DNA of 64,000 bases from an uncultured Gemmatimonadales bacterium (GTDB lineage Bacteria; Gemmatimonadota; Gemmatimonadetes; Longimicrobiales; Gaopeijiaceae), in assembly GCA_963809895.1 (NCBI GenBank), contig CAWELD010000003.1, forward strand, positions 1,376,001 to 1,440,000, written 5' to 3'. The position numbers and the translations under genes are program-made. The notes beneath the pieces were generated by a model. That model did no database searches. It had not been told where the DNA came from and saw nothing but the letters and a program-made list of their open reading frames with translations. This document shows, one piece after another, positions 1 through 64,000 of this stretch. Position 1 is the first letter of the stretch. Every line of letters starts with the position of its first letter.

Positions 1-1
1 G

Positions 2-172
2 AACGCCGTGGCGCCGTCGATCCTGGACACCGAGGCCAACCGCGAGGCCATGTCCGACGCGGACCGCTCGACCTGGCTGCAGCCCCAGGAGGTGGCGGCG
101 GTGCTGGATTTTCTCACGGGTCCCGATGCCGGGATCGTGACCGGGAGCGTGCTCACGCTGAGGCGGAGCTGA
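2..172 (+). CDS. SDR-family oxidoreductase, C-terminal fragment (gene starts before the window)
   Basis: Frame 2 reads NAVAPSILDTEAN...QPQEVAAVLDFLTGPDAGIVTGSVLTL, the typical SDR C-terminus (NAVAP-x-x-xDT ... xTG); TGA at 170-172. Confidence 0.8.
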   Translation, partial: NAVAPSILDTEANREAMSDADRSTWLQPQEVAAVLDFLTGPDAGIVTGSVLTLRRS

Positions 173-351
173 GGGGGGCGGTCGGCGAAAGCGGGCGCGC
201 GGTGGGCCAGGACGGCGGGATACGGCGAGGGACGGCGGGCCGGATCGAGGCGTCTGGAGCGAAAACCGTTGCCCTCGGGCCCACCCCCTGCCCAGAGTAG
301 CGGACCGCACCCCCGGAACGGTGCGGAATCCCCTCGGCGCGGAGGTTCCCC

Positions 352-783
352 ATGGGTGGCATCAACACCTCGCGATGGCTGGCCAGCGGTATCACGGCGG
401 GCGTGATCATGTGGGTGGCGGAGGGCGGAGCCAGCGTCCTGTACATGGGCCAGATGGAGGCGGCCCTGGAGGCCCACGGGCTCTCCATGGCGATCTCGGG
501 CGGCGTGATCGCGCTGACGGTGGCGGTGAGCCTCGTCGCCGGCCTGGTGCTCATGTTCTTCTACGGGGTCGCCCGCTCCCACTTCGGCCCCGGACCCGCC
601 ACGGCCGTGAAGGTCGCCGTGGCGCTCTGGACCGGCGGCTACCTGCTCTCGCTCACCGGCTACGGCATGGTCGGCCTGTACCCCATCCGCATGCTGGTGA
701 TCTGGGGCGTCGTCGGCCTCGTCGAGATGATCCTGGCGGCGTTGGCGGGTGGGTGGGTGTACCGGGAGGCGAGGCCGATTTGA
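352..783 (+). CDS. Hypothetical integral membrane protein (about 4 TM helices)
   Basis: 143-aa ORF with high GC3, GGAGG upstream and four hydrophobic segments. Confidence 0.8.
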   Translation: MGGINTSRWLASGITAGVIMWVAEGGASVLYMGQMEAALEAHGLSMAISGGVIALTVAVSLVAGLVLMFFYGVARSHFGPGPATAVKVAVALWTGGYLLSLTGYGMVGLYPIRMLVIWGVVGLVEMILAALAGGWVYREARPI

Positions 784-800
784 CGGGAGCCCCCGAAACA

Positions 801-853
801 CGTTTCAGCTGAAACGTCTCAGGTGAGTATCAGGGGGATGATGCACGAAGGTG
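801..853. repeat. 53-bp direct repeat, copy 1 (contains the palindrome CGTTTCAGCTGAAACG)
   Basis: CGTTTCAGCTGAAACGTCTCAGGTGAGTATCAGGGGGATGATGCACGAAGGTG is identical to 3665-3717. Confidence 0.97.
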
Positions 854-890
854 CGGGGCCGGACGGACCGACCCCGCACCGTTTTCGTGC
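843..890. terminator. Long hairpin between convergent genes, probable terminator
   Basis: GCACGAA-GGTGCGGGG pairs with CCCCGCACC-gtt-TTCGTGC; lies 20 nt beyond the stop of the minus-strand gene at 910. Confidence 0.6.
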
Positions 891-3664
891 GATGTGATGC
901 GGCGGGTGACTACTTCTTTCCCTTCCCGCTGTGCACGATGATGTTACCGCCTCCGATCGGCTGATCGGTGCCGTTGTCGTACACGACGCCGCCTCCCACC
1001 TCGGTGATCCTGATGCGGAAGGTGTCCTCACCGTTCGGCCCGGAGCCGTCGCCGGCCCACAGCATGAACTTGTAGTCGCCCGAGCCGTTGATCGTGCCCT
1101 CGCCCTTGAACTGGGCGTTGGAGTCGTTCTGGTTCACGACGAGCCACTCGTAGCTGGTGCTGTGGAAGTCCAGATCGGCAGCCTTGAACTGGAACTCCGT
1201 GTTCCCCGTCGGCGTGCTCGCGCCCTTCTTGTACTTGGACACGAAGCCGAAGGTGGCTTTGCCGGTGGGGTTCGCTGGCGCATCAGCCTCGAAGTCGTAG
1301 GTGGTGGTGCCGGCATCGGATGTGAGCGTGAGAGCGTCGACGGCACCCGAGAAAGCGCCATTCCAGCCTGAACCGATGTTCACACCGAAGCCGTACTTGA
1401 TCTTGGCGTCTGGGTTCGCCGCGACAATGTCATCCCACGAGACAAAGCAATTGAAGGCACACACTCCCGGGATGGTCGTCGTGGACCACCAGCCGCCTCC
1501 GAAGCTCGTCTGCGAAGCCGCCATGGCATCCCACGTCTGCCACGTATCGGTCATCAATGCGGCCGAGCCGTAGGCATAGATCGGCTCCCATACGAGGGTG
1601 GCGTAGCTGCTTCCGTCTCCGACGTAGTCCACCTCAATGTTGATGGCAGGATACTGCGCTGCGCGGATTGGTGGACGCGCTGGACCTGTAGGTCGCGTAG
1701 GAGATCGACTCGATATCAGCTAGCCGCGTGCCGATGTGATCGTAATTGAAGAGAGTGACCTTGCCACTTCCGTCCTGAACGGACATCGAGAAACTCCCGG
1801 TGCCCAGAGGTGGAGCCGCAGGCCCGTTCACGAACGTGCCTGCGCTCCCGGTTTGTTCGGTCAGGAACCAATCCACTTCGAGATTTGCGGACGTCACCGC
1901 CGTTGCGTCGCTCGGCATGAAGGCACCTCCCGGCGAGTCGATCCAACCACCGCCCGTGACGAAACCACCGGAAGGATCGTACACCACGAGCGAGGAGCAC
2001 TCCTCGTCACCCGTATTTCCCGGCTCATCGGTGCCGCGCACGCAGACCTCGTAGATCCCGGGCTCGCTGGGTGCCGTGAGAGACGCCCCAACGCCCTCCA
2101 TGACTGCATCGAAGGTGCCGTCGGCGGCGGTCATGGGCATCCAAGTCGTCCCGCCGTCCATCGAATACTCGGCCGACGCGATGTTGGAGCCGCCCGTGTT
2201 GGTGTCGTCCACGTCCGCGGTCAGATCCACGCTGGCGTCGACAGCCGCGGGGTTGGGGGACATGGCGACGTTGGTGGTGACAGGGCCCTGGTCATCGGTG
2301 ACGAGCTGTTGGTTGTCGGCCACCACATCGTCGAAGTAGAGCCCTTCACCGAGAGTGCTGGGCGCGGCGTTCGATACTCGAAACATGAGCGCGTCCACAG
2401 CAATGGGAGACTGGAACGATCCAGGATTCTCCGCAAAATAGCTCTCCCATGTGGTGCCGGTGTGAACCGGTGTGCCGTCGACGACGACGGTCACGATATC
2501 ATTGCCGCTCCCATCTCCGTCCAAACCGTCGACGAACTCGACATAGATCTCGACGGTGTGCCAATCAGTGTAGGAGAGTCCTGTCGCGACGGTCGTGCCG
2601 TCGAAGTTTCCGCCTGGAGACGTCTCGTAGAAGGTAAGATCGAATCCAGTTCCGGCGTCTGCGATACCCAGATAGCTCATCCTGAAAGACGTCTGCCTCG
2701 GAATCGGGCTGACGGCTATGCTCAAGTCGGTTTGTGCAGCGCCGGTCGCTGACTTGAACCTGAAGCCTCCATGGAAGTACGGCGTCGAGGCGTAGGCCCG
2801 GGGATTGGGTGGGGAAACCGGCGATGTGTGATCTGGACCCCGATCGTTATACAGTGCTGACCCTGACTCGCCAGCCGGATCAGTGCTACTCGGTGTGTTT
2901 GGCTGGTTGCTGAAGCTGTTCGACGCCGCTGCGTTGGAGAGGCGCCAAACCATGTTCCCACCATCGTCCACGACCTCTTCGTCGAAGGGTGTAGGGGTCG
3001 GGTTGCCCCATTCGTCCACCACCGTCCACAGACTGCCATATGGGTCAGGGATCGTATACCCATTCGACGTCGTGGTTGTGGATCCCGAGCCCTGGTAGTT
3101 CACACTCCCCAGACTGAAGGACTCGAAATCGGTGGCAGCCGGGACGGCGAGCGAAGCGGCACGCACAGGCGCGACGCTAACCCCCTCCGGCGCCGTCGGA
3201 TTCATCTCATCCTGACAGGCCGTCACGGCGAGCAGGGCCAGGGCGACGCCCAGGGGACGCCAAATGTGTCGGGTACGACTCACGGTTCTCCTCCGCATGG
3301 AGTAGTGGATCGCCTTTTGGCGGCCGGGCTGTCTTCCGGGAAGGTTGGAAGATCCGGGGCTTTGCGAACCGGCCTCGCGACCGGGGTGCCGTTTCGGAGA
3401 CGTGAGGTTGGATACAGGAGGTAATTCACAAGCAAGAAGCAATCCGCCCGTCAGGACGCCGTCAGACGAGCGTCAACATCGGGGCACCGTCCCGTCGCGC
3501 TGCGACGGAGGGCATTCGGCTCGCTCCATGAAGGATCCACTCCTTTTCGGCGTATATCCCGCGCGAATGCAACAAATTGTCCACATCGTGCCACACCGCT
3601 GACTAGGATTCGCTCACGGTTCGTCCCGTCTCCCGAGCCTCGCAACGAGCGCATCCTTCCAAAG
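854..3664. mobile_element. Small genomic islet between 53-bp direct repeats, no recombinase gene
   Basis: Exact flanking repeats and visibly more A/T-ending codons than the neighbouring genes; a single cargo gene. Confidence 0.6.
910..3298 (-). CDS. Multidomain surface lipoprotein (beta-sandwich and Ig-like domains); one frameshift near 1664
   Basis: Signal peptide MRRRTVSR...LLAVTAC with lipobox. ORFs 1634..3442 and 910..1632 join as ...ASTNP/AAQYPAINIEVDY on removing one base. Carries VYDPSGGFVTGGGWIDSP and GKATFGFVSKYKKG...GGGNIIVH motifs typical of secreted PKD-type proteins. Confidence 0.75.
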
Positions 3665-3717
3665 CGTTTCAGCTGAAACGTCTCAGGTGAGTATCAGGGG
3701 GATGATGCACGAAGGTG
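3665..3717. repeat. 53-bp direct repeat, copy 2
   Basis: Identical to 801-853; ends 4 nt before the putative imuB -35 element. Confidence 0.97.
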
Positions 3718-3721
3718 GCGC

Positions 3722-3770
3722 TTGCCCCGCCCCGATTTTCGGCTTATCTTCGGTTTCGGTATCTATTCGG
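3722..3770 (+). promoter_or_regulatory. imuB promoter overlapped by two TTCGG-N6-TTCGG boxes (candidate LexA operators)
   Basis: TTGCCC(3722-3727)-17 nt-TATCTT(3745-3750); boxes at 3738-3753 and 3755-3770; the same motif occurs upstream of dnaE2. Confidence 0.75.
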
Positions 3771-3775
3771 TTTTC

Positions 3776-5128
3776 ATGTCCACCGAAACCCATCCCATGG
3801 CCCCCACCCGCACCCTTCCCGGCACCGGTCCCGTCACCTACGCCACCGCCGACGCCACGTCCCGCCGGGGGAGCCGCATGGCGCTCTGCCTCTGGCTCCC
3901 CACCTTCGAGCTCCGGCTGGAGCTGGTGCGCTCGCCGGAGCTGGACCGGACCTCGGTGGCCTTGCTGTCGCCGGGCGACGGGGTGCGGCGCACCATCTGG
4001 CAGGTCTCGGAGCGTGCCCACGAAGCGGGCGTGCGTACGGGTCAGCTCATCTCGCAGGCGGTCTCGCTGTGCCCCTCGCTCACCCTGCTGGAGCCGGATC
4101 CGGCGCACTACGACGCGGCCATGGAGGCCATGCTGGAGGTGCTCTCGGACCTGACGCCGGTGGTGGAGCCGGCGGGCGAGCGCGGAAAGGTGTTTCTGGG
4201 GATGGACGGTCTGGGACGCCTCTACGGCTCCCCGCCCAACCAGGTGCGGCGCATGCTGCGGGCGCTCTTCCGGGTCTTCCCTCCCCCACTGGTGGCGGCC
4301 ACCCGCGCGGGGATGGCACCGGGCACCTTCGGCGCCTGGGTGGCGGCGGCGCGCTCCCGGGCCGGCGAGCCGGTGATCGTGGACGAGGCGGAGCTCCGTA
4401 CTTTCCTGGCGGGCTGTCCGGTGGGCGCGCTCCCTGTGGAAGCGGAGATGGTGGAACGCCTGAAACGGCTGGACATCGCCACCCTGGGTGCCCTCACGCA
4501 GCTGCCGGAGCCGGCGCTGGTGGCCCAGTTCGGACAGGACGGGCGGGACGCGCTGGGGTGGTCCACCGGACGGCGGGTGGATCCGGTCCGACCCTGGCAC
4601 CGGCCCCGCCCCATCCGGGTGGCGCTGGACTTTCCCGCGCCGGCGGGCCAGGTGGAGCTGCTGCACGGTGCGCTGGACCGGCTCCTGGAGCGGGCGCTGG
4701 CCCGGCCCGCCCGCCGCGGGCGCAGCGTCCGCACGCTCCGCCTCACGGGCTCGTTGGAAGGCGGGGGATCGTGGTCGGTGGAGGGCGTCCCCCGGGAGCC
4801 CACCGCCCGCAAGGACCGCCTGGCCTTCCTGCTGCGCTCGCGCCTGGAGCTGACGCCTCCGCCGCGGGCCGTGGAAGGGCTGGCGCTGGAGCTCATGCGC
4901 TTCGGCCCTCCCACCACCCAGGAGGATCTCTTCGGCCGCGACGAGGCCAGCGGCCGCGAAGCCGCGGGCCGTACCCTGGCGGACGGCTCCGTGCCCCCTT
5001 CCCTGAGGCGCGCGGTGCGGGAGCTCAAGCTGCGGTTGGGCCACTCGCCTCTCTACCGGGTGGTGGAGCTGGACCCGTGGTCCCGCATCCCGGAGCGGCG
5101 GCACGCCCTCCTGAGCTTCGATCCGTGA
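3776..5128 (+). CDS. imuB: ImuB-like inactive Y-family DNA polymerase
   Basis: VSERAHEAGVRTGQ...AVSLCP, LTPVVEP, VFLGMDGLGRLYG and an HhH segment; lacks the catalytic SxDE; clamp-binding-like QEDLF near 4918-4932. Start could be 3776, 3797 or 3878. Confidence 0.88.
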   Translation: MSTETHPMAPTRTLPGTGPVTYATADATSRRGSRMALCLWLPTFELRLELVRSPELDRTSVALLSPGDGVRRTIWQVSERAHEAGVRTGQLISQAVSLCPSLTLLEPDPAHYDAAMEAMLEVLSDLTPVVEPAGERGKVFLGMDGLGRLYGSPPNQVRRMLRALFRVFPPPLVAATRAGMAPGTFGAWVAAARSRAGEPVIVDEAELRTFLAGCPVGALPVEAEMVERLKRLDIATLGALTQLPEPALVAQFGQDGRDALGWSTGRRVDPVRPWHRPRPIRVALDFPAPAGQVELLHGALDRLLERALARPARRGRSVRTLRLTGSLEGGGSWSVEGVPREPTARKDRLAFLLRSRLELTPPPRAVEGLALELMRFGPPTTQEDLFGRDEASGREAAGRTLADGSVPPSLRRAVRELKLRLGHSPLYRVVELDPWSRIPERRHALLSFDP

Positions 5129-5424
5129 AGGGCACCGGGAAGGGCTCCAGGACGACGCCGGGCGAGGGCTCGCGCCTGCGTCCCCTGGCGGAGCCGGTAC
5201 AGGTCCGGGTGGAGGCCGACGCCCACGGCTTCCCGCGCGCGCTCCGCGAACGCAGGCGACGCACGCCCCGGCACGTGGCGGCCATTCGCGAGTCGTGGCG
5301 CATCGACGACGAGTGGTGGCGCCGGCCGGTGCACCGCATGTACCACCAGGTGGTGCTCGAGGACGGTAGCCTCGTCACCCTCTTCCAGGATCTGGCAGAC
5401 GGATGCTGGTATCTGCACGCTTGA
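5125..5424 (+). CDS. Small protein resembling the ImuB C-terminal domain (DUF6504-like)
   Basis: GTGA overlap with the imuB stop; WRIDDEWW...RMYHQV...LFQDL...WYL matches the WW/RxY/W pattern of ImuB C-termini. Confidence 0.8.
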   Translation: MKGTGKGSRTTPGEGSRLRPLAEPVQVRVEADAHGFPRALRERRRRTPRHVAAIRESWRIDDEWWRRPVHRMYHQVVLEDGSLVTLFQDLADGCWYLHA

Positions 5425-5843
5425 GGCGGCGCGGTGAACGCCCGGCCGGCGTGGAGATCGCGCTACGGGCGGCCCGCCGCCGGCGGAGTGCCGCCAACCC
5501 TGCACGGACACCCCGCGCTCGCGGCGCATGTCGATCCCACGGCGATAATCGCCGCCGATCCCGCACCCTCCGGGCCCCCCAACGGCCGGCGCGTGCCTGA
5601 CGGCAACAATCGCCGCGAATCCTGCACCCGAGTACCGCAACCGGGCTCCTTGCGGGATTCACGGCACCCGGCACCCCCCGCCCGAGCCTCGACCCGCCTT
5701 CCGCGCCCCATCGTCCACACCATGGTCCGCGTCCCACCGTCCGCGCCCCGCCACCCGCACCGCCCTGAGCCGCCTTCCGCGCTCCACCTTTCGCGTCCCA
5801 TCCGCCCCTTGACCCGCCCCACCCCTCCCGCGCTCTTCGTGCC

Positions 5844-6680
5844 ATGGCACCCGACGCCCCCGACCCACCCGACCGCAGCCCACCCGACGGCAACCCGCCC
5901 GACGGCAACCCACCCGGCAGCCACCCGTCGCCCGCCCGCGACCCGTCCGCCGACTCCGCCACACCCGCTCCGGACGCATCCGCCCCCGGCCCGCCATCCC
6001 CTTCCCCCCACATCCGCGCCCTCGAACCCGCCTCGGGCGAGCGCATGCGGCTCACGCTGGACGACGACACGACGCTGGAGATTCCAGCCGAAGTCGTACT
6101 CTCCACGGGACTCGGGACCGGCGACCCGGTGGATGCGGAGCTTCGGGCCAGGCTCGAGGACGCCCACCTGCGCTGGCGGGCGCGCGAAGCGGCGCTGCGG
6201 CTGCTGTCCGTTCGCGCCCGCAGCCGCCGCGAGCTGCAACGCCGTCTCCGGCGCAAGGACTTCCCGGCGGCGGTGGTGCGGGCCTGTCTCGACGAGCTGG
6301 AAGCCCGGGGACTCCTGGACGACGGCGCCTTCGCCCGTTCCCTGGCCCGCGACCGCATCCGCCTTAAGGCGCGGGGACCCGCGCGCATCCGCCGGGAGCT
6401 CCGGGCCCGGGGCGTGGCCGACGACACGGCCCGCTCGGCGGTGGAGGGTGTCATGGACGACGAGGGCGTGACCGAGCGGGAGCTGGCCGAGGAGGCCGCC
6501 CTGGGCTGGCTCCGCCGTCAGTCCGCGGAGGTGGCCGCGGCGCTGGCCGGTGAGCCCTTCAGCCCCGAGCGCGAGCAGGCACGCCGGCGCCTGATCGGAT
6601 ACCTGGGCCGGCGTGGATTCCGGGGCGCCACGGCGGTGGCCGCCCTGGAGGCCGCCAGCGCCCGGGCCGCCGAGGGCTGA
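5844..6680 (+). CDS. recX: Regulatory protein RecX (start uncertain, may be 6045)
   Basis: ALRLLSVRARSRREL, GLLDDGAFA, GPARIRRELRARGV and YLGRRGF are RecX helical-repeat motifs. Confidence 0.9.
   Translation: MAPDAPDPPDRSPPDGNPPDGNPPGSHPSPARDPSADSATPAPDASAPGPPSPSPHIRALEPASGERMRLTLDDDTTLEIPAEVVLSTGLGTGDPVDAELRARLEDAHLRWRAREAALRLLSVRARSRRELQRRLRRKDFPAAVVRACLDELEARGLLDDGAFARSLARDRIRLKARGPARIRRELRARGVADDTARSAVEGVMDDEGVTERELAEEAALGWLRRQSAEVAAALAGEPFSPEREQARRRLIGYLGRRGFRGATAVAALEAASARAAEG
5865..5924 (+). repeat. Four imperfect 15-bp tandem repeats (PPDRS/PPDGN/PPDGN/PPGSH)
   Basis: CCACCCGACCGCAGC CCACCCGACGGCAAC CCGCCCGACGGCAAC CCACCCGGCAGCCAC. Confidence 0.85.
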
Positions 6681-6741
6681 GGCGCCGCTCCGACGAAGCG
6701 CCGTCCTTTCCCCACGGGCTCCGCGACCCCACCATGACGGC

Positions 6742-7329
6742 ATGAACGCGCCCGCCGACCATCCCCTGAGCCCCGAGCAACGCGAGGCGTTCGCCGAGGG
6801 CGTCCATGCGGCCCAGCGCATCCTGAAGGCGTGCCGGGTCGCGGCCATCCAGGGCTGGACGCTGGGCGTGCTGGGTGTCCCCACCCTGCTGATCGGGCTG
6901 GTCGCGCCGCCGTCCTTCCTGGTGGGGATCGGGATGCTCGTCCTGGCGCGCAACGAACTCCGCGGGCGCGCGCTCCTGCGTCGCTTCGACCCGGCAGGCG
7001 CCGTCCTGCTGAGCCGCAATCAGCTCGGCCTCATGGGGCTCATCGTCCTCTACTGCGCATGGCGCGTCCACCACGTCTGGACCCAGCCCAGCGCGGCCCT
7101 GCAGGAGCTGGAGGGCCTCCTGGACACCGGAGGCACGCTGGAGCCCCTGGTGCGCCAGATCACCACCGTCTTCTACGGGGTCGTCGTCATCCTGAGCGTC
7201 ATCGTCCAGAGCGTGGTCGCCCGCTACTACCGCCTGCGCGAGGGACTCGTGCGCAGCTACGTGGCCGACACCCCCGCGTGGGTCGTGGACCTGCAGCGCC
7301 TGGCGGCCGGCGCCGGCCCCCCGGAGTGA
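6742..7329 (+). CDS. Hypothetical membrane protein
   Basis: High-GC3 ORF from MNAPADH with 3-4 hydrophobic segments. Confidence 0.75.
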   Translation: MNAPADHPLSPEQREAFAEGVHAAQRILKACRVAAIQGWTLGVLGVPTLLIGLVAPPSFLVGIGMLVLARNELRGRALLRRFDPAGAVLLSRNQLGLMGLIVLYCAWRVHHVWTQPSAALQELEGLLDTGGTLEPLVRQITTVFYGVVVILSVIVQSVVARYYRLREGLVRSYVADTPAWVVDLQRLAAGAGPPE

Positions 7330-7472
7330 CGACCGGCGCGCCCGAGCAACCAGCCGCGCCCGAACCACGACCCGCCCCCGAATGACGATGCCCCACCCCG
7401 GATCGTTCCGGAGCGGGGCATCCCCAGGCTACGGAGACACGCGGCGAACCGCGCATCCCCCGAGAAGAAGGC

Positions 7473-8777
7473 TCACACGCCGGTGAGGGCGCCCTCCTCC
7501 TCGGCCTTGGTGGCGACCTGCTGCTTGACCCAGGCCGTGGACACCGACTTCGGCCGCGTGATGGCCTCCATCATGGCCCGGCTCATGACGAGCTGCGAGC
7601 AGATCCCCATGGCACGGCTGACGCTGAAGAGCACCGTGTAGAAGCGCATCTCCGTGATGCCGTAGTGGTAGAGCAGCGAGCCGGAGCCCGCGTCCACGTT
7701 GGGCCACGGGTTGGCGGCCTTGCCGTGCTCCTCGAGGACCTTGGGGATCACCTCGAAGCCCACGTCCACGGTCTTGAAGACCGGGTCCTCCGGGAAGTGC
7801 TTCTTGCCGAAGGCGTGGAAGGCCGTGAAGCGGGGATCCGTGGCCCGCAGCACCGCGTGCCCGTAGCCCGGAACCACCCGGCCGTTGTTCAGCGTCTCCC
7901 AGGTGAACTCCTCCATCTGCTTCGGCGTGGGCGGACCGTTGAAGCGCTCCATGACGCCCAGCACGAACTTGAGGCACTCCTGATTGGCCAGTCCGTGCAG
8001 CGGGCCTGCCAGCCCCGAGAGCCCGGCGGACACCGCGTAGTACGGATCGGACAGGGCCGACGCCACCACATGCGCGGTGAAGGCGCTCACGTTGCCGCCC
8101 TCGTGGTCGCTGTGCAGGACCATGTACAGGCGCATGAGGTCCGCGAACTCGGGATCGTCGTTGCCCAGCATGTGGGCGAAGTTCTCGGACCAGCCCAGCG
8201 ACGGATCGGACTCGATGAGGTCGCCCTTGTCGTACCGGATCCGGTACACGCCGGCGGCCAGCGCAGGCAGGCGGGCCAGCAGGTTGAGGCTGTCTTCGAG
8301 CGCCGGCTTCCAGTAGTCCTCCTTCTTCATGCCCTCGTCGTAGCGACGGCGGAAGACCGACTCCTCTTCGAGGATGGCGATGGCCGTCACCAGCATGTCC
8401 ATGGGATGCGCCGTGTGCGGCATGTCCCGCAGGACCTTCCAGACGTACTCGGGCACCCTGGAGCGCGCGTGCAGCTCGTCGCGGAGCCAGTCCAGCTGAT
8501 CCTGCTCCGGCAAGTCACCCACCACGAGGAGGAAGAAGATCTCCTCGGCGCTCCGGTGGGCGAGATCGGCGATGGGGATCCCCCGAATGATGAGGCCCTT
8601 GTAGGGGTCCACCAGCGACGTGTCGCAGACGAGGCCTTTGACGCCCCGCATGCCCCCGTAGGCCTGCTTGACCGTCACCTGTGAGATGACGGTGTCTCCG
8701 TGGTTTCGGACGAGATCCGAGATCTCCTCGCGCCAGGCGGGAATGCGCCGGCCGAGGGCTCGTTCAATGGTCGGCAT
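7473..8777 (-). CDS. Citrate (Si)-synthase, eukaryote-like type
   Basis: YGGMRGVKGLVCDTSLVDP, LHSDHEGGNVSA, GLAGPLHGLANQE, VPGYGHAVLR and NPWPNVDA motifs. Confidence 0.93.
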   Translation of the reverse strand: MPTIERALGRRIPAWREEISDLVRNHGDTVISQVTVKQAYGGMRGVKGLVCDTSLVDPYKGLIIRGIPIADLAHRSAEEIFFLLVVGDLPEQDQLDWLRDELHARSRVPEYVWKVLRDMPHTAHPMDMLVTAIAILEEESVFRRRYDEGMKKEDYWKPALEDSLNLLARLPALAAGVYRIRYDKGDLIESDPSLGWSENFAHMLGNDDPEFADLMRLYMVLHSDHEGGNVSAFTAHVVASALSDPYYAVSAGLSGLAGPLHGLANQECLKFVLGVMERFNGPPTPKQMEEFTWETLNNGRVVPGYGHAVLRATDPRFTAFHAFGKKHFPEDPVFKTVDVGFEVIPKVLEEHGKAANPWPNVDAGSGSLLYHYGITEMRFYTVLFSVSRAMGICSQLVMSRAMMEAITRPKSVSTAWVKQQVATKAEEEGALTGV

Positions 8778-8900
8778 TGCGACCTCCCTCCGACTGTGGA
8801 GTCGCGGCGCAACGTCACGGCTCCGGTTCTTGATGGCTCGAATCCAGGAGGGATTTCGGCGTACCCAAAACCTCCGATTTCCAGGCCAGGAGCCACAAGC

Positions 8901-8940
8901 GGGGGATTCCCCTTTCGTTCGGTAGGGGGGATTCCCCTAC
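8901..8940. promoter_or_regulatory. Tandem GGGGGATTCCCCT motif and GTAGGGG-N5-CCCCTAC palindrome, putative regulator site
   Basis: Copies at 8901-8913 and 8926-8938 in the divergent citrate synthase/dnaE2 intergenic region. Confidence 0.5.
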
Positions 8941-8944
8941 AGCT

Positions 8945-9004
8945 TTGCATTTTCCTGTCTTCGGTGTATATTCGGGTCACCATTGATACCGAACAAAACC
9001 CGAA
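8945..9004 (+). promoter_or_regulatory. dnaE2 promoter with two TTCGG-N6-TTCGG boxes, one inverted
   Basis: TTGCAT(8945-8950)-16 nt-TATATT; TTCGG-TGTATA-TTCGG at 8960-8975 and CCGAA-CAAAAC-CCGAA at 8989-9004. Confidence 0.75.
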
Positions 9005-9018
9005 ATCCAGGGGATGCC

Positions 9019-12000
9019 GTGCCCGCTCCTTCCGGCTACGTGGAGCTCCATTGCCACTCGGGCTTCTCCTTTCTGGATGGGGCGTCCCATCCCGAGGAGC
9101 TGGTGCTCGCGGCCCGGGAGCTGGGCTACCCTGCGCTGGCCCTCACCGATCACGACGGCCTGCACGGCGCCATGGAGTTCGCGCAGAGCGCGCGCACCCA
9201 CGGGCTGCAACCCATCACCGGCGTCGAGCTCACGTTGCGGGATTGTTTCCCGGAGGCCTCCACTCCGTCGCCCACGTCCTCGCCTCCGCCGGGGTCCGTT
9301 TTCGGGCGCGGGGCCGTGGACGGGGGTGAAGCGCCGCTGCCTCCGTCGTGGCCCGTGAGCGGGCACCACGTCACGCTGCTGGCGGAAACCCCCACCGGCT
9401 ACGCGAACCTGTGCCGGCTGGTGACGAAGGCCCGCATGGAGAGTCCACGGGACGCGCCATCGCTTCCCTTCTCCACCCTCCTGGAGCCGGAGCGCGCGCA
9501 GGGGCTGATCTGCCTGAGCGGCTGTCGGCGGAGCCCGCTGCTGGCCGCGCTGGAGAGCAGTCAGGCCCAGGGAGAGGCGTTGGCGCGCCGGCTGCTGGAA
9601 GCCTTCGGCCCGGGACGCTTGTTCGTGGAGCTCCAGGACAACCGGGCCCGGGGCGACGCGGCCCGGGGCAAGCTCCTGGGACGCCTGGCCGAGCGGCTCA
9701 GCCTGCCGGTGGTGGCCACGGGCAACGTCCACTACCACCGCCAGTCGCGACACCGGCTGCAGGACGTGCTGGTGGCCATCCGCCACCGCAGCACGCTGGA
9801 CGGGTCCCACGCGGTGCGTCGGCCCAACCGCTGCTACCACCTGGCCTCGCCCGCCGAGATGGCCCACCGCTTCCGGAGCCGGCCCGACGCGCTGGCCAAC
9901 ACCCTGTTGCTGGCGGAGCGCTGCGCCGACTTCGACCTCACCCGGGATCTGGGCTACGAGTTCCCGGACTTCGAGGGCAGCGAGCGCGGGGGCGCACTGG
10001 AAACGCTGGCGGCGGTGTGCCTGGCGAAGCTGGCCGAGCGCTACGAGCCGGGCTCGGCGCTGGAGCGGGACGCCGAGGAACGCCTGCACCAGGAGCTCAA
10101 GCTGGTGGACCTGCACGGCCTGGCCGGCTTCTTCCTGGTCTACCGGGACATCATGAACCTGGCCCGGGAGGTGGCGCTGGAGGTGCGGGGCGAGGCCCCC
10201 CGGGCCCGCTCCAACCTGCCGCCGGGCCGCGGACGGGGCTCGTCGGTCTCGTCCATCATCTGCTACCTCATCGGCCTCTCCCACGTGGATCCGGTGAAGG
10301 CGGACCTCTTCCTGGGGCGCTTCCTCAACGAGGCGCTCCGCAGCGTGCCGGACATCGACCTGGATTTTCCCCGTGACATCCGTGAGGCGCTCATCCTCCG
10401 GGTCTACGAGCGCTACGGCCAGGAGCACGCCGGACTGGTGTGCACCTTTCCCACCTACCGGCTGCGCTCGGCGGTGCGCGAGGTGGGCAAGGTGCTGGAC
10501 CTGCCCCAGGGCGAGCTGGAGAAGCTGGCCAAGCTGGCGGAGCACCGCTCGGCCACGGGCCTCAAGGAAGAGCTGGAGACGCTCCCCGAGTTCCGGGACA
10601 AGGCCCGTTCACCGCTGTGGCAGGCGCTGGGTGGGCTGGCCGAGGAGATCGCCGGCCTGCCGCGCCACGTCTCGCAGCACGTGGGGGGGATGATCATCTC
10701 CTCGCGTCCGCTGGTGGAGATCGTGCCCCTGGAGCCCGCGGCCATGGAAGGGCGGGTGCTCTGCCAGTGGGACAAGGATTCCTGTGACGATGCCGGCTTC
10801 ATCAAGATCGACTTCCTGGCGCTGGGAATGCTGTCGCTGGTGGAGGACGCCGTGGACCTCATCGCCGAGCGCGACGGCGCGCCCCCGGACCTGGCCCGCA
10901 TCGACTACCGGGACGAGGCCGTCTACGACCGCATCTGCGCCGGCGACACGGTGGGGCTCTTCCAGGTGGAGAGCCGGGCCCAGATCCAGATGATCCGGCG
11001 CGTGCGCCCCCGGGACCTGGAGGCGCTGGCCATCCAGGTGGCCATCGTGCGGCCCGGGCCCATCGTGGGCGGCGCCGTGAATCCCTACGTGCGCCGCCGC
11101 GAGATGCTCCGCGAGGACCCGGATTTCGAGGTCCCCTACGACCACCCGCTCCTGGCGGACGCGCTGGGGGAGACGCTGGGCGTCATCATCTTCCAGGACC
11201 AGGTGCTGAAGGTGTGCCAGGCGCTGGCGGGCTTCAGCGACGGCCAGGCCGAGGACCTGCGCCGGGCCATGAGCCGCAAACGCTCCAAGGAAGCCATGCA
11301 GGCGCACTGGGACGCCTTCCAGCGGGGCGCCGCCGAGCGTGGCGTGGACGAGACCACCGCCCGCAAGGTCTTCGACCAGGTGTCGGCGTTCAGCGAGTTC
11401 GGCTTTCCCAAGTCCCACGCCGCGGCCTTCGGGCTCCTGGCCTACCAGTCGGCGTGGCTGCGGCACTACCATCCCGTGGAGTACTACGTGGCGCTCTTCA
11501 ACAACCAGCCCATGGGCTTCTACTCGCTGGACGCCCTGGGCCGGGACGCCCGCCGCAACGGCATCGGTATCCTCCTGCCCGACGTGAACCGGAGCCGGGT
11601 GGCGTGCACCGCCGAAGGCGACGGCCTGCGCGTGGGGCTGGGCTTCGTGCGAGGGCTGGGTCAGGAGATGGCCGAGCAGGTGGTGGCGGAGCGCGAGCGC
11701 CACGGAGCCTTCGCCTCGCTGGTGGATTTCCTGCGCCGCACCCCGGCCACCCTCAAGCGCCCGGTAATCGAGAATCTCGTGTGGGTCGGGGGATTCGAGG
11801 GGCTGGGGCTCACGCGCCGGGAGCTGTTGTGGCAGACCGGGCTGTGGCTGGGGCCCGAATCCGACGCCCGCCGGGCCGGCGGCCGCGACGATCATCCGCA
11901 GCGGGAGCTTCCCCTGGACGAGCCCTACGCCGGTCTGGCCTTCGGCGATCTGGACGATGCCGACCGCATGGTGGCCGAGTACCGCATGCTGCGCTTTTCC

Positions 12001-12465
12001 ACCCGGCTGCACCCTCTGTCGGTGCTCCGGGACCGGCTCCCTCCGGACACGGTGTCCTCGAGCCGTTTTCCCGATCTTCCGCAGCGCGCCACCGTGCGCG
12101 TCGCGGGATTGGTCACCGCTCGACAAAGACCTTCGACTGCAAAGGGCTATGTCTTTGTCTTGATGGAAGATGAGGACGGTGCCATCAACGTGATCGTGAA
12201 GCCTGATGTCTACGCGAAGCACCGGTCGGTGATCCGCATGGAGCCGTTCCTCACCGTGCGGGGACGGCTGCAGAAGGACGGCGCCACCATGAACGTCATC
12301 GCCTTCGAGGTGGACGCGGTACGCGCCGACCGGGGGCCCGATCCCTCGGTGCTCCACCCCGCCCTGCCGGAGACGCTGGAGTACTGGGGGCGGGACGGCG
12401 CGAACCCGTACCGCTACCTCACGGCGCTCCGGCAATCCCCTCCCGGTGTGAAGAGCTGGGGATGA
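9019..12465 (+). CDS. dnaE2: Error-prone DNA polymerase DnaE2 (ImuC)
   Basis: PHP motifs ELHCHSGFSFLDG and LTDHDG, GRGSS, catalytic PDIDLDF, PRHVSQHVGG, QWDKD, KIDFLALGMLS, FGFPKSHA and the OB-fold RQRPSTAKG. GTG at 9019 follows an AGGGGA RBS. Confidence 0.95.
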   Translation: MPAPSGYVELHCHSGFSFLDGASHPEELVLAARELGYPALALTDHDGLHGAMEFAQSARTHGLQPITGVELTLRDCFPEASTPSPTSSPPPGSVFGRGAVDGGEAPLPPSWPVSGHHVTLLAETPTGYANLCRLVTKARMESPRDAPSLPFSTLLEPERAQGLICLSGCRRSPLLAALESSQAQGEALARRLLEAFGPGRLFVELQDNRARGDAARGKLLGRLAERLSLPVVATGNVHYHRQSRHRLQDVLVAIRHRSTLDGSHAVRRPNRCYHLASPAEMAHRFRSRPDALANTLLLAERCADFDLTRDLGYEFPDFEGSERGGALETLAAVCLAKLAERYEPGSALERDAEERLHQELKLVDLHGLAGFFLVYRDIMNLAREVALEVRGEAPRARSNLPPGRGRGSSVSSIICYLIGLSHVDPVKADLFLGRFLNEALRSVPDIDLDFPRDIREALILRVYERYGQEHAGLVCTFPTYRLRSAVREVGKVLDLPQGELEKLAKLAEHRSATGLKEELETLPEFRDKARSPLWQALGGLAEEIAGLPRHVSQHVGGMIISSRPLVEIVPLEPAAMEGRVLCQWDKDSCDDAGFIKIDFLALGMLSLVEDAVDLIAERDGAPPDLARIDYRDEAVYDRICAGDTVGLFQVESRAQIQMIRRVRPRDLEALAIQVAIVRPGPIVGGAVNPYVRRREMLREDPDFEVPYDHPLLADALGETLGVIIFQDQVLKVCQALAGFSDGQAEDLRRAMSRKRSKEAMQAHWDAFQRGAAERGVDETTARKVFDQVSAFSEFGFPKSHAAAFGLLAYQSAWLRHYHPVEYYVALFNNQPMGFYSLDALGRDARRNGIGILLPDVNRSRVACTAEGDGLRVGLGFVRGLGQEMAEQVVAERERHGAFASLVDFLRRTPATLKRPVIENLVWVGGFEGLGLTRRELLWQTGLWLGPESDARRAGGRDDHPQRELPLDEPYAGLAFGDLDDADRMVAEYRMLRFSTRLHPLSVLRDRLPPDTVSSSRFPDLPQRATVRVAGLVTARQRPSTAKGYVFVLMEDEDGAINVIVKPDVYAKHRSVIRMEPFLTVRGRLQKDGATMNVIAFEVDAVRADRGPDPSVLHPALPETLEYWGRDGANPYRYLTALRQSPPGVKSWG

Positions 12466-12500
12466 GCGGCGCGCCCTTCGCCCGTGGCCTGCTGTCCGGT

Positions 12501-15185
12501 CTACTCGGTCCGGAGCGCCTCCACGGGATCGACCCGGGTCGCCCGACGAGCGGGCAGGAGCGTGGCCAGCACCGTCACGATCAGCAGGAGCGCCACCACC
12601 CCCGCCAGCACCGCGGGGTCCCGAGGCTGCACCTGGTAGAGCAGACTGGCGACGACCTTTCCGCCCACCAGCGACGCCCCCACGCCGATGATCAGCCCCA
12701 GCAGCGCCGGCCGGAGGCCCTGAAGGACCACCATCCAGCGCACTCTGGCCGTGGCCGCTCCCAGCGCGACCCGGATCCCGATCTCCCGCATGCGCCGGGA
12801 CACCAGATACGACACCACCCCGTACAGTCCCACCGCCGCCAGGACCACCGCGAGCGCCGCGAACAGCCCCACCAGGCTCATGTAGAAGCGCGTGGTGGCG
12901 GTCTCCCGCCGAACGGCCTGGCTCAGCGTCTCCACGCGGGCCAGCGGCACGTTGGGATCCATGGAATGAACCACGTCCCGCGCCGCCTGCACCAGACCCG
13001 TGGCCCCGGCGCGGCCCCGCAGGTGCACGGTCATGAAGCCGGGACCGAACTGGGCATGGGGCACGAAGACGGCCGCCACCGGATCCGCGGTGAGCCCCTG
13101 CCGGATGTCCTTCGCGACCCCGACGATCGTCCAGGTCGGGCTCCCGTAGCCGAAGCTGGCCGTGATGTAGACCCGTTGGCCGATGGGATCCTCGTTGGGG
13201 AAGTTCTGCCGCACGAAGGTCTCGTTGACCACCGCCACGGGCTCGGTCTCGGCCTGATCGGTGGCCTCGATGCCCCGGCCTCTCAGCACCTGCATGCCCA
13301 GCGTGGACATGAACCCCGGCGTCACCGGGTGGATGGAGGCGTACGTTTCTTCGCCGGGCTCGGGCTCGGGCCTGCCCTCGATCTCGACGCCGCCGGTGAT
13401 GTTGCCACGGCCCATGGGCGGTCCGTACGCCGACCCCACCGACTCCACGCCAGGGAGCGCGGCCAGGCGGCTCTCGAGCTCTCGATAGAAGCCGCTCACC
13501 ACGGGGAGGGTGTCATAGCGGGAGCTGGGAATCGACAGCGTGAAGCGCACCACCTCCCGCTCGCTGAACCCCATGTCCACCGAGGTGAGCTCGGAGAGGC
13601 TCCGGATGAAGAGGCCGGCCCCGGTGAGGAGCACCACGGAGAGCGCCACCTCACCCGCCAGCAGGAGCGAGCGGGAGCGCGCCTCCCGCCGGTCCTGACC
13701 CGAGCGGGCGGCCCCACCCAGGTCCCGCGCCGGCGAGGTGCGCGCCAGGTGCAGCGCGGGCGCCAGACCGAAGAGCAGGGTGACCCCCGCCGTGACGAGC
13801 AGGGTGAACCCGAGCACGCGCCCGTCCAGCCCGACCTCGTTCAGGCGTGGCACGGTGCCTTCGGGTACGAAGTGGAGGGCCGCGATCCCCAGTCGGGCGA
13901 GGCCCAGCCCCAGGAGTGCTCCGGTGATCGCCAGCACCAGGCTCTCGGCCAGCACGCTGGCCAGCACGCGCCGGGGCGCCGCACCCAGCGCGGTGCGCAC
14001 CGCCACTTCGGAGCGGCGGGTGGCGCCCCGGACCAGGAGCAGGTTGGCCACGTTGGCGCACGCGATCAGCAGCACGACCCCCACGGCCCCCAGCAGGACC
14101 AGGAGACCACGTCGGACGTCGCCCACCCGGTAGTCGGCCAGGGACTCGAGGCGAAAGCCCTGCTGGAAGTTGGAGTCCGGATAGGTGTCGCTCAAGCTCG
14201 CCGCCAGCGCGTCCATCTCCTGCCCTGCCTGGGCCTGCGTAGCGCCGGGCGCCAGTCGCGTCACGGCGCGGAAGATGTGGCAGCCGCGTCCGCACCCCTC
14301 CGGGTTCAGACGATAGGGGATCCAGACCTGCGCCTTGTCCGGAAAGTCGAAGCCCGGCGGCGCCACGCCCACGATCTGGTAGGTCACCTCGGCGATCTCG
14401 AGCGTGGATCCGATGACATCCGGGTTGCCGCCGAGACGGTCGCGCCAGAAGCCGTAGCCCACCATGGCCACAGTGGGCCCGTCCGCCACGTTCTCGTCTT
14501 GCCGGATGTCGCGTCCCTGATAGGGGCTCAGCCCCATGACGTCCAGAAGGCCGCCGGTGACGCGCGCACCTTCGACCTGTACGGGCTCCTCGCCGCCCGT
14601 GAGCGTGAAGGTGCTGGTGGCGTAGCCCTGGATATCCTCGATGGCGCCGAGCTCCCGCACGCTCTCGATGTCCGGCTGCGACATGACGCTCCGCCCGGGC
14701 TCCTGGGTCGTGTCGTAGGCCCAGGTCATGAAGAGGCCGTCGGGGTCCGGGTAGGGCAGCGGCCTCAGCAGCACCGCGTCCACGACGCTGAAGATGGCGG
14801 TGTTCGCGCCGATGCCCAGCGCCAGGGTGAGGACGGCCACGGCCGCGAAGCCCGGGCGTCGCCGGAGGGCGCGGAAGGCGAAACGGAGCTCCTGGATCAC
14901 CACGTCCACGAGGGGACTCCTGTCATGGGAGGATGGAGATGAAGGTGGAAGCGGTGTCGGTGCCAGACGCTCCCGCATCCCCACCCACACCACCCCTGTC
15001 AGGCTGCGCCACAGAAAGCCGACGCGACGCAATCCACGCCGCTCGACCAGGCCGTCCCGGACCGTCTGTGCCATGGCATCGGCGAAGCGCCGCCGGAACG
15101 CCGACGGCACCGTCGCCAACGCCAGGCGCAGGAGCTGACGCTCCAACGCCCCCGGCGGCCGGCCCATGCCCGGTCCGGCGGTCAT
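12501..15185 (-). CDS. Duplicated MacB/FtsX-type ABC permease (ADOP-like)
   Basis: [49 protein letters not shown] and [15 protein letters not shown]. Confidence 0.93.
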
Positions 15186-15535
15186 GCCGGATCGGCTCCC
15201 TCGAGCAGCGCCCGGGCCCGGGCCAGATGGACCAGCTCGGCCATGCGCCGGGCCTCGGCCTCGGCCAGCTCCCGGCCCTGAGCCGTGAGACCGTAATAGC
15301 GCCGCGGCCGGCCCCGATGCGCGTCGGGCGCCTCGTCCGGCGTGGGGCGCTCCTGGACCAGCTCCCGAGCCATGAGCCGGGCCAGGACCCGGTACAGGGT
15401 CCCCACGTCGGGCGCCAGGCGCCCGGACGACTGCTCTTCGACGGACTTCATGAGCGCATAGCCGTACGAGTCGCCCTCCACCAGCGCCACGAGGACGTGG
15501 AATTCCAGGGGGGTCAGGGGCAGAGCATCACTCAC
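15182..15535 (-). CDS. PadR-family transcriptional regulator
   Basis: [12 protein letters not shown]...YGYAL...[10 protein letters not shown]...[10 protein letters not shown]; stop overlaps the permease start; GTG start at 15535. Confidence 0.92.
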
Positions 15536-15574
15536 GGGGTCCTCCGGCCAGCAGGATCGGCACCGGGTCGTCAT

Positions 15575-15610
15575 TACATGTACGACCACATATATGTCAC
15601 CAACATGTAT
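15575..15610. promoter_or_regulatory. AT-rich cluster of ATGT/ACAT inverted repeats, probable PadR operator
   Basis: TACATGTACGACCACATATATGTCACCAACATGTAT contains ATGT-N6-ACAT and ATGT-N5-ACAT, 40-75 nt upstream of padR. Confidence 0.65.
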
Positions 15611-15834
15611 AGACGCGAGAAACGGGTCAACGGTTGCACCGCCGATCTTGGTGCCCGCGTCGGATCCCGGTAGAGTGGGGCATGCGCTACCGAGAGCATC
15701 GCCCGTCCCCGCCGGGGCAGCTCCGAGCCGAGGTGGATGGCGATGCCCCGGCGTGACGCATTCCTTCAAGACCGCGGTCGCCGGATCCACCATCTTCCAG
15801 CCGTCATCGCTCTCCCCGGACAAGGAGTCCCGAG

Positions 15835-16224
15835 TTGAAGAAGCTGACCCCCATCATCAGCGTCGAATCCATCGAGCCGTGTCTGCCCTTCTGGACCGAG
15901 CGCCTCGGCTTCGACGTGACCGTGACCGTCCCGCACGAAGACGCCCTGGGCTTCGCCATCCTCCAGAAGGACGGGGTGGAGATCATGTACCAGACGCGAG
16001 CCAGCATCGACGCGGATCTGCCCGCCATCACCGACGAGATGATGCGCGGCAAGCCGACGCTCTTCGTGGAGGTGGAGACGCTGGATCCGGTGGTGGAGGC
16101 GCTGGAGGGCGCCGACATCGTGGTGCCCCGGCGCACGACCTTCTACGGCATGGACGAGATCTTCGTGCGGGCGCCCTGCGGGACCATCGTGGGCTTCGCG
16201 GCATCCAGCGGCGAGACCGACTGA
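15835..16224 (+). CDS. VOC (glyoxalase/bleomycin-resistance) family protein
   Basis: FWTERLGF and TFYGMDEIFVRAPCG motifs; AAGGAG RBS before a TTG start. Confidence 0.88.
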   Translation: MKKLTPIISVESIEPCLPFWTERLGFDVTVTVPHEDALGFAILQKDGVEIMYQTRASIDADLPAITDEMMRGKPTLFVEVETLDPVVEALEGADIVVPRRTTFYGMDEIFVRAPCGTIVGFAASSGETD

Positions 16225-16228
16225 AGCC

Positions 16229-17126
16229 TCAGGCGCGGCGCTCCAGATAGCGCCGCACGCCGGCGTAGTCGGTGGCCGCGGAGAAGCTGCCGAAGTAGCG
16301 GTCGATGCGCTCCCGGGGCAGGTGCAGCGCCTGCTCCGCCCGCACCTCCTCTTCGAAGGCCTCGGCGTCGCGGTCCGCGTCCCCTCGTTCCAGCGCGTCC
16401 TGCACCCTGCGGGCCAGGGCGCGAAGACCGGCTGCGGAGCCCCTCCACCCGACTCGCCACGTCGGCGTGCATGCCGAAGTGGCTCACGACCGCGCGTTCC
16501 GGGCTCACGCGCTCCAGCGAGTCCAGCGTGTCCTCCCATGCCGCCAGATCGACAGCAGGTGGCGGCGTGGGTGGATGCGTGGGACTCTCGGGCGACAGGA
16601 TGATCCCCAGCGCGTCGCCGGCCACCAGCACGCCGTCCACCTCGTCCAGGTAGGCGAGGTGATGGCCGATGTGGCCCGGTGTGGGCAGGGCGCGCAGCCA
16701 CGGGAGCGGACCTCGCTCGCGGGGCCGCCACACCCGTATCCGGTGCTCCGGCACCGGGATCACCTCGCCCCACAGCCGGTCGTGAGCCTCGCCGAAGGTG
16801 CGGCGCGTACTGGCGACCAACCGCTCCGGCGACACCAGGTGAGGCGCACCCTCCTCGTGGATGTGGAGCTGGAGCCGGGGAAAGCGCCGAGCGAGGTGCC
16901 CCGCGGCACCGGCATGATCCAGGTGGACGTGGGTCAGGCAGAGGTGCCGGACCTCGCTCAGGGGCATCCCCGCCTCGCCGGCGGCGGACTCCAGGCGATC
17001 CAGCGTGGTGGCCGGACCGGGATCCACCAGCACCGGCTCCGGCTCCAGGATGAGCGTCGCCCCGATGGCGCCGGACAGACCCTGGTGCTCCAGGTCCAGC
17101 ACCCGCACGCGGCCCGGGCCGGTCAT
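16229..17126 (-). CDS. MBL-fold metallo-hydrolase; one frameshift near 16428
   Basis: THVHLDHAG, TPGH, AGD and SHFG motifs; the natural C-terminus (LRALARRVQDA...VRRYLERRA*) continues in another frame to 16229. Confidence 0.85.
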
Positions 17127-17159
17127 GCGGCCTCCCGGATCAAAGGGAGGCGCCCACCG

Positions 17160-18470
<1,311 letters not shown>

Positions 18471-18637
18471 GGTTCCTCCGAATCGACACCGCCATGGGAG
18501 CGGCGGCAGGTAAGCGTTCGCAATTGCAGCCCCTTAATGTACGATCGGCGCGGGGCTTGCCCAAGCGGGGGTCACGGCGATGTGACCCCGACGCCGCCCG
18601 CCCCGCCGGAGGATCGCGGGGCGGGCGGGCTCGCAGG

Positions 18638-21376
18638 TCAGGGTGACAGGATCAACGTCGCCAGCACCACCGGGGCGAGAATGTCGATGATGGCGCCCGA
18701 CGCCACGTGGACGGAGACGAAACGGACCACCGGGTCCAGCGCGAGGGCGGTTGCGCACGACTGAACCGTGGGGTTGGTCACCAGAACCTCTTTGACCGCC
18801 TCATGAAGGGCGTTGAGGAACTGGATGCGAATGGGTGTGAGCGCATCCACGCCCACGGTGTTGGCGAAGCAGAGGGTCACCTGGTCGGCCACCGCCGACG
18901 CGAAGTTGTTCACGGCGAGCGATCCCAGGTCGAGGGTCCAAGCGTTGTTGTCCCCGCCCTGGAGGCCCATGCGCTCGTTGGAGGTCCCCGCGCCTGCGAC
19001 GAAGTGGGTGTTGGCGTCTCCCTCGGCCTCCACGTTCATGCTGCCGGACACCGGCTCGCCGTCGACCTCCCCGTCCACCGGCACGGACTGGGTGCCGATG
19101 GCTACCACGCCCCCGGTATTCTCCTGTTCGCCCACGTGAATCGTGAGGCTGGTCTGCGTGGGCGGCGTGCATGGATTCCCGTCAGGCCCGTCGTTGAAGC
19201 TGTTGGTGACCACCGCAGGCCCGGCGATGGTGGTGACCCCGGCCATGGTGCCCTTGTCGCCGCCGCTGCCCGGGCCGTTGCCGTCGCCGCCCGCGCCGCC
19301 GTTGCCCGCGTCGGTGAGCTCCGTGCCCCCGCCCATGCCCATGGCCAACCCGGTTCCGCCGGCGCCGTCGCCACCGGTGGCGCTGCCCCCGGCTCCGCCG
19401 TTGCCCCCGGCTTCTTCGGGCTGATCCGGCTTGCAGTCGGCCCAGCCGGCACCGCCGTTCCCCATCATGAAGGACGCCATCCCGCCCTGGCCGCCGTTCC
19501 CCAGCAGGTCCCCGTCCAGGTTCTTCAGCTGGGCGTCACCGCCCTTGCCGCCGGTGGAGGCGAGCTGGCCGCCGTCGCCACCGTTCTTGTTGACCTGGAT
19601 GCCGTCGCCGCCCACGCCGGCGATGGCCTTGGCGTCGCCGCCTGCGCCGCCGTCCAGCGGTGTGTCCCCGGCCCCCCGGATCACGGGATCGGCGCCGGAC
19701 ACGTTGCCGCGCTTCGCCAGTTGCTTGTCGGGCGTCACACCGCCGTCACCGCCCACGGCCGTGGCGTCACCACCGTCCTGGGCGCGCTTGGTGGCGCTCT
19801 CGGCGTCTGCGCCGTCCGCCGCAGTCGCATTGGCGTGTCCGCCGGGGCCCGGCAGGCCGACCTCGAGGATCAGCGCGCCGGAGCTGCCGGCGTTGATGCC
19901 CCCACCCGCCCGGATGTCGATCAGGCCCGACATGCCGCCCTCGCCACCGTGCGCCGCCGCGCTCGGCGCCTTGAAGCCCTCGGTGGCGGGCTGCGCGACA
20001 CCGTCGGCGTGACCGCCACGGCCTCCGGCACCGGAGCGGATGATGTTGTTCGAGCCCTCGTAGTTCAGCGTGCCCGTCACGTAGGCCTTGATGAGGCCGC
20101 CGTCGCCGCCCTTGCCGCCGTTCACGTCCACGTCCTGGGCCGCCGTCTCGGAACCGTCGCCGCCCCGTCCGCCGTCCTGGCCCCACAGCAGCGTGTTGCC
20201 GGCGAAGATGGCGTTCCCCCGCAGCCGGAACTTCACCGTGCGGCCGTTCTGGCCGTCGGTGCCGTCGAGTCCGTCGGTGCCGTCCATGGCCGGGTCGGGG
20301 CCCGTGCCCCCACCGGCGTAGCGCACCGTGCTGTTGCTGACGCGCGTGAAGCGGACTCCCGGCCCGGCGGCCTCGGGGCTGTCCGGCACCGAGAACGGCC
20401 CCACGGCGGCCGGAAAGTCGTCGTCGGTGAGCGTGGGATCGTTGGTGAACTCCATGTCGCCGGAGCTGGTGACGGTGGCGCCTTCCAACGTCAGCTCACC
20501 GTCGGCGGCGATGCGCAGGTCGGCAGGCCCGCCGGAGAGATCCGAGCAACCGTTGGACACCGTGCCCATCACGGTGACCGCGGTGTCGCCCTGCACGTCC
20601 AGGGCACGGCAGTCGCCCTGAAGGGTCCCCTCCAGCGTGACCATCCCCGCGGCCCGGATCATGACGTCGCCCGTCATGGTGACCGTGACGCCCGGGGCGA
20701 TGGAGAACTGGTCGGCCAACACCTCTCCGCTGAGGTCCTGATCCTGGGTGATCTGCACGTCGGGGAGGAACACGTCCACCGGCGCCGTGGCCTCGACGCC
20801 GGAGGCCGCCCGGGCCGTGATCGTCGCCGTGCCCGCGCCTTCGCCGGTGACGAGCCCCGCGGCGTCCACGGTGGCCACCGCATCGTCGGACGAGGACCAG
20901 GTCAGCGTGGGCTGCTGGATCGACGCGCCCCCGGCGTCGCTGGCATCGGCCGAGAGCTGGAGCGTCTCGCCCACCGCCACCGAGCCATCCTGGGGCGAAA
21001 GCGTCAACTGATCCACCGCCTGCGCCACCGTGATGTCCGTGGTGCCGCTGGCGCTCCCCCCGTCCACGGTCGCCGTGATGGTGGCGGTGCCGTTGCCCGC
21101 CGCCATGGCCACACCGCCGCTGCTCACCGTGGCCACCGATCCGTTGGAGGTGGACCAGGTGAAGGTCAGACCCGACACGGTCTCACCCTTCGACGTGCGG
21201 CCCACGGCCGTGAGCTGCGTGGTCTCTCCGATGGACATGAGGGTGTGGACGGTGGCGGTGACCGTCACGGACGTGACGTCGCCCGCCCCCGGACCCGATC
21301 CATCATCCCCACCACAACTCGCCAGAGACACGGCGAAACCCACGAGCACCACTGCGACGCGGAGGGGGCGGCGCAT
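18638..21376 (-). CDS. Large surface lipoprotein: two Ig-like (Big_2-type) domains, a Gly-rich GGxGGxG region and a C-terminal beta domain
   Basis: Lipobox SLASC; TWSTSNGSVATV and TWSSSDDAVATVDAAGLVT Ig-like motifs; repeated GGxGGxGG units; GGAGGAG RBS. Confidence 0.85.
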   Translation of the reverse strand: MRRPLRVAVVLVGFAVSLASCGGDDGSGPGAGDVTSVTVTATVHTLMSIGETTQLTAVGRTSKGETVSGLTFTWSTSNGSVATVSSGGVAMAAGNGTATITATVDGGSASGTTDITVAQAVDQLTLSPQDGSVAVGETLQLSADASDAGGASIQQPTLTWSSSDDAVATVDAAGLVTGEGAGTATITARAASGVEATAPVDVFLPDVQITQDQDLSGEVLADQFSIAPGVTVTMTGDVMIRAAGMVTLEGTLQGDCRALDVQGDTAVTVMGTVSNGCSDLSGGPADLRIAADGELTLEGATVTSSGDMEFTNDPTLTDDDFPAAVGPFSVPDSPEAAGPGVRFTRVSNSTVRYAGGGTGPDPAMDGTDGLDGTDGQNGRTVKFRLRGNAIFAGNTLLWGQDGGRGGDGSETAAQDVDVNGGKGGDGGLIKAYVTGTLNYEGSNNIIRSGAGGRGGHADGVAQPATEGFKAPSAAAHGGEGGMSGLIDIRAGGGINAGSSGALILEVGLPGPGGHANATAADGADAESATKRAQDGGDATAVGGDGGVTPDKQLAKRGNVSGADPVIRGAGDTPLDGGAGGDAKAIAGVGGDGIQVNKNGGDGGQLASTGGKGGDAQLKNLDGDLLGNGGQGGMASFMMGNGGAGWADCKPDQPEEAGGNGGAGGSATGGDGAGGTGLAMGMGGGTELTDAGNGGAGGDGNGPGSGGDKGTMAGVTTIAGPAVVTNSFNDGPDGNPCTPPTQTSLTIHVGEQENTGGVVAIGTQSVPVDGEVDGEPVSGSMNVEAEGDANTHFVAGAGTSNERMGLQGGDNNAWTLDLGSLAVNNFASAVADQVTLCFANTVGVDALTPIRIQFLNALHEAVKEVLVTNPTVQSCATALALDPVVRFVSVHVASGAIIDILAPVVLATLILSP

Positions 21377-21497
21377 GAGCTCCTCCCTTGGTCTGTTGGA
21401 TCGGTCGGTCCGCCCGGCGGTCGAGCCCGGCGGGTACAATGTCCAGTATAGGCAGCGCCGCGGAGTGCGCGCCACGGATTCCTTGCGCACGGAAACG

Positions 21498-21526
21498 TGG
21501 ACGGGTCGACGGCGCCGTGATATCAT
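21498..21526 (+). promoter_or_regulatory. Promoter for a probably leaderless TA transcript, with a TGATATCA palindrome over the -10
   Basis: TGGACG(21498-21503)-17 nt-TATCAT(21521-21526), ATG 7 nt later, no RBS. Confidence 0.5.
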
Positions 21527-21533
21527 TTATCGT

Positions 21534-22100
21534 ATGAGTGATACTACCGACACCCTGCCCTCCGGTCGCTTTCTGCTCAGGATCGATCCCGCGCTGCACG
21601 CCACGCTCCGGGATCAAGCCGAGCGTCAGGGTCTGTCGCTGAACGAGTACTGCGCGCGGCGTTTGGCCTATCCGGGCCTGGACGTGGGGGGCCCCGCGCC
21701 GGACGCGGTGCGCCGAGCCCTGACCGTCACCCGCGGTCGTGTGCGCGGCCTCCTGGTGTTCGGATCGTGGGCGCGCAACGAGCTCAGCGACGACTCCGAC
21801 GTGGACCTGCTGGTGGTGTTGGACCGGGGGCAGGTGCTGGAGCGGAGCCTGTATCGCCGGTGGGACGAGGCTCCGGTGCTCTGGGAGGGGCGGAGCGTGG
21901 AGCCCCATTTCGTTCATCTTCCCGGCGAGGGCGACCGCGTCACGGGCCTGTGGGCCGAGGCGGCCCTCGACGGCGTGGTCCTGTTCGATCCGGACTTCGC
22001 CATGTCCCGCCACCTCGTGCACGTACGGAAGCAGATCCTCGCGGGGCGGCTGGTCCGCCGCGAGATCCACGGACATCCCTACTGGGTGGAGGCCGCCTGA
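21534..22100 (+). CDS. HicB-like RHH domain fused to a minimal nucleotidyltransferase (MNT antitoxin)
   Basis: SGRFLLRIDPALH...GLSLNEY (HicB C-terminal RHH) followed by FGSWARNELSDDSDVDL (GSx10DxD). Confidence 0.87.
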   Translation: MSDTTDTLPSGRFLLRIDPALHATLRDQAERQGLSLNEYCARRLAYPGLDVGGPAPDAVRRALTVTRGRVRGLLVFGSWARNELSDDSDVDLLVVLDRGQVLERSLYRRWDEAPVLWEGRSVEPHFVHLPGEGDRVTGLWAEAALDGVVLFDPDFAMSRHLVHVRKQILAGRLVRREIHGHPYWVEAA

Positions 22101-22525
22101 TGCACAACCCCGACCTGGCGCGGGACTACCTGCGACGCGCCGCGATCCGCCTGGAAGCGCTGGACGTGCTGTACGGCGGAGAGAGCTGGGCCGATGTCGT
22201 CCGCGAAGCCCAGGAGATCGTGGAGCTCACGCTCAAGGGTCTCCTGCGGGCCTGCGGCATCGACCCTCCCCGCATTCACGACGTGTCCGAGATCCTCCTG
22301 GCCGAACGGGACCGCCTCCCCGAAGGACTGGAGCCGGAGGTGGAGACGCTGGCCGAGATCTCGCGCCAGCTCCGCCGGGACCGCGAGCTGGCGTTCTACG
22401 GGGCCGAAGACCTGACGCCGTCGGGCTTCTATTCGAAGGGGGATGCCGAGCGCGCGCGCGACGGAGCGCGATCCACCGTCACCCTGGTGAAGCCACACGT
22501 CCTGGACCCGGCTGGGGGCGCATAG
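22100..22525 (+). CDS. HEPN-domain protein
   Basis: TGATG overlap with the MNT gene; AQEIVELTLKG, PRIHDV and RELAFY (Rx4Y). Confidence 0.87.
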   Translation: MHNPDLARDYLRRAAIRLEALDVLYGGESWADVVREAQEIVELTLKGLLRACGIDPPRIHDVSEILLAERDRLPEGLEPEVETLAEISRQLRRDRELAFYGAEDLTPSGFYSKGDAERARDGARSTVTLVKPHVLDPAGGA

Positions 22526-22528
22526 GCT

Positions 22529-24097
22529 ATGCCGAACCTCCCACCGCTGGACCAGATGCTCCAGGGCCCGGCCGCGCTCTACGGCGTTCTCCTGGTGCTG
22601 GTGCTGCTCCTTCTCGTGGTGCGGCGCTTCAGCGACGATCCGGCCATGCGCCGCAGGGCCATGCTGGTGAGCGGGCTGCTCTTCCTGTTCGTGGCGCTCC
22701 GGATCTGGCTGCGCTTCATCCCGCCGCTGGTTCCACGCCTGGTGGAGGGTGCCGGCGGCGAGCCCGCCCGCATGGTCCAGGTCACCAACCCGTTGGCGCA
22801 TTCCATCGTGGTCACGAGCCTGATCGTGGCGCTCCTGGCCGCGCTCCTCCTCGGGGCGCTCCTCCTCGTGGACGTGCTCCTGGTGCGCCGCCTGAAGGTG
22901 GAAGTGCCCAAGATCCTGCCGGACATCGCCGTGCTGGGGGCCTTCTTCTTCGGCGTGATCCTGATCCTCTACTACCGGACCACGCTGGACATCACGGGGC
23001 TGTTCACCACCTCGGCGCTCTTCACGGTGGTCATCGGCCTCGCGCTCCAGGACACGCTCGGCAACCTCTTCTCGGGACTGGCGCTCCAGACCGAGCGCTC
23101 CTTCCGCGTCGGCGATTGGGTCCGGTTCGGCACCTACGAAGGACTCGTCACCGACGTGTCCTGGCGGGCCACCAAGATCCGCACCCGGGACAACGACCTC
23201 ATCGTCGTGCCCAACACGGTCATGGGAAAGGACGCGCTGCTCAACTTCAGCGTCCCCACGCCGGTCCACGGCGTGGTCAGCGAGGTGGGATGCCACTATC
23301 GCCATCCCCCGGCATCGGTCATGGAGGCGCTGGAAGAGGCGGCGAGTCAGACGGAGGGTGTCCTGGCGCGACCCAGGCCCAGCGTACGCACCCGGGCGTT
23401 CGGCGATTTCGCCATCACCTACGAGATCCGTTACTGGATCCGGGATTATGCCGCGGAGCCCGAGATCCGCAGCGATCTCATGACCCGCATCTGGTACGTC
23501 TTCGATCGCCGGGGCATCGAGATCCCCTTCCCCATTCGCAACGTCTTCATGCGGGAGATGGCGGAGGGCGCCGAGGGCCGGTCGCCGGCCGACGACGGCG
23601 AGCGAGTGCGGGAACGCCTGGCGCGCTGCGACCTCTTCGCCTTCCTCAATGCCGACGAGCTGGCCCGCCTGGCCCGGAGGGTCCGCACCGAGCGCTACTT
23701 CACCGGCGAGACGGTCATCCATCAGGGAGCGACGGGGGATTCTCTCTACGTCGTCGACGAGGGGCGCGTCGAGGTGCTGGTGCGCTCCGGCGACAAGGAG
23801 CCCGAACGGGTGGCCGAGCTCGGCGTGGCGTCGTTCTTCGGCGAGATGAGCATGATGGTGGACGAGCCGCGCTCGGCGACCATCCGCACGCTGACCCCCA
23901 CCCGCTTCTTCGTCATCGACCGCGACGCGTTCCGCGACATCCTGCTCGCGAATCCCGCCATCGGCGACCGTCTGTCCGAGACCCTGGCCCAGCGCAAGCG
24001 GGAGCTGGACGCGGCGTTGGCCACCCCCGTCGAGGAGCCGCCCGAGGTGGAAGAGCGGCGAATCCTGGACCGCATCCGCGACCTGTTCGGGTTCTGA
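22529..24097 (+). CDS. MscS-family mechanosensitive channel with a C-terminal cNMP-binding domain
   Basis: GLALQDTLGNLFSG, FRVGDWV, WRATKI, IEIPFP, then FFGEMS...PRSAT. Confidence 0.92.
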   Translation: MPNLPPLDQMLQGPAALYGVLLVLVLLLLVVRRFSDDPAMRRRAMLVSGLLFLFVALRIWLRFIPPLVPRLVEGAGGEPARMVQVTNPLAHSIVVTSLIVALLAALLLGALLLVDVLLVRRLKVEVPKILPDIAVLGAFFFGVILILYYRTTLDITGLFTTSALFTVVIGLALQDTLGNLFSGLALQTERSFRVGDWVRFGTYEGLVTDVSWRATKIRTRDNDLIVVPNTVMGKDALLNFSVPTPVHGVVSEVGCHYRHPPASVMEALEEAASQTEGVLARPRPSVRTRAFGDFAITYEIRYWIRDYAAEPEIRSDLMTRIWYVFDRRGIEIPFPIRNVFMREMAEGAEGRSPADDGERVRERLARCDLFAFLNADELARLARRVRTERYFTGETVIHQGATGDSLYVVDEGRVEVLVRSGDKEPERVAELGVASFFGEMSMMVDEPRSATIRTLTPTRFFVIDRDAFRDILLANPAIGDRLSETLAQRKRELDAALATPVEEPPEVEERRILDRIRDLFGF

Positions 24098-24103
24098 GGA
24101 GCC

Positions 24104-24598
24104 TCAGCCTCCCCCGCCTCCTGCCTGCTTGCCGCGGAACGTCAGGGGGAGCTGCATCCAGACGCCCACGGCGCACTGACCCTGCAGGGCCTGGGTGAAT
24201 CGCACCTGCTTCGCCACGGCGAATCCGGCGGGCTGCAGGAGCTCGGCGCCGGACGCCCCCACGAGCCGGATGTCTTCGACCTCACCCTCGGGTCCGACGT
24301 AGAAGGCGAACACGAGCTTGCCGGAGAGCGCCTGTCTGGCAGCGGCCATGGCCCGCACGTACTGGCGCTGCTGTACGTCCTGGACCTTCTCCGGGTTGGC
24401 GATCCGGGGCCACATGGTCACTTCCTGGGCCCGCGGTCCTCCCGCTTGCGGCGCATCTTCCTGGGTCCAGGGCGCGGGATCGCACGGCGGCGCCAGGGAT
24501 TCGGACGCAGAGCGCGACCCGGCGCTGGCGCAGGCGGTGACAAGGGGGATGGCGGTTGCGGCGATGACGCGGCCGATGGTGACGCGGCGCACGGCCAC
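24104..24598 (-). CDS. Putative lipoprotein with a TonB C-terminal-like domain
   Basis: Lipobox LVTAC; GKLVFAFYVGPEGEVEDIRLVGASG...VWMQLPLTF resembles TonB_C; start uncertain. Confidence 0.7.
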   Translation of the reverse strand: MAVRRVTIGRVIAATAIPLVTACASAGSRSASESLAPPCDPAPWTQEDAPQAGGPRAQEVTMWPRIANPEKVQDVQQRQYVRAMAAARQALSGKLVFAFYVGPEGEVEDIRLVGASGAELLQPAGFAVAKQVRFTQALQGQCAVGVWMQLPLTFRGKQAGGGGG

Positions 24599-24702
24599 TC
24601 CGGGTAGAGTGAAGGGGGGGACGCGCAAGCTAGTAGGCTGCGGTGGTGGGCGCGAGGGAGCGCTCGTGAACCCTGCACGCGGAGGGTTCGTAGGGACAGA
24701 AC

Positions 24703-25299
24703 GTGGACGCGTCCGGTACGGGCCGCTGCGATCCATCCACCCGATCGGTCGACGATGGGGTCCGGAGCGCGGGGGCCCGGCGCGTCACCTGCCACGCCCC
24801 ACACGGAGCGAACCCCGTGGCCCATCGCCCGCTACCCGACGCGGCATCCGCGGCCTCCACGGCGCCGGTTTCCAGGCCGGCGCCTTCCGTGGCCGAGGCC
24901 GACGCCGCCGGCGGGCGCACTGCCCTGCTGAGCGTGCTGGGGTGGCTGGCTCTCCTCGCAGGTGGCCTCATCCTGTCGTTGGGCATGGCCTCGCTGGTCG
25001 GAGCACGGGTGCGCTCGGCCGCGCTCGTAGACGTGGACCGGAGCCCGGTGGGGTCGGTGCCCTCGTACTCCGACGCGCCCCGGGCGGCGCTGGCCTTCTT
25101 CGCCCGGCGCGACACGGTCACGGTGCGGGTGTCCCGAGACATGACCGTAGCCGACTTCCTCGCGCTCTACCATCTGGAGACCAACGCGTCGGCCCGAGCA
25201 GCCCTGAGGGATCAGCTGGGCGCCGTGGCCGATGCCGACCTCCTGCGTGAGGGTGACGAGGTCACGCTCACCGTCACCGTCGGCCGGGAGACGCCATGA
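24703..25299 (+). CDS. Operon gene 1: single-TM protein with a degenerate LysM-like C-terminal domain (start uncertain)
   Basis: TM segment LLSVLGWLALLAGGLILSLG; VTVRVSRDMTVADFLALYHL...DLLREGDEVTL follows the LysM pattern; ATGA overlap with the next gene. Confidence 0.65.
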   Translation: MDASGTGRCDPSTRSVDDGVRSAGARRVTCHAPHGANPVAHRPLPDAASAASTAPVSRPAPSVAEADAAGGRTALLSVLGWLALLAGGLILSLGMASLVGARVRSAALVDVDRSPVGSVPSYSDAPRAALAFFARRDTVTVRVSRDMTVADFLALYHLETNASARAALRDQLGAVADADLLREGDEVTLTVTVGRETP

Positions 25300-26147
25300 C
25301 GCCCGATCGCGATCCTTTCGAGTCGGGCCAGGACGCCACCGACGAGATCCGCCACGCCCTGGAAGCCATCCGCGCCGACGTGCGCGCCGTGGTGCAGGAC
25401 GAGGTGGCCCGAGCCGGCATGTCCGAAGGTGAGCTGGAGCGGTTCGTGGCCGACCTCGTGCGCAAGAACCTCACCGAGGCCGCCGAGGTCCGGCCGCGCG
25501 CCAGCGTGTGGAGCGCGCCCGTGCTCCTGCTCACCGGCCTGGTGGTGGGGCTGCTCGGGGGATTCGCCGGCTACTGGATGCTGGCGAGACCAACGACGGA
25601 CGGCGCACGTCCCCCGGCGCTGTCCTCGGCGGCACCCGACCCGGGAGCCGCCACCGCGCCCACCGAGACCGACGCCTCGGCCGCCCCCGCCAGCCAAGGC
25701 TCGCAATCCTCGACGTCGCCGCCACCGGCCGCGGCCGCGCCGACCGCGCTGGCCGCTCGCTACGATTCCCTCTTCGCGGCCCACGACCCGGGCCTGGAAC
25801 CGCTTCTGGCGGAGCTGGAGGGAAAGGCGGCCCCACCCGTGCTCGCCGCGCTGACGGAGTGGCGCGGCGGGGGGGCGCTGGACCCGGGCCCCCGGCGGCG
25901 GCTGCACGACGCACTGGTGCAGGCGGCGGTAAACCGCTTGGCCGGCACGGCTCTCACGCTGGACGGCCTGGTGACCCGGAACCCGTGCGGTGGGGCGTCG
26001 TGCGGCGCCATCCTGCAGCTGTGGCAGGCGCGAGGCCCTGAGCTGGGCCTGCCCGCGTATCCGGCAGCCGACACGGCCCGGGACGCCGCGCTGCCGACGG
26101 TGGAACGCGTCCTGGTCATGCGTGGACTGGAGGCCGACGGTGGCTGA
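25296..26147 (+). CDS. Operon gene 2: bitopic membrane protein with an Ala/Pro/Ser linker and a possible peptidoglycan-binding C-terminal domain
   Basis: TM segment VLLLTGLVVGLLGGFAGYW; LVQAAVNRLAGTALTLDGLV...GGASCGAI resembles the PG-binding LxxDGxxGxxT motif. Confidence 0.7.
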   Translation: MTPDRDPFESGQDATDEIRHALEAIRADVRAVVQDEVARAGMSEGELERFVADLVRKNLTEAAEVRPRASVWSAPVLLLTGLVVGLLGGFAGYWMLARPTTDGARPPALSSAAPDPGAATAPTETDASAAPASQGSQSSTSPPPAAAAPTALAARYDSLFAAHDPGLEPLLAELEGKAAPPVLAALTEWRGGGALDPGPRRRLHDALVQAAVNRLAGTALTLDGLVTRNPCGGASCGAILQLWQARGPELGLPAYPAADTARDAALPTVERVLVMRGLEADGG

Positions 26148-28263
26148 CGTCGTGTCGCTGGACCGTCACGTCCTGGCCTCACCGGCCACGGCCTTCGACA
26201 CGGCCTGGTCCACGTACGGCTGGACCCCCGGCATCCAGGACCGGGTGGGGCGCCTCGAGGAAGAGGTACCCTGGGGAACCCACGTGGCCCGGGCCACGGA
26301 CCCGCCGCGGTTGTCGGGACCGGCCCAGGCGCTCCTGAACCCCGACAACCTGGACCGGTTGGGAAGCGGGGTTCTGAGGGTGGACGGCCGCCTGGGCTTC
26401 GCCCTGTGGGGCGCCTTCGGATCGGGCTCCGGCGGCGCGGACCGCCGCGTGCTGACCCACACGCTGCTCATGGACGACGCCGCCTTCCGGCAGGTGGCCG
26501 GCTATCCGCAGGGGCTGCTCTGGGACGGCGACCGGCCGGCGGCGTGGTTCCGGGAGTTGGCGGAAGAGCAGGACTTCCTTGAACCCACACCGTTGACCCC
26601 GGTGCGGCTGGGTCTCGAGCGGGCGCGTACCGCGGCCCTCGCCCGGGCGCGCATCGTGGAGTTGGACCGGCTCCGGGGCGCCGTCCTGGATCAGCTCGGC
26701 GGCGACGTCGATGGCCTGTCCTCGCTCCTGGCCACGACCTACGAGGCCGTGGCCCGGGCCAGCGCCGGCGACCAGGTCCGCCATGTCGTGGTCCGAGGCG
26801 TGGGCGCCGCCACCTCGCGGCTCCTGAAGCTGGTGTGGCTGTCGCTCCCGTTGGAGGACCGCATCCGCGTGTCGTACGTGACCGAGCAGCGTCGGTCGGA
26901 ACGGCCCCGGGGCCTGCTCCTGGGCCTCCCCGAGGCCGAGTGGGGACGCTACGTGCCCGACGGCTCCTGGGTGGTGGACGAGCACGAGCCCGCCGAAGCC
27001 GGCGCCGGTCGCGTGCACTGGGCGCGGGCGCTCACGGCCCCGGATTCGCTGGAGACGTTCCGGCGTCTGGACGCCCGGGCGGCGAGTCGCCGGTGGCGAC
27101 TGGTCACCGCCGACGACCTGGCAGCGGAGGGCGCCCGGGGCGCCTGGCAGGTGGCGTGGGCGTCCCGAGGTCCGACCCTGGACGGTGTGCGGGCCCTGCT
27201 GGAGCTGGAGCGTCGCCGTCCGGGGGGCGTCCGCGCCCGGGCGCTGGGCCAGGCGCTGGGCGAGGCCGTGGCGACGACCACGACCGAACGCCCCGGCGCC
27301 GTCGACGCCATGGACGATGCGCTGAGCCTGTCCACCGAGCTCCCGGCGAACGCGCGCATGGGCGTGCTCCGGGGCGCCGTGCGCGCCCTCCGCGCTCGAG
27401 GTCCCGACGGACGGCGCCGCGCCGCGCTGCTCCGGTGCCGGGCGGCGGCCTCCGGTGACGCCGAGCTGTCCAGCGAGCTCCACCGCCTCGTGGACCGGGA
27501 GTCCGACGCGCTCCGTGCGCTCGTGGCCGATCCCGAGAGGGGAGGCGGCCTGGAGCTCGTCCTGGGCGCGCTGCCGCTGGCCGCCACCGGCGACCCGGTG
27601 GGCCGGGAGCTGGTGCGCCTCGGGGCCGCCGAGACCCGCTGGACCCCGGCGCGGGCCGCGACGCTGGGCACCGCTCTGGCCGCCCGGGCAACGGATGGCG
27701 ATCTCGACCCGATCCTGGCCGACATCCTGACGACGCTGCTGCGCGAAGGAGACCACGAGGGTTGGCACCGGCTGGTGTCCGAGGTTCCGGCGTCGTGGCT
27801 CGCGCGCCCGGCGATTCTGAGAGAGCTGATCGGTGGGATCGAGGCCGGCCGCCACCCCTTCGGCGCCGGCGCCCCCGAAACCGGCGAGCTCGCCGACAGC
27901 CTGGCCCGCCGGCTCCTGGAGCGCGCGGGGCGGACGGGGTTGGGTCCCGAACGCGCCACGGCGGTGCTCCGTCTGCTGTGGGCCGCGGGATCCGACGAGC
28001 CCCTGGACGCCCTGGATCTCCATGCGAGCACCCGCGTGCCGGTGCTGGCGGAGCTGCTGGCCGTGCCGGCGCCCCTGCCCCTCTTCCATGGCATCCGGCG
28101 GCGGCTCGAGCGCGCCCTGGACGCGGCGGGCGCGGATCGTTCGGCCGAGCCCTGGGTCGACACGCTTCGGCCCTGGGCACCGGCCCTGGCGCGGCGGTTG
28201 GCCGGCAACGACTCGGCGGCTCCGCACCCGGCGCCCCGCTTCCTGGTAGGAGCCGGATCGTGA
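26140..28263 (+). CDS. Operon gene 3: ~707-aa cytoplasmic protein with a GAP1-N-like N-terminus and a helical C-terminus
   Basis: GTG at 26140 after GGAGG; WSTYGWTPG and GGADRRVLTHTLL resemble GTPase-associated protein N-terminal domains. The family call is tentative; the ORF itself is well supported by GC3 and overlaps. Confidence 0.6.
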   Translation: MADVVSLDRHVLASPATAFDTAWSTYGWTPGIQDRVGRLEEEVPWGTHVARATDPPRLSGPAQALLNPDNLDRLGSGVLRVDGRLGFALWGAFGSGSGGADRRVLTHTLLMDDAAFRQVAGYPQGLLWDGDRPAAWFRELAEEQDFLEPTPLTPVRLGLERARTAALARARIVELDRLRGAVLDQLGGDVDGLSSLLATTYEAVARASAGDQVRHVVVRGVGAATSRLLKLVWLSLPLEDRIRVSYVTEQRRSERPRGLLLGLPEAEWGRYVPDGSWVVDEHEPAEAGAGRVHWARALTAPDSLETFRRLDARAASRRWRLVTADDLAAEGARGAWQVAWASRGPTLDGVRALLELERRRPGGVRARALGQALGEAVATTTTERPGAVDAMDDALSLSTELPANARMGVLRGAVRALRARGPDGRRRAALLRCRAAASGDAELSSELHRLVDRESDALRALVADPERGGGLELVLGALPLAATGDPVGRELVRLGAAETRWTPARAATLGTALAARATDGDLDPILADILTTLLREGDHEGWHRLVSEVPASWLARPAILRELIGGIEAGRHPFGAGAPETGELADSLARRLLERAGRTGLGPERATAVLRLLWAAGSDEPLDALDLHASTRVPVLAELLAVPAPLPLFHGIRRRLERALDAAGADRSAEPWVDTLRPWAPALARRLAGNDSAAPHPAPRFLVGAGS

Positions 28264-29783
28264 CTATCGACGCGCTGTGCCGTCGCTGCCACGGGCCCCT
28301 CAACGACGAGGGCCTGTGCCCCCGCTGTGACGCCGACGAGGTGGAGGTGGCCACCAAGCTCCGCCAACTCCGGGCCGAGATCGCCCGGGAGCGGGGCGAG
28401 CAGGCGCCGGCCGAGCCCGTCAGCCGCCTGTGGCACGCCAAGAAGGAGAAGCTGGAGCAGGCCAAGCGGGAGGCCGAGAAGAAGCGAGCGGCGGCCGCGT
28501 CCGCCGACGAGGCTCCCGACCACGCGGGCCGCGGGGCTCCTTCGCAGACGTCACCGGCCGAGCCTCCCCCGCCCGAAGAGCACGTCGCGCCCGAGCCGGA
28601 CACGAAGAGCGCCCCGCCCGCCGGCCCCGCTCGGGTCCACCGGGCCGGGGTGTCGGCCTCGGGCATCCGGGCCCGCGAGCTCGACGTCACCGACCCCCGC
28701 CACGGCAGCGAGGCCGTGCGTGAGCTGCTCGAGCACCGCCGCCGGGGCCTGGGCAAGATCGTGGGCATCGCCGGGCTGCCACGGCACGGCAAGACCAAGC
28801 TCGCCGACCGCCTGCGGGAGCGGTACGCCGAGCGCCCCGGAGCCGACCTCCGCTACGACAAGACCGAGCGGGGCGAGGTCAACCTCTACTACATCCCCGG
28901 ACGCCGCGAGCACCACGTGCTGGTGGACGTGGCCGGCGAGGACTTCCAGGCGCTGGGCGACTACGAGCGCGAGCTCCCGGCCCTCATGCGCCAGTTCCTG
29001 TGGCCGGTGCTCCAGGAGCTGGACGGGCTCGTCCTGCTCATGGCGCTCCCCATCGTGTGGGCCGGCTGGAGCGATCCCCACTCGGAAACGCGGGTCGAGC
29101 CCAGCGAGCGCGACGAGATCGCCATGCGCCAGGCACGGGACCGCATGGTGGCGGCGCACCGCATGCTCCTGAAATACGCCATCGTGGCCCGGGACCTGAA
29201 GCGGCTGCGCCGGGTCGTTCCGGGTCTGGGTCTGTCGGCCACCGAGGTCCCCACCCGCAACCAGGTGGACGACGCGGTACCCTCCGCGCGCCGCCTGTCG
29301 GTGCCGGTGTCGGTGGGCTTCAGCAAGGCCGACCTGTACGCGCCGGGCGAGGGGCCCGACGCCGGGGGCGGACTCCGGCGCGTGGGCCTCTACACGCCGG
29401 ACGTGCCGGGACGGAGCGGCCAACCCGCCCCGCCGCTCCATCCCCTGCACACCGATCCCCTGATCCTGGGCTATCTCCACTTCCCGGAGCTCTTCGAGTT
29501 CATGGAGACGCGGGTGCGCCACTTCCACTTCGACTTCGTGCAGGCGCTGGTGGACCGGAGCGAGGAGCCCGATCCCCAGGAGGCCACCGAGGCCGGCGCC
29601 GATGCGGGCCGGGGCACGCTCCTCGGCGGAGAGGGACTGGTGGAGTTCGTGACGCAGCATCCGTGGCGCGTACCCGGTCTGGACACCCGGCGGGCGCTCA
29701 AGCTGAATCGCTTCCTGGACCCGCGCCGCTGGGACCGCAAGCTGCTCAGGGCCCTCCACGACCGGGATGGAGGCGACCGATGA
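28260..29783 (+). CDS. Operon gene 4: zinc ribbon + coiled coil + TRAFAC-class P-loop GTPase
   Basis: CRRC-x9-CPRC; G1 GLPRHGKT (28773-28796), G3 DVAGE (28926-28940), G4 SKAD (29322-29333); GTGA and ATGA overlaps. Confidence 0.85.
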   Translation: MTIDALCRRCHGPLNDEGLCPRCDADEVEVATKLRQLRAEIARERGEQAPAEPVSRLWHAKKEKLEQAKREAEKKRAAAASADEAPDHAGRGAPSQTSPAEPPPPEEHVAPEPDTKSAPPAGPARVHRAGVSASGIRARELDVTDPRHGSEAVRELLEHRRRGLGKIVGIAGLPRHGKTKLADRLRERYAERPGADLRYDKTERGEVNLYYIPGRREHHVLVDVAGEDFQALGDYERELPALMRQFLWPVLQELDGLVLLMALPIVWAGWSDPHSETRVEPSERDEIAMRQARDRMVAAHRMLLKYAIVARDLKRLRRVVPGLGLSATEVPTRNQVDDAVPSARRLSVPVSVGFSKADLYAPGEGPDAGGGLRRVGLYTPDVPGRSGQPAPPLHPLHTDPLILGYLHFPELFEFMETRVRHFHFDFVQALVDRSEEPDPQEATEAGADAGRGTLLGGEGLVEFVTQHPWRVPGLDTRRALKLNRFLDPRRWDRKLLRALHDRDGGDR

Positions 29784-31834
29784 GGCGCCCGCGCATGCGA
29801 GGGCTCAAGAAGGTCGTGGTGGGCACGGGTCGCCGGGTGCGCCCCGGGCGAGGCGCGCTGGCCCTGCTCGCGCTGTGGGTGGGCGCCCTGGTGGCGGGAG
29901 CCGGAGGGCTCTTCTGGTGGGCCACCGCCAGCGCGTCGCCGGCCCGGACCCTGGCGCTGGCGGCCAGCGTGCTGCGGGAGCCTCCGGCGCTGGACTCGGC
30001 GCTGGAGGTGACCTGGACATGGTCCGTGGGAGGCACCCGTGACCTGGGAGATCGCTGGCTGGCCCTGGTGGCGCCGGCGCTGCCCCCGGGAATCTGCGTG
30101 TCGGCCGGCACCGAGCTGGACGATGCGTTGCGTCAGCTGGATGCCTCGGTGAGCCGCGGGGCCGGCGCCGAGGAGCTGGAGCGCCGACTGTTGGCGTTGC
30201 GCTCGGCGGGGACCGCGGCTCCCGGCAGCCGGGCCGAGTTCGTGGTGCGCTACAACCTGGCGCGCGGGTACGGCGCCGCCGGCGACTGGGCCACCGCGGC
30301 CGAGGTGCTGGAACCGGTCCTGGCCGGCTGGATCTCGCTGGAGCGGGTCCCGGAGACCAACGCCGGCACCGCCCTGGCCCGGGTGCGCCGCGGCGCCGTG
30401 GACCAGGAGTCGGCGCTGGACGCCTTCCACGGCCGCTACCTGGCGGGCACCATCGCCTACCGCCGCGGTGAGCCCGCCCGGGCCGTGGCCCATTTCCGCC
30501 GGGCCATCAACGCCGTGCACTACCTGCTCGCGCTGGGCGCCGGCGGTTCGCTGGGACCCGAGTCACACGACGAACGGGTGGTGGCCGCACTGGGCCCGGC
30601 CCGCTGTCCCGGAGCGCGGAGCGACGACGCCCTCACCTCGCTGGACGCCTACGCCGGGCTGGTGGCGTCGTACATGGCCGACACCGGGTTCCGCGACCCC
30701 GGTGGGCTTCCGGCCGAAGTGGCACGGACGCGGCTCGAGATCGATGCCGACGACCCCTTCGGACCTGTGCTGGAGCACGCGCGCCTGACCCGGGGCGATC
30801 CGGCGCGCACGCCGGTGCCCGAGAACCTGATGTGGGCGGCGTCCAACCTGCAGCGGGTCTACTACCACAACCGGCTCCGCCCCGAGCCCCGGCTCGAGGT
30901 GACCCGGGCGGTGCTGCTCCTGCACCTCACGGACCGCGACCCGTGGACCGAGGCGTTGCGGGAGCAGGGCGGCGCCGACGTGTGCCGCATGCTGGGCGAG
31001 CTGGGCGACGATCTGGAGCGCGATCAGTCCACGCTGCAGATCGGGCGAGCGCCCGGCGCACCGGTGGACAGCGCCCGGGCCGCCGTGGCGGTGCGCACCT
31101 TCGCCCGGCTGCAGCGGGACTGCGGAGGCGAAGGCGCCCCCACCGTCGATGCCCGCGCGCGGAGCGACTGGATCCGCATGGGCGGGCCCTACCTGACCCG
31201 AGGCGTGGGCAGCCTGTTCGAGGAGCTGCGCAGCCAGGTGGCCGCCGCAGTCCGCGAGGCCGGCACGCCGGTGCCCGTGCTGGAGGAGCGGCTGGCGCCG
31301 CCGGTGGAGCGGGCCAGCGCCTACCGGGCGTCGCTACACCGGGGTCGAATCCCCGGGGAGCTGCCCGCCGATCTCCCGGTGGCCCCGGTACGAGGCTTCG
31401 TGGACGACTGGTGGCAGGCCCTGTTCTCGGACGTAGCGGAGAGCCTGGTGGCCCGCGTGCGCCGGCCCGCCCCCGCCGGAGACGGCTCCATCCGGGCGGG
31501 CGAGGTGCCCGAGCTGCTGTCGGCGCTGGAATCGTCGGCCCACTACGCCGGGCTCCGGCCCGACCAGGTCTACTCCGTGTCCGAGACCGCCTCGCTGGCG
31601 GCCACGGGAGGTGCCCGAGCGGAACTGGGCTGGCGGCTACGGACCTGGATGCGCAACCGGCCGCTGGCGGCGGCGGGTGTACTGGCCGCCGTGGTGCTGG
31701 CCCTCACCGTGGCCGCCCTGCTGATGCACGTGAGCTGGTGGCGCTACCGGCTGCTCACCCGGCAGCGGCTGTACGTGGAAGAGGCCCGGGCCCGGGGCGT
31801 CGCCGAGGCCGGAACGCGGAGGAACGCCGCATGA
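29780..31834 (+). CDS. Operon gene 5: TPR-like protein with N- and C-terminal TM anchors
   Basis: YNLARGYGAAGDWATAAEVL and YLAGTIAYRRGEPARAVAHFRRAI are TPR-like; hydrophobic segments at both ends; ATGA overlaps on both sides. Confidence 0.75.
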   Translation: MRRPRMRGLKKVVVGTGRRVRPGRGALALLALWVGALVAGAGGLFWWATASASPARTLALAASVLREPPALDSALEVTWTWSVGGTRDLGDRWLALVAPALPPGICVSAGTELDDALRQLDASVSRGAGAEELERRLLALRSAGTAAPGSRAEFVVRYNLARGYGAAGDWATAAEVLEPVLAGWISLERVPETNAGTALARVRRGAVDQESALDAFHGRYLAGTIAYRRGEPARAVAHFRRAINAVHYLLALGAGGSLGPESHDERVVAALGPARCPGARSDDALTSLDAYAGLVASYMADTGFRDPGGLPAEVARTRLEIDADDPFGPVLEHARLTRGDPARTPVPENLMWAASNLQRVYYHNRLRPEPRLEVTRAVLLLHLTDRDPWTEALREQGGADVCRMLGELGDDLERDQSTLQIGRAPGAPVDSARAAVAVRTFARLQRDCGGEGAPTVDARARSDWIRMGGPYLTRGVGSLFEELRSQVAAAVREAGTPVPVLEERLAPPVERASAYRASLHRGRIPGELPADLPVAPVRGFVDDWWQALFSDVAESLVARVRRPAPAGDGSIRAGEVPELLSALESSAHYAGLRPDQVYSVSETASLAATGGARAELGWRLRTWMRNRPLAAAGVLAAVVLALTVAALLMHVSWWRYRLLTRQRLYVEEARARGVAEAGTRRNAA

Positions 31835-34800
31835 TCCTTCTGCTGCTGGGCGTGGTGTGCTTCGTGGCCGCTCTCCGGGTGGCCGGAAACGGCCGGGAGG
31901 GCGCTGGCGAGCTCGTGCGCGGCGCCGGAGCCGCGGCGTGGGCGGCGCTGGTGGCGCTCCTGATCCTCCTGCAGCTCGCCGTGGGGGCGCGCCGGGACCG
32001 TATGGAGGGCTACCGGCTCACGCTGTTGGGATTCCGGTACCAGGTGGCCGAGCAAGCCGGGGCTCCCGCCACGGCGTTGAGCGTCGGAGGCAGCTACGAG
32101 TCCGCGGACCTGTGGGTGCCCGGCGCCGGCGACCGCCCGGTGGCGCTGCTCAGGCCCGCCGCTACGGGCAACACCGTGGAGGTGCACGCCGAGTTCGACG
32201 CCGGGGCCGTGGCCATGGTGGAAGAGCGCGGGCTGCTGGGCTCGAGCTGGACGGTGCTGGGCGGCCGCAGCGTGGGCCCCGGCGACACGGTGGTGGTCCA
32301 GGGACCGGCCGCGAGCTACCGGCTGGTGGCCGAGACCGTGCCCGACACGCTCCACCTGTTGGGGACGCAGGTGGCCCTGCCCTGGGTGCGCCAGCACCTG
32401 CTGCGGTTGATGGGCCCCACCGGCTCGCCCGCCCCGGGTTCGGCGCTGCTCCCAGGTGTGGAGCGGGGCCCGCTGGCCAGCCTCCGGCGCTGGCATCCCT
32501 CGGTGCTGCAGCGGACCTATCCCCTGGCCGACGTGCTGACCGTGACCGGCGCAGAAGGCAGCCTTCCCGCGCTGTCCAGCTTCTTCTACTACCAGGACGG
32601 AGCGCTCCACCTGGCGGATCTGGACAGCGAGGTGCAGGTGCTGCCGGCGGCGAGTGCCGGTGACACCTCGGACCCGGCGCTACCCGACGCCATGCTGACC
32701 GGCGGCCGCCTCCTGGTGGCGGGTCTCCCCCATCGCGACTACCCGGAGCCCGATCTCACGCTGCCCGAGCGCTACGGCGTCCGGCCGCTGCGGTCGTTCC
32801 GGGTGGAGCGGCACGGGGCGTGGATCGATGCCGGGCTGTCGTCTCCCGAGGTCCGGGGGCTCGACCGGCAGGCGCTGGAAGAGCTGCGCCTGCCCGACAA
32901 CCGCGCCCAGGACGGCAGCGCCGTCTACCGCGTCCGCCTGGCCCCGGCCCGCGACGCGCTGGCACGCCAGGCCGTGGTCTTCGCGGCCTCCCCGGAGCGC
33001 TTCGCGGTGCCGGGCCAGGCGATCCTCACGCTTCCCGTGGATCCCGCCGACGGCGACATCGAGGTGCTCACGCCCTCGGGCCAGGCGAGCTGGCACACGG
33101 GGCGTCCCCTGGCCCTGGGGACCGGCGAGCGCAGCCTGCTGGTGCGCGTGGACGGCCAGGGCACCTCGACGGGCTACTGGCTGCTGCACGGGGCGCTCCT
33201 GCTGCTGCCCGTGCTGCTCTTCCTGCTGCGGCCCATGACCGGCCCGGTGTTCGCGCTGGCGCTGGCCGTGCTGGCCCTGGCGGGCTTCCGGCTGGTGTTG
33301 GCGCTGTCCGCGCTGGCGGCGCCGCCCTACGCCATGGAGGCTCAGCAGCTCGGACTGTGGCTGCTTCCGTTCCTGCCCTGGGCGGTGGTGGTGGCGGGCG
33401 AGCTGGGCGCCGGATGGCGAAGGACGGCCAATGCTCCCGAGCCGGCGCCGGCATCGTGGCGTCGCCACGGCTTCCACGCGGTGTACGCCCTGGTTCTCGT
33501 GGGATTCGCGGCGGTCCTCTTCCCCACCTCCTCCACCAAGGCCGGGGCCCTGGGGATCGTGGCGCTGGGCACGGCGGCCATGCGGATGTGGGCGGCCCGG
33601 GGATGGCCCAGGGTGCGAGCGGCGTGGCGGCGGTTCGCGGACCGGATCACCGGCCGCCCGTGGCTGCTCCGGGGATGGGCCCTGGGCCTGGGTCTGCTGG
33701 CGCTCCGGGCGCTGCTGGACGCCGCGGGATGGCGGGAGCAGTTGACGGTGGGCGGCACCCGCATCGGCGTGAGCCTGCTGTACACGCCGCTGGCGGTGGT
33801 CGCGCTGGCGCTGGTTCTGGTCCGGTGGGACGGCGTGTTGCGCCGGGCCCGCGCCGCCGGGGGATTCCCCGGCCAGGTGGCGCGCGCGCTCCTGGACGTG
33901 GGCGCCTTCCTGCTGCTGGCCTACGTGGGCGTCGGCGCCTGGATCAGCGACTTCGGGCTGGCGCTGGTGCTGCTTCCGGGGGCGCTGGTCCTGCTGGCGG
34001 TGGTGGGGGCGCGCTGGGCGCCCCCGGGCCGGGCCGGAGCGCTCACCATGGCCACCCTGGGTCTACCCCTCATGCTCTTCGTCCTGCTCCAGGTGGCGCC
34101 GCCGCTGCTGCGCTTCTCCTGGGGCGGCGACCTGCAGGCCGTGGACGCGCGCCTGGGCGAATGGAACCGCAACGAGCTCCTGCTCCTGGAGCGCGGCGAT
34201 CCGGAGGGGCTCCGCCTCATCGGCCAGCGTCGCAGCGAAGCGCTGGCGGTCATGCGCCAAACCATGCGCTCCTACACCCGGGGCAATCTGCTGGGCAAGG
34301 GATTCCTGGAGGGTCGCGTCTCCGACGAGATCGCCGAGACCTCGACCCGCGAGCACGTGGCCAGCGCCCTGCTGGCCAGCCAGTTCGGCCTGCCGGGCAC
34401 GGCGGGGCTGATCCTGGTGCTGCTGGCGCTGCTGCCGCCGGCGCTGGGCCTCCTGGGAGAGGAGGCTGGCGGAGACCGGGGCCGCGGGGGCGGCCCGACG
34501 TCGCCTTCGCGCCACGAGGGCGGCGGCCCCGCGGCGGGCGTGGGCGTCCTGGCGCTCCTGTTGGTGGCGCTGGTGCCGACGTCGTACCTGCTGCCGTCGC
34601 CCTTCAACGTGCTGCTGGTGGGCGTGGTGCTGCTGGCCCTGCTCGTGGCGCTGCTGGCGCCGGCGTTCGGGGGCGCGGGGGTGTGGGGATGGGCGAACGG
34701 CGGGACGCCCGAGGCCGGGAACGGTCCCGCCGCGCTCCCGGCGCGTCGCCTGATCGCCGCAGCGGCGCTCCTGACCATGGCGCTGGCCGGTCTCTACATG

Positions 34801-35046
34801 GTGCTGGCCAACTACGGGCTGGCGTTCTTCACCGGGAAGAACGTCTACCTGCTGGGGCTGGATTCGGTGGGAGACGCGCTGGAGGCGGTGGCGCTTCTGG
34901 CGCTGGCCGCGGTGGCGCTGGGCCTGGAGTCCTCGGCACCGACGAGGCACGAGACGGCGGTTCCGGAATCCCCCGAAACCGCGCTGCAGACGACCCACGC
35001 GGAGTGGTGGCACGCGTCCGACCGAGGACAGGGAGTGAGGGCATGA
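31831..35046 (+). CDS. Operon gene 6: ~1071-aa divergent SEDS-family (FtsW/RodA/SpoVE-like) polytopic membrane protein with a large N-terminal soluble domain
   Basis: SDFGLALV (cf. PDLGT), GNLLGKGFLEG, STREH...SQFGLPG (cf. HTDF...EExG) and NYGLAFFTGKNVYLL (cf. GLxPxTGxxLP) occur in SEDS order, directly upstream of a PBP. Confidence 0.72.
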   Translation: MILLLLGVVCFVAALRVAGNGREGAGELVRGAGAAAWAALVALLILLQLAVGARRDRMEGYRLTLLGFRYQVAEQAGAPATALSVGGSYESADLWVPGAGDRPVALLRPAATGNTVEVHAEFDAGAVAMVEERGLLGSSWTVLGGRSVGPGDTVVVQGPAASYRLVAETVPDTLHLLGTQVALPWVRQHLLRLMGPTGSPAPGSALLPGVERGPLASLRRWHPSVLQRTYPLADVLTVTGAEGSLPALSSFFYYQDGALHLADLDSEVQVLPAASAGDTSDPALPDAMLTGGRLLVAGLPHRDYPEPDLTLPERYGVRPLRSFRVERHGAWIDAGLSSPEVRGLDRQALEELRLPDNRAQDGSAVYRVRLAPARDALARQAVVFAASPERFAVPGQAILTLPVDPADGDIEVLTPSGQASWHTGRPLALGTGERSLLVRVDGQGTSTGYWLLHGALLLLPVLLFLLRPMTGPVFALALAVLALAGFRLVLALSALAAPPYAMEAQQLGLWLLPFLPWAVVVAGELGAGWRRTANAPEPAPASWRRHGFHAVYALVLVGFAAVLFPTSSTKAGALGIVALGTAAMRMWAARGWPRVRAAWRRFADRITGRPWLLRGWALGLGLLALRALLDAAGWREQLTVGGTRIGVSLLYTPLAVVALALVLVRWDGVLRRARAAGGFPGQVARALLDVGAFLLLAYVGVGAWISDFGLALVLLPGALVLLAVVGARWAPPGRAGALTMATLGLPLMLFVLLQVAPPLLRFSWGGDLQAVDARLGEWNRNELLLLERGDPEGLRLIGQRRSEALAVMRQTMRSYTRGNLLGKGFLEGRVSDEIAETSTREHVASALLASQFGLPGTAGLILVLLALLPPALGLLGEEAGGDRGRGGGPTSPSRHEGGGPAAGVGVLALLLVALVPTSYLLPSPFNVLLVGVVLLALLVALLAPAFGGAGVWGWANGGTPEAGNGPAALPARRLIAAAALLTMALAGLYMVLANYGLAFFTGKNVYLLGLDSVGDALEAVALLALAAVALGLESSAPTRHETAVPESPETALQTTHAEWWHASDRGQGVRA

Positions 35047-37605
35047 AGACGACCACCGCCGTCACCTGGGCCGCCGTCGGAACGCTGGCCGTGCTCGGCT
35101 GCCGTGAGCCTCGGGACGGCTCCGGCGGGCTTCTGGGCGCCGCAGGGCTTCGTGGCCCGGGCCGATACGCTCATCCAGCGGGGCAGGGCTGGGGCTGGTG
35201 TGCGAGGCGCAGGACTCCATCGTCACCCGCTTCACGGCCGGGAGCGACGAGGAGGCGTTCTTCGCCGCGAGCTACCTGCGCTCCGACGTGCGCGCGTTCA
35301 ACGCCGGGCAGGACCTGGACCGGTCGCCCTTCCTGGTGGACGGCTGCCGCCTCGTGGGCGTGGACCCGTTCTATCATCGCGTGGACCTGCCGTACAATCG
35401 CCTGCCGCGCTGGCGGGGCTCGCTGCTCTACACCTTCGAGGGCCGCACGGCGACGCTCGAGGGCGCCGCGGCGCAGGAGCTGGAGGTGCGCCGCCCGGTG
35501 GACCGACGGGACGCGGCCACGAGCTCCCAGCGGGTGTCTCCGGCTCAGGACGGAGCGCGGGTGCGCACCGCGCTGCTGCGACTCACCGCGCCCGGCACCC
35601 GCGAAGTCCTGGCCGATGCCTTCTTCGTGGGCGACGACCCGGTGCTGGCGGACCGACGTGACGTCGGATCCGCCGACGTGCTGCGCGTGAACGGCTTCCG
35701 CACGCCGCCTGGCCGGATCCTCGGCTGGAGCCGGGGGATTGGGTGCAGATGGCCAGCGGAGGGGTGTGGACCTGGCTGGCCGAGACCGACGACCGGGCCC
35801 GGGTCGCATCGTTCGTGCGCGTGCGGAACGACCGGGTGGAGCGCCTCTTCCCCGCCACCCGGCTGCAGCCCGTGCTGCAACCCTTCGGACGGGCCATGGA
35901 CCTGGCGCTCCAGACCGTGCCCGGCGGGTCGTCGGCCTCGCTGCTGCAGGCCGACGTGCGCCTGACGCTGGACCGGGAGCTCAGCGACGCCCTGGACGGG
36001 GTGATGGCGGACTGGTGCCGCGAGCACGCCGATCCCACGCGGCCGCGGGCGGCCTCGTTCCTGGTCATGGACGGCTTCACCGGCAAGGTGCGGGCCATGC
36101 CCAGCTGCCCGGGCGCCGCGGAGCTGGCGGCCTACGAGCCGCTGTCGGCGCGGACGCGGGAGCGCTTTCTCAGGAACCAGAACCTGGCGCCCCATCCCGT
36201 GGGGTCGGCGGCGAAGCCCTTCTGGACCGCCGCGGTGGCCACCACCTGGCCCAACATGCTGGACCTCCGGATCCCCGCCCACTCCCCAGGGCCGGCGGGG
36301 GCGGTGTTGGGCTGTCCGCTGTCGGCCCCCTATCACGACGGACACGGGTCCGCCGACTGGACCGGGCTCGAGACCTTCCTGCAGCGCTCGTGCAATCGCT
36401 ACGTGGTGCAGATGGCCTCGGCGGCGCTGGTCCTGGGATCCGCCACCGGCGGTGAGGCGTGCCGGGGGCCGCTGTCCGCGGCCGCGTTCGCGCGCTGCTT
36501 CCCGGCGGCGGAGGCAACCGGCGCCTCGGCCGCGGACTCCACCCGCGTGCTCCGCTTCTGTGACAACGTGGTGGCCACCGCGCTGGCGCCGGGGCTGGAG
36601 GTGGTGGGCGGGAGCTGCGACGACCTGCAGCTCGTCGATGCCGAGTTCGTGCCCGGTCCGGCGCTGTCGGCCATGACCAACGTGGCCGTCTACCGCGAGC
36701 CGTCGCCGGACCTCCGCGGGAGTGGGGGCTCGGCGGCGCTGGGCGATCAGTATCGCCTGGGCCGCTACCGGGTGGATGCCTGGCGGACCGTGCTCGATCG
36801 CCTCATCGCCGCCGGCGATACGGCCGACGTCGTGCACACTGCGCTACGGTTCGCCGGCGCGTCGCCCCAGGCCACCAACCTGGCGCTCAACACGGTGGAG
36901 GAGCTCCGCACCGACTGGGTCAACCTGCTGCTGGGCGGCGAGAACAGCCGCTGGTCCAACTTCGAGCTCGCCGAGGCCACGGCCCGGCTCATGACCGGGC
37001 GGGCCGTGCGAGGCACCTTCGCGGACAGCGTGGGACTGCCCGGGGGCGGGAATCCCCCCGCCGACTCGGCACCCCTGCTGGACGAGGCCACCGTGGCCCC
37101 CGGCGTCCGTCGCCGGGTGCTCCACGCCATGGAGCTGGTGGCGCGTCCGGGAGGCACCGCGGGGCGGCTGCAGCCGGCACTGGCCCGGCTGCGGGAGCGC
37201 GTGCGCGAGGCCGGCGGCCGCACCCCCTACGATCTCTACGCTTTCGCCAAGACCGGGACCCCCGCGGTGGAAACCTCCGCATCGGATCCGCGGCAGGGCG
37301 GCGTCCTCATCCTCGGCCTGCTGGCCGTGCCCAGCGACCAGGGTCGCAGCCGGGCCGTGTCCATGGACGCCTGGGTGAGCGCCTGCCCCCTGGATCCCGA
37401 TCTGCGCCGGGGGATTCTGGAAGTGCCACCCCGGGGCCTACTCGATCCCCAGCGCGCCGTGTCCCTGTCCGTGGCCATCTATCTGGACGACCTCGCCCCC
37501 GGCCAGGGGAGCGGCTCGGCCGTGGACCTGGCGCTCCGCGCTCTCGACGGTGTGGGCGATCTCATGGTCCGCGAGGTGGGGCGGAAGGTGGAGGATGCGG
37601 GCTGA
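35043..37605 (+). CDS. Operon gene 7: penicillin-binding transpeptidase-domain protein; apparent frameshifts near 35100, 35187 and 35725
   Basis: N-terminal anchor MKTTTAVTWAAVGTLAVLG; LTLDREL, VMDGFTGKVRAM, GSAAKP (SxxK, 36205-36216), SCN (36388-36396), AKTGT (KTG at 37249-37257). Confidence 0.8.
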
Positions 37606-37620
37606 CCTGGGCACTCGGGC

Positions 37621-38418
37621 TCACCACCACCGCACACCGTCCGGGATGGCCCCGGCCCGGATCGCTCGCCGGGCCTCCGCGAGCGCCTTTTTCGCGTCGG
37701 GCCCATTCCAGAACCGTTCCACGGCATCGAGGTGACTCAGGACGGCCTCCCGCTCCCCCACCTCGAGGAGCTCGCGCGCGAGTGAAAAGCCCGGTCCGAA
37801 CGACGACAACCGAGGTGTACTCTCACTCTCCCCGGCTCGACGAAGGAACTCGAGGGCCTCCTCGCGCTGCTGGCGCCGGAGCGCCACCCGGCCCCGAAGC
37901 TGGTTCATCTGATACTGGGTGTCGCCCCGCGTCCGGACGTCCGCCTGCGGGAGGCCCCGCAATGCGCTCGCGGCTAGGGAATCCGCTCTGTCCAGGTCAC
38001 CGGCCTCGAAAAGCGCCTCCGCGAGCGGACGGACCAGCATTCCCCGGACCATTTCGGCTTCCGGCTCGTCCGTGGATGACGGGACCTCCGCGAGGATCCG
38101 CTCCAGGCACACCTGCGATCTCCGGAAGGCCTCACGCCGGGCTTCGCCCTCCATTCCCGCTCGGTCACGGGCCCGGACGACGCAGATGCCCGGTCCATAC
38201 GCAGCCCAGAGTAAGCCGTCGTCTCGGGTCCTCATCGCCGATACGACGATCGTCAGAGCGGTGTCCCGGTCGGCAAGCGTCAACAGGTAGGGGTTCTCTC
38301 TCAACCGGGAACCCAGGGCCTCCCACTCGACCTCGGACGAGGGCACCACGATCCGTTGCCCCGACAGAAATCCGGGGACACACAACAGCATCCCGATCCC
38401 CACCATGCATGTCTTCAT
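37621..38418 (-). CDS. Hypothetical exported helical (TPR-like) protein
   Basis: Signal-like N-terminus, GGAG RBS, GRVALRR...EALEFL and SSFGPGFSLARELL; codon usage differs from the flanking operon. Confidence 0.65.
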   Translation of the reverse strand: MKTCMVGIGMLLCVPGFLSGQRIVVPSSEVEWEALGSRLRENPYLLTLADRDTALTIVVSAMRTRDDGLLWAAYGPGICVVRARDRAGMEGEARREAFRRSQVCLERILAEVPSSTDEPEAEMVRGMLVRPLAEALFEAGDLDRADSLAASALRGLPQADVRTRGDTQYQMNQLRGRVALRRQQREEALEFLRRAGESESTPRLSSFGPGFSLARELLEVGEREAVLSHLDAVERFWNGPDAKKALAEARRAIRAGAIPDGVRWW

Positions 38419-38497
38419 CTCCGACTCACCCCCTCATTATCCGTGTCGGGCTCAGACTCCGCACATCCCCTTTTCGGCCCGGGGGCCCGCGCTCGTC

Positions 38498-38526
38498 AGG
38501 GAGAACTCCCGGGCGATCTTGAGGCG
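38498..38526 (-). repeat. Degenerate third copy of the tRNA-Leu 3' half (old att scar)
   Basis: AGGGAGAACTCCCGGGCGATCTTGAGGCG matches the tRNA segment AGGGATAACTCCCGGGCGATTTTGAGTCG at 26 of 29 positions. Confidence 0.8.
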
Positions 38527-38540
38527 TTCGCGCGTCCGGA

Positions 38541-38936
38541 CGGATCGACGCCGTATTCCAGAACCTGGGATTCACACGACGGGGGCGCCATTGGTCGATG
38601 GGCGACCTGTTCGTGGAGGTGCCGTCCACCCATCTCACCGATCCGAGTGAGACCATCCGGGTCGGGCGATGGGTCTTTGAGATCATCGCCAAAGAAGTGC
38701 TGCTTGCCGATCGTATCGTCGGGTACCGGCAGTGGGGCGTCTCCGCCTGGGGCCAACAGGCCGTCGATCTCCTTGCCGCGTTTGGGGAGGACCTCGATCT
38801 GAGGTGGCTGGAGACGCGACTTGAGTCGGAAGGCTCGCTGGACGCACTCGAGCCTCTTCGGCGGCTCCGGTTGATGTCCGCCGACGACAGTCCGCACAGA
38901 ATGGCGCCCGGGGAAAGACTCGGCCTTTCCTATTGA
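38541..38936 (+). pseudogene. 5'-truncated fragment of a nucleotidyltransferase-like gene
   Basis: The frame reads RIDAVFQNLGFTRRGRHWSMGDLFVEVP...LLADRIVGYRQW...LDLRWL and has no credible start; it begins just inside the att scar. Family call tentative. Confidence 0.5.
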
Positions 38937-38984
38937 CAGCCAATAGGTGGCCGTCCCAAAATGCTCTTATTGTCCACCAATAGG
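38929..38984 (+). promoter_or_regulatory. Two palindromic operators C(C/T)TATTG-N5-CAATAGG, probable PadR autoregulation
   Basis: 38929-38947 overlaps TTGACA (38933-38938); 38966-38984 overlaps the AGGAG RBS. Confidence 0.8.
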
Positions 38985-38991
38985 AGAGCGG

Positions 38992-39324
38992 ATGGGCGGA
39001 AAGAAGATCGACGTCCTGCAGGGCACCCTGGACCTGATCCTGCTCAAGTTGCTGCAGGGCGGTGCCGCCAACGGATGGCAGCTCACGCAGTCCATCCAGG
39101 TCGTGTCGCAGGGCACGCTGGAGGTCAACTACGGCTCGATCTATCCGGCGCTCCGGCGCCTGGAGGCGCAGGGATGGATCAAGGGCCGGTGGGCGACGAC
39201 GGAGAACAATCGACGCGCCCGCTTCTACGAGCTCACGCCCTCGGGGCGCCGGCAACTCTCGGCCGAACGGAAGCAGTGGGAGCGCTTCTCCCATGCTCTC
39301 GGCCTGATCCTCGACACCGACTGA
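38992..39324 (+). CDS. PadR-family transcriptional regulator (acidobacterial type)
   Basis: LQGTLDLILLK, GSIYPALRRLE and TENNRRARFYELT. Confidence 0.94.
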   Translation: MGGKKIDVLQGTLDLILLKLLQGGAANGWQLTQSIQVVSQGTLEVNYGSIYPALRRLEAQGWIKGRWATTENNRRARFYELTPSGRRQLSAERKQWERFSHALGLILDTD

Positions 39325-39331
39325 GGCTCCC

Positions 39332-41989
39332 ATGCTCGCCCGCTGGCTTGTACGACTCAGGGCGCTCCTCCGCCGCGACGAGGTGGAGTCGGAGTTCGAC
39401 GAGGAGCTGCGCTATCACCTCGATCGGGAGACCGAGCGGAACGAGGCACGGGGCATGAGCCCCCGGGAGGCCCGTCGCGCCGCGCACCGGGCGTTCGGTG
39501 ACCCTGGCCGCCTGAAGGAGGAAGCGCGGGAGACGTGGCGGTGGCGTGGGCTCGACGAACTCGTTCAGGACCTGGGCTACAGCGGGCGGGGCCTCCGGCG
39601 CAGCCCGGCGTTCGCTTTCGTGGCCGTCCTCTCCCTGGGCTTCGGCATCGGCGCCACCAGCACCCTGTTCGGCGTCATCGACGCGCTGGACTTTCGGCCG
39701 TTGCCCTATCCGCGTCCGGACAGGTTGGTGTGGCTGGCGGAGTTGCTGCCTCAAGACAGCGAGCGATGCCCCGGCTGTCCGTGGTATGTCCCCCTCTCGA
39801 CTGCGGCCGCATGGCAAGCGCGGGCGCACTCCTTCGAAGCGGTGGCGACCTGGTGGCGCTCGGGTGCGTACCTCCCGGACGGTGGCGCGTCGCGTTCCTT
39901 GAGCGTCGGTCAGGCGTCCCCGGGCTTCTTCGATATCCTTGGCGCGCGCCCTCGCCTGGGGCGGACGTTTCTTCCGGAGGATACGGTGCCCGGCGCCGAG
40001 CCGGTCACCGTCCTGAGCTACACCACCTGGCAGCGCGAATTCGGCGGCGACCCTCGAGTCGTGGGGAAGCGGCTGGCGTACTTCCGGGACATGACGCTCA
40101 CCGAGTCCAGGGCCGCGACCGTGGTGGGGGTGCTGCCCGATGGCTTCCGCTTCGATCAGCAGGTGCACGCGTTCTGGATTCCCCTGTCGGCTGGCCGGGA
40201 CGGCGACGCCAGTCCGGACGGCACGTACGGAGACGTGCTTGCGCGCCTCAAGCCGGGGATCGCTCGGGACCAGGCGGAGGAGGAGCTCCGCGCCGTTGCC
40301 CGGGGCCTGCATGCCCAGGATTCGGACCCGTTCCAGGACGTCACGATCCGCCCCCTGCGGGAGCGGCTGGGGATGGGAACCGGAGAAGGGCGGGGCGTGC
40401 TCTTCGCCATCACGGGCCTGGTCCTCCTCATCGCCGTCATGAACGTCGCCGGCCTGTCATTGGCGAGAGCGGTGTCGCGCCGAAGAGAGCTGACGCTACG
40501 GGCGGCCCTCGGCGCACGCCGCGGGAGGCTCGTGCGCCAACTTCTCGTGGAGGGGACCCTGCTCGGGGTCATGGGGGGTGCCGCCGGCGTGTTGGTCAGC
40601 GGGTGGGGCATGGCCGCAGCCCGGACCTGGTTCCAACTCGGGAATGCCGCCACCTCCACCGAGCTCGACCACCGGATTGTCCTCTTCAGCGCCGGGGCCT
40701 CCCTGCTGGTGGGAATCCTGACTGCCCTCCTGCCCATCCTGCACCTCGGGCGCGGGGACGTGCACATGTCGTTGCGACAACGTCCAGGGTCCGGCTCCTC
40801 GAGCCGCGTCGGTGGGGTGACTGCGACTCTTCTGGCGGCGCAGGTGGCTGCCGGCCTCATGCTTGTCACCGGGGCGGGGCTGCTCGGCTCGGAGTTCCTG
40901 GAGGTCCGGTATCTGGACACGGGCCTCGACCCCGCGGGGCTGTACGAAGGCTACCTGTTCGGCTTCGACGATCCGGCGCTTCTCGAGTCGCCCGAAGGCT
41001 GGAGGCCACAACTCGAGGATGTCGACGCTCGAGCCAGGAGGATTCGGGGCGTGTCAGGGGTTGCCCTGCGACACTGGTCCGCCCGGTCTCCGGCCGTGGT
41101 GCGCCCCGACGGACCGGGGGCAGCCTCGCTCGACGAGCACACGCCCACGGTGCGCGCGGTAACTCGGGGCTACTTCCAGACTCTGGGGACGCCGATCCTC
41201 CGGGGCCGAGGGTTCACAGATAGCGACCGCAAGGGCGCCAGGTCCGTGGCGGTGCTCAATCGGGCCGCTGCTGCCCGTTTCTGGCCCGGCGCAGACCCGT
41301 TGGGCCGGGCAGTGTTCGTGGGTGATTCCACCGGTGCCGGTGAATGGCTCACCGTGGTGGGGGTGGTGGCAGACGTGGAGACGGGCGCGATGGTCGAGCG
41401 CCATTGGTCCGTGGTCTACCGCCCACTCGCCCAGGCGCCCATCTACCATGCGGCGGCGAGTCTCTTCGTGCGTGTTCCCTCCCGGGCACAGGCCACGCTT
41501 CAGGGGGTGCAGATGGCCGTGCGCGAAGCGCTCGGCCACCCTACCAGCACGCTCCGGTCCGTCGAGGACGAACTGGGAGCGCGGTACGTCACGGAGCGCT
41601 TCAACGCCCTGGCGTTGAACCTGTTCGCCGCCTTCGCACTCCTGCTGGCCTCCATGGGGATCTACGGCAGCGTCGCGTATCAGGTGGCGAGACGGACGCG
41701 GGAGATCGGGATCAGGGTGGCGCTGGGTGCGAAAAAGGGGCGCGTGCTGAGGCTGGTGGCACGGCACGCGGCGGGGGTGGCCGCGGCTGGCATCCTCGTG
41801 GGCCTCGGCGGCTCCATCCTATTGGTTCGCGTGCTCGGCGTCTTCGTGTCCGCAACCCGTGTCGGTGGTGACCCCTGGATGTTCGCCGCTTCTGCCGCGG
41901 TGGTCGGCGGCGTGGCGCTTCTCGCCACGTGGATCCCGGCCCGCCGCGCCACTGCGGTCGATCCCGTCGTGGCACTCCGGAGCGACTGA
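39332..41989 (+). CDS. Duplicated MacB/FtsX-type ABC permease (ADOP-like)
   Basis: DEELRYHL...GMSPREARRAA prefix, [25 protein letters not shown] and PARRATAVDPVVALR. Confidence 0.92.
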   Translation: MLARWLVRLRALLRRDEVESEFDEELRYHLDRETERNEARGMSPREARRAAHRAFGDPGRLKEEARETWRWRGLDELVQDLGYSGRGLRRSPAFAFVAVLSLGFGIGATSTLFGVIDALDFRPLPYPRPDRLVWLAELLPQDSERCPGCPWYVPLSTAAAWQARAHSFEAVATWWRSGAYLPDGGASRSLSVGQASPGFFDILGARPRLGRTFLPEDTVPGAEPVTVLSYTTWQREFGGDPRVVGKRLAYFRDMTLTESRAATVVGVLPDGFRFDQQVHAFWIPLSAGRDGDASPDGTYGDVLARLKPGIARDQAEEELRAVARGLHAQDSDPFQDVTIRPLRERLGMGTGEGRGVLFAITGLVLLIAVMNVAGLSLARAVSRRRELTLRAALGARRGRLVRQLLVEGTLLGVMGGAAGVLVSGWGMAAARTWFQLGNAATSTELDHRIVLFSAGASLLVGILTALLPILHLGRGDVHMSLRQRPGSGSSSRVGGVTATLLAAQVAAGLMLVTGAGLLGSEFLEVRYLDTGLDPAGLYEGYLFGFDDPALLESPEGWRPQLEDVDARARRIRGVSGVALRHWSARSPAVVRPDGPGAASLDEHTPTVRAVTRGYFQTLGTPILRGRGFTDSDRKGARSVAVLNRAAAARFWPGADPLGRAVFVGDSTGAGEWLTVVGVVADVETGAMVERHWSVVYRPLAQAPIYHAAASLFVRVPSRAQATLQGVQMAVREALGHPTSTLRSVEDELGARYVTERFNALALNLFAAFALLLASMGIYGSVAYQVARRTREIGIRVALGAKKGRVLRLVARHAAGVAAAGILVGLGGSILLVRVLGVFVSATRVGGDPWMFAASAAVVGGVALLATWIPARRATAVDPVVALRSD

Positions 41990-42041
41990 AGGTCACCATG
42001 AGCCGGAGGTGTCCCCCGCTTACTCGTATCCTCCGACCCCA

Positions 42042-42103
42042 CACCCAGTGCCGAGGGCGGGACTCGAACCCGCAAGGGATAACTCCCGGGCGATTTTGAG
42101 TCG
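42042..42103 (-). repeat. 62-bp exact duplication of the tRNA-Leu 3' part (att site)
   Basis: Identical to 44406-44467; weaker similarity continues in register (42016-42028 vs 44380-44392). Confidence 0.97.
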
Positions 42104-42248
42104 TGTCGCGTGGGGCCGTCATGCCGGTGCTGGTGGGCACGGAATGGCATTGTTGTCCAATGTTCGGCGGACGGCGTCCTCTCCGGCTGTGCCATCCGTA
42201 CCGATCGGTTCCTGCGGGTTACGGCACAATTGCGACACAGCCCGCGTG

Positions 42249-42797
42249 TCACGAACGCAGGGTCCCTGAAGAGGCACGGGCCAATTCTAGCCGCCGCCGC
42301 TCCATGGCGTCGTTCATTAGTTCAAGACCTCCTGATAACGATGCAGCCAACTGAATCTCGGCCCGGATGCAGATGGCCTCGACCCTTGGTCGACAGCCGG
42401 CGGTCCAGACAATCCCCCTCTGCCTGATCCGCGCATGTGCGGTTTCATGGATGATGGTCATCGCAAGCTCGGCCGCTGTTGCCTCCGCCACGTGCAGTGG
42501 GTCAAGGAAGCATGCGTGGAGGCCGTGCCAATACCAGCCCAATGAGCCTCTCGTGGTGGTCACGACGATCCGTTCAAGGTACCGTCCGACACGCCGAAAA
42601 CCCCCCTCATCGTTTTCGCGGATCGTGGTCATAGCCTCCGCCACCCTCCGGAACGTCTCGTCGGTACCTGCCTCGCACGCCTTGAGGACCACGACACTCA
42701 ACCCATCGATCTCGCGACGGGGTGACAGGAGGAACAGGATCTTCAGTCCCGCGCTGCTAATGGCTCCCCGGAATCCACTGTTCGCCACCTCGCTCAC
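42249..42797 (-). CDS. HExxH-motif protein coupled to the Rhs gene, candidate immunity protein
   Basis: GTGA overlap with the Rhs stop; IIHETAHARI; lower-GC codon usage like the Rhs tip. Confidence 0.65.
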   Translation of the reverse strand: MSEVANSGFRGAISSAGLKILFLLSPRREIDGLSVVVLKACEAGTDETFRRVAEAMTTIRENDEGGFRRVGRYLERIVVTTTRGSLGWYWHGLHACFLDPLHVAEATAAELAMTIIHETAHARIRQRGIVWTAGCRPRVEAICIRAEIQLAASLSGGLELMNDAMERRRLELARASSGTLRS

Positions 42798-44250
42798 GTT
42801 CCGCCTCCGCGGGTCTCGTCATGCGGCCCATTCTCGGGCTCCTCGGGTCTTGGAAGCTCGACCTTCGGCTTGGCTTGGTCCCGCTCAAGTTCACGATCAC
42901 GCCGGTCTTCGGGCGTCCCTCCCCCAATCCATATCAAGGCTCCTGTCACCCACGATCGGATGCGTGAGCCAATGCTCGCAACCGCGTGCCCGAAGATCTC
43001 ACGCGCGTTGGGGGAGGTAGCGAGCGTTCCCGCAACCAACCCCCCAAGGGCAATACCACCGAGAATCGGATTCACCGCGCCAGCACCCCGGACCACCAAT
43101 CCACAAACAGTGGGATTGGGCAAGCACGGGTTCAGCCCAAACGGGTCCGAGAAGCTGATCGGGTCTCCGTCGGCGTATCCGTACACGTTGAGGCCGCCGG
43201 CGATCCCGATGGGGTCTTCCTGGGTGAACTGCCCCGTCGTCGGGTCGTAGTACCGGTTCCGTCGGTACAGCAGCCCCGCGTTCTCCGCGCTCTCCCGGAC
43301 CAGGCTCCCCCACCACAGCGGCCGCGGCGGCGCCGCGCTCTCCTCCTCCAGGTACACCCGCCTCGTGTCCCCCGCGAACCGCACCCCGCTGCACCAGCCC
43401 CCGGCCGCGTATGCGCACGTCTGCCCGTCCGTCCCCGTCCCCCCCGCGTACACCCCCCGCCAGTTCCGGTACGGGATCAACGTCTCCGTCAGCGCCGTCC
43501 CCTTGATCACGTCCAGCGGCTCGTCCACCGCCCCCGTCTGCGTGTACGCCACACGCCCGTTGTAGCTGTCCCCCGTCGTGTACTGGCTCGTCGTGTTCGA
43601 CGCCCGCAGCTCCATCAGCACCTGATCCCCGTCCCACACCACTCGCTCCACCCCGGGGTCGCAGTACGTCGGCTCGTTGCACAGCCGCGTCGAGTCCGTC
43701 CGCGTCCGCACCAGCACACGCCGCCCCAGCGCGTCGTACCAGTACTCGTCGTACGCGCCTCGCTGCTTCCCGTCCGCCCCCGTGTAGCTGTAGCGCTCCG
43801 ACACCCGCAGCTTGTCGTCCGCTCCGTAGAAGTTCGCCTGCGCCGTCATCAGCTCGTACGACGTGCTCGTGTACCTCCGCTGCCAGTGGTAGCGCGTGTT
43901 CCCCGCCGCGTCGTATTGCACACGCAGCGTGTCCCACACCTGAGGGTACCCCTGGTTCACCGCGTTCGTGTGGTCCAGACGCTCGTACTCCACCGCCCCG
44001 TTCAACAGCCGCGTCACGTCGTACTGCAGGTCCAGGCCCCCCGGATTGTCCGTCCGCTTCCACCGGAACGTGCCCAGCGCGTCCGGCTGCCACTCCTCGA
44101 TCGTCGTCTCCACGCCCTGCACGAGCTTCGCCGCCCACAGCGTGCCCAGCTTCGAGTAGTAGCTGTTCGAGCTCTCGCTCGCCGACCACATCCGCACCAG
44201 CTTGTCCCGCGCGTCGTAGAACAGCGAGTCCTGGATCGGCGTGTTCGTCC
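42794..44250 (-). pseudogene. 5'-truncated Rhs-repeat protein (core + ~112-aa variable C-terminal domain)
   Basis: YDAAGN, YDALGRRV, RNRYYDPTTGQFTQEDPIG...DPISFSDPFGL. The frame continues upstream of 44197 (NTPIQDSLFYDARDKL) and then meets a stop with no start. Confidence 0.88.
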
Positions 44251-44350
44251 GCGTTCGACCCCGGCCAGCTCGTCAGGAACGTCACCGACTCCGGATCGGG
44301 CGCTGTGCCTCGGGGCGGTGCCAGGCGTCGTACTGTTACGGCACAATCAG

Positions 44351-44384
44351 AGCGGCGGGCGCCCCTAGGAAGGCCCCCGCCGCT
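44351..44384 (-). terminator. Hairpin downstream of tRNA-Leu
   Basis: AGCGGCGGGCGCC-8 nt-GGCCCCCGCCGCT. Confidence 0.55.
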
Positions 44385-44412
44385 TGCTCGTAACCGCTTG
44401 TGCCCCACCCAG

Positions 44413-44496
44413 TGCCGAGGGCGGGACTCGAACCCGCAAGGGATAACTCCCGGGCGATTTTGAGTCGCCTGCGTCTGCCAATTCCGCCACCCCGGC
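44413..44496 (-). tRNA. trnL: tRNA-Leu (anticodon CAA)
   Basis: Reverse complement GCCGGGGTGGCGGAATTGGCAGACGCAGGCGACTCAAAATCGCCC...GGTTCGAGTCCCGCCCTCGGCA: acceptor stem, D loop, CAA anticodon, long variable arm, TTCGA; CCA not encoded. Confidence 0.97.
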
Positions 44497-44623
44497 TCGG
44501 CGCCAAAGATGGGCACGGCGCGGGCGTGAGGGAAGGCTGCGCCGGCAAGAAGCTGCCCTTCGAAACGTCCCTCCGGTAGAATGTGACTCGGCCCACAGCG
44601 TCCAGATCGTCCCACGCAGCTCC

Positions 44624-45040
44624 GTGACACACCACGCCCACCGTCCTGCGATCCCCCTCGCGAGAGCGGTTCCGTGTCTCCTCCTCACCACCGCGGGCCT
44701 CCTGCTCACGGCTTGCGACAACCCCATGTCGTTGGAGGAGATGCGCACGGAGATCGAGGCCAAGAGCATCTACCGGGTCCAGTGGGACGTGGTCGAGGCG
44801 TGCGCTCAGCTCTACGGTGACTTCGACCGCCTCCGCTGGTTCACCACGCCCCACTTCCCCGAGGGCAACGGGATCCTCGGCCAATGGAACGGTCGACATG
44901 AGATCACCTTCCTCGAAGGTGCCGAGTTCAACGTGCAGGTCATCCGACACGAGATCCTGCACGAGCTGCTCGATGGTGACGGCGAGCACCTGAATCCCCG
45001 GTGGGAGTGGTGCGAGATCCCGACGGGCGTGGACGGCTAG
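44624..45040 (+). CDS. Small lipoprotein with an HExxH (zincin-like) motif
   Basis: Lipobox LLTAC; IRHEILHELL. Confidence 0.72.
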   Translation: MTHHAHRPAIPLARAVPCLLLTTAGLLLTACDNPMSLEEMRTEIEAKSIYRVQWDVVEACAQLYGDFDRLRWFTTPHFPEGNGILGQWNGRHEITFLEGAEFNVQVIRHEILHELLDGDGEHLNPRWEWCEIPTGVDG

Positions 45041-45181
45041 CCGAGCCCGACGAAACGACTGGGGCCCGCCGGGGTTCCCTACTCGTAGGCCGACGCCCTC
45101 GCTACCATAAGGGGCTGGCCCATCGAGCGACGTACGAACCCGGCGGTCCCCGGGCCGCCGTCACCGGAAGGCGAGGCACCC

Positions 45182-48055
<2,874 letters not shown>

Positions 48056-48085
48056 GATCCGCGACGCCACGCTCCGGGAGGGCAT

Positions 48086-48125
48086 CGGGCCCGGCTTCGG
48101 CGACTCAGCGCCGGGGTCGGGCCCG
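48086..48125. terminator. Hairpin between convergent genes
   Basis: CGGGCCCGGCTTCGGCG-ACTCAG-CGCCGGGGTCGGGCCCG. Confidence 0.6.
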
Positions 48126-48127
48126 CT

Positions 48128-48883
48128 TCAGCCGCCCTCTGCGGCGCTCAGGAGCTGACACGCGTAGAACGCCCGCTCCACGGCCCGCGGAAAGTCACCC
48201 TGGTCCAGAGCCTGGCGAGCGCCCTCGAGGAGCCGGCGGCCCCGTGACCACTCGACGGTGGGCTCGGCGCTGCTGTCCGTGACGGCCAACGCCGCTTCGC
48301 CCCGGGTCACCAACGCGCGCGCCACGGCTTCCGGGGCCACGGCGCGCAGCTGATCCGATGCCAGGAGGGCCTGCTCCAGGGCCCATGCGTTGCGCCCGGC
48401 GCGCAGCGCTTCACGAGCCTGTCTCGACTCTTCGCGCACCTCCGCCACCACCGGCTCGAGCACGGCCGGAAGCTCGGTGAGGCCGTCCAGCGCCATGACC
48501 GCCTGATCCACGGACATGACCGCGTCGCCCACACCCGACGAACCGAGCGCGTCGGCCAGGACTGGAGCGGCCTCATGGACCGCCACGCGACGAGCCGCTT
48601 TCTGGCCGTCCCGCTGGCCGTCGGCGCTCCAGCTGTCGCTCCAGCGAACCACTGGGACCGCCAGGGCTGCCTCGGTGCGCGTGCGCGCGGCCAGGTCCGG
48701 AAGCGACGGCAGCGCGATGTCGATGTCCAGCGCCGGCGCGGTCTCAGCCGTGACCAGCGAGGCCAGGGGATCGGTGGGAGAGTCGTGACACCCGCTGAGC
48801 GCGAACATCGCGCACAAGCACGCACCGCCGGCCAGGACGGTCCGGCGGTGCGTCGCTGTCGGGTTCACGCGGGGTGCGGGCAT
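48128..48883 (-). CDS. Hypothetical helical lipoprotein
   Basis: Lipobox ALSGC after a hydrophobic stretch; Ala-rich helical body. Confidence 0.65.
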   Translation of the reverse strand: MPAPRVNPTATHRRTVLAGGACLCAMFALSGCHDSPTDPLASLVTAETAPALDIDIALPSLPDLAARTRTEAALAVPVVRWSDSWSADGQRDGQKAARRVAVHEAAPVLADALGSSGVGDAVMSVDQAVMALDGLTELPAVLEPVVAEVREESRQAREALRAGRNAWALEQALLASDQLRAVAPEAVARALVTRGEAALAVTDSSAEPTVEWSRGRRLLEGARQALDQGDFPRAVERAFYACQLLSAAEGG

Positions 48884-48931
48884 GGAGGAAGAGTAATCAT
48901 GTGCCCCACCGCCGAGCAAACCCCGTGCCGC

Positions 48932-50278
48932 TCAGGTCCCGTGACCCACGAGGGATCCCAGGACCGGCGCCAGCACCTCGCGTAGGCCGGGCTCTCCCCG
49001 CACGTCCAACTCGTACCGCACCCGGGTGGCGGGCACCGGCATCTCCACCAGGCGGGCCAGATCGATGGGGGTCCCCACGGCGATGGCTTCGACCCCGCCC
49101 TCGGCGGCCGCGACCAGCGTCGCCTCCAGGTCCCGGACCTGCGCATCGCCGTAACCCATGGCCGGCAGGAGTGGGCCCAGATCCGGGTAGCGGGCGAAAG
49201 TGTCCTTCAGCTCTCCCACGAGGAAGGGCCGCGGATCCACGATCTCGGCCGCACCGGCCGCGCGGGCACCGAGAATGCCGGCCCCGTAGCGCATGCCACC
49301 GTGGGTCAGGGTGGGCCCGTCTTCGATGGCCAGCACGCGGCGGCCCCGGAGCACCTCCGGGTCGTCCACGGTGATGGGTGAGGCCGCCCGGATCACCGTC
49401 GCCCCCGGGTTCACCCGGCGTGCGTTCTCCACCACCCGCTCCACATCGGCGGGCTCGGCGGTGTCGATCTTGTTCACCAACACCACGTCGGCCAGCCGCA
49501 GGTTCGTCTCGCCGGGATAGTAGCCCAGCTCGTGACCCGGCCGGTGCGGATCCACCAGGGTGATGTAGACGTCGGCCTTGAAGAAGGAGACGTCGTTGTT
49601 GCCCCCGTCCCAGAGCACCACGTCGGCCTCGGCCTCGGCGGCCCGCAGGATCGCCTCGTAGTCCACCCCGGCGAACACCACCGAGCCGTTGGCGATGTGG
49701 GGCTCGTACTCCTCGCGCTCCTCGATGGTGACGTGATGCCGGACCAGGTCCTCCTCCGACGCGAAGCGCTGCACGCGCTGCGCCGCCAGGTCACCGTACG
49801 GCATGGGATGGCGCACCACCGCGACCTTGAGGCCCGCATCGCGGAGGACGCGCGCCACGGCGCGGCTCGTCTGGCTCTTGCCGACGCCCGTGCGGGACGC
49901 GCACACGGCCACCACCGGGCGATCGGATGTCAGCATGGTGCGCCGGGCGCCGCCCAGCTCGAAGTCCGGTCCCAGGGCGTTCACCCGGCTCGCCAGGTGC
50001 ATGACGTACTCGTGGGACACGTCGGAATACGCCATCACGCACCGGGTGACCCCGAGCTCACGGACCAGGTCGTCGAGCTCCTCTTCGGGGTGAATGGGGA
50101 TTCCCGACGGATACAGCGGCCCCGCCAGCTCCGGCGGGTAGCGCCGATCGTCGATGTGGGGGATCTGCTGGGCGGTGAACGCCACGACCTCGACGTCGGA
50201 GTCCCCGCGGTAGACGGTGTTGAAGACGTGGAAGTCGCGGCCTGCGGCTCCCAGGATAAGAACGCGGTCTCTGGACAT
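48932..50278 (-). CDS. Cyclic 2,3-diphosphoglycerate synthetase-like P-loop protein
   Basis: GAAGRDFH, RTGVGKS, RHPMPYG, EEREEYEPH, WDGGNND and EDGPTLTHGGM. Confidence 0.88.
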   Translation of the reverse strand: MSRDRVLILGAAGRDFHVFNTVYRGDSDVEVVAFTAQQIPHIDDRRYPPELAGPLYPSGIPIHPEEELDDLVRELGVTRCVMAYSDVSHEYVMHLASRVNALGPDFELGGARRTMLTSDRPVVAVCASRTGVGKSQTSRAVARVLRDAGLKVAVVRHPMPYGDLAAQRVQRFASEEDLVRHHVTIEEREEYEPHIANGSVVFAGVDYEAILRAAEAEADVVLWDGGNNDVSFFKADVYITLVDPHRPGHELGYYPGETNLRLADVVLVNKIDTAEPADVERVVENARRVNPGATVIRAASPITVDDPEVLRGRRVLAIEDGPTLTHGGMRYGAGILGARAAGAAEIVDPRPFLVGELKDTFARYPDLGPLLPAMGYGDAQVRDLEATLVAAAEGGVEAIAVGTPIDLARLVEMPVPATRVRYELDVRGEPGLREVLAPVLGSLVGHGT

Positions 50279-50552
50279 GGGATGGCCCTCGGATGGGACG
50301 GGAGGGTCCCTGCTGCAAGATAATGCGGGAGGCGCGGCCCGGCGATGGTGGGCTCGGCGCAGGCGGCCGGATCGCCTTGACCCGCACCGTCGCGGACCGG
50401 TACGTTCGCGCTCCTCGTCGGCGCTCTTGCGGGGATGTGCGCGAGGCCCGCGGATCCGCGGGTCGCACGCCCGAGGGAACGCCCGGGGCCCCGGGCCGTA
50501 TCATCCCGCCGACGAGGCCCCAATCCACCGACGGAACGAGAGAAGGAACACT

Positions 50553-51353
50553 ATGGCCGAGAAGGCACTGGTCCAATACGAGGTGAAGGACAAGGTCGGG
50601 GTCATCACCCTCGACGATCCCCCGGCGAACACGTACACCTACGAGATGATGCGCCAGTTGGACGAGGCGATCCTCACGGCGCGCATGGACAACGACGTCG
50701 AGGTGATCGTCCTCACCGGCGCGGGCGAGAAGTTCTTCTCGGCCGGTGCCAACATCAACATGCTCAACGAGGCAGAGCCGACCTTCAAGTACTACTTCTG
50801 CCTGCACGCCAACGAGACCCTCAACCGGCTCGAGCACACCCCGAAGCTCACCATCGCCGCGCTCAACGGGCATACGGTGGGCGGCGGGCTCGAGATCGCC
50901 ATGGCCGCGGATCTGCGCGTGGCCCGGCGGGGCGCGGGCAAGATCGGGCTTCCCGAGGTCACGCTGGGCGTGCTGCCGGGCACGGGCGGCACGCAGCGGC
51001 TCTGCCGCCTGGTGGGTAAGTCCCACGCCATCGAGATCATGGCCGACGGGGTGGTCTTCGACCTCGAGGAAGGCCTGGACAAGAACCTGGTGAACCAGGT
51101 CATCGACGCCGACTCCCACGAGGAGTTCATGACCAAGGCCCTGGACTACGCCAAGCAGTACACGACACCCAACAAGGCCTCCAAGGCCGTGGGCAACATC
51201 AAGCGGGCGGTGCAGACCGGCATCGGCCTCCCCTTCGAACAGGCGCTCACGCTGGAGCGCGAGCTGCAGCAGCAGCTCTTCCAGAGCAAGGACGCCAAGG
51301 AGGGCATCTCCGCCTACGTGGAGAAGCGCAAGCCCGAGTTCACCGGGAAGTGA
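50553..51353 (+). CDS. Enoyl-CoA hydratase/isomerase family protein
   Basis: FFSAGAN, GGGLEIA and GLPEVTLGVLPGTGGTQRL; AAGGA RBS. Confidence 0.93.
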   Translation: MAEKALVQYEVKDKVGVITLDDPPANTYTYEMMRQLDEAILTARMDNDVEVIVLTGAGEKFFSAGANINMLNEAEPTFKYYFCLHANETLNRLEHTPKLTIAALNGHTVGGGLEIAMAADLRVARRGAGKIGLPEVTLGVLPGTGGTQRLCRLVGKSHAIEIMADGVVFDLEEGLDKNLVNQVIDADSHEEFMTKALDYAKQYTTPNKASKAVGNIKRAVQTGIGLPFEQALTLERELQQQLFQSKDAKEGISAYVEKRKPEFTGK

Positions 51354-51475
51354 GTCCCGGCTGCGCCGAGCGGGGTCCGGGACGTCCCGGGCCCCGCTTT
51401 CGCATGTGTCCCGGGCTCCACCGTCGCGTGTGCCCAGCGCCGTCGACCCCGTCTCCCCCGCCCCACCAGGCAACC

Positions 51476-52933
51476 ATGACCGAGATCCGGTACCCCGACC
51501 AGCTCTGGATCGCCAACGAGGCCCAGGACGCCGCCAGCGGTGACACCTTCGCCACCCGCAATCCCGCCACCGGCGAGGTCCTGACCGAGGTGGCCCGCGG
51601 CAACGCCGCCGACATCGACCGGGCCGTGGACGCGGCCCGGGCCGCCATGGCATCGGCCGGCTGGGCGCGCATGAATCCCCACAAACGCGCCGAGCTGATG
51701 TGGCGGCTGGCCGACCTGATCGAGGCCAACGCCGACGAGCTGGGCACGCTGGAGACCCACGACAACGGCAAGCCGTTCTTCGAGTCGCGCAAGGTGGACC
51801 TGCCCAGCGTGGTGGAGAACTTCCGCTACTTCGCGGGGCTGGCGGACAAGATCCAGGGAGCCACGGTGCCGGTGGCGGGCCCCTTCCTGAACTACACGCT
51901 GCGCGAACCCGTGGGTGTGGTGGGCTGCATCGTGCCCTGGAACTTCCCGCTCTCGCTGGCCGCGTGGAAGGTGGCGCCGGCCCTGGCGTGTGGGAACGCG
52001 GTCATCCTGAAGCCCGCCGAGGAGACCCCGCTCACGGCCATCCGCCTGGGCGAGCTGGCCGCCGAGGCCGGCTTCCCGCCAGGTGTGCTCAACGTGGTGC
52101 CGGGCTTCGGCGAGGAGGCCGGCGCGGCGCTGGTGGCGCACCCGGGCGTGGACGCCATCGCCTTCACGGGCTCCACCGAGGTGGGCAAGATCGTTGCGCG
52201 CACCGCCGCCGACACGGTGAAGAAGGTCTCATTGGAGCTGGGCGGAAAGTCGCCCAACCTGGTGTTCGCCGACGCCGACCTGGCGGCGGCCGTGCGGGGC
52301 GCGTCGACGGGCATCTTCTACGGCAAGGGCGAGGTGTGCGCCGCCGGCTCCCGGGTCCTGGTGGAGCGCGCGGTCTACGACGACTTCGTGGAGGCCTTCC
52401 GCCAGCGCGCCGACAAGATGACCGTGGGCGATCCCATGGATTCCGGGACCCGCCTCGGCGCCATCGTCAGCGAGCGGCAGCTCGAGCGCGTGCTCGGATA
52501 CGTGCGCGCGGGCAAGGACGAGGGCGCGCGCCTGGTCACGGGCGGCGAGCAGGCCTGGCTGGAGGGCAAGGGCAACTTCGTCACGGCCACGGTCTTCGCC
52601 GACGTGGAGCCCGACATGACCATCGCCCAGGAAGAGATCTTCGGGCCGGTGGCGGCCGTGATCCCCTTCGACGACGTGGACGACGCACTGGCCAAAGCCA
52701 ACCGGACCATCTACGGTCTGGCGGCGGGAATCTGGACCCGCGACGTGGGCAAGGCCCACCGTGTGGCCCGGGAGATCCAGGCCGGCACGGTCTGGATCAA
52801 CACCTACAACCAGTACGACTCGGCGTCGGCCTTCGGCGGCTACAAGCAGAGCGGCTACGGGCGCGACCTGGGCTACGAGGCCGCGCTGGAGAAGTACACG
52901 CAGGTGAAGAGCGTCTGGGTGGCCATGGACTGA
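51476..52933 (+). CDS. NAD(P)-dependent aldehyde dehydrogenase
   Basis: [34 protein letters not shown] and EEIFGP. Confidence 0.96.
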
Positions 52934-53033
52934 CGCGCCCGAGCACCGCGTGCCCGACGGCGATCCCCGCAGCCGCCGCGGCAGTCGCTGCCCGACGCCA
53001 CCGACCCGACCACAACCGAGCGAAGTGAACGAC

Positions 53034-54230
<1,197 letters not shown>

Positions 54231-54263
54231 GCGCCCTTCCCCCTCCTCCGCACCCCGATTCTC

Positions 54264-55130
54264 ATGCGTGACATCCAGCGCGTGGCCGTCATCGGCGCCG
54301 GCACCATGGGCCATGGCATTGCCCAGGTCGCGGCCCAGGCCGGCTGCCAGGTCCTTCTCCACGACGTCTCCGGCGACGCCATCCATGCCGGTCTGGAGCG
54401 CATCGCCGCCAACCTGGACAAGGGCGTGCGCCTGGGAAAGGTGGACGCGGCCCTCCGCGACGAGACGCTCGCTCGCCTCTGGCCCGCGCCCGATCTCGCC
54501 GACGCCGTGGCCGAGGCCGATCTGGTCGTGGAAGCGGCCCCGGAATCCATGGACATGAAGCGCCGCATCTTCGGCGCCGTGGAGCCCGCCGCCCCCGACG
54601 ACTGCCTCCTGGCCACCAACACGTCGTCCCTTTCCATCGCCGACATCGCCGACATCCTGGACCGGCCCGAGCGCTTCCTGGGGCTGCATTTCTTCAACCC
54701 GGTCCACATCATGGCGCTGGTGGAGGTGGTCTGGGGCCCGGCGACCTCCGACGAGACGCTGGACGACGCCGTGGACTTCGTCCGTCGCATGGGCAAGGAG
54801 CCGGTAGTGGTGAAGGACTCGCCGGGCTTCGCGTCGTCCAGGCTCGGCGTGGTCCTGGGCCTCGAAGCCATGCGCATGGTCGAGGAGGGCGTGGCCACGC
54901 CCCAGGATATCGACAAGGCCATGGAGCTCGGCTACCGGCATCCCATGGGCCCGCTGAGGCTCACCGACCTGGTGGGCCTGGACGTGCGCCTGGGCATCGC
55001 CGAGTACCTCCACGAAGCGCTGGGCTCGGAGGCGTTCCGGCCACCGGACATCCTCCGGCGCATGGTGGCGGAGGGACGCACGGGCAAGAAGGCGGGCCAC
55101 GGATTCTACGACTGGACGGAGGACCGATGA
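54264..55130 (+). CDS. 3-hydroxyacyl-CoA dehydrogenase
   Basis: [21 protein letters not shown] and HPMGP. Confidence 0.95.
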
Positions 55131-55903
55131 GCGAGGTGTTGCTGGAGCGGCGCGACGACGGTATCGCGGTCCTCACCCTGAACCGTCCCGACAAGCTGAA
55201 CGCCCTGAACGAGGCCGTGCGCCAGCAGCTCATGGAGCACGTCGACGCCCTGGCCGAGGACGATGCGGTGCGTGTGGCCGTCCTGCACGGGGCCGGCGAC
55301 AAGGCCTTCGTGGCCGGGGCGGACGTGGCCGAATTCGCGGGCCGGAGCGCGGCCGAGCAACGCGAGGTCTATCAGCGACGCCGCGTCTACGATGCCGTGG
55401 CGGCATTCCCGAAGCCCATCCTGTGCGCGGTGCACGGCTACTGTCTGGGCGGCGGCTCCGAGCTGGCGCTGGCCTGCGACCTGCGGGTGGCGGACCGCAC
55501 GGCCCGCTTCAGCCAGGCCGAGATCCGCCTGGGGCTCATCCCCGGCGCCGGCGGCACGCAGCGGCTGGCGCGGCTCGTGGGGCCGGGCCACGCCGCCCGC
55601 ATCGCCCTCACCGGCGACATGATCGCTGCCGACGAGGCGCACCGCATCGGCCTGGTGGAGGTGCTGGTCGACGAGGGCCGGCACCTCGAGGCGGCGCTCG
55701 AGCTGGCCGGACGCATGGCCCGCTGGAGCCCGGTGGCGCTCCGGCTGGCCAAGAAGTCCATTCAGCAGTCCATGGAAGCTCCGCTGTCGGCGGGGTTGGC
55801 CTACGAGCGCGAGCTCTTTCTGGCGGCCTTCGCCAGCGAGGACGGCCGTGAAGGCGTACAGGCCTTCGTGGAGAAGCGCGACCCGAACTTCAAGGGGGAA
55901 TGA
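55127..55903 (+). CDS. Enoyl-CoA hydratase
   Basis: LNRPDKLNAL, AFVAGAD, GGGSELA and EIRLGLIPGAGGTQRL. Confidence 0.94.
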   Translation: MSEVLLERRDDGIAVLTLNRPDKLNALNEAVRQQLMEHVDALAEDDAVRVAVLHGAGDKAFVAGADVAEFAGRSAAEQREVYQRRRVYDAVAAFPKPILCAVHGYCLGGGSELALACDLRVADRTARFSQAEIRLGLIPGAGGTQRLARLVGPGHAARIALTGDMIAADEAHRIGLVEVLVDEGRHLEAALELAGRMARWSPVALRLAKKSIQQSMEAPLSAGLAYERELFLAAFASEDGREGVQAFVEKRDPNFKGE

Positions 55904-56130
55904 TGAGTCTGCGGACCGCCCGCACCCTGGCCGTCCTCTTCTTCGTGGCCGAGGCGGTCGCGCTGACCTGGCCCGGCATGACCCCCTTCAACCGGGTGCA
56001 CCCGTTCATTCTGGGGATGCCTTTCGCCATGGCCTGGGTCGCCCTGTGGATCACGGGTAGCGCGCTCGTGCTCTGGTGGATCGACCGGGTCGAGGCGCAC
56101 CATCGCCCGCGCGACCGGGGGGAGCACTGA
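55900..56130 (+). CDS. Small two-TM partner protein of a sodium:solute symporter
   Basis: NRVHPFILGMPF...W motif and position directly upstream of the SSS gene. Confidence 0.8.
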   Translation: MMSLRTARTLAVLFFVAEAVALTWPGMTPFNRVHPFILGMPFAMAWVALWITGSALVLWWIDRVEAHHRPRDRGEH

Positions 56131-57612
56131 TGGAGCGCTGGCAGATCGTCTCCATCGTCCTGTTCGCCTACCTGGCCGTGACGCTCTTCATCGGCCTCAT
56201 GGCCGGACGGCGCAGCTCGCACAGCGTCACGGGCTACGTCGCCGGCGACCGCAATTTCGGCCTCCTGATCATGTATTTCGTGACGGGAGCCACGGTCTTC
56301 AGCGCCTTCGCCTTCCTCGGTGGACCGGGCTGGGCGTACTCCCGGGGCGCCGCCGCTTTCTACATCCTGGCCTACGGCGCCCTGGGGATGGCGCCCTGGT
56401 ACGTCCTGGGCCCGCGGGCGGCCGCCGCCGGGCGCCGCATGGGTTTCGTGACCCAGGGGCAGCTCGTCACCGGGCGCTTTCCCTCGCGCGAGATCTCCGT
56501 GCTCATGGCCCTGCTCTCGCTGGCCGCCTTCGTCCCCTACATCACGCTCCAGATGCGGGGCGCGGGCATCGTCATCGAAGCGGTCACCGACGGGCACATT
56601 CCCGCTGTGGGCGGGCGCCGCGCTGGCGTACGGCATCGTGTTGCTCTACGTGCTCACCAGCGGGGTGACGGCGGTGGGATGGACCAACACGTTCCAGGGG
56701 ATCTTCATGATCGTCATCGCCTGGACGCTGGGGCTCTACCTGCCCTTCAAGCTCTACGGGGGCGTGGGCCCCATGTTCGAGCGCATCGCGGCCGAGCGCC
56801 CCGATCTGCTCACGGTGCCCGGCCTGGCCGCTGACGGCTCGCCCTGGAGCTGGGGTGGCTACTCGTCGGCGATCCTGGTGAGCGCCATCGGCCTCAGCAT
56901 GTGGCCCCATCTGTTCATGAAGGCCTTCACGGCTCGGGACGACGAGATTCTCCGGCGCACGGTGGTGCTCTTTCCGACCTTCCAGCTATTCCTGATCCCC
57001 GTGTTCCTGATCGGCTTCGCGGGCGTGCTCTTTCCGGGCGAGCCGCCTGCGCCGGACTTCATCCTGCCCTTCATGATCCTGGGCACCAGCCTACCCCCGC
57101 TGGTGGTGGGACTCTTCTGTGCCGGAGCGCTGTCCGCCTCCATGTCGACGGGCGACGCGCTCCTACACGCCGCGGCCTCGGTGACGGTGGAGGACGGCGT
57201 GGGCGCGTTCAAGAAGCTGGACGACGCCGCGCAGCGCCGGCTCATCCGTATCCTGGTGGTGGTGACGGGCGTCGTCGCCTACTGGTTCGCCCTGGACGAG
57301 GATTCGTCGCTGGTGGTGTTGCTGCTCACCTCGTACGGGCTGATCGCCCAGCTGGCCCCGCCGGTGTTCGTGACGCTCTTCTGGCGCCGGGCCACGACGC
57401 CGGGCGTGCTCGCGGGACTCGTGGCGGGCTCGGCGGCCGCCATCTTCTTCTTCGCCAATCCGGAGCTGCGCGTCTGGGACCTGCACGAGGGCATCCTCGG
57501 GCTCCTGGTCCACATTCCGGTGCTGATCGGGGTCAGTCTGGCGACGCCGGCTCAGTCACGGGCGCACGTGGACGCCTTCGTGCCCTCCGCGGCGGCGGCG
57601 GAAGGGGGATGA
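56130..57612 (+). CDS. Sodium:solute symporter family protein; one frameshift near 56602
   Basis: FSAFAFLGGPGWAY, AVGWTN and ALSASMST; the two ORFs join as GHIP/LWAGAALAYG on removing one C. Confidence 0.9.
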
Positions 57613-57615
57613 GGC

Positions 57616-57936
57616 ATGGCTGACGCCGAGGCCCGCCTCGCCGAGCTCCGCCGGCGCATCCTGGAGGTCGACGAGACCCTGGTGAAGCTCGTGGGCGAGC
57701 GCCGGGCGCTGGTGCTGGAGGTGGGTCACCTCAAGGAGGGCCTGGAGCTTCCGGTCATGGACCCGGCCCGGGAGGCCGAGGTGGTCCGCCGGGCAGCGTC
57801 ACTCGCCCGCGAGTCCGGCGTGGACGAGGAGCTGGTCCGGGACGTGATCTGGAGGATCATCGCATCGGCGCGGGACGCCCAGGAAGGACGCACCCGCTGG
57901 GGGCCGCCGGACCCCGGGGAGAGGGACCCGGCCTGA
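57616..57936 (+). CDS. Chorismate mutase (AroQ type)
   Basis: LRRRILEVDETLVKLVGERR...K...PVMDPARE. Confidence 0.88.
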   Translation: MADAEARLAELRRRILEVDETLVKLVGERRALVLEVGHLKEGLELPVMDPAREAEVVRRAASLARESGVDEELVRDVIWRIIASARDAQEGRTRWGPPDPGERDPA

Positions 57937-57958
57937 GCCCGGCCTGACCCCGTCGACC

Positions 57959-59035
57959 CTAGTCGTCGTCGTCCGCTCGGTGGAAGCGGCCCCAGGGACC
58001 ACCACCCAACGCCGCCACCACGCGCTGCGTCGTCCCCACGGGAATCCGCAGCGGGTACGACGCGCCCGGGGGTGTCACACCCCGCACGAGATGCGGATTC
58101 AGAGCCCGGAGCATGGCCGCTTCCGAACCCACGGCCCGCGCCACCACCCCCAGCGAGGTGCCGCCCGGGACCCAGACCCGGTCGAACTCGTAGGGCCGGG
58201 CCGGCGTCACGTCGAAGCCGTTCAGGTCGGCGTCGCGGGCCAGCAGCGTGGCCGCCAGCATGCGCGGCACGTATTCACGCGTCTCACGCGGCAGATCGTG
58301 CTGGATGGACCAGTAGAGGTCTTCATCGCCAGCCGCCGCCTCTCCATCGGCGCTCGCCGTGGCCACCGAGGGCCGGCGGCGCAGGACACGGTCCACCCGG
58401 CCGGGCCCGGCGTTGTAGGCCGCCGCAGCCAGGTACCAGGATTCGTAGCGGTCGTGCAGCCACTGCAGATAGTCCAGGGCCGCGTCGGTGGCCTTGACCG
58501 GGTCCCGACGCTCGTCCACCCACTGGTCGACCCGAAGCCCGTACTGCCGGGCCGTGGGTCCCATGAACTGCCAGAGCCCCACGGCCGCCACCGACGAGGT
58601 GGCGCCCGACGAGAATCCCGACTCGATCATGGCGAGATACAGGAGCTCCTCGGGCATGCCGCGCTCGCGCAGCTTGTCGCGGATCAGCGACCCGTAGAGA
58701 CCTTCGCGGGTCAGGAAGCGCTCGAACGACCAGCGCTGGTCGGTCCTGAAGCGCTTCATCCAGTAGCGGACCCGCTCGTTGATCTCCATGGGGAGACGAG
58801 GCAGCGGTGCGTCCGCCACGCTGGGGAGGGCTCGCTCGTCCGCCACGGGATCCGTAGAGCCACCGTTGACAGCCCCCATGGCTCCGAGAGCCGCGGCGAC
58901 CATGAGGCCGACGAAAGCCAGGGACGGCGCCCAGGGAGCCTTTCCGAGGATGCCGCGAGCCGTGGTGGGAGCGGCGTCCGATCTATGCGCCGGTCCGCCG
59001 CGTCTTCGCGGGTCCCGGCTTTCTCGCATGTCCAT
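57959..59035 (-). CDS. MltD-like lytic transglycosylase
   Basis: LAMIESGF, AVGLWQFM, AAAAYNAG, ETREYVP and LRALNPHL; AGGAGG RBS before 59035. Confidence 0.92.
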   Translation of the reverse strand: MDMRESRDPRRRGGPAHRSDAAPTTARGILGKAPWAPSLAFVGLMVAAALGAMGAVNGGSTDPVADERALPSVADAPLPRLPMEINERVRYWMKRFRTDQRWSFERFLTREGLYGSLIRDKLRERGMPEELLYLAMIESGFSSGATSSVAAVGLWQFMGPTARQYGLRVDQWVDERRDPVKATDAALDYLQWLHDRYESWYLAAAAYNAGPGRVDRVLRRRPSVATASADGEAAAGDEDLYWSIQHDLPRETREYVPRMLAATLLARDADLNGFDVTPARPYEFDRVWVPGGTSLGVVARAVGSEAAMLRALNPHLVRGVTPPGASYPLRIPVGTTQRVVAALGGGPWGRFHRADDDD

Positions 59036-59300
59036 GCGTGACAGCCTCCTTGTCCATACCCAAGACGATCCCCGACGGCATGCCATCGCTGGCACGCCAC
59101 GAGGCGCGAGGGGGTTGGATGAACCGGCCCCGTGAGGGTCGGCGGGGGATTCCGTGGAATCCATCCCGACCATCGGGGCGGCGGGCGGCGCGGAGGTGTG
59201 CGGCCGGCCCGCTCGGCGGTATCAGAATGCGTACCGCCATTGGATACGAAAAGGTCCGTTCCGCGATTGCAGCGGAACGGACCTGCCCCCCGGAGGGGAG

Positions 59301-59555
59301 TTACTCGGCGGGGTAGACCGAGACGGCCTTGCGGCGCTGGTAGGTCTCGAAGGTCACGACACCGTCGATGGTGGCGAAGAGGGTGTCGTCACCGCCGCGC
59401 TTCACGTTGCGGCCGGGGTGGAACTTGGTTCCCCGCTGGCGCACGATGATGCCACCGGCCTTGATGCGCTCCCCGCCGTACCGCTTCACGCCCAGGTAAT
59501 TCGGATTGCTGTCGCGTCCGTTGCGACTCGAGCCGACACCCTTCTTATGAGCCAT
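59301..59555 (-). CDS. rpmA: 50S ribosomal protein L27
   Basis: [16 protein letters not shown]...IVRQRGT. Confidence 0.99.
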
Positions 59556-59600
59556 CTTGACTCCTTGCGTCGTCGAAGAGGTTGCAGATCCGACGCGGGG

Positions 59601-59912
59601 TCAGACCACGACCTCGTCGACGCGAATTTCGGTGAATCCCTGCCGATGACCCTGCTTCTTGCGGTATCCCTTCCGGCGCTTGCGCTTGAAGACGATGACC
59701 TTGCGGTCCCGTCCGTGCCGGAGCACCTCCGCCTTCACGGAGGCGCCGTCCACCGTGGGCGCGCCGACTTTCACGTCGTCGCCGTCGGAGGCCAGGAGCA
59801 CCTGCTCGAAGGTCACCGAGTCGCCGGGCTCCGCCGCCAGCGAGGGCACGCGCAGGCGCCTGCCGGGCTGAGCTCGAAACTGTTTTCCGCCAGTCTTGAA
59901 TACCGCGAACAT
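59601..59912 (-). CDS. rplU: 50S ribosomal protein L21
   Basis: MFAVFKTGGKQF...KKQGHRQ. Confidence 0.98.
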   Translation of the reverse strand: MFAVFKTGGKQFRAQPGRRLRVPSLAAEPGDSVTFEQVLLASDGDDVKVGAPTVDGASVKAEVLRHGRDRKVIVFKRKRRKGYRKKQGHRQGFTEIRVDEVVV

Positions 59913-60070
59913 GGTCGGGTCCGCTGAGGGGTCCGATTTTGCCATACAGAGCCTGTTAATTTGGGCTCACCGGCCGATGGGGTCAACCCATGGCGATCCG
60001 CCCCACACCTCGCCGTCCAGGGACCCGCTCTGGAATCCCGACCGGCGGCGCCCCGTCGCTCTCCTGCCCG

Positions 60071-61600
60071 TCAGCGCACGACGTAGCGATCGGTGACGTC
60101 GGTCTCGGCGGGGCCCGCCAGGAGACGGAAGTCGTCCTCGGCCAGGAGCGGGTCGTCGCGCAGGTCGAGCTTCAGATGGGTCCTGCGCGCGAGGCGCTTC
60201 AGGTACTCGGGTTCCACCTCCAGCATCTGGAGCGCCACCTCGGGGTGGACCCGCACCACCAGGGCCTTCTGCTCGTCGGCGGCACCGGCGCGGACCAGGC
60301 TGCGTTCGATCCGTCGCAACACCGTCGCCGGCGAGTAGATCCGGCCCGTGCCGCCGCAGTGGCCACACGGTTGCGTGAGCGACTGGAAGAGCGAGGGCCG
60401 CACGCGCTGACGGGTCATCTCGATCAGGCCCAGGCCCGAGACCTCGAAGGCCTTGGTGCGGGCGCGGTCGCGTCCCAGGTGACTCCGAAGCTCGTGGAGC
60501 ACCTTGTCGCGGTTCTGCTGGGACTCCATGTCGATGAAGTCCACCACGATGATCCCGCCCACGTCGCGCAGGCGCAGTTGGCGGGCCACCTCGCGGGCGG
60601 CGTCCAGATTGGTGCGCAGGATCGTGTGCTCGGGATCCTTGCGCCCCGTGTAGCGGCCCGTGTTCACGTCGATGGAGACCAACGCCTCGGTGGGCTCCAC
60701 GACGATGTAGCCACCGGACGGGAGCTCCACCTTGCGCAGGAACGCCCGCTGGATCTCCTCCTCCACGCCTCTCCCGTCGAAAAGAGGCTCGTTGTCCTCG
60801 TAGAGGTGGATGCGGTCCAGGAGCTCCGGCGCCACGTTGGACACGTACTGACGGATCTCGTTGTAGATCTCCTTGGAGTCCACGGTGAGCCCGTCGAACT
60901 TGTCCGAAAAGAGGTCGCGGATCATTCCGCCGATGAGCTTGGCCTCGCCGTGCACGAGCGCTGGAGCCTTCTGCGACCCGGATCGGCGCTGGATCTTCTT
61001 CCAGTTGCCGTGCAAGCGCTCGAACTCCCGTTCCAGCGTCTGCCGCGTGACCTCCTCGCCCACCGTGCGCACGATCACGCCGCCGGAATCGGCGGGCACG
61101 ATCTCCTTGGCCATGGCCCGCAGGCGTCCCCGCTCGTCGCGATCGTCGATCTTGCGGCTGACACCCACGTGCGAGGAGAACGGCATGTAGACGAGGAAAC
61201 GGCCCGGGAGCGACACCTGGGCCGTAAGCCGGGGCCCCTTGGTGCCGATGGGCTCCTTGGTGACCTGGACGAGGATGTCCTGGCCCTTCTTGAGTTGGTC
61301 CTGGATGGGCGGGCCCTTGCTCCGGCTTCGGCGTCCGTTGCCGTTGCCGTTGCTGTCGTCGTCCTCGTCCTCCTCTGCGAGAAGGTCCGAGACGTGCAGG
61401 AATCCCGCCTTGTCCGTGCCGATGTCCACGAAGGCAGCCTGGATGCCGGGCAGCACTGCTTCGACCCGGCCCAGATAGATGTCACCGACCAATCGCCCCT
61501 GGTCGGGACGATCGAGCATGACCTCCACGAGCTGCTTGTCTTCGAGGAGCGCCACCCAGGTTTCCTTGGGCGAGGCGCTTACCAGAATCTCACGATGCAA
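60071..61600 (-). CDS. rng: Rne/Rng family ribonuclease (RNase G size)
   Basis: AAFVDIG, VQVTKEPIGTKG, IDVNTG and GGIIVVDFIDM. Confidence 0.93.
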   Translation of the reverse strand: MHREILVSASPKETWVALLEDKQLVEVMLDRPDQGRLVGDIYLGRVEAVLPGIQAAFVDIGTDKAGFLHVSDLLAEEDEDDDSNGNGNGRRSRSKGPPIQDQLKKGQDILVQVTKEPIGTKGPRLTAQVSLPGRFLVYMPFSSHVGVSRKIDDRDERGRLRAMAKEIVPADSGGVIVRTVGEEVTRQTLEREFERLHGNWKKIQRRSGSQKAPALVHGEAKLIGGMIRDLFSDKFDGLTVDSKEIYNEIRQYVSNVAPELLDRIHLYEDNEPLFDGRGVEEEIQRAFLRKVELPSGGYIVVEPTEALVSIDVNTGRYTGRKDPEHTILRTNLDAAREVARQLRLRDVGGIIVVDFIDMESQQNRDKVLHELRSHLGRDRARTKAFEVSGLGLIEMTRQRVRPSLFQSLTQPCGHCGGTGRIYSPATVLRRIERSLVRAGAADEQKALVVRVHPEVALQMLEVEPEYLKRLARRTHLKLDLRDDPLLAEDDFRLLAGPAETDVTDRYVVR

Positions 61601-61800
61601 TAGGATTCATCTCCGTAGTGTCGATCCCGGCTCCTCTCCCTGGCGACGTGGCGGCCGACCCGCACCCGTCCCGGACCCGCTGTCCGGGGCGGTGGAACGG
61701 CGACGCCCCACGTCGCATCGAGGCTTCCGGAGCCGTGCCCCCGAGGGCCGCTCGCCGGCCGGTCCGCCCCCGGCTGGGGCGGTCCGGCCAGCCGGCGATC

Positions 61801-63024
61801 CTACCGGGGCTGGCCTTCGAGGGTCTCCTGCAGGAGATGCCTCGCGATGACCAGTCTCTGGATCTCGCTGGTACCTTCTCCGATCTCGCACACCTTGGCG
61901 TCTCTCGCCATGCGCTCCACCGGATAGTCGTCGGAATAGCCCGCTCCGCCCATGAGCTGTATGGCCCGCAGGGTGGCCTTCATGGCCAACTCGGAGCAGA
62001 ACAGCTTCGCCATGGCCGCCTCCTTGGAGAACGGCCTCCCCGTATCCTTGAGCCAGGCGGCGTGGTAGGTCAGGTGCCGCCCGGCCTCGATCTCCGTGGC
62101 CATGTCGGCCAGGGGGAACTGAACCTGCTGGAACTCGAAAAGCCGCTTGCCGAACTGCCGGCGCTCGTTCACATACCGCAGAGCCGTGTCGAAAGCTCCC
62201 TGGGCGAGACCCAGGGACAGGGCGGCCACCCCGATGCGACCCGCGTCCAGCGTCTTCATGAAGTTGATGAAGCCCGCCCCTTCCTCGCCCAGGCGGTTCG
62301 CTTCCGGCACGTAGGCGTCCTCGAGGAGGAGCTCGCGTGTGTCCGAAGCCCGCCATCCCATCTTGTCCTCCTTCTTTCCGGCCCGAACCCCGTCGACGTA
62401 GTCGAGGTCTTCGGCGTGGCCCACTCCCACCGCCCGGGCCCGCTCCAGGTCCACGGTGGGCTTCGTCACCACGAAGGAGGTGATGCCCCGGGTGCCCGCC
62501 TCGGGCTCGGTCACCGCCGTCACCGTGAAGATCTCACCGACGCCGGCGTGGGTGATGAAGATCTTGGAGCCGTTGAGGCGATAGCCGCCGTTCTCGCGCA
62601 CGGCCCTGGTACGGCTGCCACCGCTGTCCGAGCCCGCTCCCGGCTCGGTGAGTCCGAACCCGCCCAGCACCCGTCCCGAGGCCAGGAGCGGAATCCAGCG
62701 CTGCTGCTGCTCCTCTGTGCCGAACGACAGGATGGGCGAAGTGCCCAGCGTCGTGTGGGCCGACACCGTGATGGAGTGGCTCGCATCGTGCCGGGCCAAC
62801 TCCTCCACCACCAGGATGTAGCTCAGGTAATCCCGACCCATCCCGCCCAGCTCCCGGGGTACGGGGACCCCCAGGAGCCCCATGTCGGCCATGGTGCGCA
62901 CGTTTTCCCACGGGAAGCGGGCTTCGGCGTCCAGCTCCCGAGCCACGGGAGCGATGGCCTGAAGCGCGAAATCCCGCACGCGCTGCTGGAGCGCGACGTG
63001 ATCCTCGGTGAGGTAGCGATGCAT
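61801..63024 (-). CDS. Acyl-CoA dehydrogenase
   Basis: FGLTEPGAGSD, LNGSKIFIT, RRQFG and IGEGTSEIQR. Confidence 0.95.
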   Translation of the reverse strand: MHRYLTEDHVALQQRVRDFALQAIAPVARELDAEARFPWENVRTMADMGLLGVPVPRELGGMGRDYLSYILVVEELARHDASHSITVSAHTTLGTSPILSFGTEEQQQRWIPLLASGRVLGGFGLTEPGAGSDSGGSRTRAVRENGGYRLNGSKIFITHAGVGEIFTVTAVTEPEAGTRGITSFVVTKPTVDLERARAVGVGHAEDLDYVDGVRAGKKEDKMGWRASDTRELLLEDAYVPEANRLGEEGAGFINFMKTLDAGRIGVAALSLGLAQGAFDTALRYVNERRQFGKRLFEFQQVQFPLADMATEIEAGRHLTYHAAWLKDTGRPFSKEAAMAKLFCSELAMKATLRAIQLMGGAGYSDDYPVERMARDAKVCEIGEGTSEIQRLVIARHLLQETLEGQPR

Positions 63025-63155
63025 GACAAGCGCGCGGGCGAGCCCGCTCCGCTGGAGTGTTCGTCCGGACGACCCTGAGAAGATACGTGACCCCTGGAGC
63101 CCCTCAAAGTGCCGCACGGCGACATCTTTCCCGCAGGCCCGCGCGGGCGTAGGCC

Positions 63156-64000
63156 TCACGAATCGTCCGGCATCGTGCCACAGCGGTCGCAGGCCCCGCA
63201 TCCGGAGCCCGGTCGTTCCTCGCCGAAATACGCCAACAGCCTGGTCCGGCGACACTGTCGAGCCCTGACGTAGCCGGCCATGGCTCCGAGTCGTGCCAGG
63301 GCCTGCCGTCGCCGCCTACGCGCCAATGCTCGCCAGTCCGGCGCGCCCCCCTGCCCGCCCGGCAGAAGCTCGTATCGGCGGAGGGCCCGTAGCAGACCCC
63401 GTGGATCCTCCGGCCGTCGTCGGGGCCAGCGCCAGCGCCGCTGGGCGGCCCTGCGCACCTGCTCCACCAGCGCGTCCCCTTCCGACGGATCCAGACCCTC
63501 GAGCCGACGCGCCAGCGCCTGCAGGCGGCGCGGAGGCGGGTGGGAGGCGTCCAGGAAGCGGCGCTCCAGGCGACCGTCGCCCGGTCCGTGCAGGACCACG
63601 CACCAGGCGCGGCCCCCGTCGCGGCCCGCCCGACCCGCCTCCTGGTAATAGGCCTCGAGCGAGCCCGGCGGAGCCCAGTGGATCACGCGCCGCACGTCGG
63701 GCTTGTCCACCCCCATGCCGAACGCGTTGGTGGCCACCACGAGCGGACAGGCACCCCCCAGGAAGCGCTCCTGCACCCGCGCCCGCTCGGCGGCGCCCAG
63801 GCCGGCGTGATAGGCTTCGGCGTCTCGCCCGCGGCGAGCCAGTCCGCGTCGGAGGGCATCGACCTGGCGGCGGGTGGTGGCGTACACCAGGGCCGGTCCC
63901 GGGCTGGCGTCGATCAGCCGCACGAGACGACGCCAACGCTCTCGTTCGTCGGCGACCCGCACCACCGCCCAGCCCAGGTTGGGCCGATCGAAGGAGGCCA
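63156..64000 (-). CDS. recQ: RecQ-family DNA helicase, C-terminal part (runs off the window end)
   Basis: SFDRPNL, YHAGL, ATNAFGMGVDK, YYQEAGRAGRDG and the CRR...CGACDRC zinc motif. Confidence 0.93.
   Translation of the reverse strand, partial: ASFDRPNLGWAVVRVADERERWRRLVRLIDASPGPALVYATTRRQVDALRRGLARRGRDAEAYHAGLGAAERARVQERFLGGACPLVVATNAFGMGVDKPDVRRVIHWAPPGSLEAYYQEAGRAGRDGGRAWCVVLHGPGDGRLERRFLDASHPPPRRLQALARRLEGLDPSEGDALVEQVRRAAQRRWRWPRRRPEDPRGLLRALRRYELLPGGQGGAPDWRALARRRRRQALARLGAMAGYVRARQCRRTRLLAYFGEERPGSGCGACDRCGTMPDDS

What the first reader, a model, noticed from the sequence alone, without database searches (positions are those of the whole stretch)
24703..37605. Seven-gene coupled operon joining a GTPase/GAP1-like switch to a private SEDS + PBP cell-wall module
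Seen: all six junctions overlap (ATGA/GTGA at 25296, 28260, 29780, 31831, 35043 and an 8-nt overlap at 26140). Order: LysM-like TM protein, PG-binding-like TM protein, ~707-aa cytoplasmic protein, zinc-ribbon GTPase, double-anchored TPR protein, giant SEDS-like protein, SxxK/SxN/KTG transpeptidase. Established: SEDS and class B PBPs work as cognate peptidoglycan synthase pairs, normally steered by FtsZ or MreB, and GTPases with DxAGE/xKxD motifs beside GAP1-type genes are described in predicted conflict systems. No dcw or mre genes flank this locus. Inference: an accessory, GTPase-controlled envelope-building or remodelling machine, perhaps for local wall repair, defence, or installing a trans-envelope structure. 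I know of no characterised system with this layout.
Basis: partly seen in the sequence, partly recalled or inferred. Interest (0 to 1): 0.9.

Follow-up and report, generated by a model that had tools for sequence, protein, structure and literature searches.

The report
GTPase-switched accessory cell-wall synthase operon
Seven overlapping genes join a switch-type GTPase and its partner protein to a spare, very divergent copy of the two enzymes that build bacterial cell wall, a recurring combination that suggests wall synthesis turned on locally by a molecular switch.

Summary
The operon is real. All six junctions overlap as stated, and all seven genes recur in order in other Gemmatimonadota genomes. 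One correction: gene 7 has three frameshifts here, probably assembly errors, and is whole in relatives. Gene 6 folds like RodA/FtsW (Z 19.7) and keeps an acid at the likely catalytic position (53 of 53). Gene 7 is a class B PBP relative with intact catalytic motifs. Genes 3 and 4 resemble GAP1 and DO-GTPase but score below Pfam cut-offs. In metagenome loci gene 6 precedes gene 7 in 42 of 44, and a GTPase lies beside them in 22 of 26. A second branch has two GTPases, GAP1 and a fused SEDS-PBP. Nine related genomes carry the enzyme pair without the switch. The host keeps its normal ftsW/ftsI and rodA/mrdA. The LysM and PG-binding labels were not confirmed. Best reading: an accessory, GTPase-gated local peptidoglycan synthase; gating and purpose are inferred. 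Six literature searches found no description. This scan noted a like cassette on another genome (e1-6758980).

The parts
24703..25299 (+). Gene 1: small single-TM protein with a conserved short C-terminal domain (LysM-like only by eye); likely start 24817
   Evidence: Similar proteins sit before or after the SEDS-PBP pair in 20 other loci (the distant ones, 16-30% identity, were picked by position); LysM not supported (Prob 2%)
25296..26147 (+). Gene 2: N-terminal helical part, one TM, linker, C-terminal domain with a Cys pair (PG-binding label unconfirmed)
26140..28263 (+). Gene 3: GAP1-like cytoplasmic protein (GAP1-N2-like and GAP1-M-like N-terminal half, variable helical tail)
   Evidence: GAP1-M E 8e-4, below cut-off; GAP1-N2 in 6 of 27 relatives, best E 7.6e-5, all below cut-off; family alignment
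28260..29783 (+). Gene 4: TRAFAC-type GTPase, DO-GTPase-like; N-terminal zinc ribbon; G1 GLPRHGKT, G3 DVAGE, G4 SKAD
29780..31834 (+). Gene 5: TM - TPR-like helical domain (predicted periplasmic, conserved Cys) - TM, with a conserved C-terminal tail
31831..35046 (+). Gene 6: giant SEDS-fold protein; 2 N-terminal TMs, beta-rich domain 60-443, SEDS domain about 465-1036; candidate catalytic E841
   Evidence: AF2 pLDDT 82, pTM 0.85; VIA Z 19.7 RodA, 18.0 FtsW, 17.1 RodA; motif conservation
35043..37605 (+). Gene 7: class B PBP-like transpeptidase with a novel beta-rich N-terminal region; three frameshifts in this assembly (near 35100, near 35187, near 35722-35776)

Best explanation
An accessory peptidoglycan synthase gated by a GTPase switch. 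Shown: gene 6 has the SEDS fold with a conserved acid at the likely catalytic position, gene 7 has a PBP fold with intact SxxK/SxN/KTG, the two are partners (always adjacent, fused in three proteins), and they are surplus to the host's Rod and divisome pairs. Inferred: gene 6 polymerises lipid II and gene 7 cross-links the strands. Gene 4 (GTPase) and gene 3 (GAP1-like partner) form a cytoplasmic switch at the membrane. Gene 5, anchored at both ends, relays the switch state to the periplasmic domains of the synthase, taking the place of MreB/MreCD or FtsZ/FtsQLB. Genes 1 and 2 tether it to the wall. The likely output is a local patch or thickening of wall on a cue such as envelope breach or a developmental signal.
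For: SEDS fold, Z 19.7, rmsd 4.0 over 311 residues, next unrelated row 9.6. E841 column is D 30 or E 23 in 53 of 53, in a motif that lines up by eye with the host's own H[TN]DFIF..EE.G; D707 invariant, like PDL[GS]. Asp262 is catalytic in E. coli RodA (PMC10449877, passages). Gene 7 profile hits PBP2 at E 1e-14, its model hits PBP3 at E 1e-12, and S394, K397, S457, K727, G729 are invariant in 131 of 131. Fusions of genes 6 and 7: P0161, L112, L131. Co-occurrence: 42 of 44, and GTPase 22, GAP1-like 20, TM-TPR-TM 22 of 26. The link survives rearrangement (convergent layout in 4 related loci). Independent route: L112 was fetched by a Pfam DO-GTPase2 hit and turned out to hold GTPase-GAP1-GTPase+TM next to a fused SEDS-PBP; L131 repeats this and L140 has the same parts reordered. 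Switch-bearing loci lie in both branches of the PBP tree, and one lies inside the switch-less clade. Housekeeping pairs are present elsewhere.
Against: 9 of 12 more distant phylum loci have the SEDS-PBP pair with no switch beside it, and no GTPase of the double type was found in those 9 genomes, so the synthase may work ungated. GAP1 and DO-GTPase scores stay under cut-off, and my GAP profile did not hit two true GAP1-N1 proteins; my GTPase profile hit L110's DO-GTPases but not L109's. The window's branch has Glu, not Asp, at the putative catalytic site, one residue off by sequence register and not checked by superposition. Gene 6 scores nothing on Pfam FTSW. Gene 7 is broken in this assembly. 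No activity or expression data.
Confidence: 0.6

Rival explanations
1. A biological-conflict system: a new GAP1-N2-type theme in which the SEDS-PBP pair is the effector, walling off or sealing a phage-infected or attacked cell. This is a specific version of the best explanation.
For: Kaur et al. 2020 (PMC7159879, abstract and sections 27-29 read) predict that DO-GTPase/GAP1 systems act at the membrane and propose physical containment. Patchy distribution: 18 of 401 phylum genomes, variable neighbours. PADLOC hit 6 of 40 neighbouring proteins, and a HEPN gene lies 2 kb upstream.
Against: 0 of 7 operon proteins hit PADLOC; most of the 6 neighbour hits are generic kinase, helicase or similar domains, with only one clear type IIG restriction enzyme and one candidate system. 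The neighbours were hand-picked, with no background rate. The enzyme pair is constant, not hypervariable like the effectors described there. No plasmid match.
Confidence: 0.25
2. A developmental or morphogenetic synthase, like SpoVE-SpoVD (recalled), building a special wall zone such as a bud, stalk, junction or resting coat, with the GTPase marking the site.
For: Dedicated extra SEDS-bPBP pairs do this in spore formers (SpoVE is named in PMC10449877 passages). Switch-less pairs persist with intact motifs in 9 loci. A kinase or PP2C-like gene lies downstream in L042 and L077.
Against: The scattered occurrence (GC 0.42-0.77; Gemmatimonadota, Ca. Thiomargarita) follows no morphology that I could test.
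Confidence: 0.2
3. The SEDS-fold protein uses another undecaprenyl-linked glycan, and the PBP attaches that polymer or a protein to the wall; the machine does not make ordinary peptidoglycan.
For: Only 14-18% identity to RodA/FtsW; WaaL shares the fold at Z 9.5; large novel periplasmic domains; Glu in place of Asp in this branch.
Against: SEDS matches stand 8-10 Z above WaaL; the partner is a D,D-transpeptidase-type PBP; no glycan-synthesis genes recur in the loci.
Confidence: 0.1
4. In this genome the operon is decaying and gene 7 is a true pseudogene.
For: Three frameshifts within about 700 bases; the third is not covered by any listed outside contig.
Against: A contig from another sample (X1 record 6, 35029-35214, depth 3.2, a single contig) lacks one base at each of the first two breaks. 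The third lies at a G run. The other six genes and the catalytic motifs are intact. Gene 7 is one frame in relatives.
Confidence: 0.2

Closest known systems
SEDS - class B PBP pairs (RodA-PBP2, FtsW-FtsI; SpoVE-SpoVD recalled)
   Same: SEDS fold with the acid-bearing loop motif; PBP fold with SxxK/SxN/KTG; adjacent or fused; single N-terminal TM on the PBP.
   Different: Three times the size, with an extra 380-aa beta-rich domain and extra TMs. No Pfam FTSW hit in this branch and no PBP_dimer hit; the PBP N-terminal region is a different beta-rich domain (FHA over cut-off in P0161 only). No mre or dcw genes recur beside it. Forms its own branch apart from the host's MrdA and FtsI (two outgroups only).
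DO-GTPase/GAP1 GTPase-centric systems, GAP1-N2 type (Kaur et al. 2020, PMC7159879)
   Same: TRAFAC GTPase with Glu after the Walker B (DxxGE), N-terminal zinc ribbon, adjacent GAP1-like gene, one- and two-GTPase forms, TM-bearing second GTPase, membrane components.
   Different: Scores below Pfam cut-offs; no FNIII or GASH component detected; none of the tubulin, HSP70 or kinase themes. The linked module is a constant, apparently active biosynthetic pair. FtsW, SEDS, transpeptidase and penicillin do not occur in that paper's main text; FtsW, RodA, PBP, transpeptidase and penicillin do not occur in its 2 held supplements; other source-data files were not seen.
Actinobacterial FHA-PP2C-RodA-PbpA-kinase operon (recalled, not tested)
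   Same: Accessory SEDS-bPBP pair inside a signalling operon; FHA-like domains.
   Different: Control there is by Ser/Thr phosphorylation; here the recurring partners are a GTPase, a GAP1-like protein and a TM-TPR-TM protein.

Membership tests
SEDS glycosyltransferases | SEDS membrane fold | tested here: met
   Z 19.7/18.0/17.1 to RodA, FtsW, RodA over residues 465-1038; Foldseek top hit FtsW, prob 1.00 but E 5.6e-3
SEDS glycosyltransferases | Catalytic acid in the periplasmic loop (E. coli RodA D262) | tested here: met
   E841 column D/E in 53 of 53; matched by motif, by eye, one residue off; Glu in the window's branch
SEDS glycosyltransferases | Pfam FTSW_RODA_SPOVE over cut-off | tested here: not met
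   0 of 25 close members; the fused relatives L112 and P0161 reach E 1.3e-4 and 8.8e-4, under cut-off
SEDS glycosyltransferases | Lipid II polymerisation | not testable with these tools
   needs an assay
Class B PBPs | Transpeptidase fold with SxxK, SxN, KTG | tested here: met
   Pfam Transpeptidase in 25 of 40 sampled relatives at E<=0.01, 12 over cut-off; none for the window or its 3 closest relatives
Class B PBPs | Non-catalytic pedestal (PBP_dimer) domain after one TM | tested here: inconclusive
   One TM present; no PBP_dimer hit; the wide fold search of the model did not finish
DO-GTPase/GAP1 systems | TRAFAC GTPase with conserved Glu in the Walker B motif | tested here: met
   D and G invariant, E in at least 90% of 30; nearest solved structures EngB and Der
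DO-GTPase/GAP1 systems | Pfam DO-GTPase1/2 match | tested here: inconclusive
   7 of 30 and 4 of 30 at E<=0.5, none over cut-off, window protein not among them; the related L112 GTPase just passes (27.4) and scores 25.1; the two GTPase sets align at Prob 97.6
DO-GTPase/GAP1 systems | Adjacent GAP1 with N, M and C domains | tested here: inconclusive
   GAP1-M E 8e-4 in the window; GAP1-N2 6 of 27 and GAP1-M 3 of 27 relatives, all under cut-off; no GAP1-C hit; no reverse hit to two true GAP1-N1 proteins
DO-GTPase/GAP1 systems | FNIII-repeat (N2 type) or GASH (N1 type) component | tested here: inconclusive
   No such Pfam hit on any operon gene; divergence could hide it
LysM domain (gene 1) | LysM profile or fold | tested here: inconclusive
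   0 of 21 Pfam hits, no PDB hit, Prob 2% against 4 host LysM repeats; not folded
PG_binding_1 domain (gene 2) | PGBD profile or fold | tested here: inconclusive
   No Pfam hit, no relevant PDB hit; not folded

The most novel reading that the evidence does not exclude
A third way to steer a SEDS-bPBP synthase: instead of an actin- or tubulin-like filament, a DO-GTPase/GAP1 switch with a trans-membrane TPR relay turns on local wall building on demand, possibly as a construction-type immune effector that seals or walls off a breached or infected cell.
Probability: 0.4. Interest if true: 0.92.

Novelty: new variant of a known kind. Interest (0 to 1): 0.8.

Why it matters
All well-studied SEDS-bPBP pairs are steered by FtsZ, MreB or sporulation machinery (established knowledge). 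A wide, unannotated branch (632 clusters at 50% identity at E<=0.001, of which I examined the best 150) tied to a GTPase switch would add a new mode of cell-wall control. It would also give the DO-GTPase/GAP1 systems, so far only predicted, a measurable enzymatic output (lipid II polymerisation, Bocillin labelling), which makes their mechanism directly testable.

Tried and rejected
Complex prediction of gene 5 (60-470) against the gene 6 and gene 7 N-terminal domains of G180: no answer, median 0.09 against a mark of 0.32, single runs 0.56, 0.09, 0.01; not evidence either way. Single-sequence Pfam and sequence-to-PDB searches miss gene 6. A metagenome scan with one gene 7 protein found nothing. 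ESM Atlas gave no hit for the gene 6 beta domain; for P0053 it gave unnamed clusters (commonest taxa Pseudomonadota, Bacteroidota) and transpeptidases. The fold of the gene 6 beta domain was barely tested (note), and the wide fold search of gene 7 had not finished. FHA in gene 7: over cut-off in P0161 only, 0 of 40 others, so a lead only. The single-GTPase profile A8 is too insensitive to show absence: it missed known double GTPases in G283, G094 and G267. A12 found none in 9 switch-less genomes, but its only positive control was one of its own members. No RNA holder was listed. No plasmid match. No paralogue of any gene in the own genome. G003 and G028, the two weakest of 18 hits, were not followed. 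Literature: (listings); passages of 10.64898/2026.10.19.760177 and PMC11237479 do not describe this system; bioRxiv supplements are closed and most subscription papers are not in the library.
Full report
Observation. The window is part of a 5.3-Mb, 95%-complete genome; its close relatives match records titled Gemmatimonadota. Gene 7 starts with ATGA at 35043 but is not one frame: against an intact relative it reads frame +1 at 35110-35184, +2 at 35189-35776 and +1 from 35722. One contig of another sample lacks a base at 35100 and at 35187 (single contig, depth 3.2), the third break lies at a run of five G, and relatives have one frame of 846-858 aa. Assembly error is the likelier reading; a pseudogene is not excluded.

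Conservation of the whole operon. Gene 6 as a single query found 3 of 400 other phylum genomes; all three have the seven genes in order, with 4-nt overlaps at 15 of 18 junctions. A scan of genome contigs gave 12 loci, all titled Gemmatimonadota, three of them the same contigs as above. The 10 with upstream sequence have genes 3-6 in order and a gene 1 relative, and 11 of 12 have gene 7 (one contig ends).

Gene 6. Pfam and sequence searches are blank. An AlphaFold model from 25 sequences (pLDDT 82, pTM 0.85) matches RodA 8tj3 (Z 19.7, rmsd 4.0, 311 residues), FtsW 8bh1 (18.0) and RodA 6pl5 (17.1) over residues 465-1038; the next unrelated row is 9.6 and WaaL is 9.5. In 53 family members E841 is always acidic (D 30, E 23), in a motif (R-D-F...AEWG in 14 members) that lines up by eye with H[TN]DFIF..EE.G of the host's own FtsW and RodA; D707, R487, R626, E636, T1001, G1002 and N1004 are kept in 51-53 of 53. 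Asp262 is catalytic and Asp159 important in E. coli RodA (PMC10449877, passages). In front lie two TMs and a 380-aa beta-rich domain, periplasmic by the position of the SEDS N-terminus (inference).

Gene 7. A search of 1.84 billion representatives gave 632 hits at E<=0.001, 417 at 1e-10; I examined the 150 listed. In 131 aligned sequences the Ser and Lys of SxxK, the Ser of SxN and the Lys and Gly of KTG are invariant. The profile hits only PBPs, best T. thermophilus-type PBP2 entry 6pl5 at 1e-14 (species recalled), and the model of an intact relative (pLDDT 93) matches PBP3 at 1e-12. The host has canonical FtsW+FtsI and RodA+MrdA loci and one further transpeptidase elsewhere, so this pair is accessory.

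The switch. Gene 4 has GxxxxGK, DxxGE and SKAD across 30 members, with a single N-terminal zinc ribbon in the window and 8 others; nearest solved proteins are EngB and Der. Gene 3 aligns with a family that touches GAP1-M and GAP1-N2 repeatedly but below cut-off. This fits the definition in Kaur et al. 2020 (PMC7159879, sections 27-29) in motif and layout, not by score. A profile of my GTPase family ranks the two true DO-GTPases of L110 (E 7e-7, 1e-6) above the host's other GTPases (best 6e-5) but misses those of L109; the GAP profile misses both true GAP1-N1 proteins.

Wider co-occurrence. A degenerate pattern for the gene 7 active-site stretch found 63 metagenome loci, 61 with a gene 7 relative. 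Gene 6 lies directly upstream in 42 of 44 with room for it. Of 26 loci with at least 7 kb upstream, 22 hold a GTPase, 20 a GAP1-like and 22 a TM-TPR-TM gene by BLAST families; these loci are partly related and the pattern favours this branch. Four related loci carry the switch genes convergently downstream. GC spans 0.42-0.77 and one member is from Ca. Thiomargarita nelsonii.

An independent route. Searching the phylum with Pfam DO-GTPase2, for control sequences, gave four genomes over cut-off. One, G283, proved to have GTPase - GAP1-like - GTPase+TM+helical domain - SEDS::PBP fusion of 1756 aa. G267 repeats this layout and G094 has split enzymes followed by two GTPases and a GAP1-like gene. 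Their GTPases align with the window's family at Prob 97.6. P0161 is a third fusion. So the switch-synthase link exists in a one-GTPase and a two-GTPase form.

Against an obligatory link. With the deeper gene 7 alignment, 18 of 401 phylum genomes match. Of 12 distant loci read, 9 have the SEDS-PBP pair with intact motifs and no switch beside it, and the double-type GTPase profile found nothing in those 9 genomes. In a FastTree of the transpeptidase region the switch-less pairs share a clade (support 1.0) with the two-GTPase locus L140 (its place inside has support 0.62), while the window's branch is mostly switch-bearing. That fits secondary loss of the switch, but repeated gain was not tested.

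Mechanism. Most likely (0.6) the pair makes and cross-links peptidoglycan locally when the GTPase/GAP1 switch, relayed through the double-anchored gene 5 protein, allows it. Folds, motifs, pairing and linkage are shown; catalysis, contacts, gating and purpose are inferred. The fusion of a GTPase to a TM and helical domain in the two-GTPase form is a hint for the relay, though that domain was not shown homologous to gene 5. Purpose: defence by containment or sealing (0.25) and a developmental wall zone (0.2) are the main candidates. None of 7 operon proteins hits PADLOC, and 6 of 40 hand-picked neighbours do, mostly through generic domains.

Known or new. Both halves are known kinds; I file gene 6 as SEDS-fold and gene 7 as class B PBP-like, and genes 3-4 as GAP1-like and DO-GTPase-like without claiming membership. 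The combination was not found in six searches of the open library, in the main text or two held supplements of Kaur et al., or in passages of two further papers.

Noticed in passing
window 21650-22525 (+): Gene pair ending in a HEPN-domain protein, preceded by a HicB-like/nucleotidyltransferase-looking frame (by eye); looks like an MNT-HEPN toxin-antitoxin pair, followed by an MscS-cNMP fusion.
   Followed up: partly
window 18638-21526 (-): 962-aa secreted-looking protein with two Big_2 domains and a long glycine-rich repeat region.
   Followed up: partly
window 24104-24736 (-) and 37621-38418 (-): The operon is flanked by a divergent TonB C-terminal-domain gene and a convergent TPR-like gene; neither recurs in the related loci by BLAST families.
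   Followed up: partly
L112 1456-2415 (-); L134 9416-10324 (+); L135 9629-10561 (-): A lipoprotein-like coiled-coil gene abuts the SEDS-PBP genes in one fused locus and two switch-less loci; homology between them was not tested.
   Followed up: no
L132-L139, L141: Nine Gemmatimonadota-phylum genomes carry a giant SEDS + PBP pair with intact motifs that Pfam does not annotate at all: a hidden third synthase pair.
   Followed up: partly
L027 11026-16091 (-): Two tandem GAP1-like genes upstream of one GTPase.
   Followed up: no
L109 8993-14445 and L110 6409-12946: Canonical GAP1-N1 double-GTPase systems in G399 and G273, the first with EAD1 and beside restriction-modification-looking genes.
   Followed up: partly
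L077 11301-15785 (+); L042 11942-14341 (+): Kinase-like and PP2C-like genes follow the SEDS-PBP pair in L077, which has no GTPase upstream; a kinase-like gene follows in L042.
   Followed up: no
L052 and L073: Gene 7 relatives are also split into two frames in these metagenome contigs.
   Followed up: no
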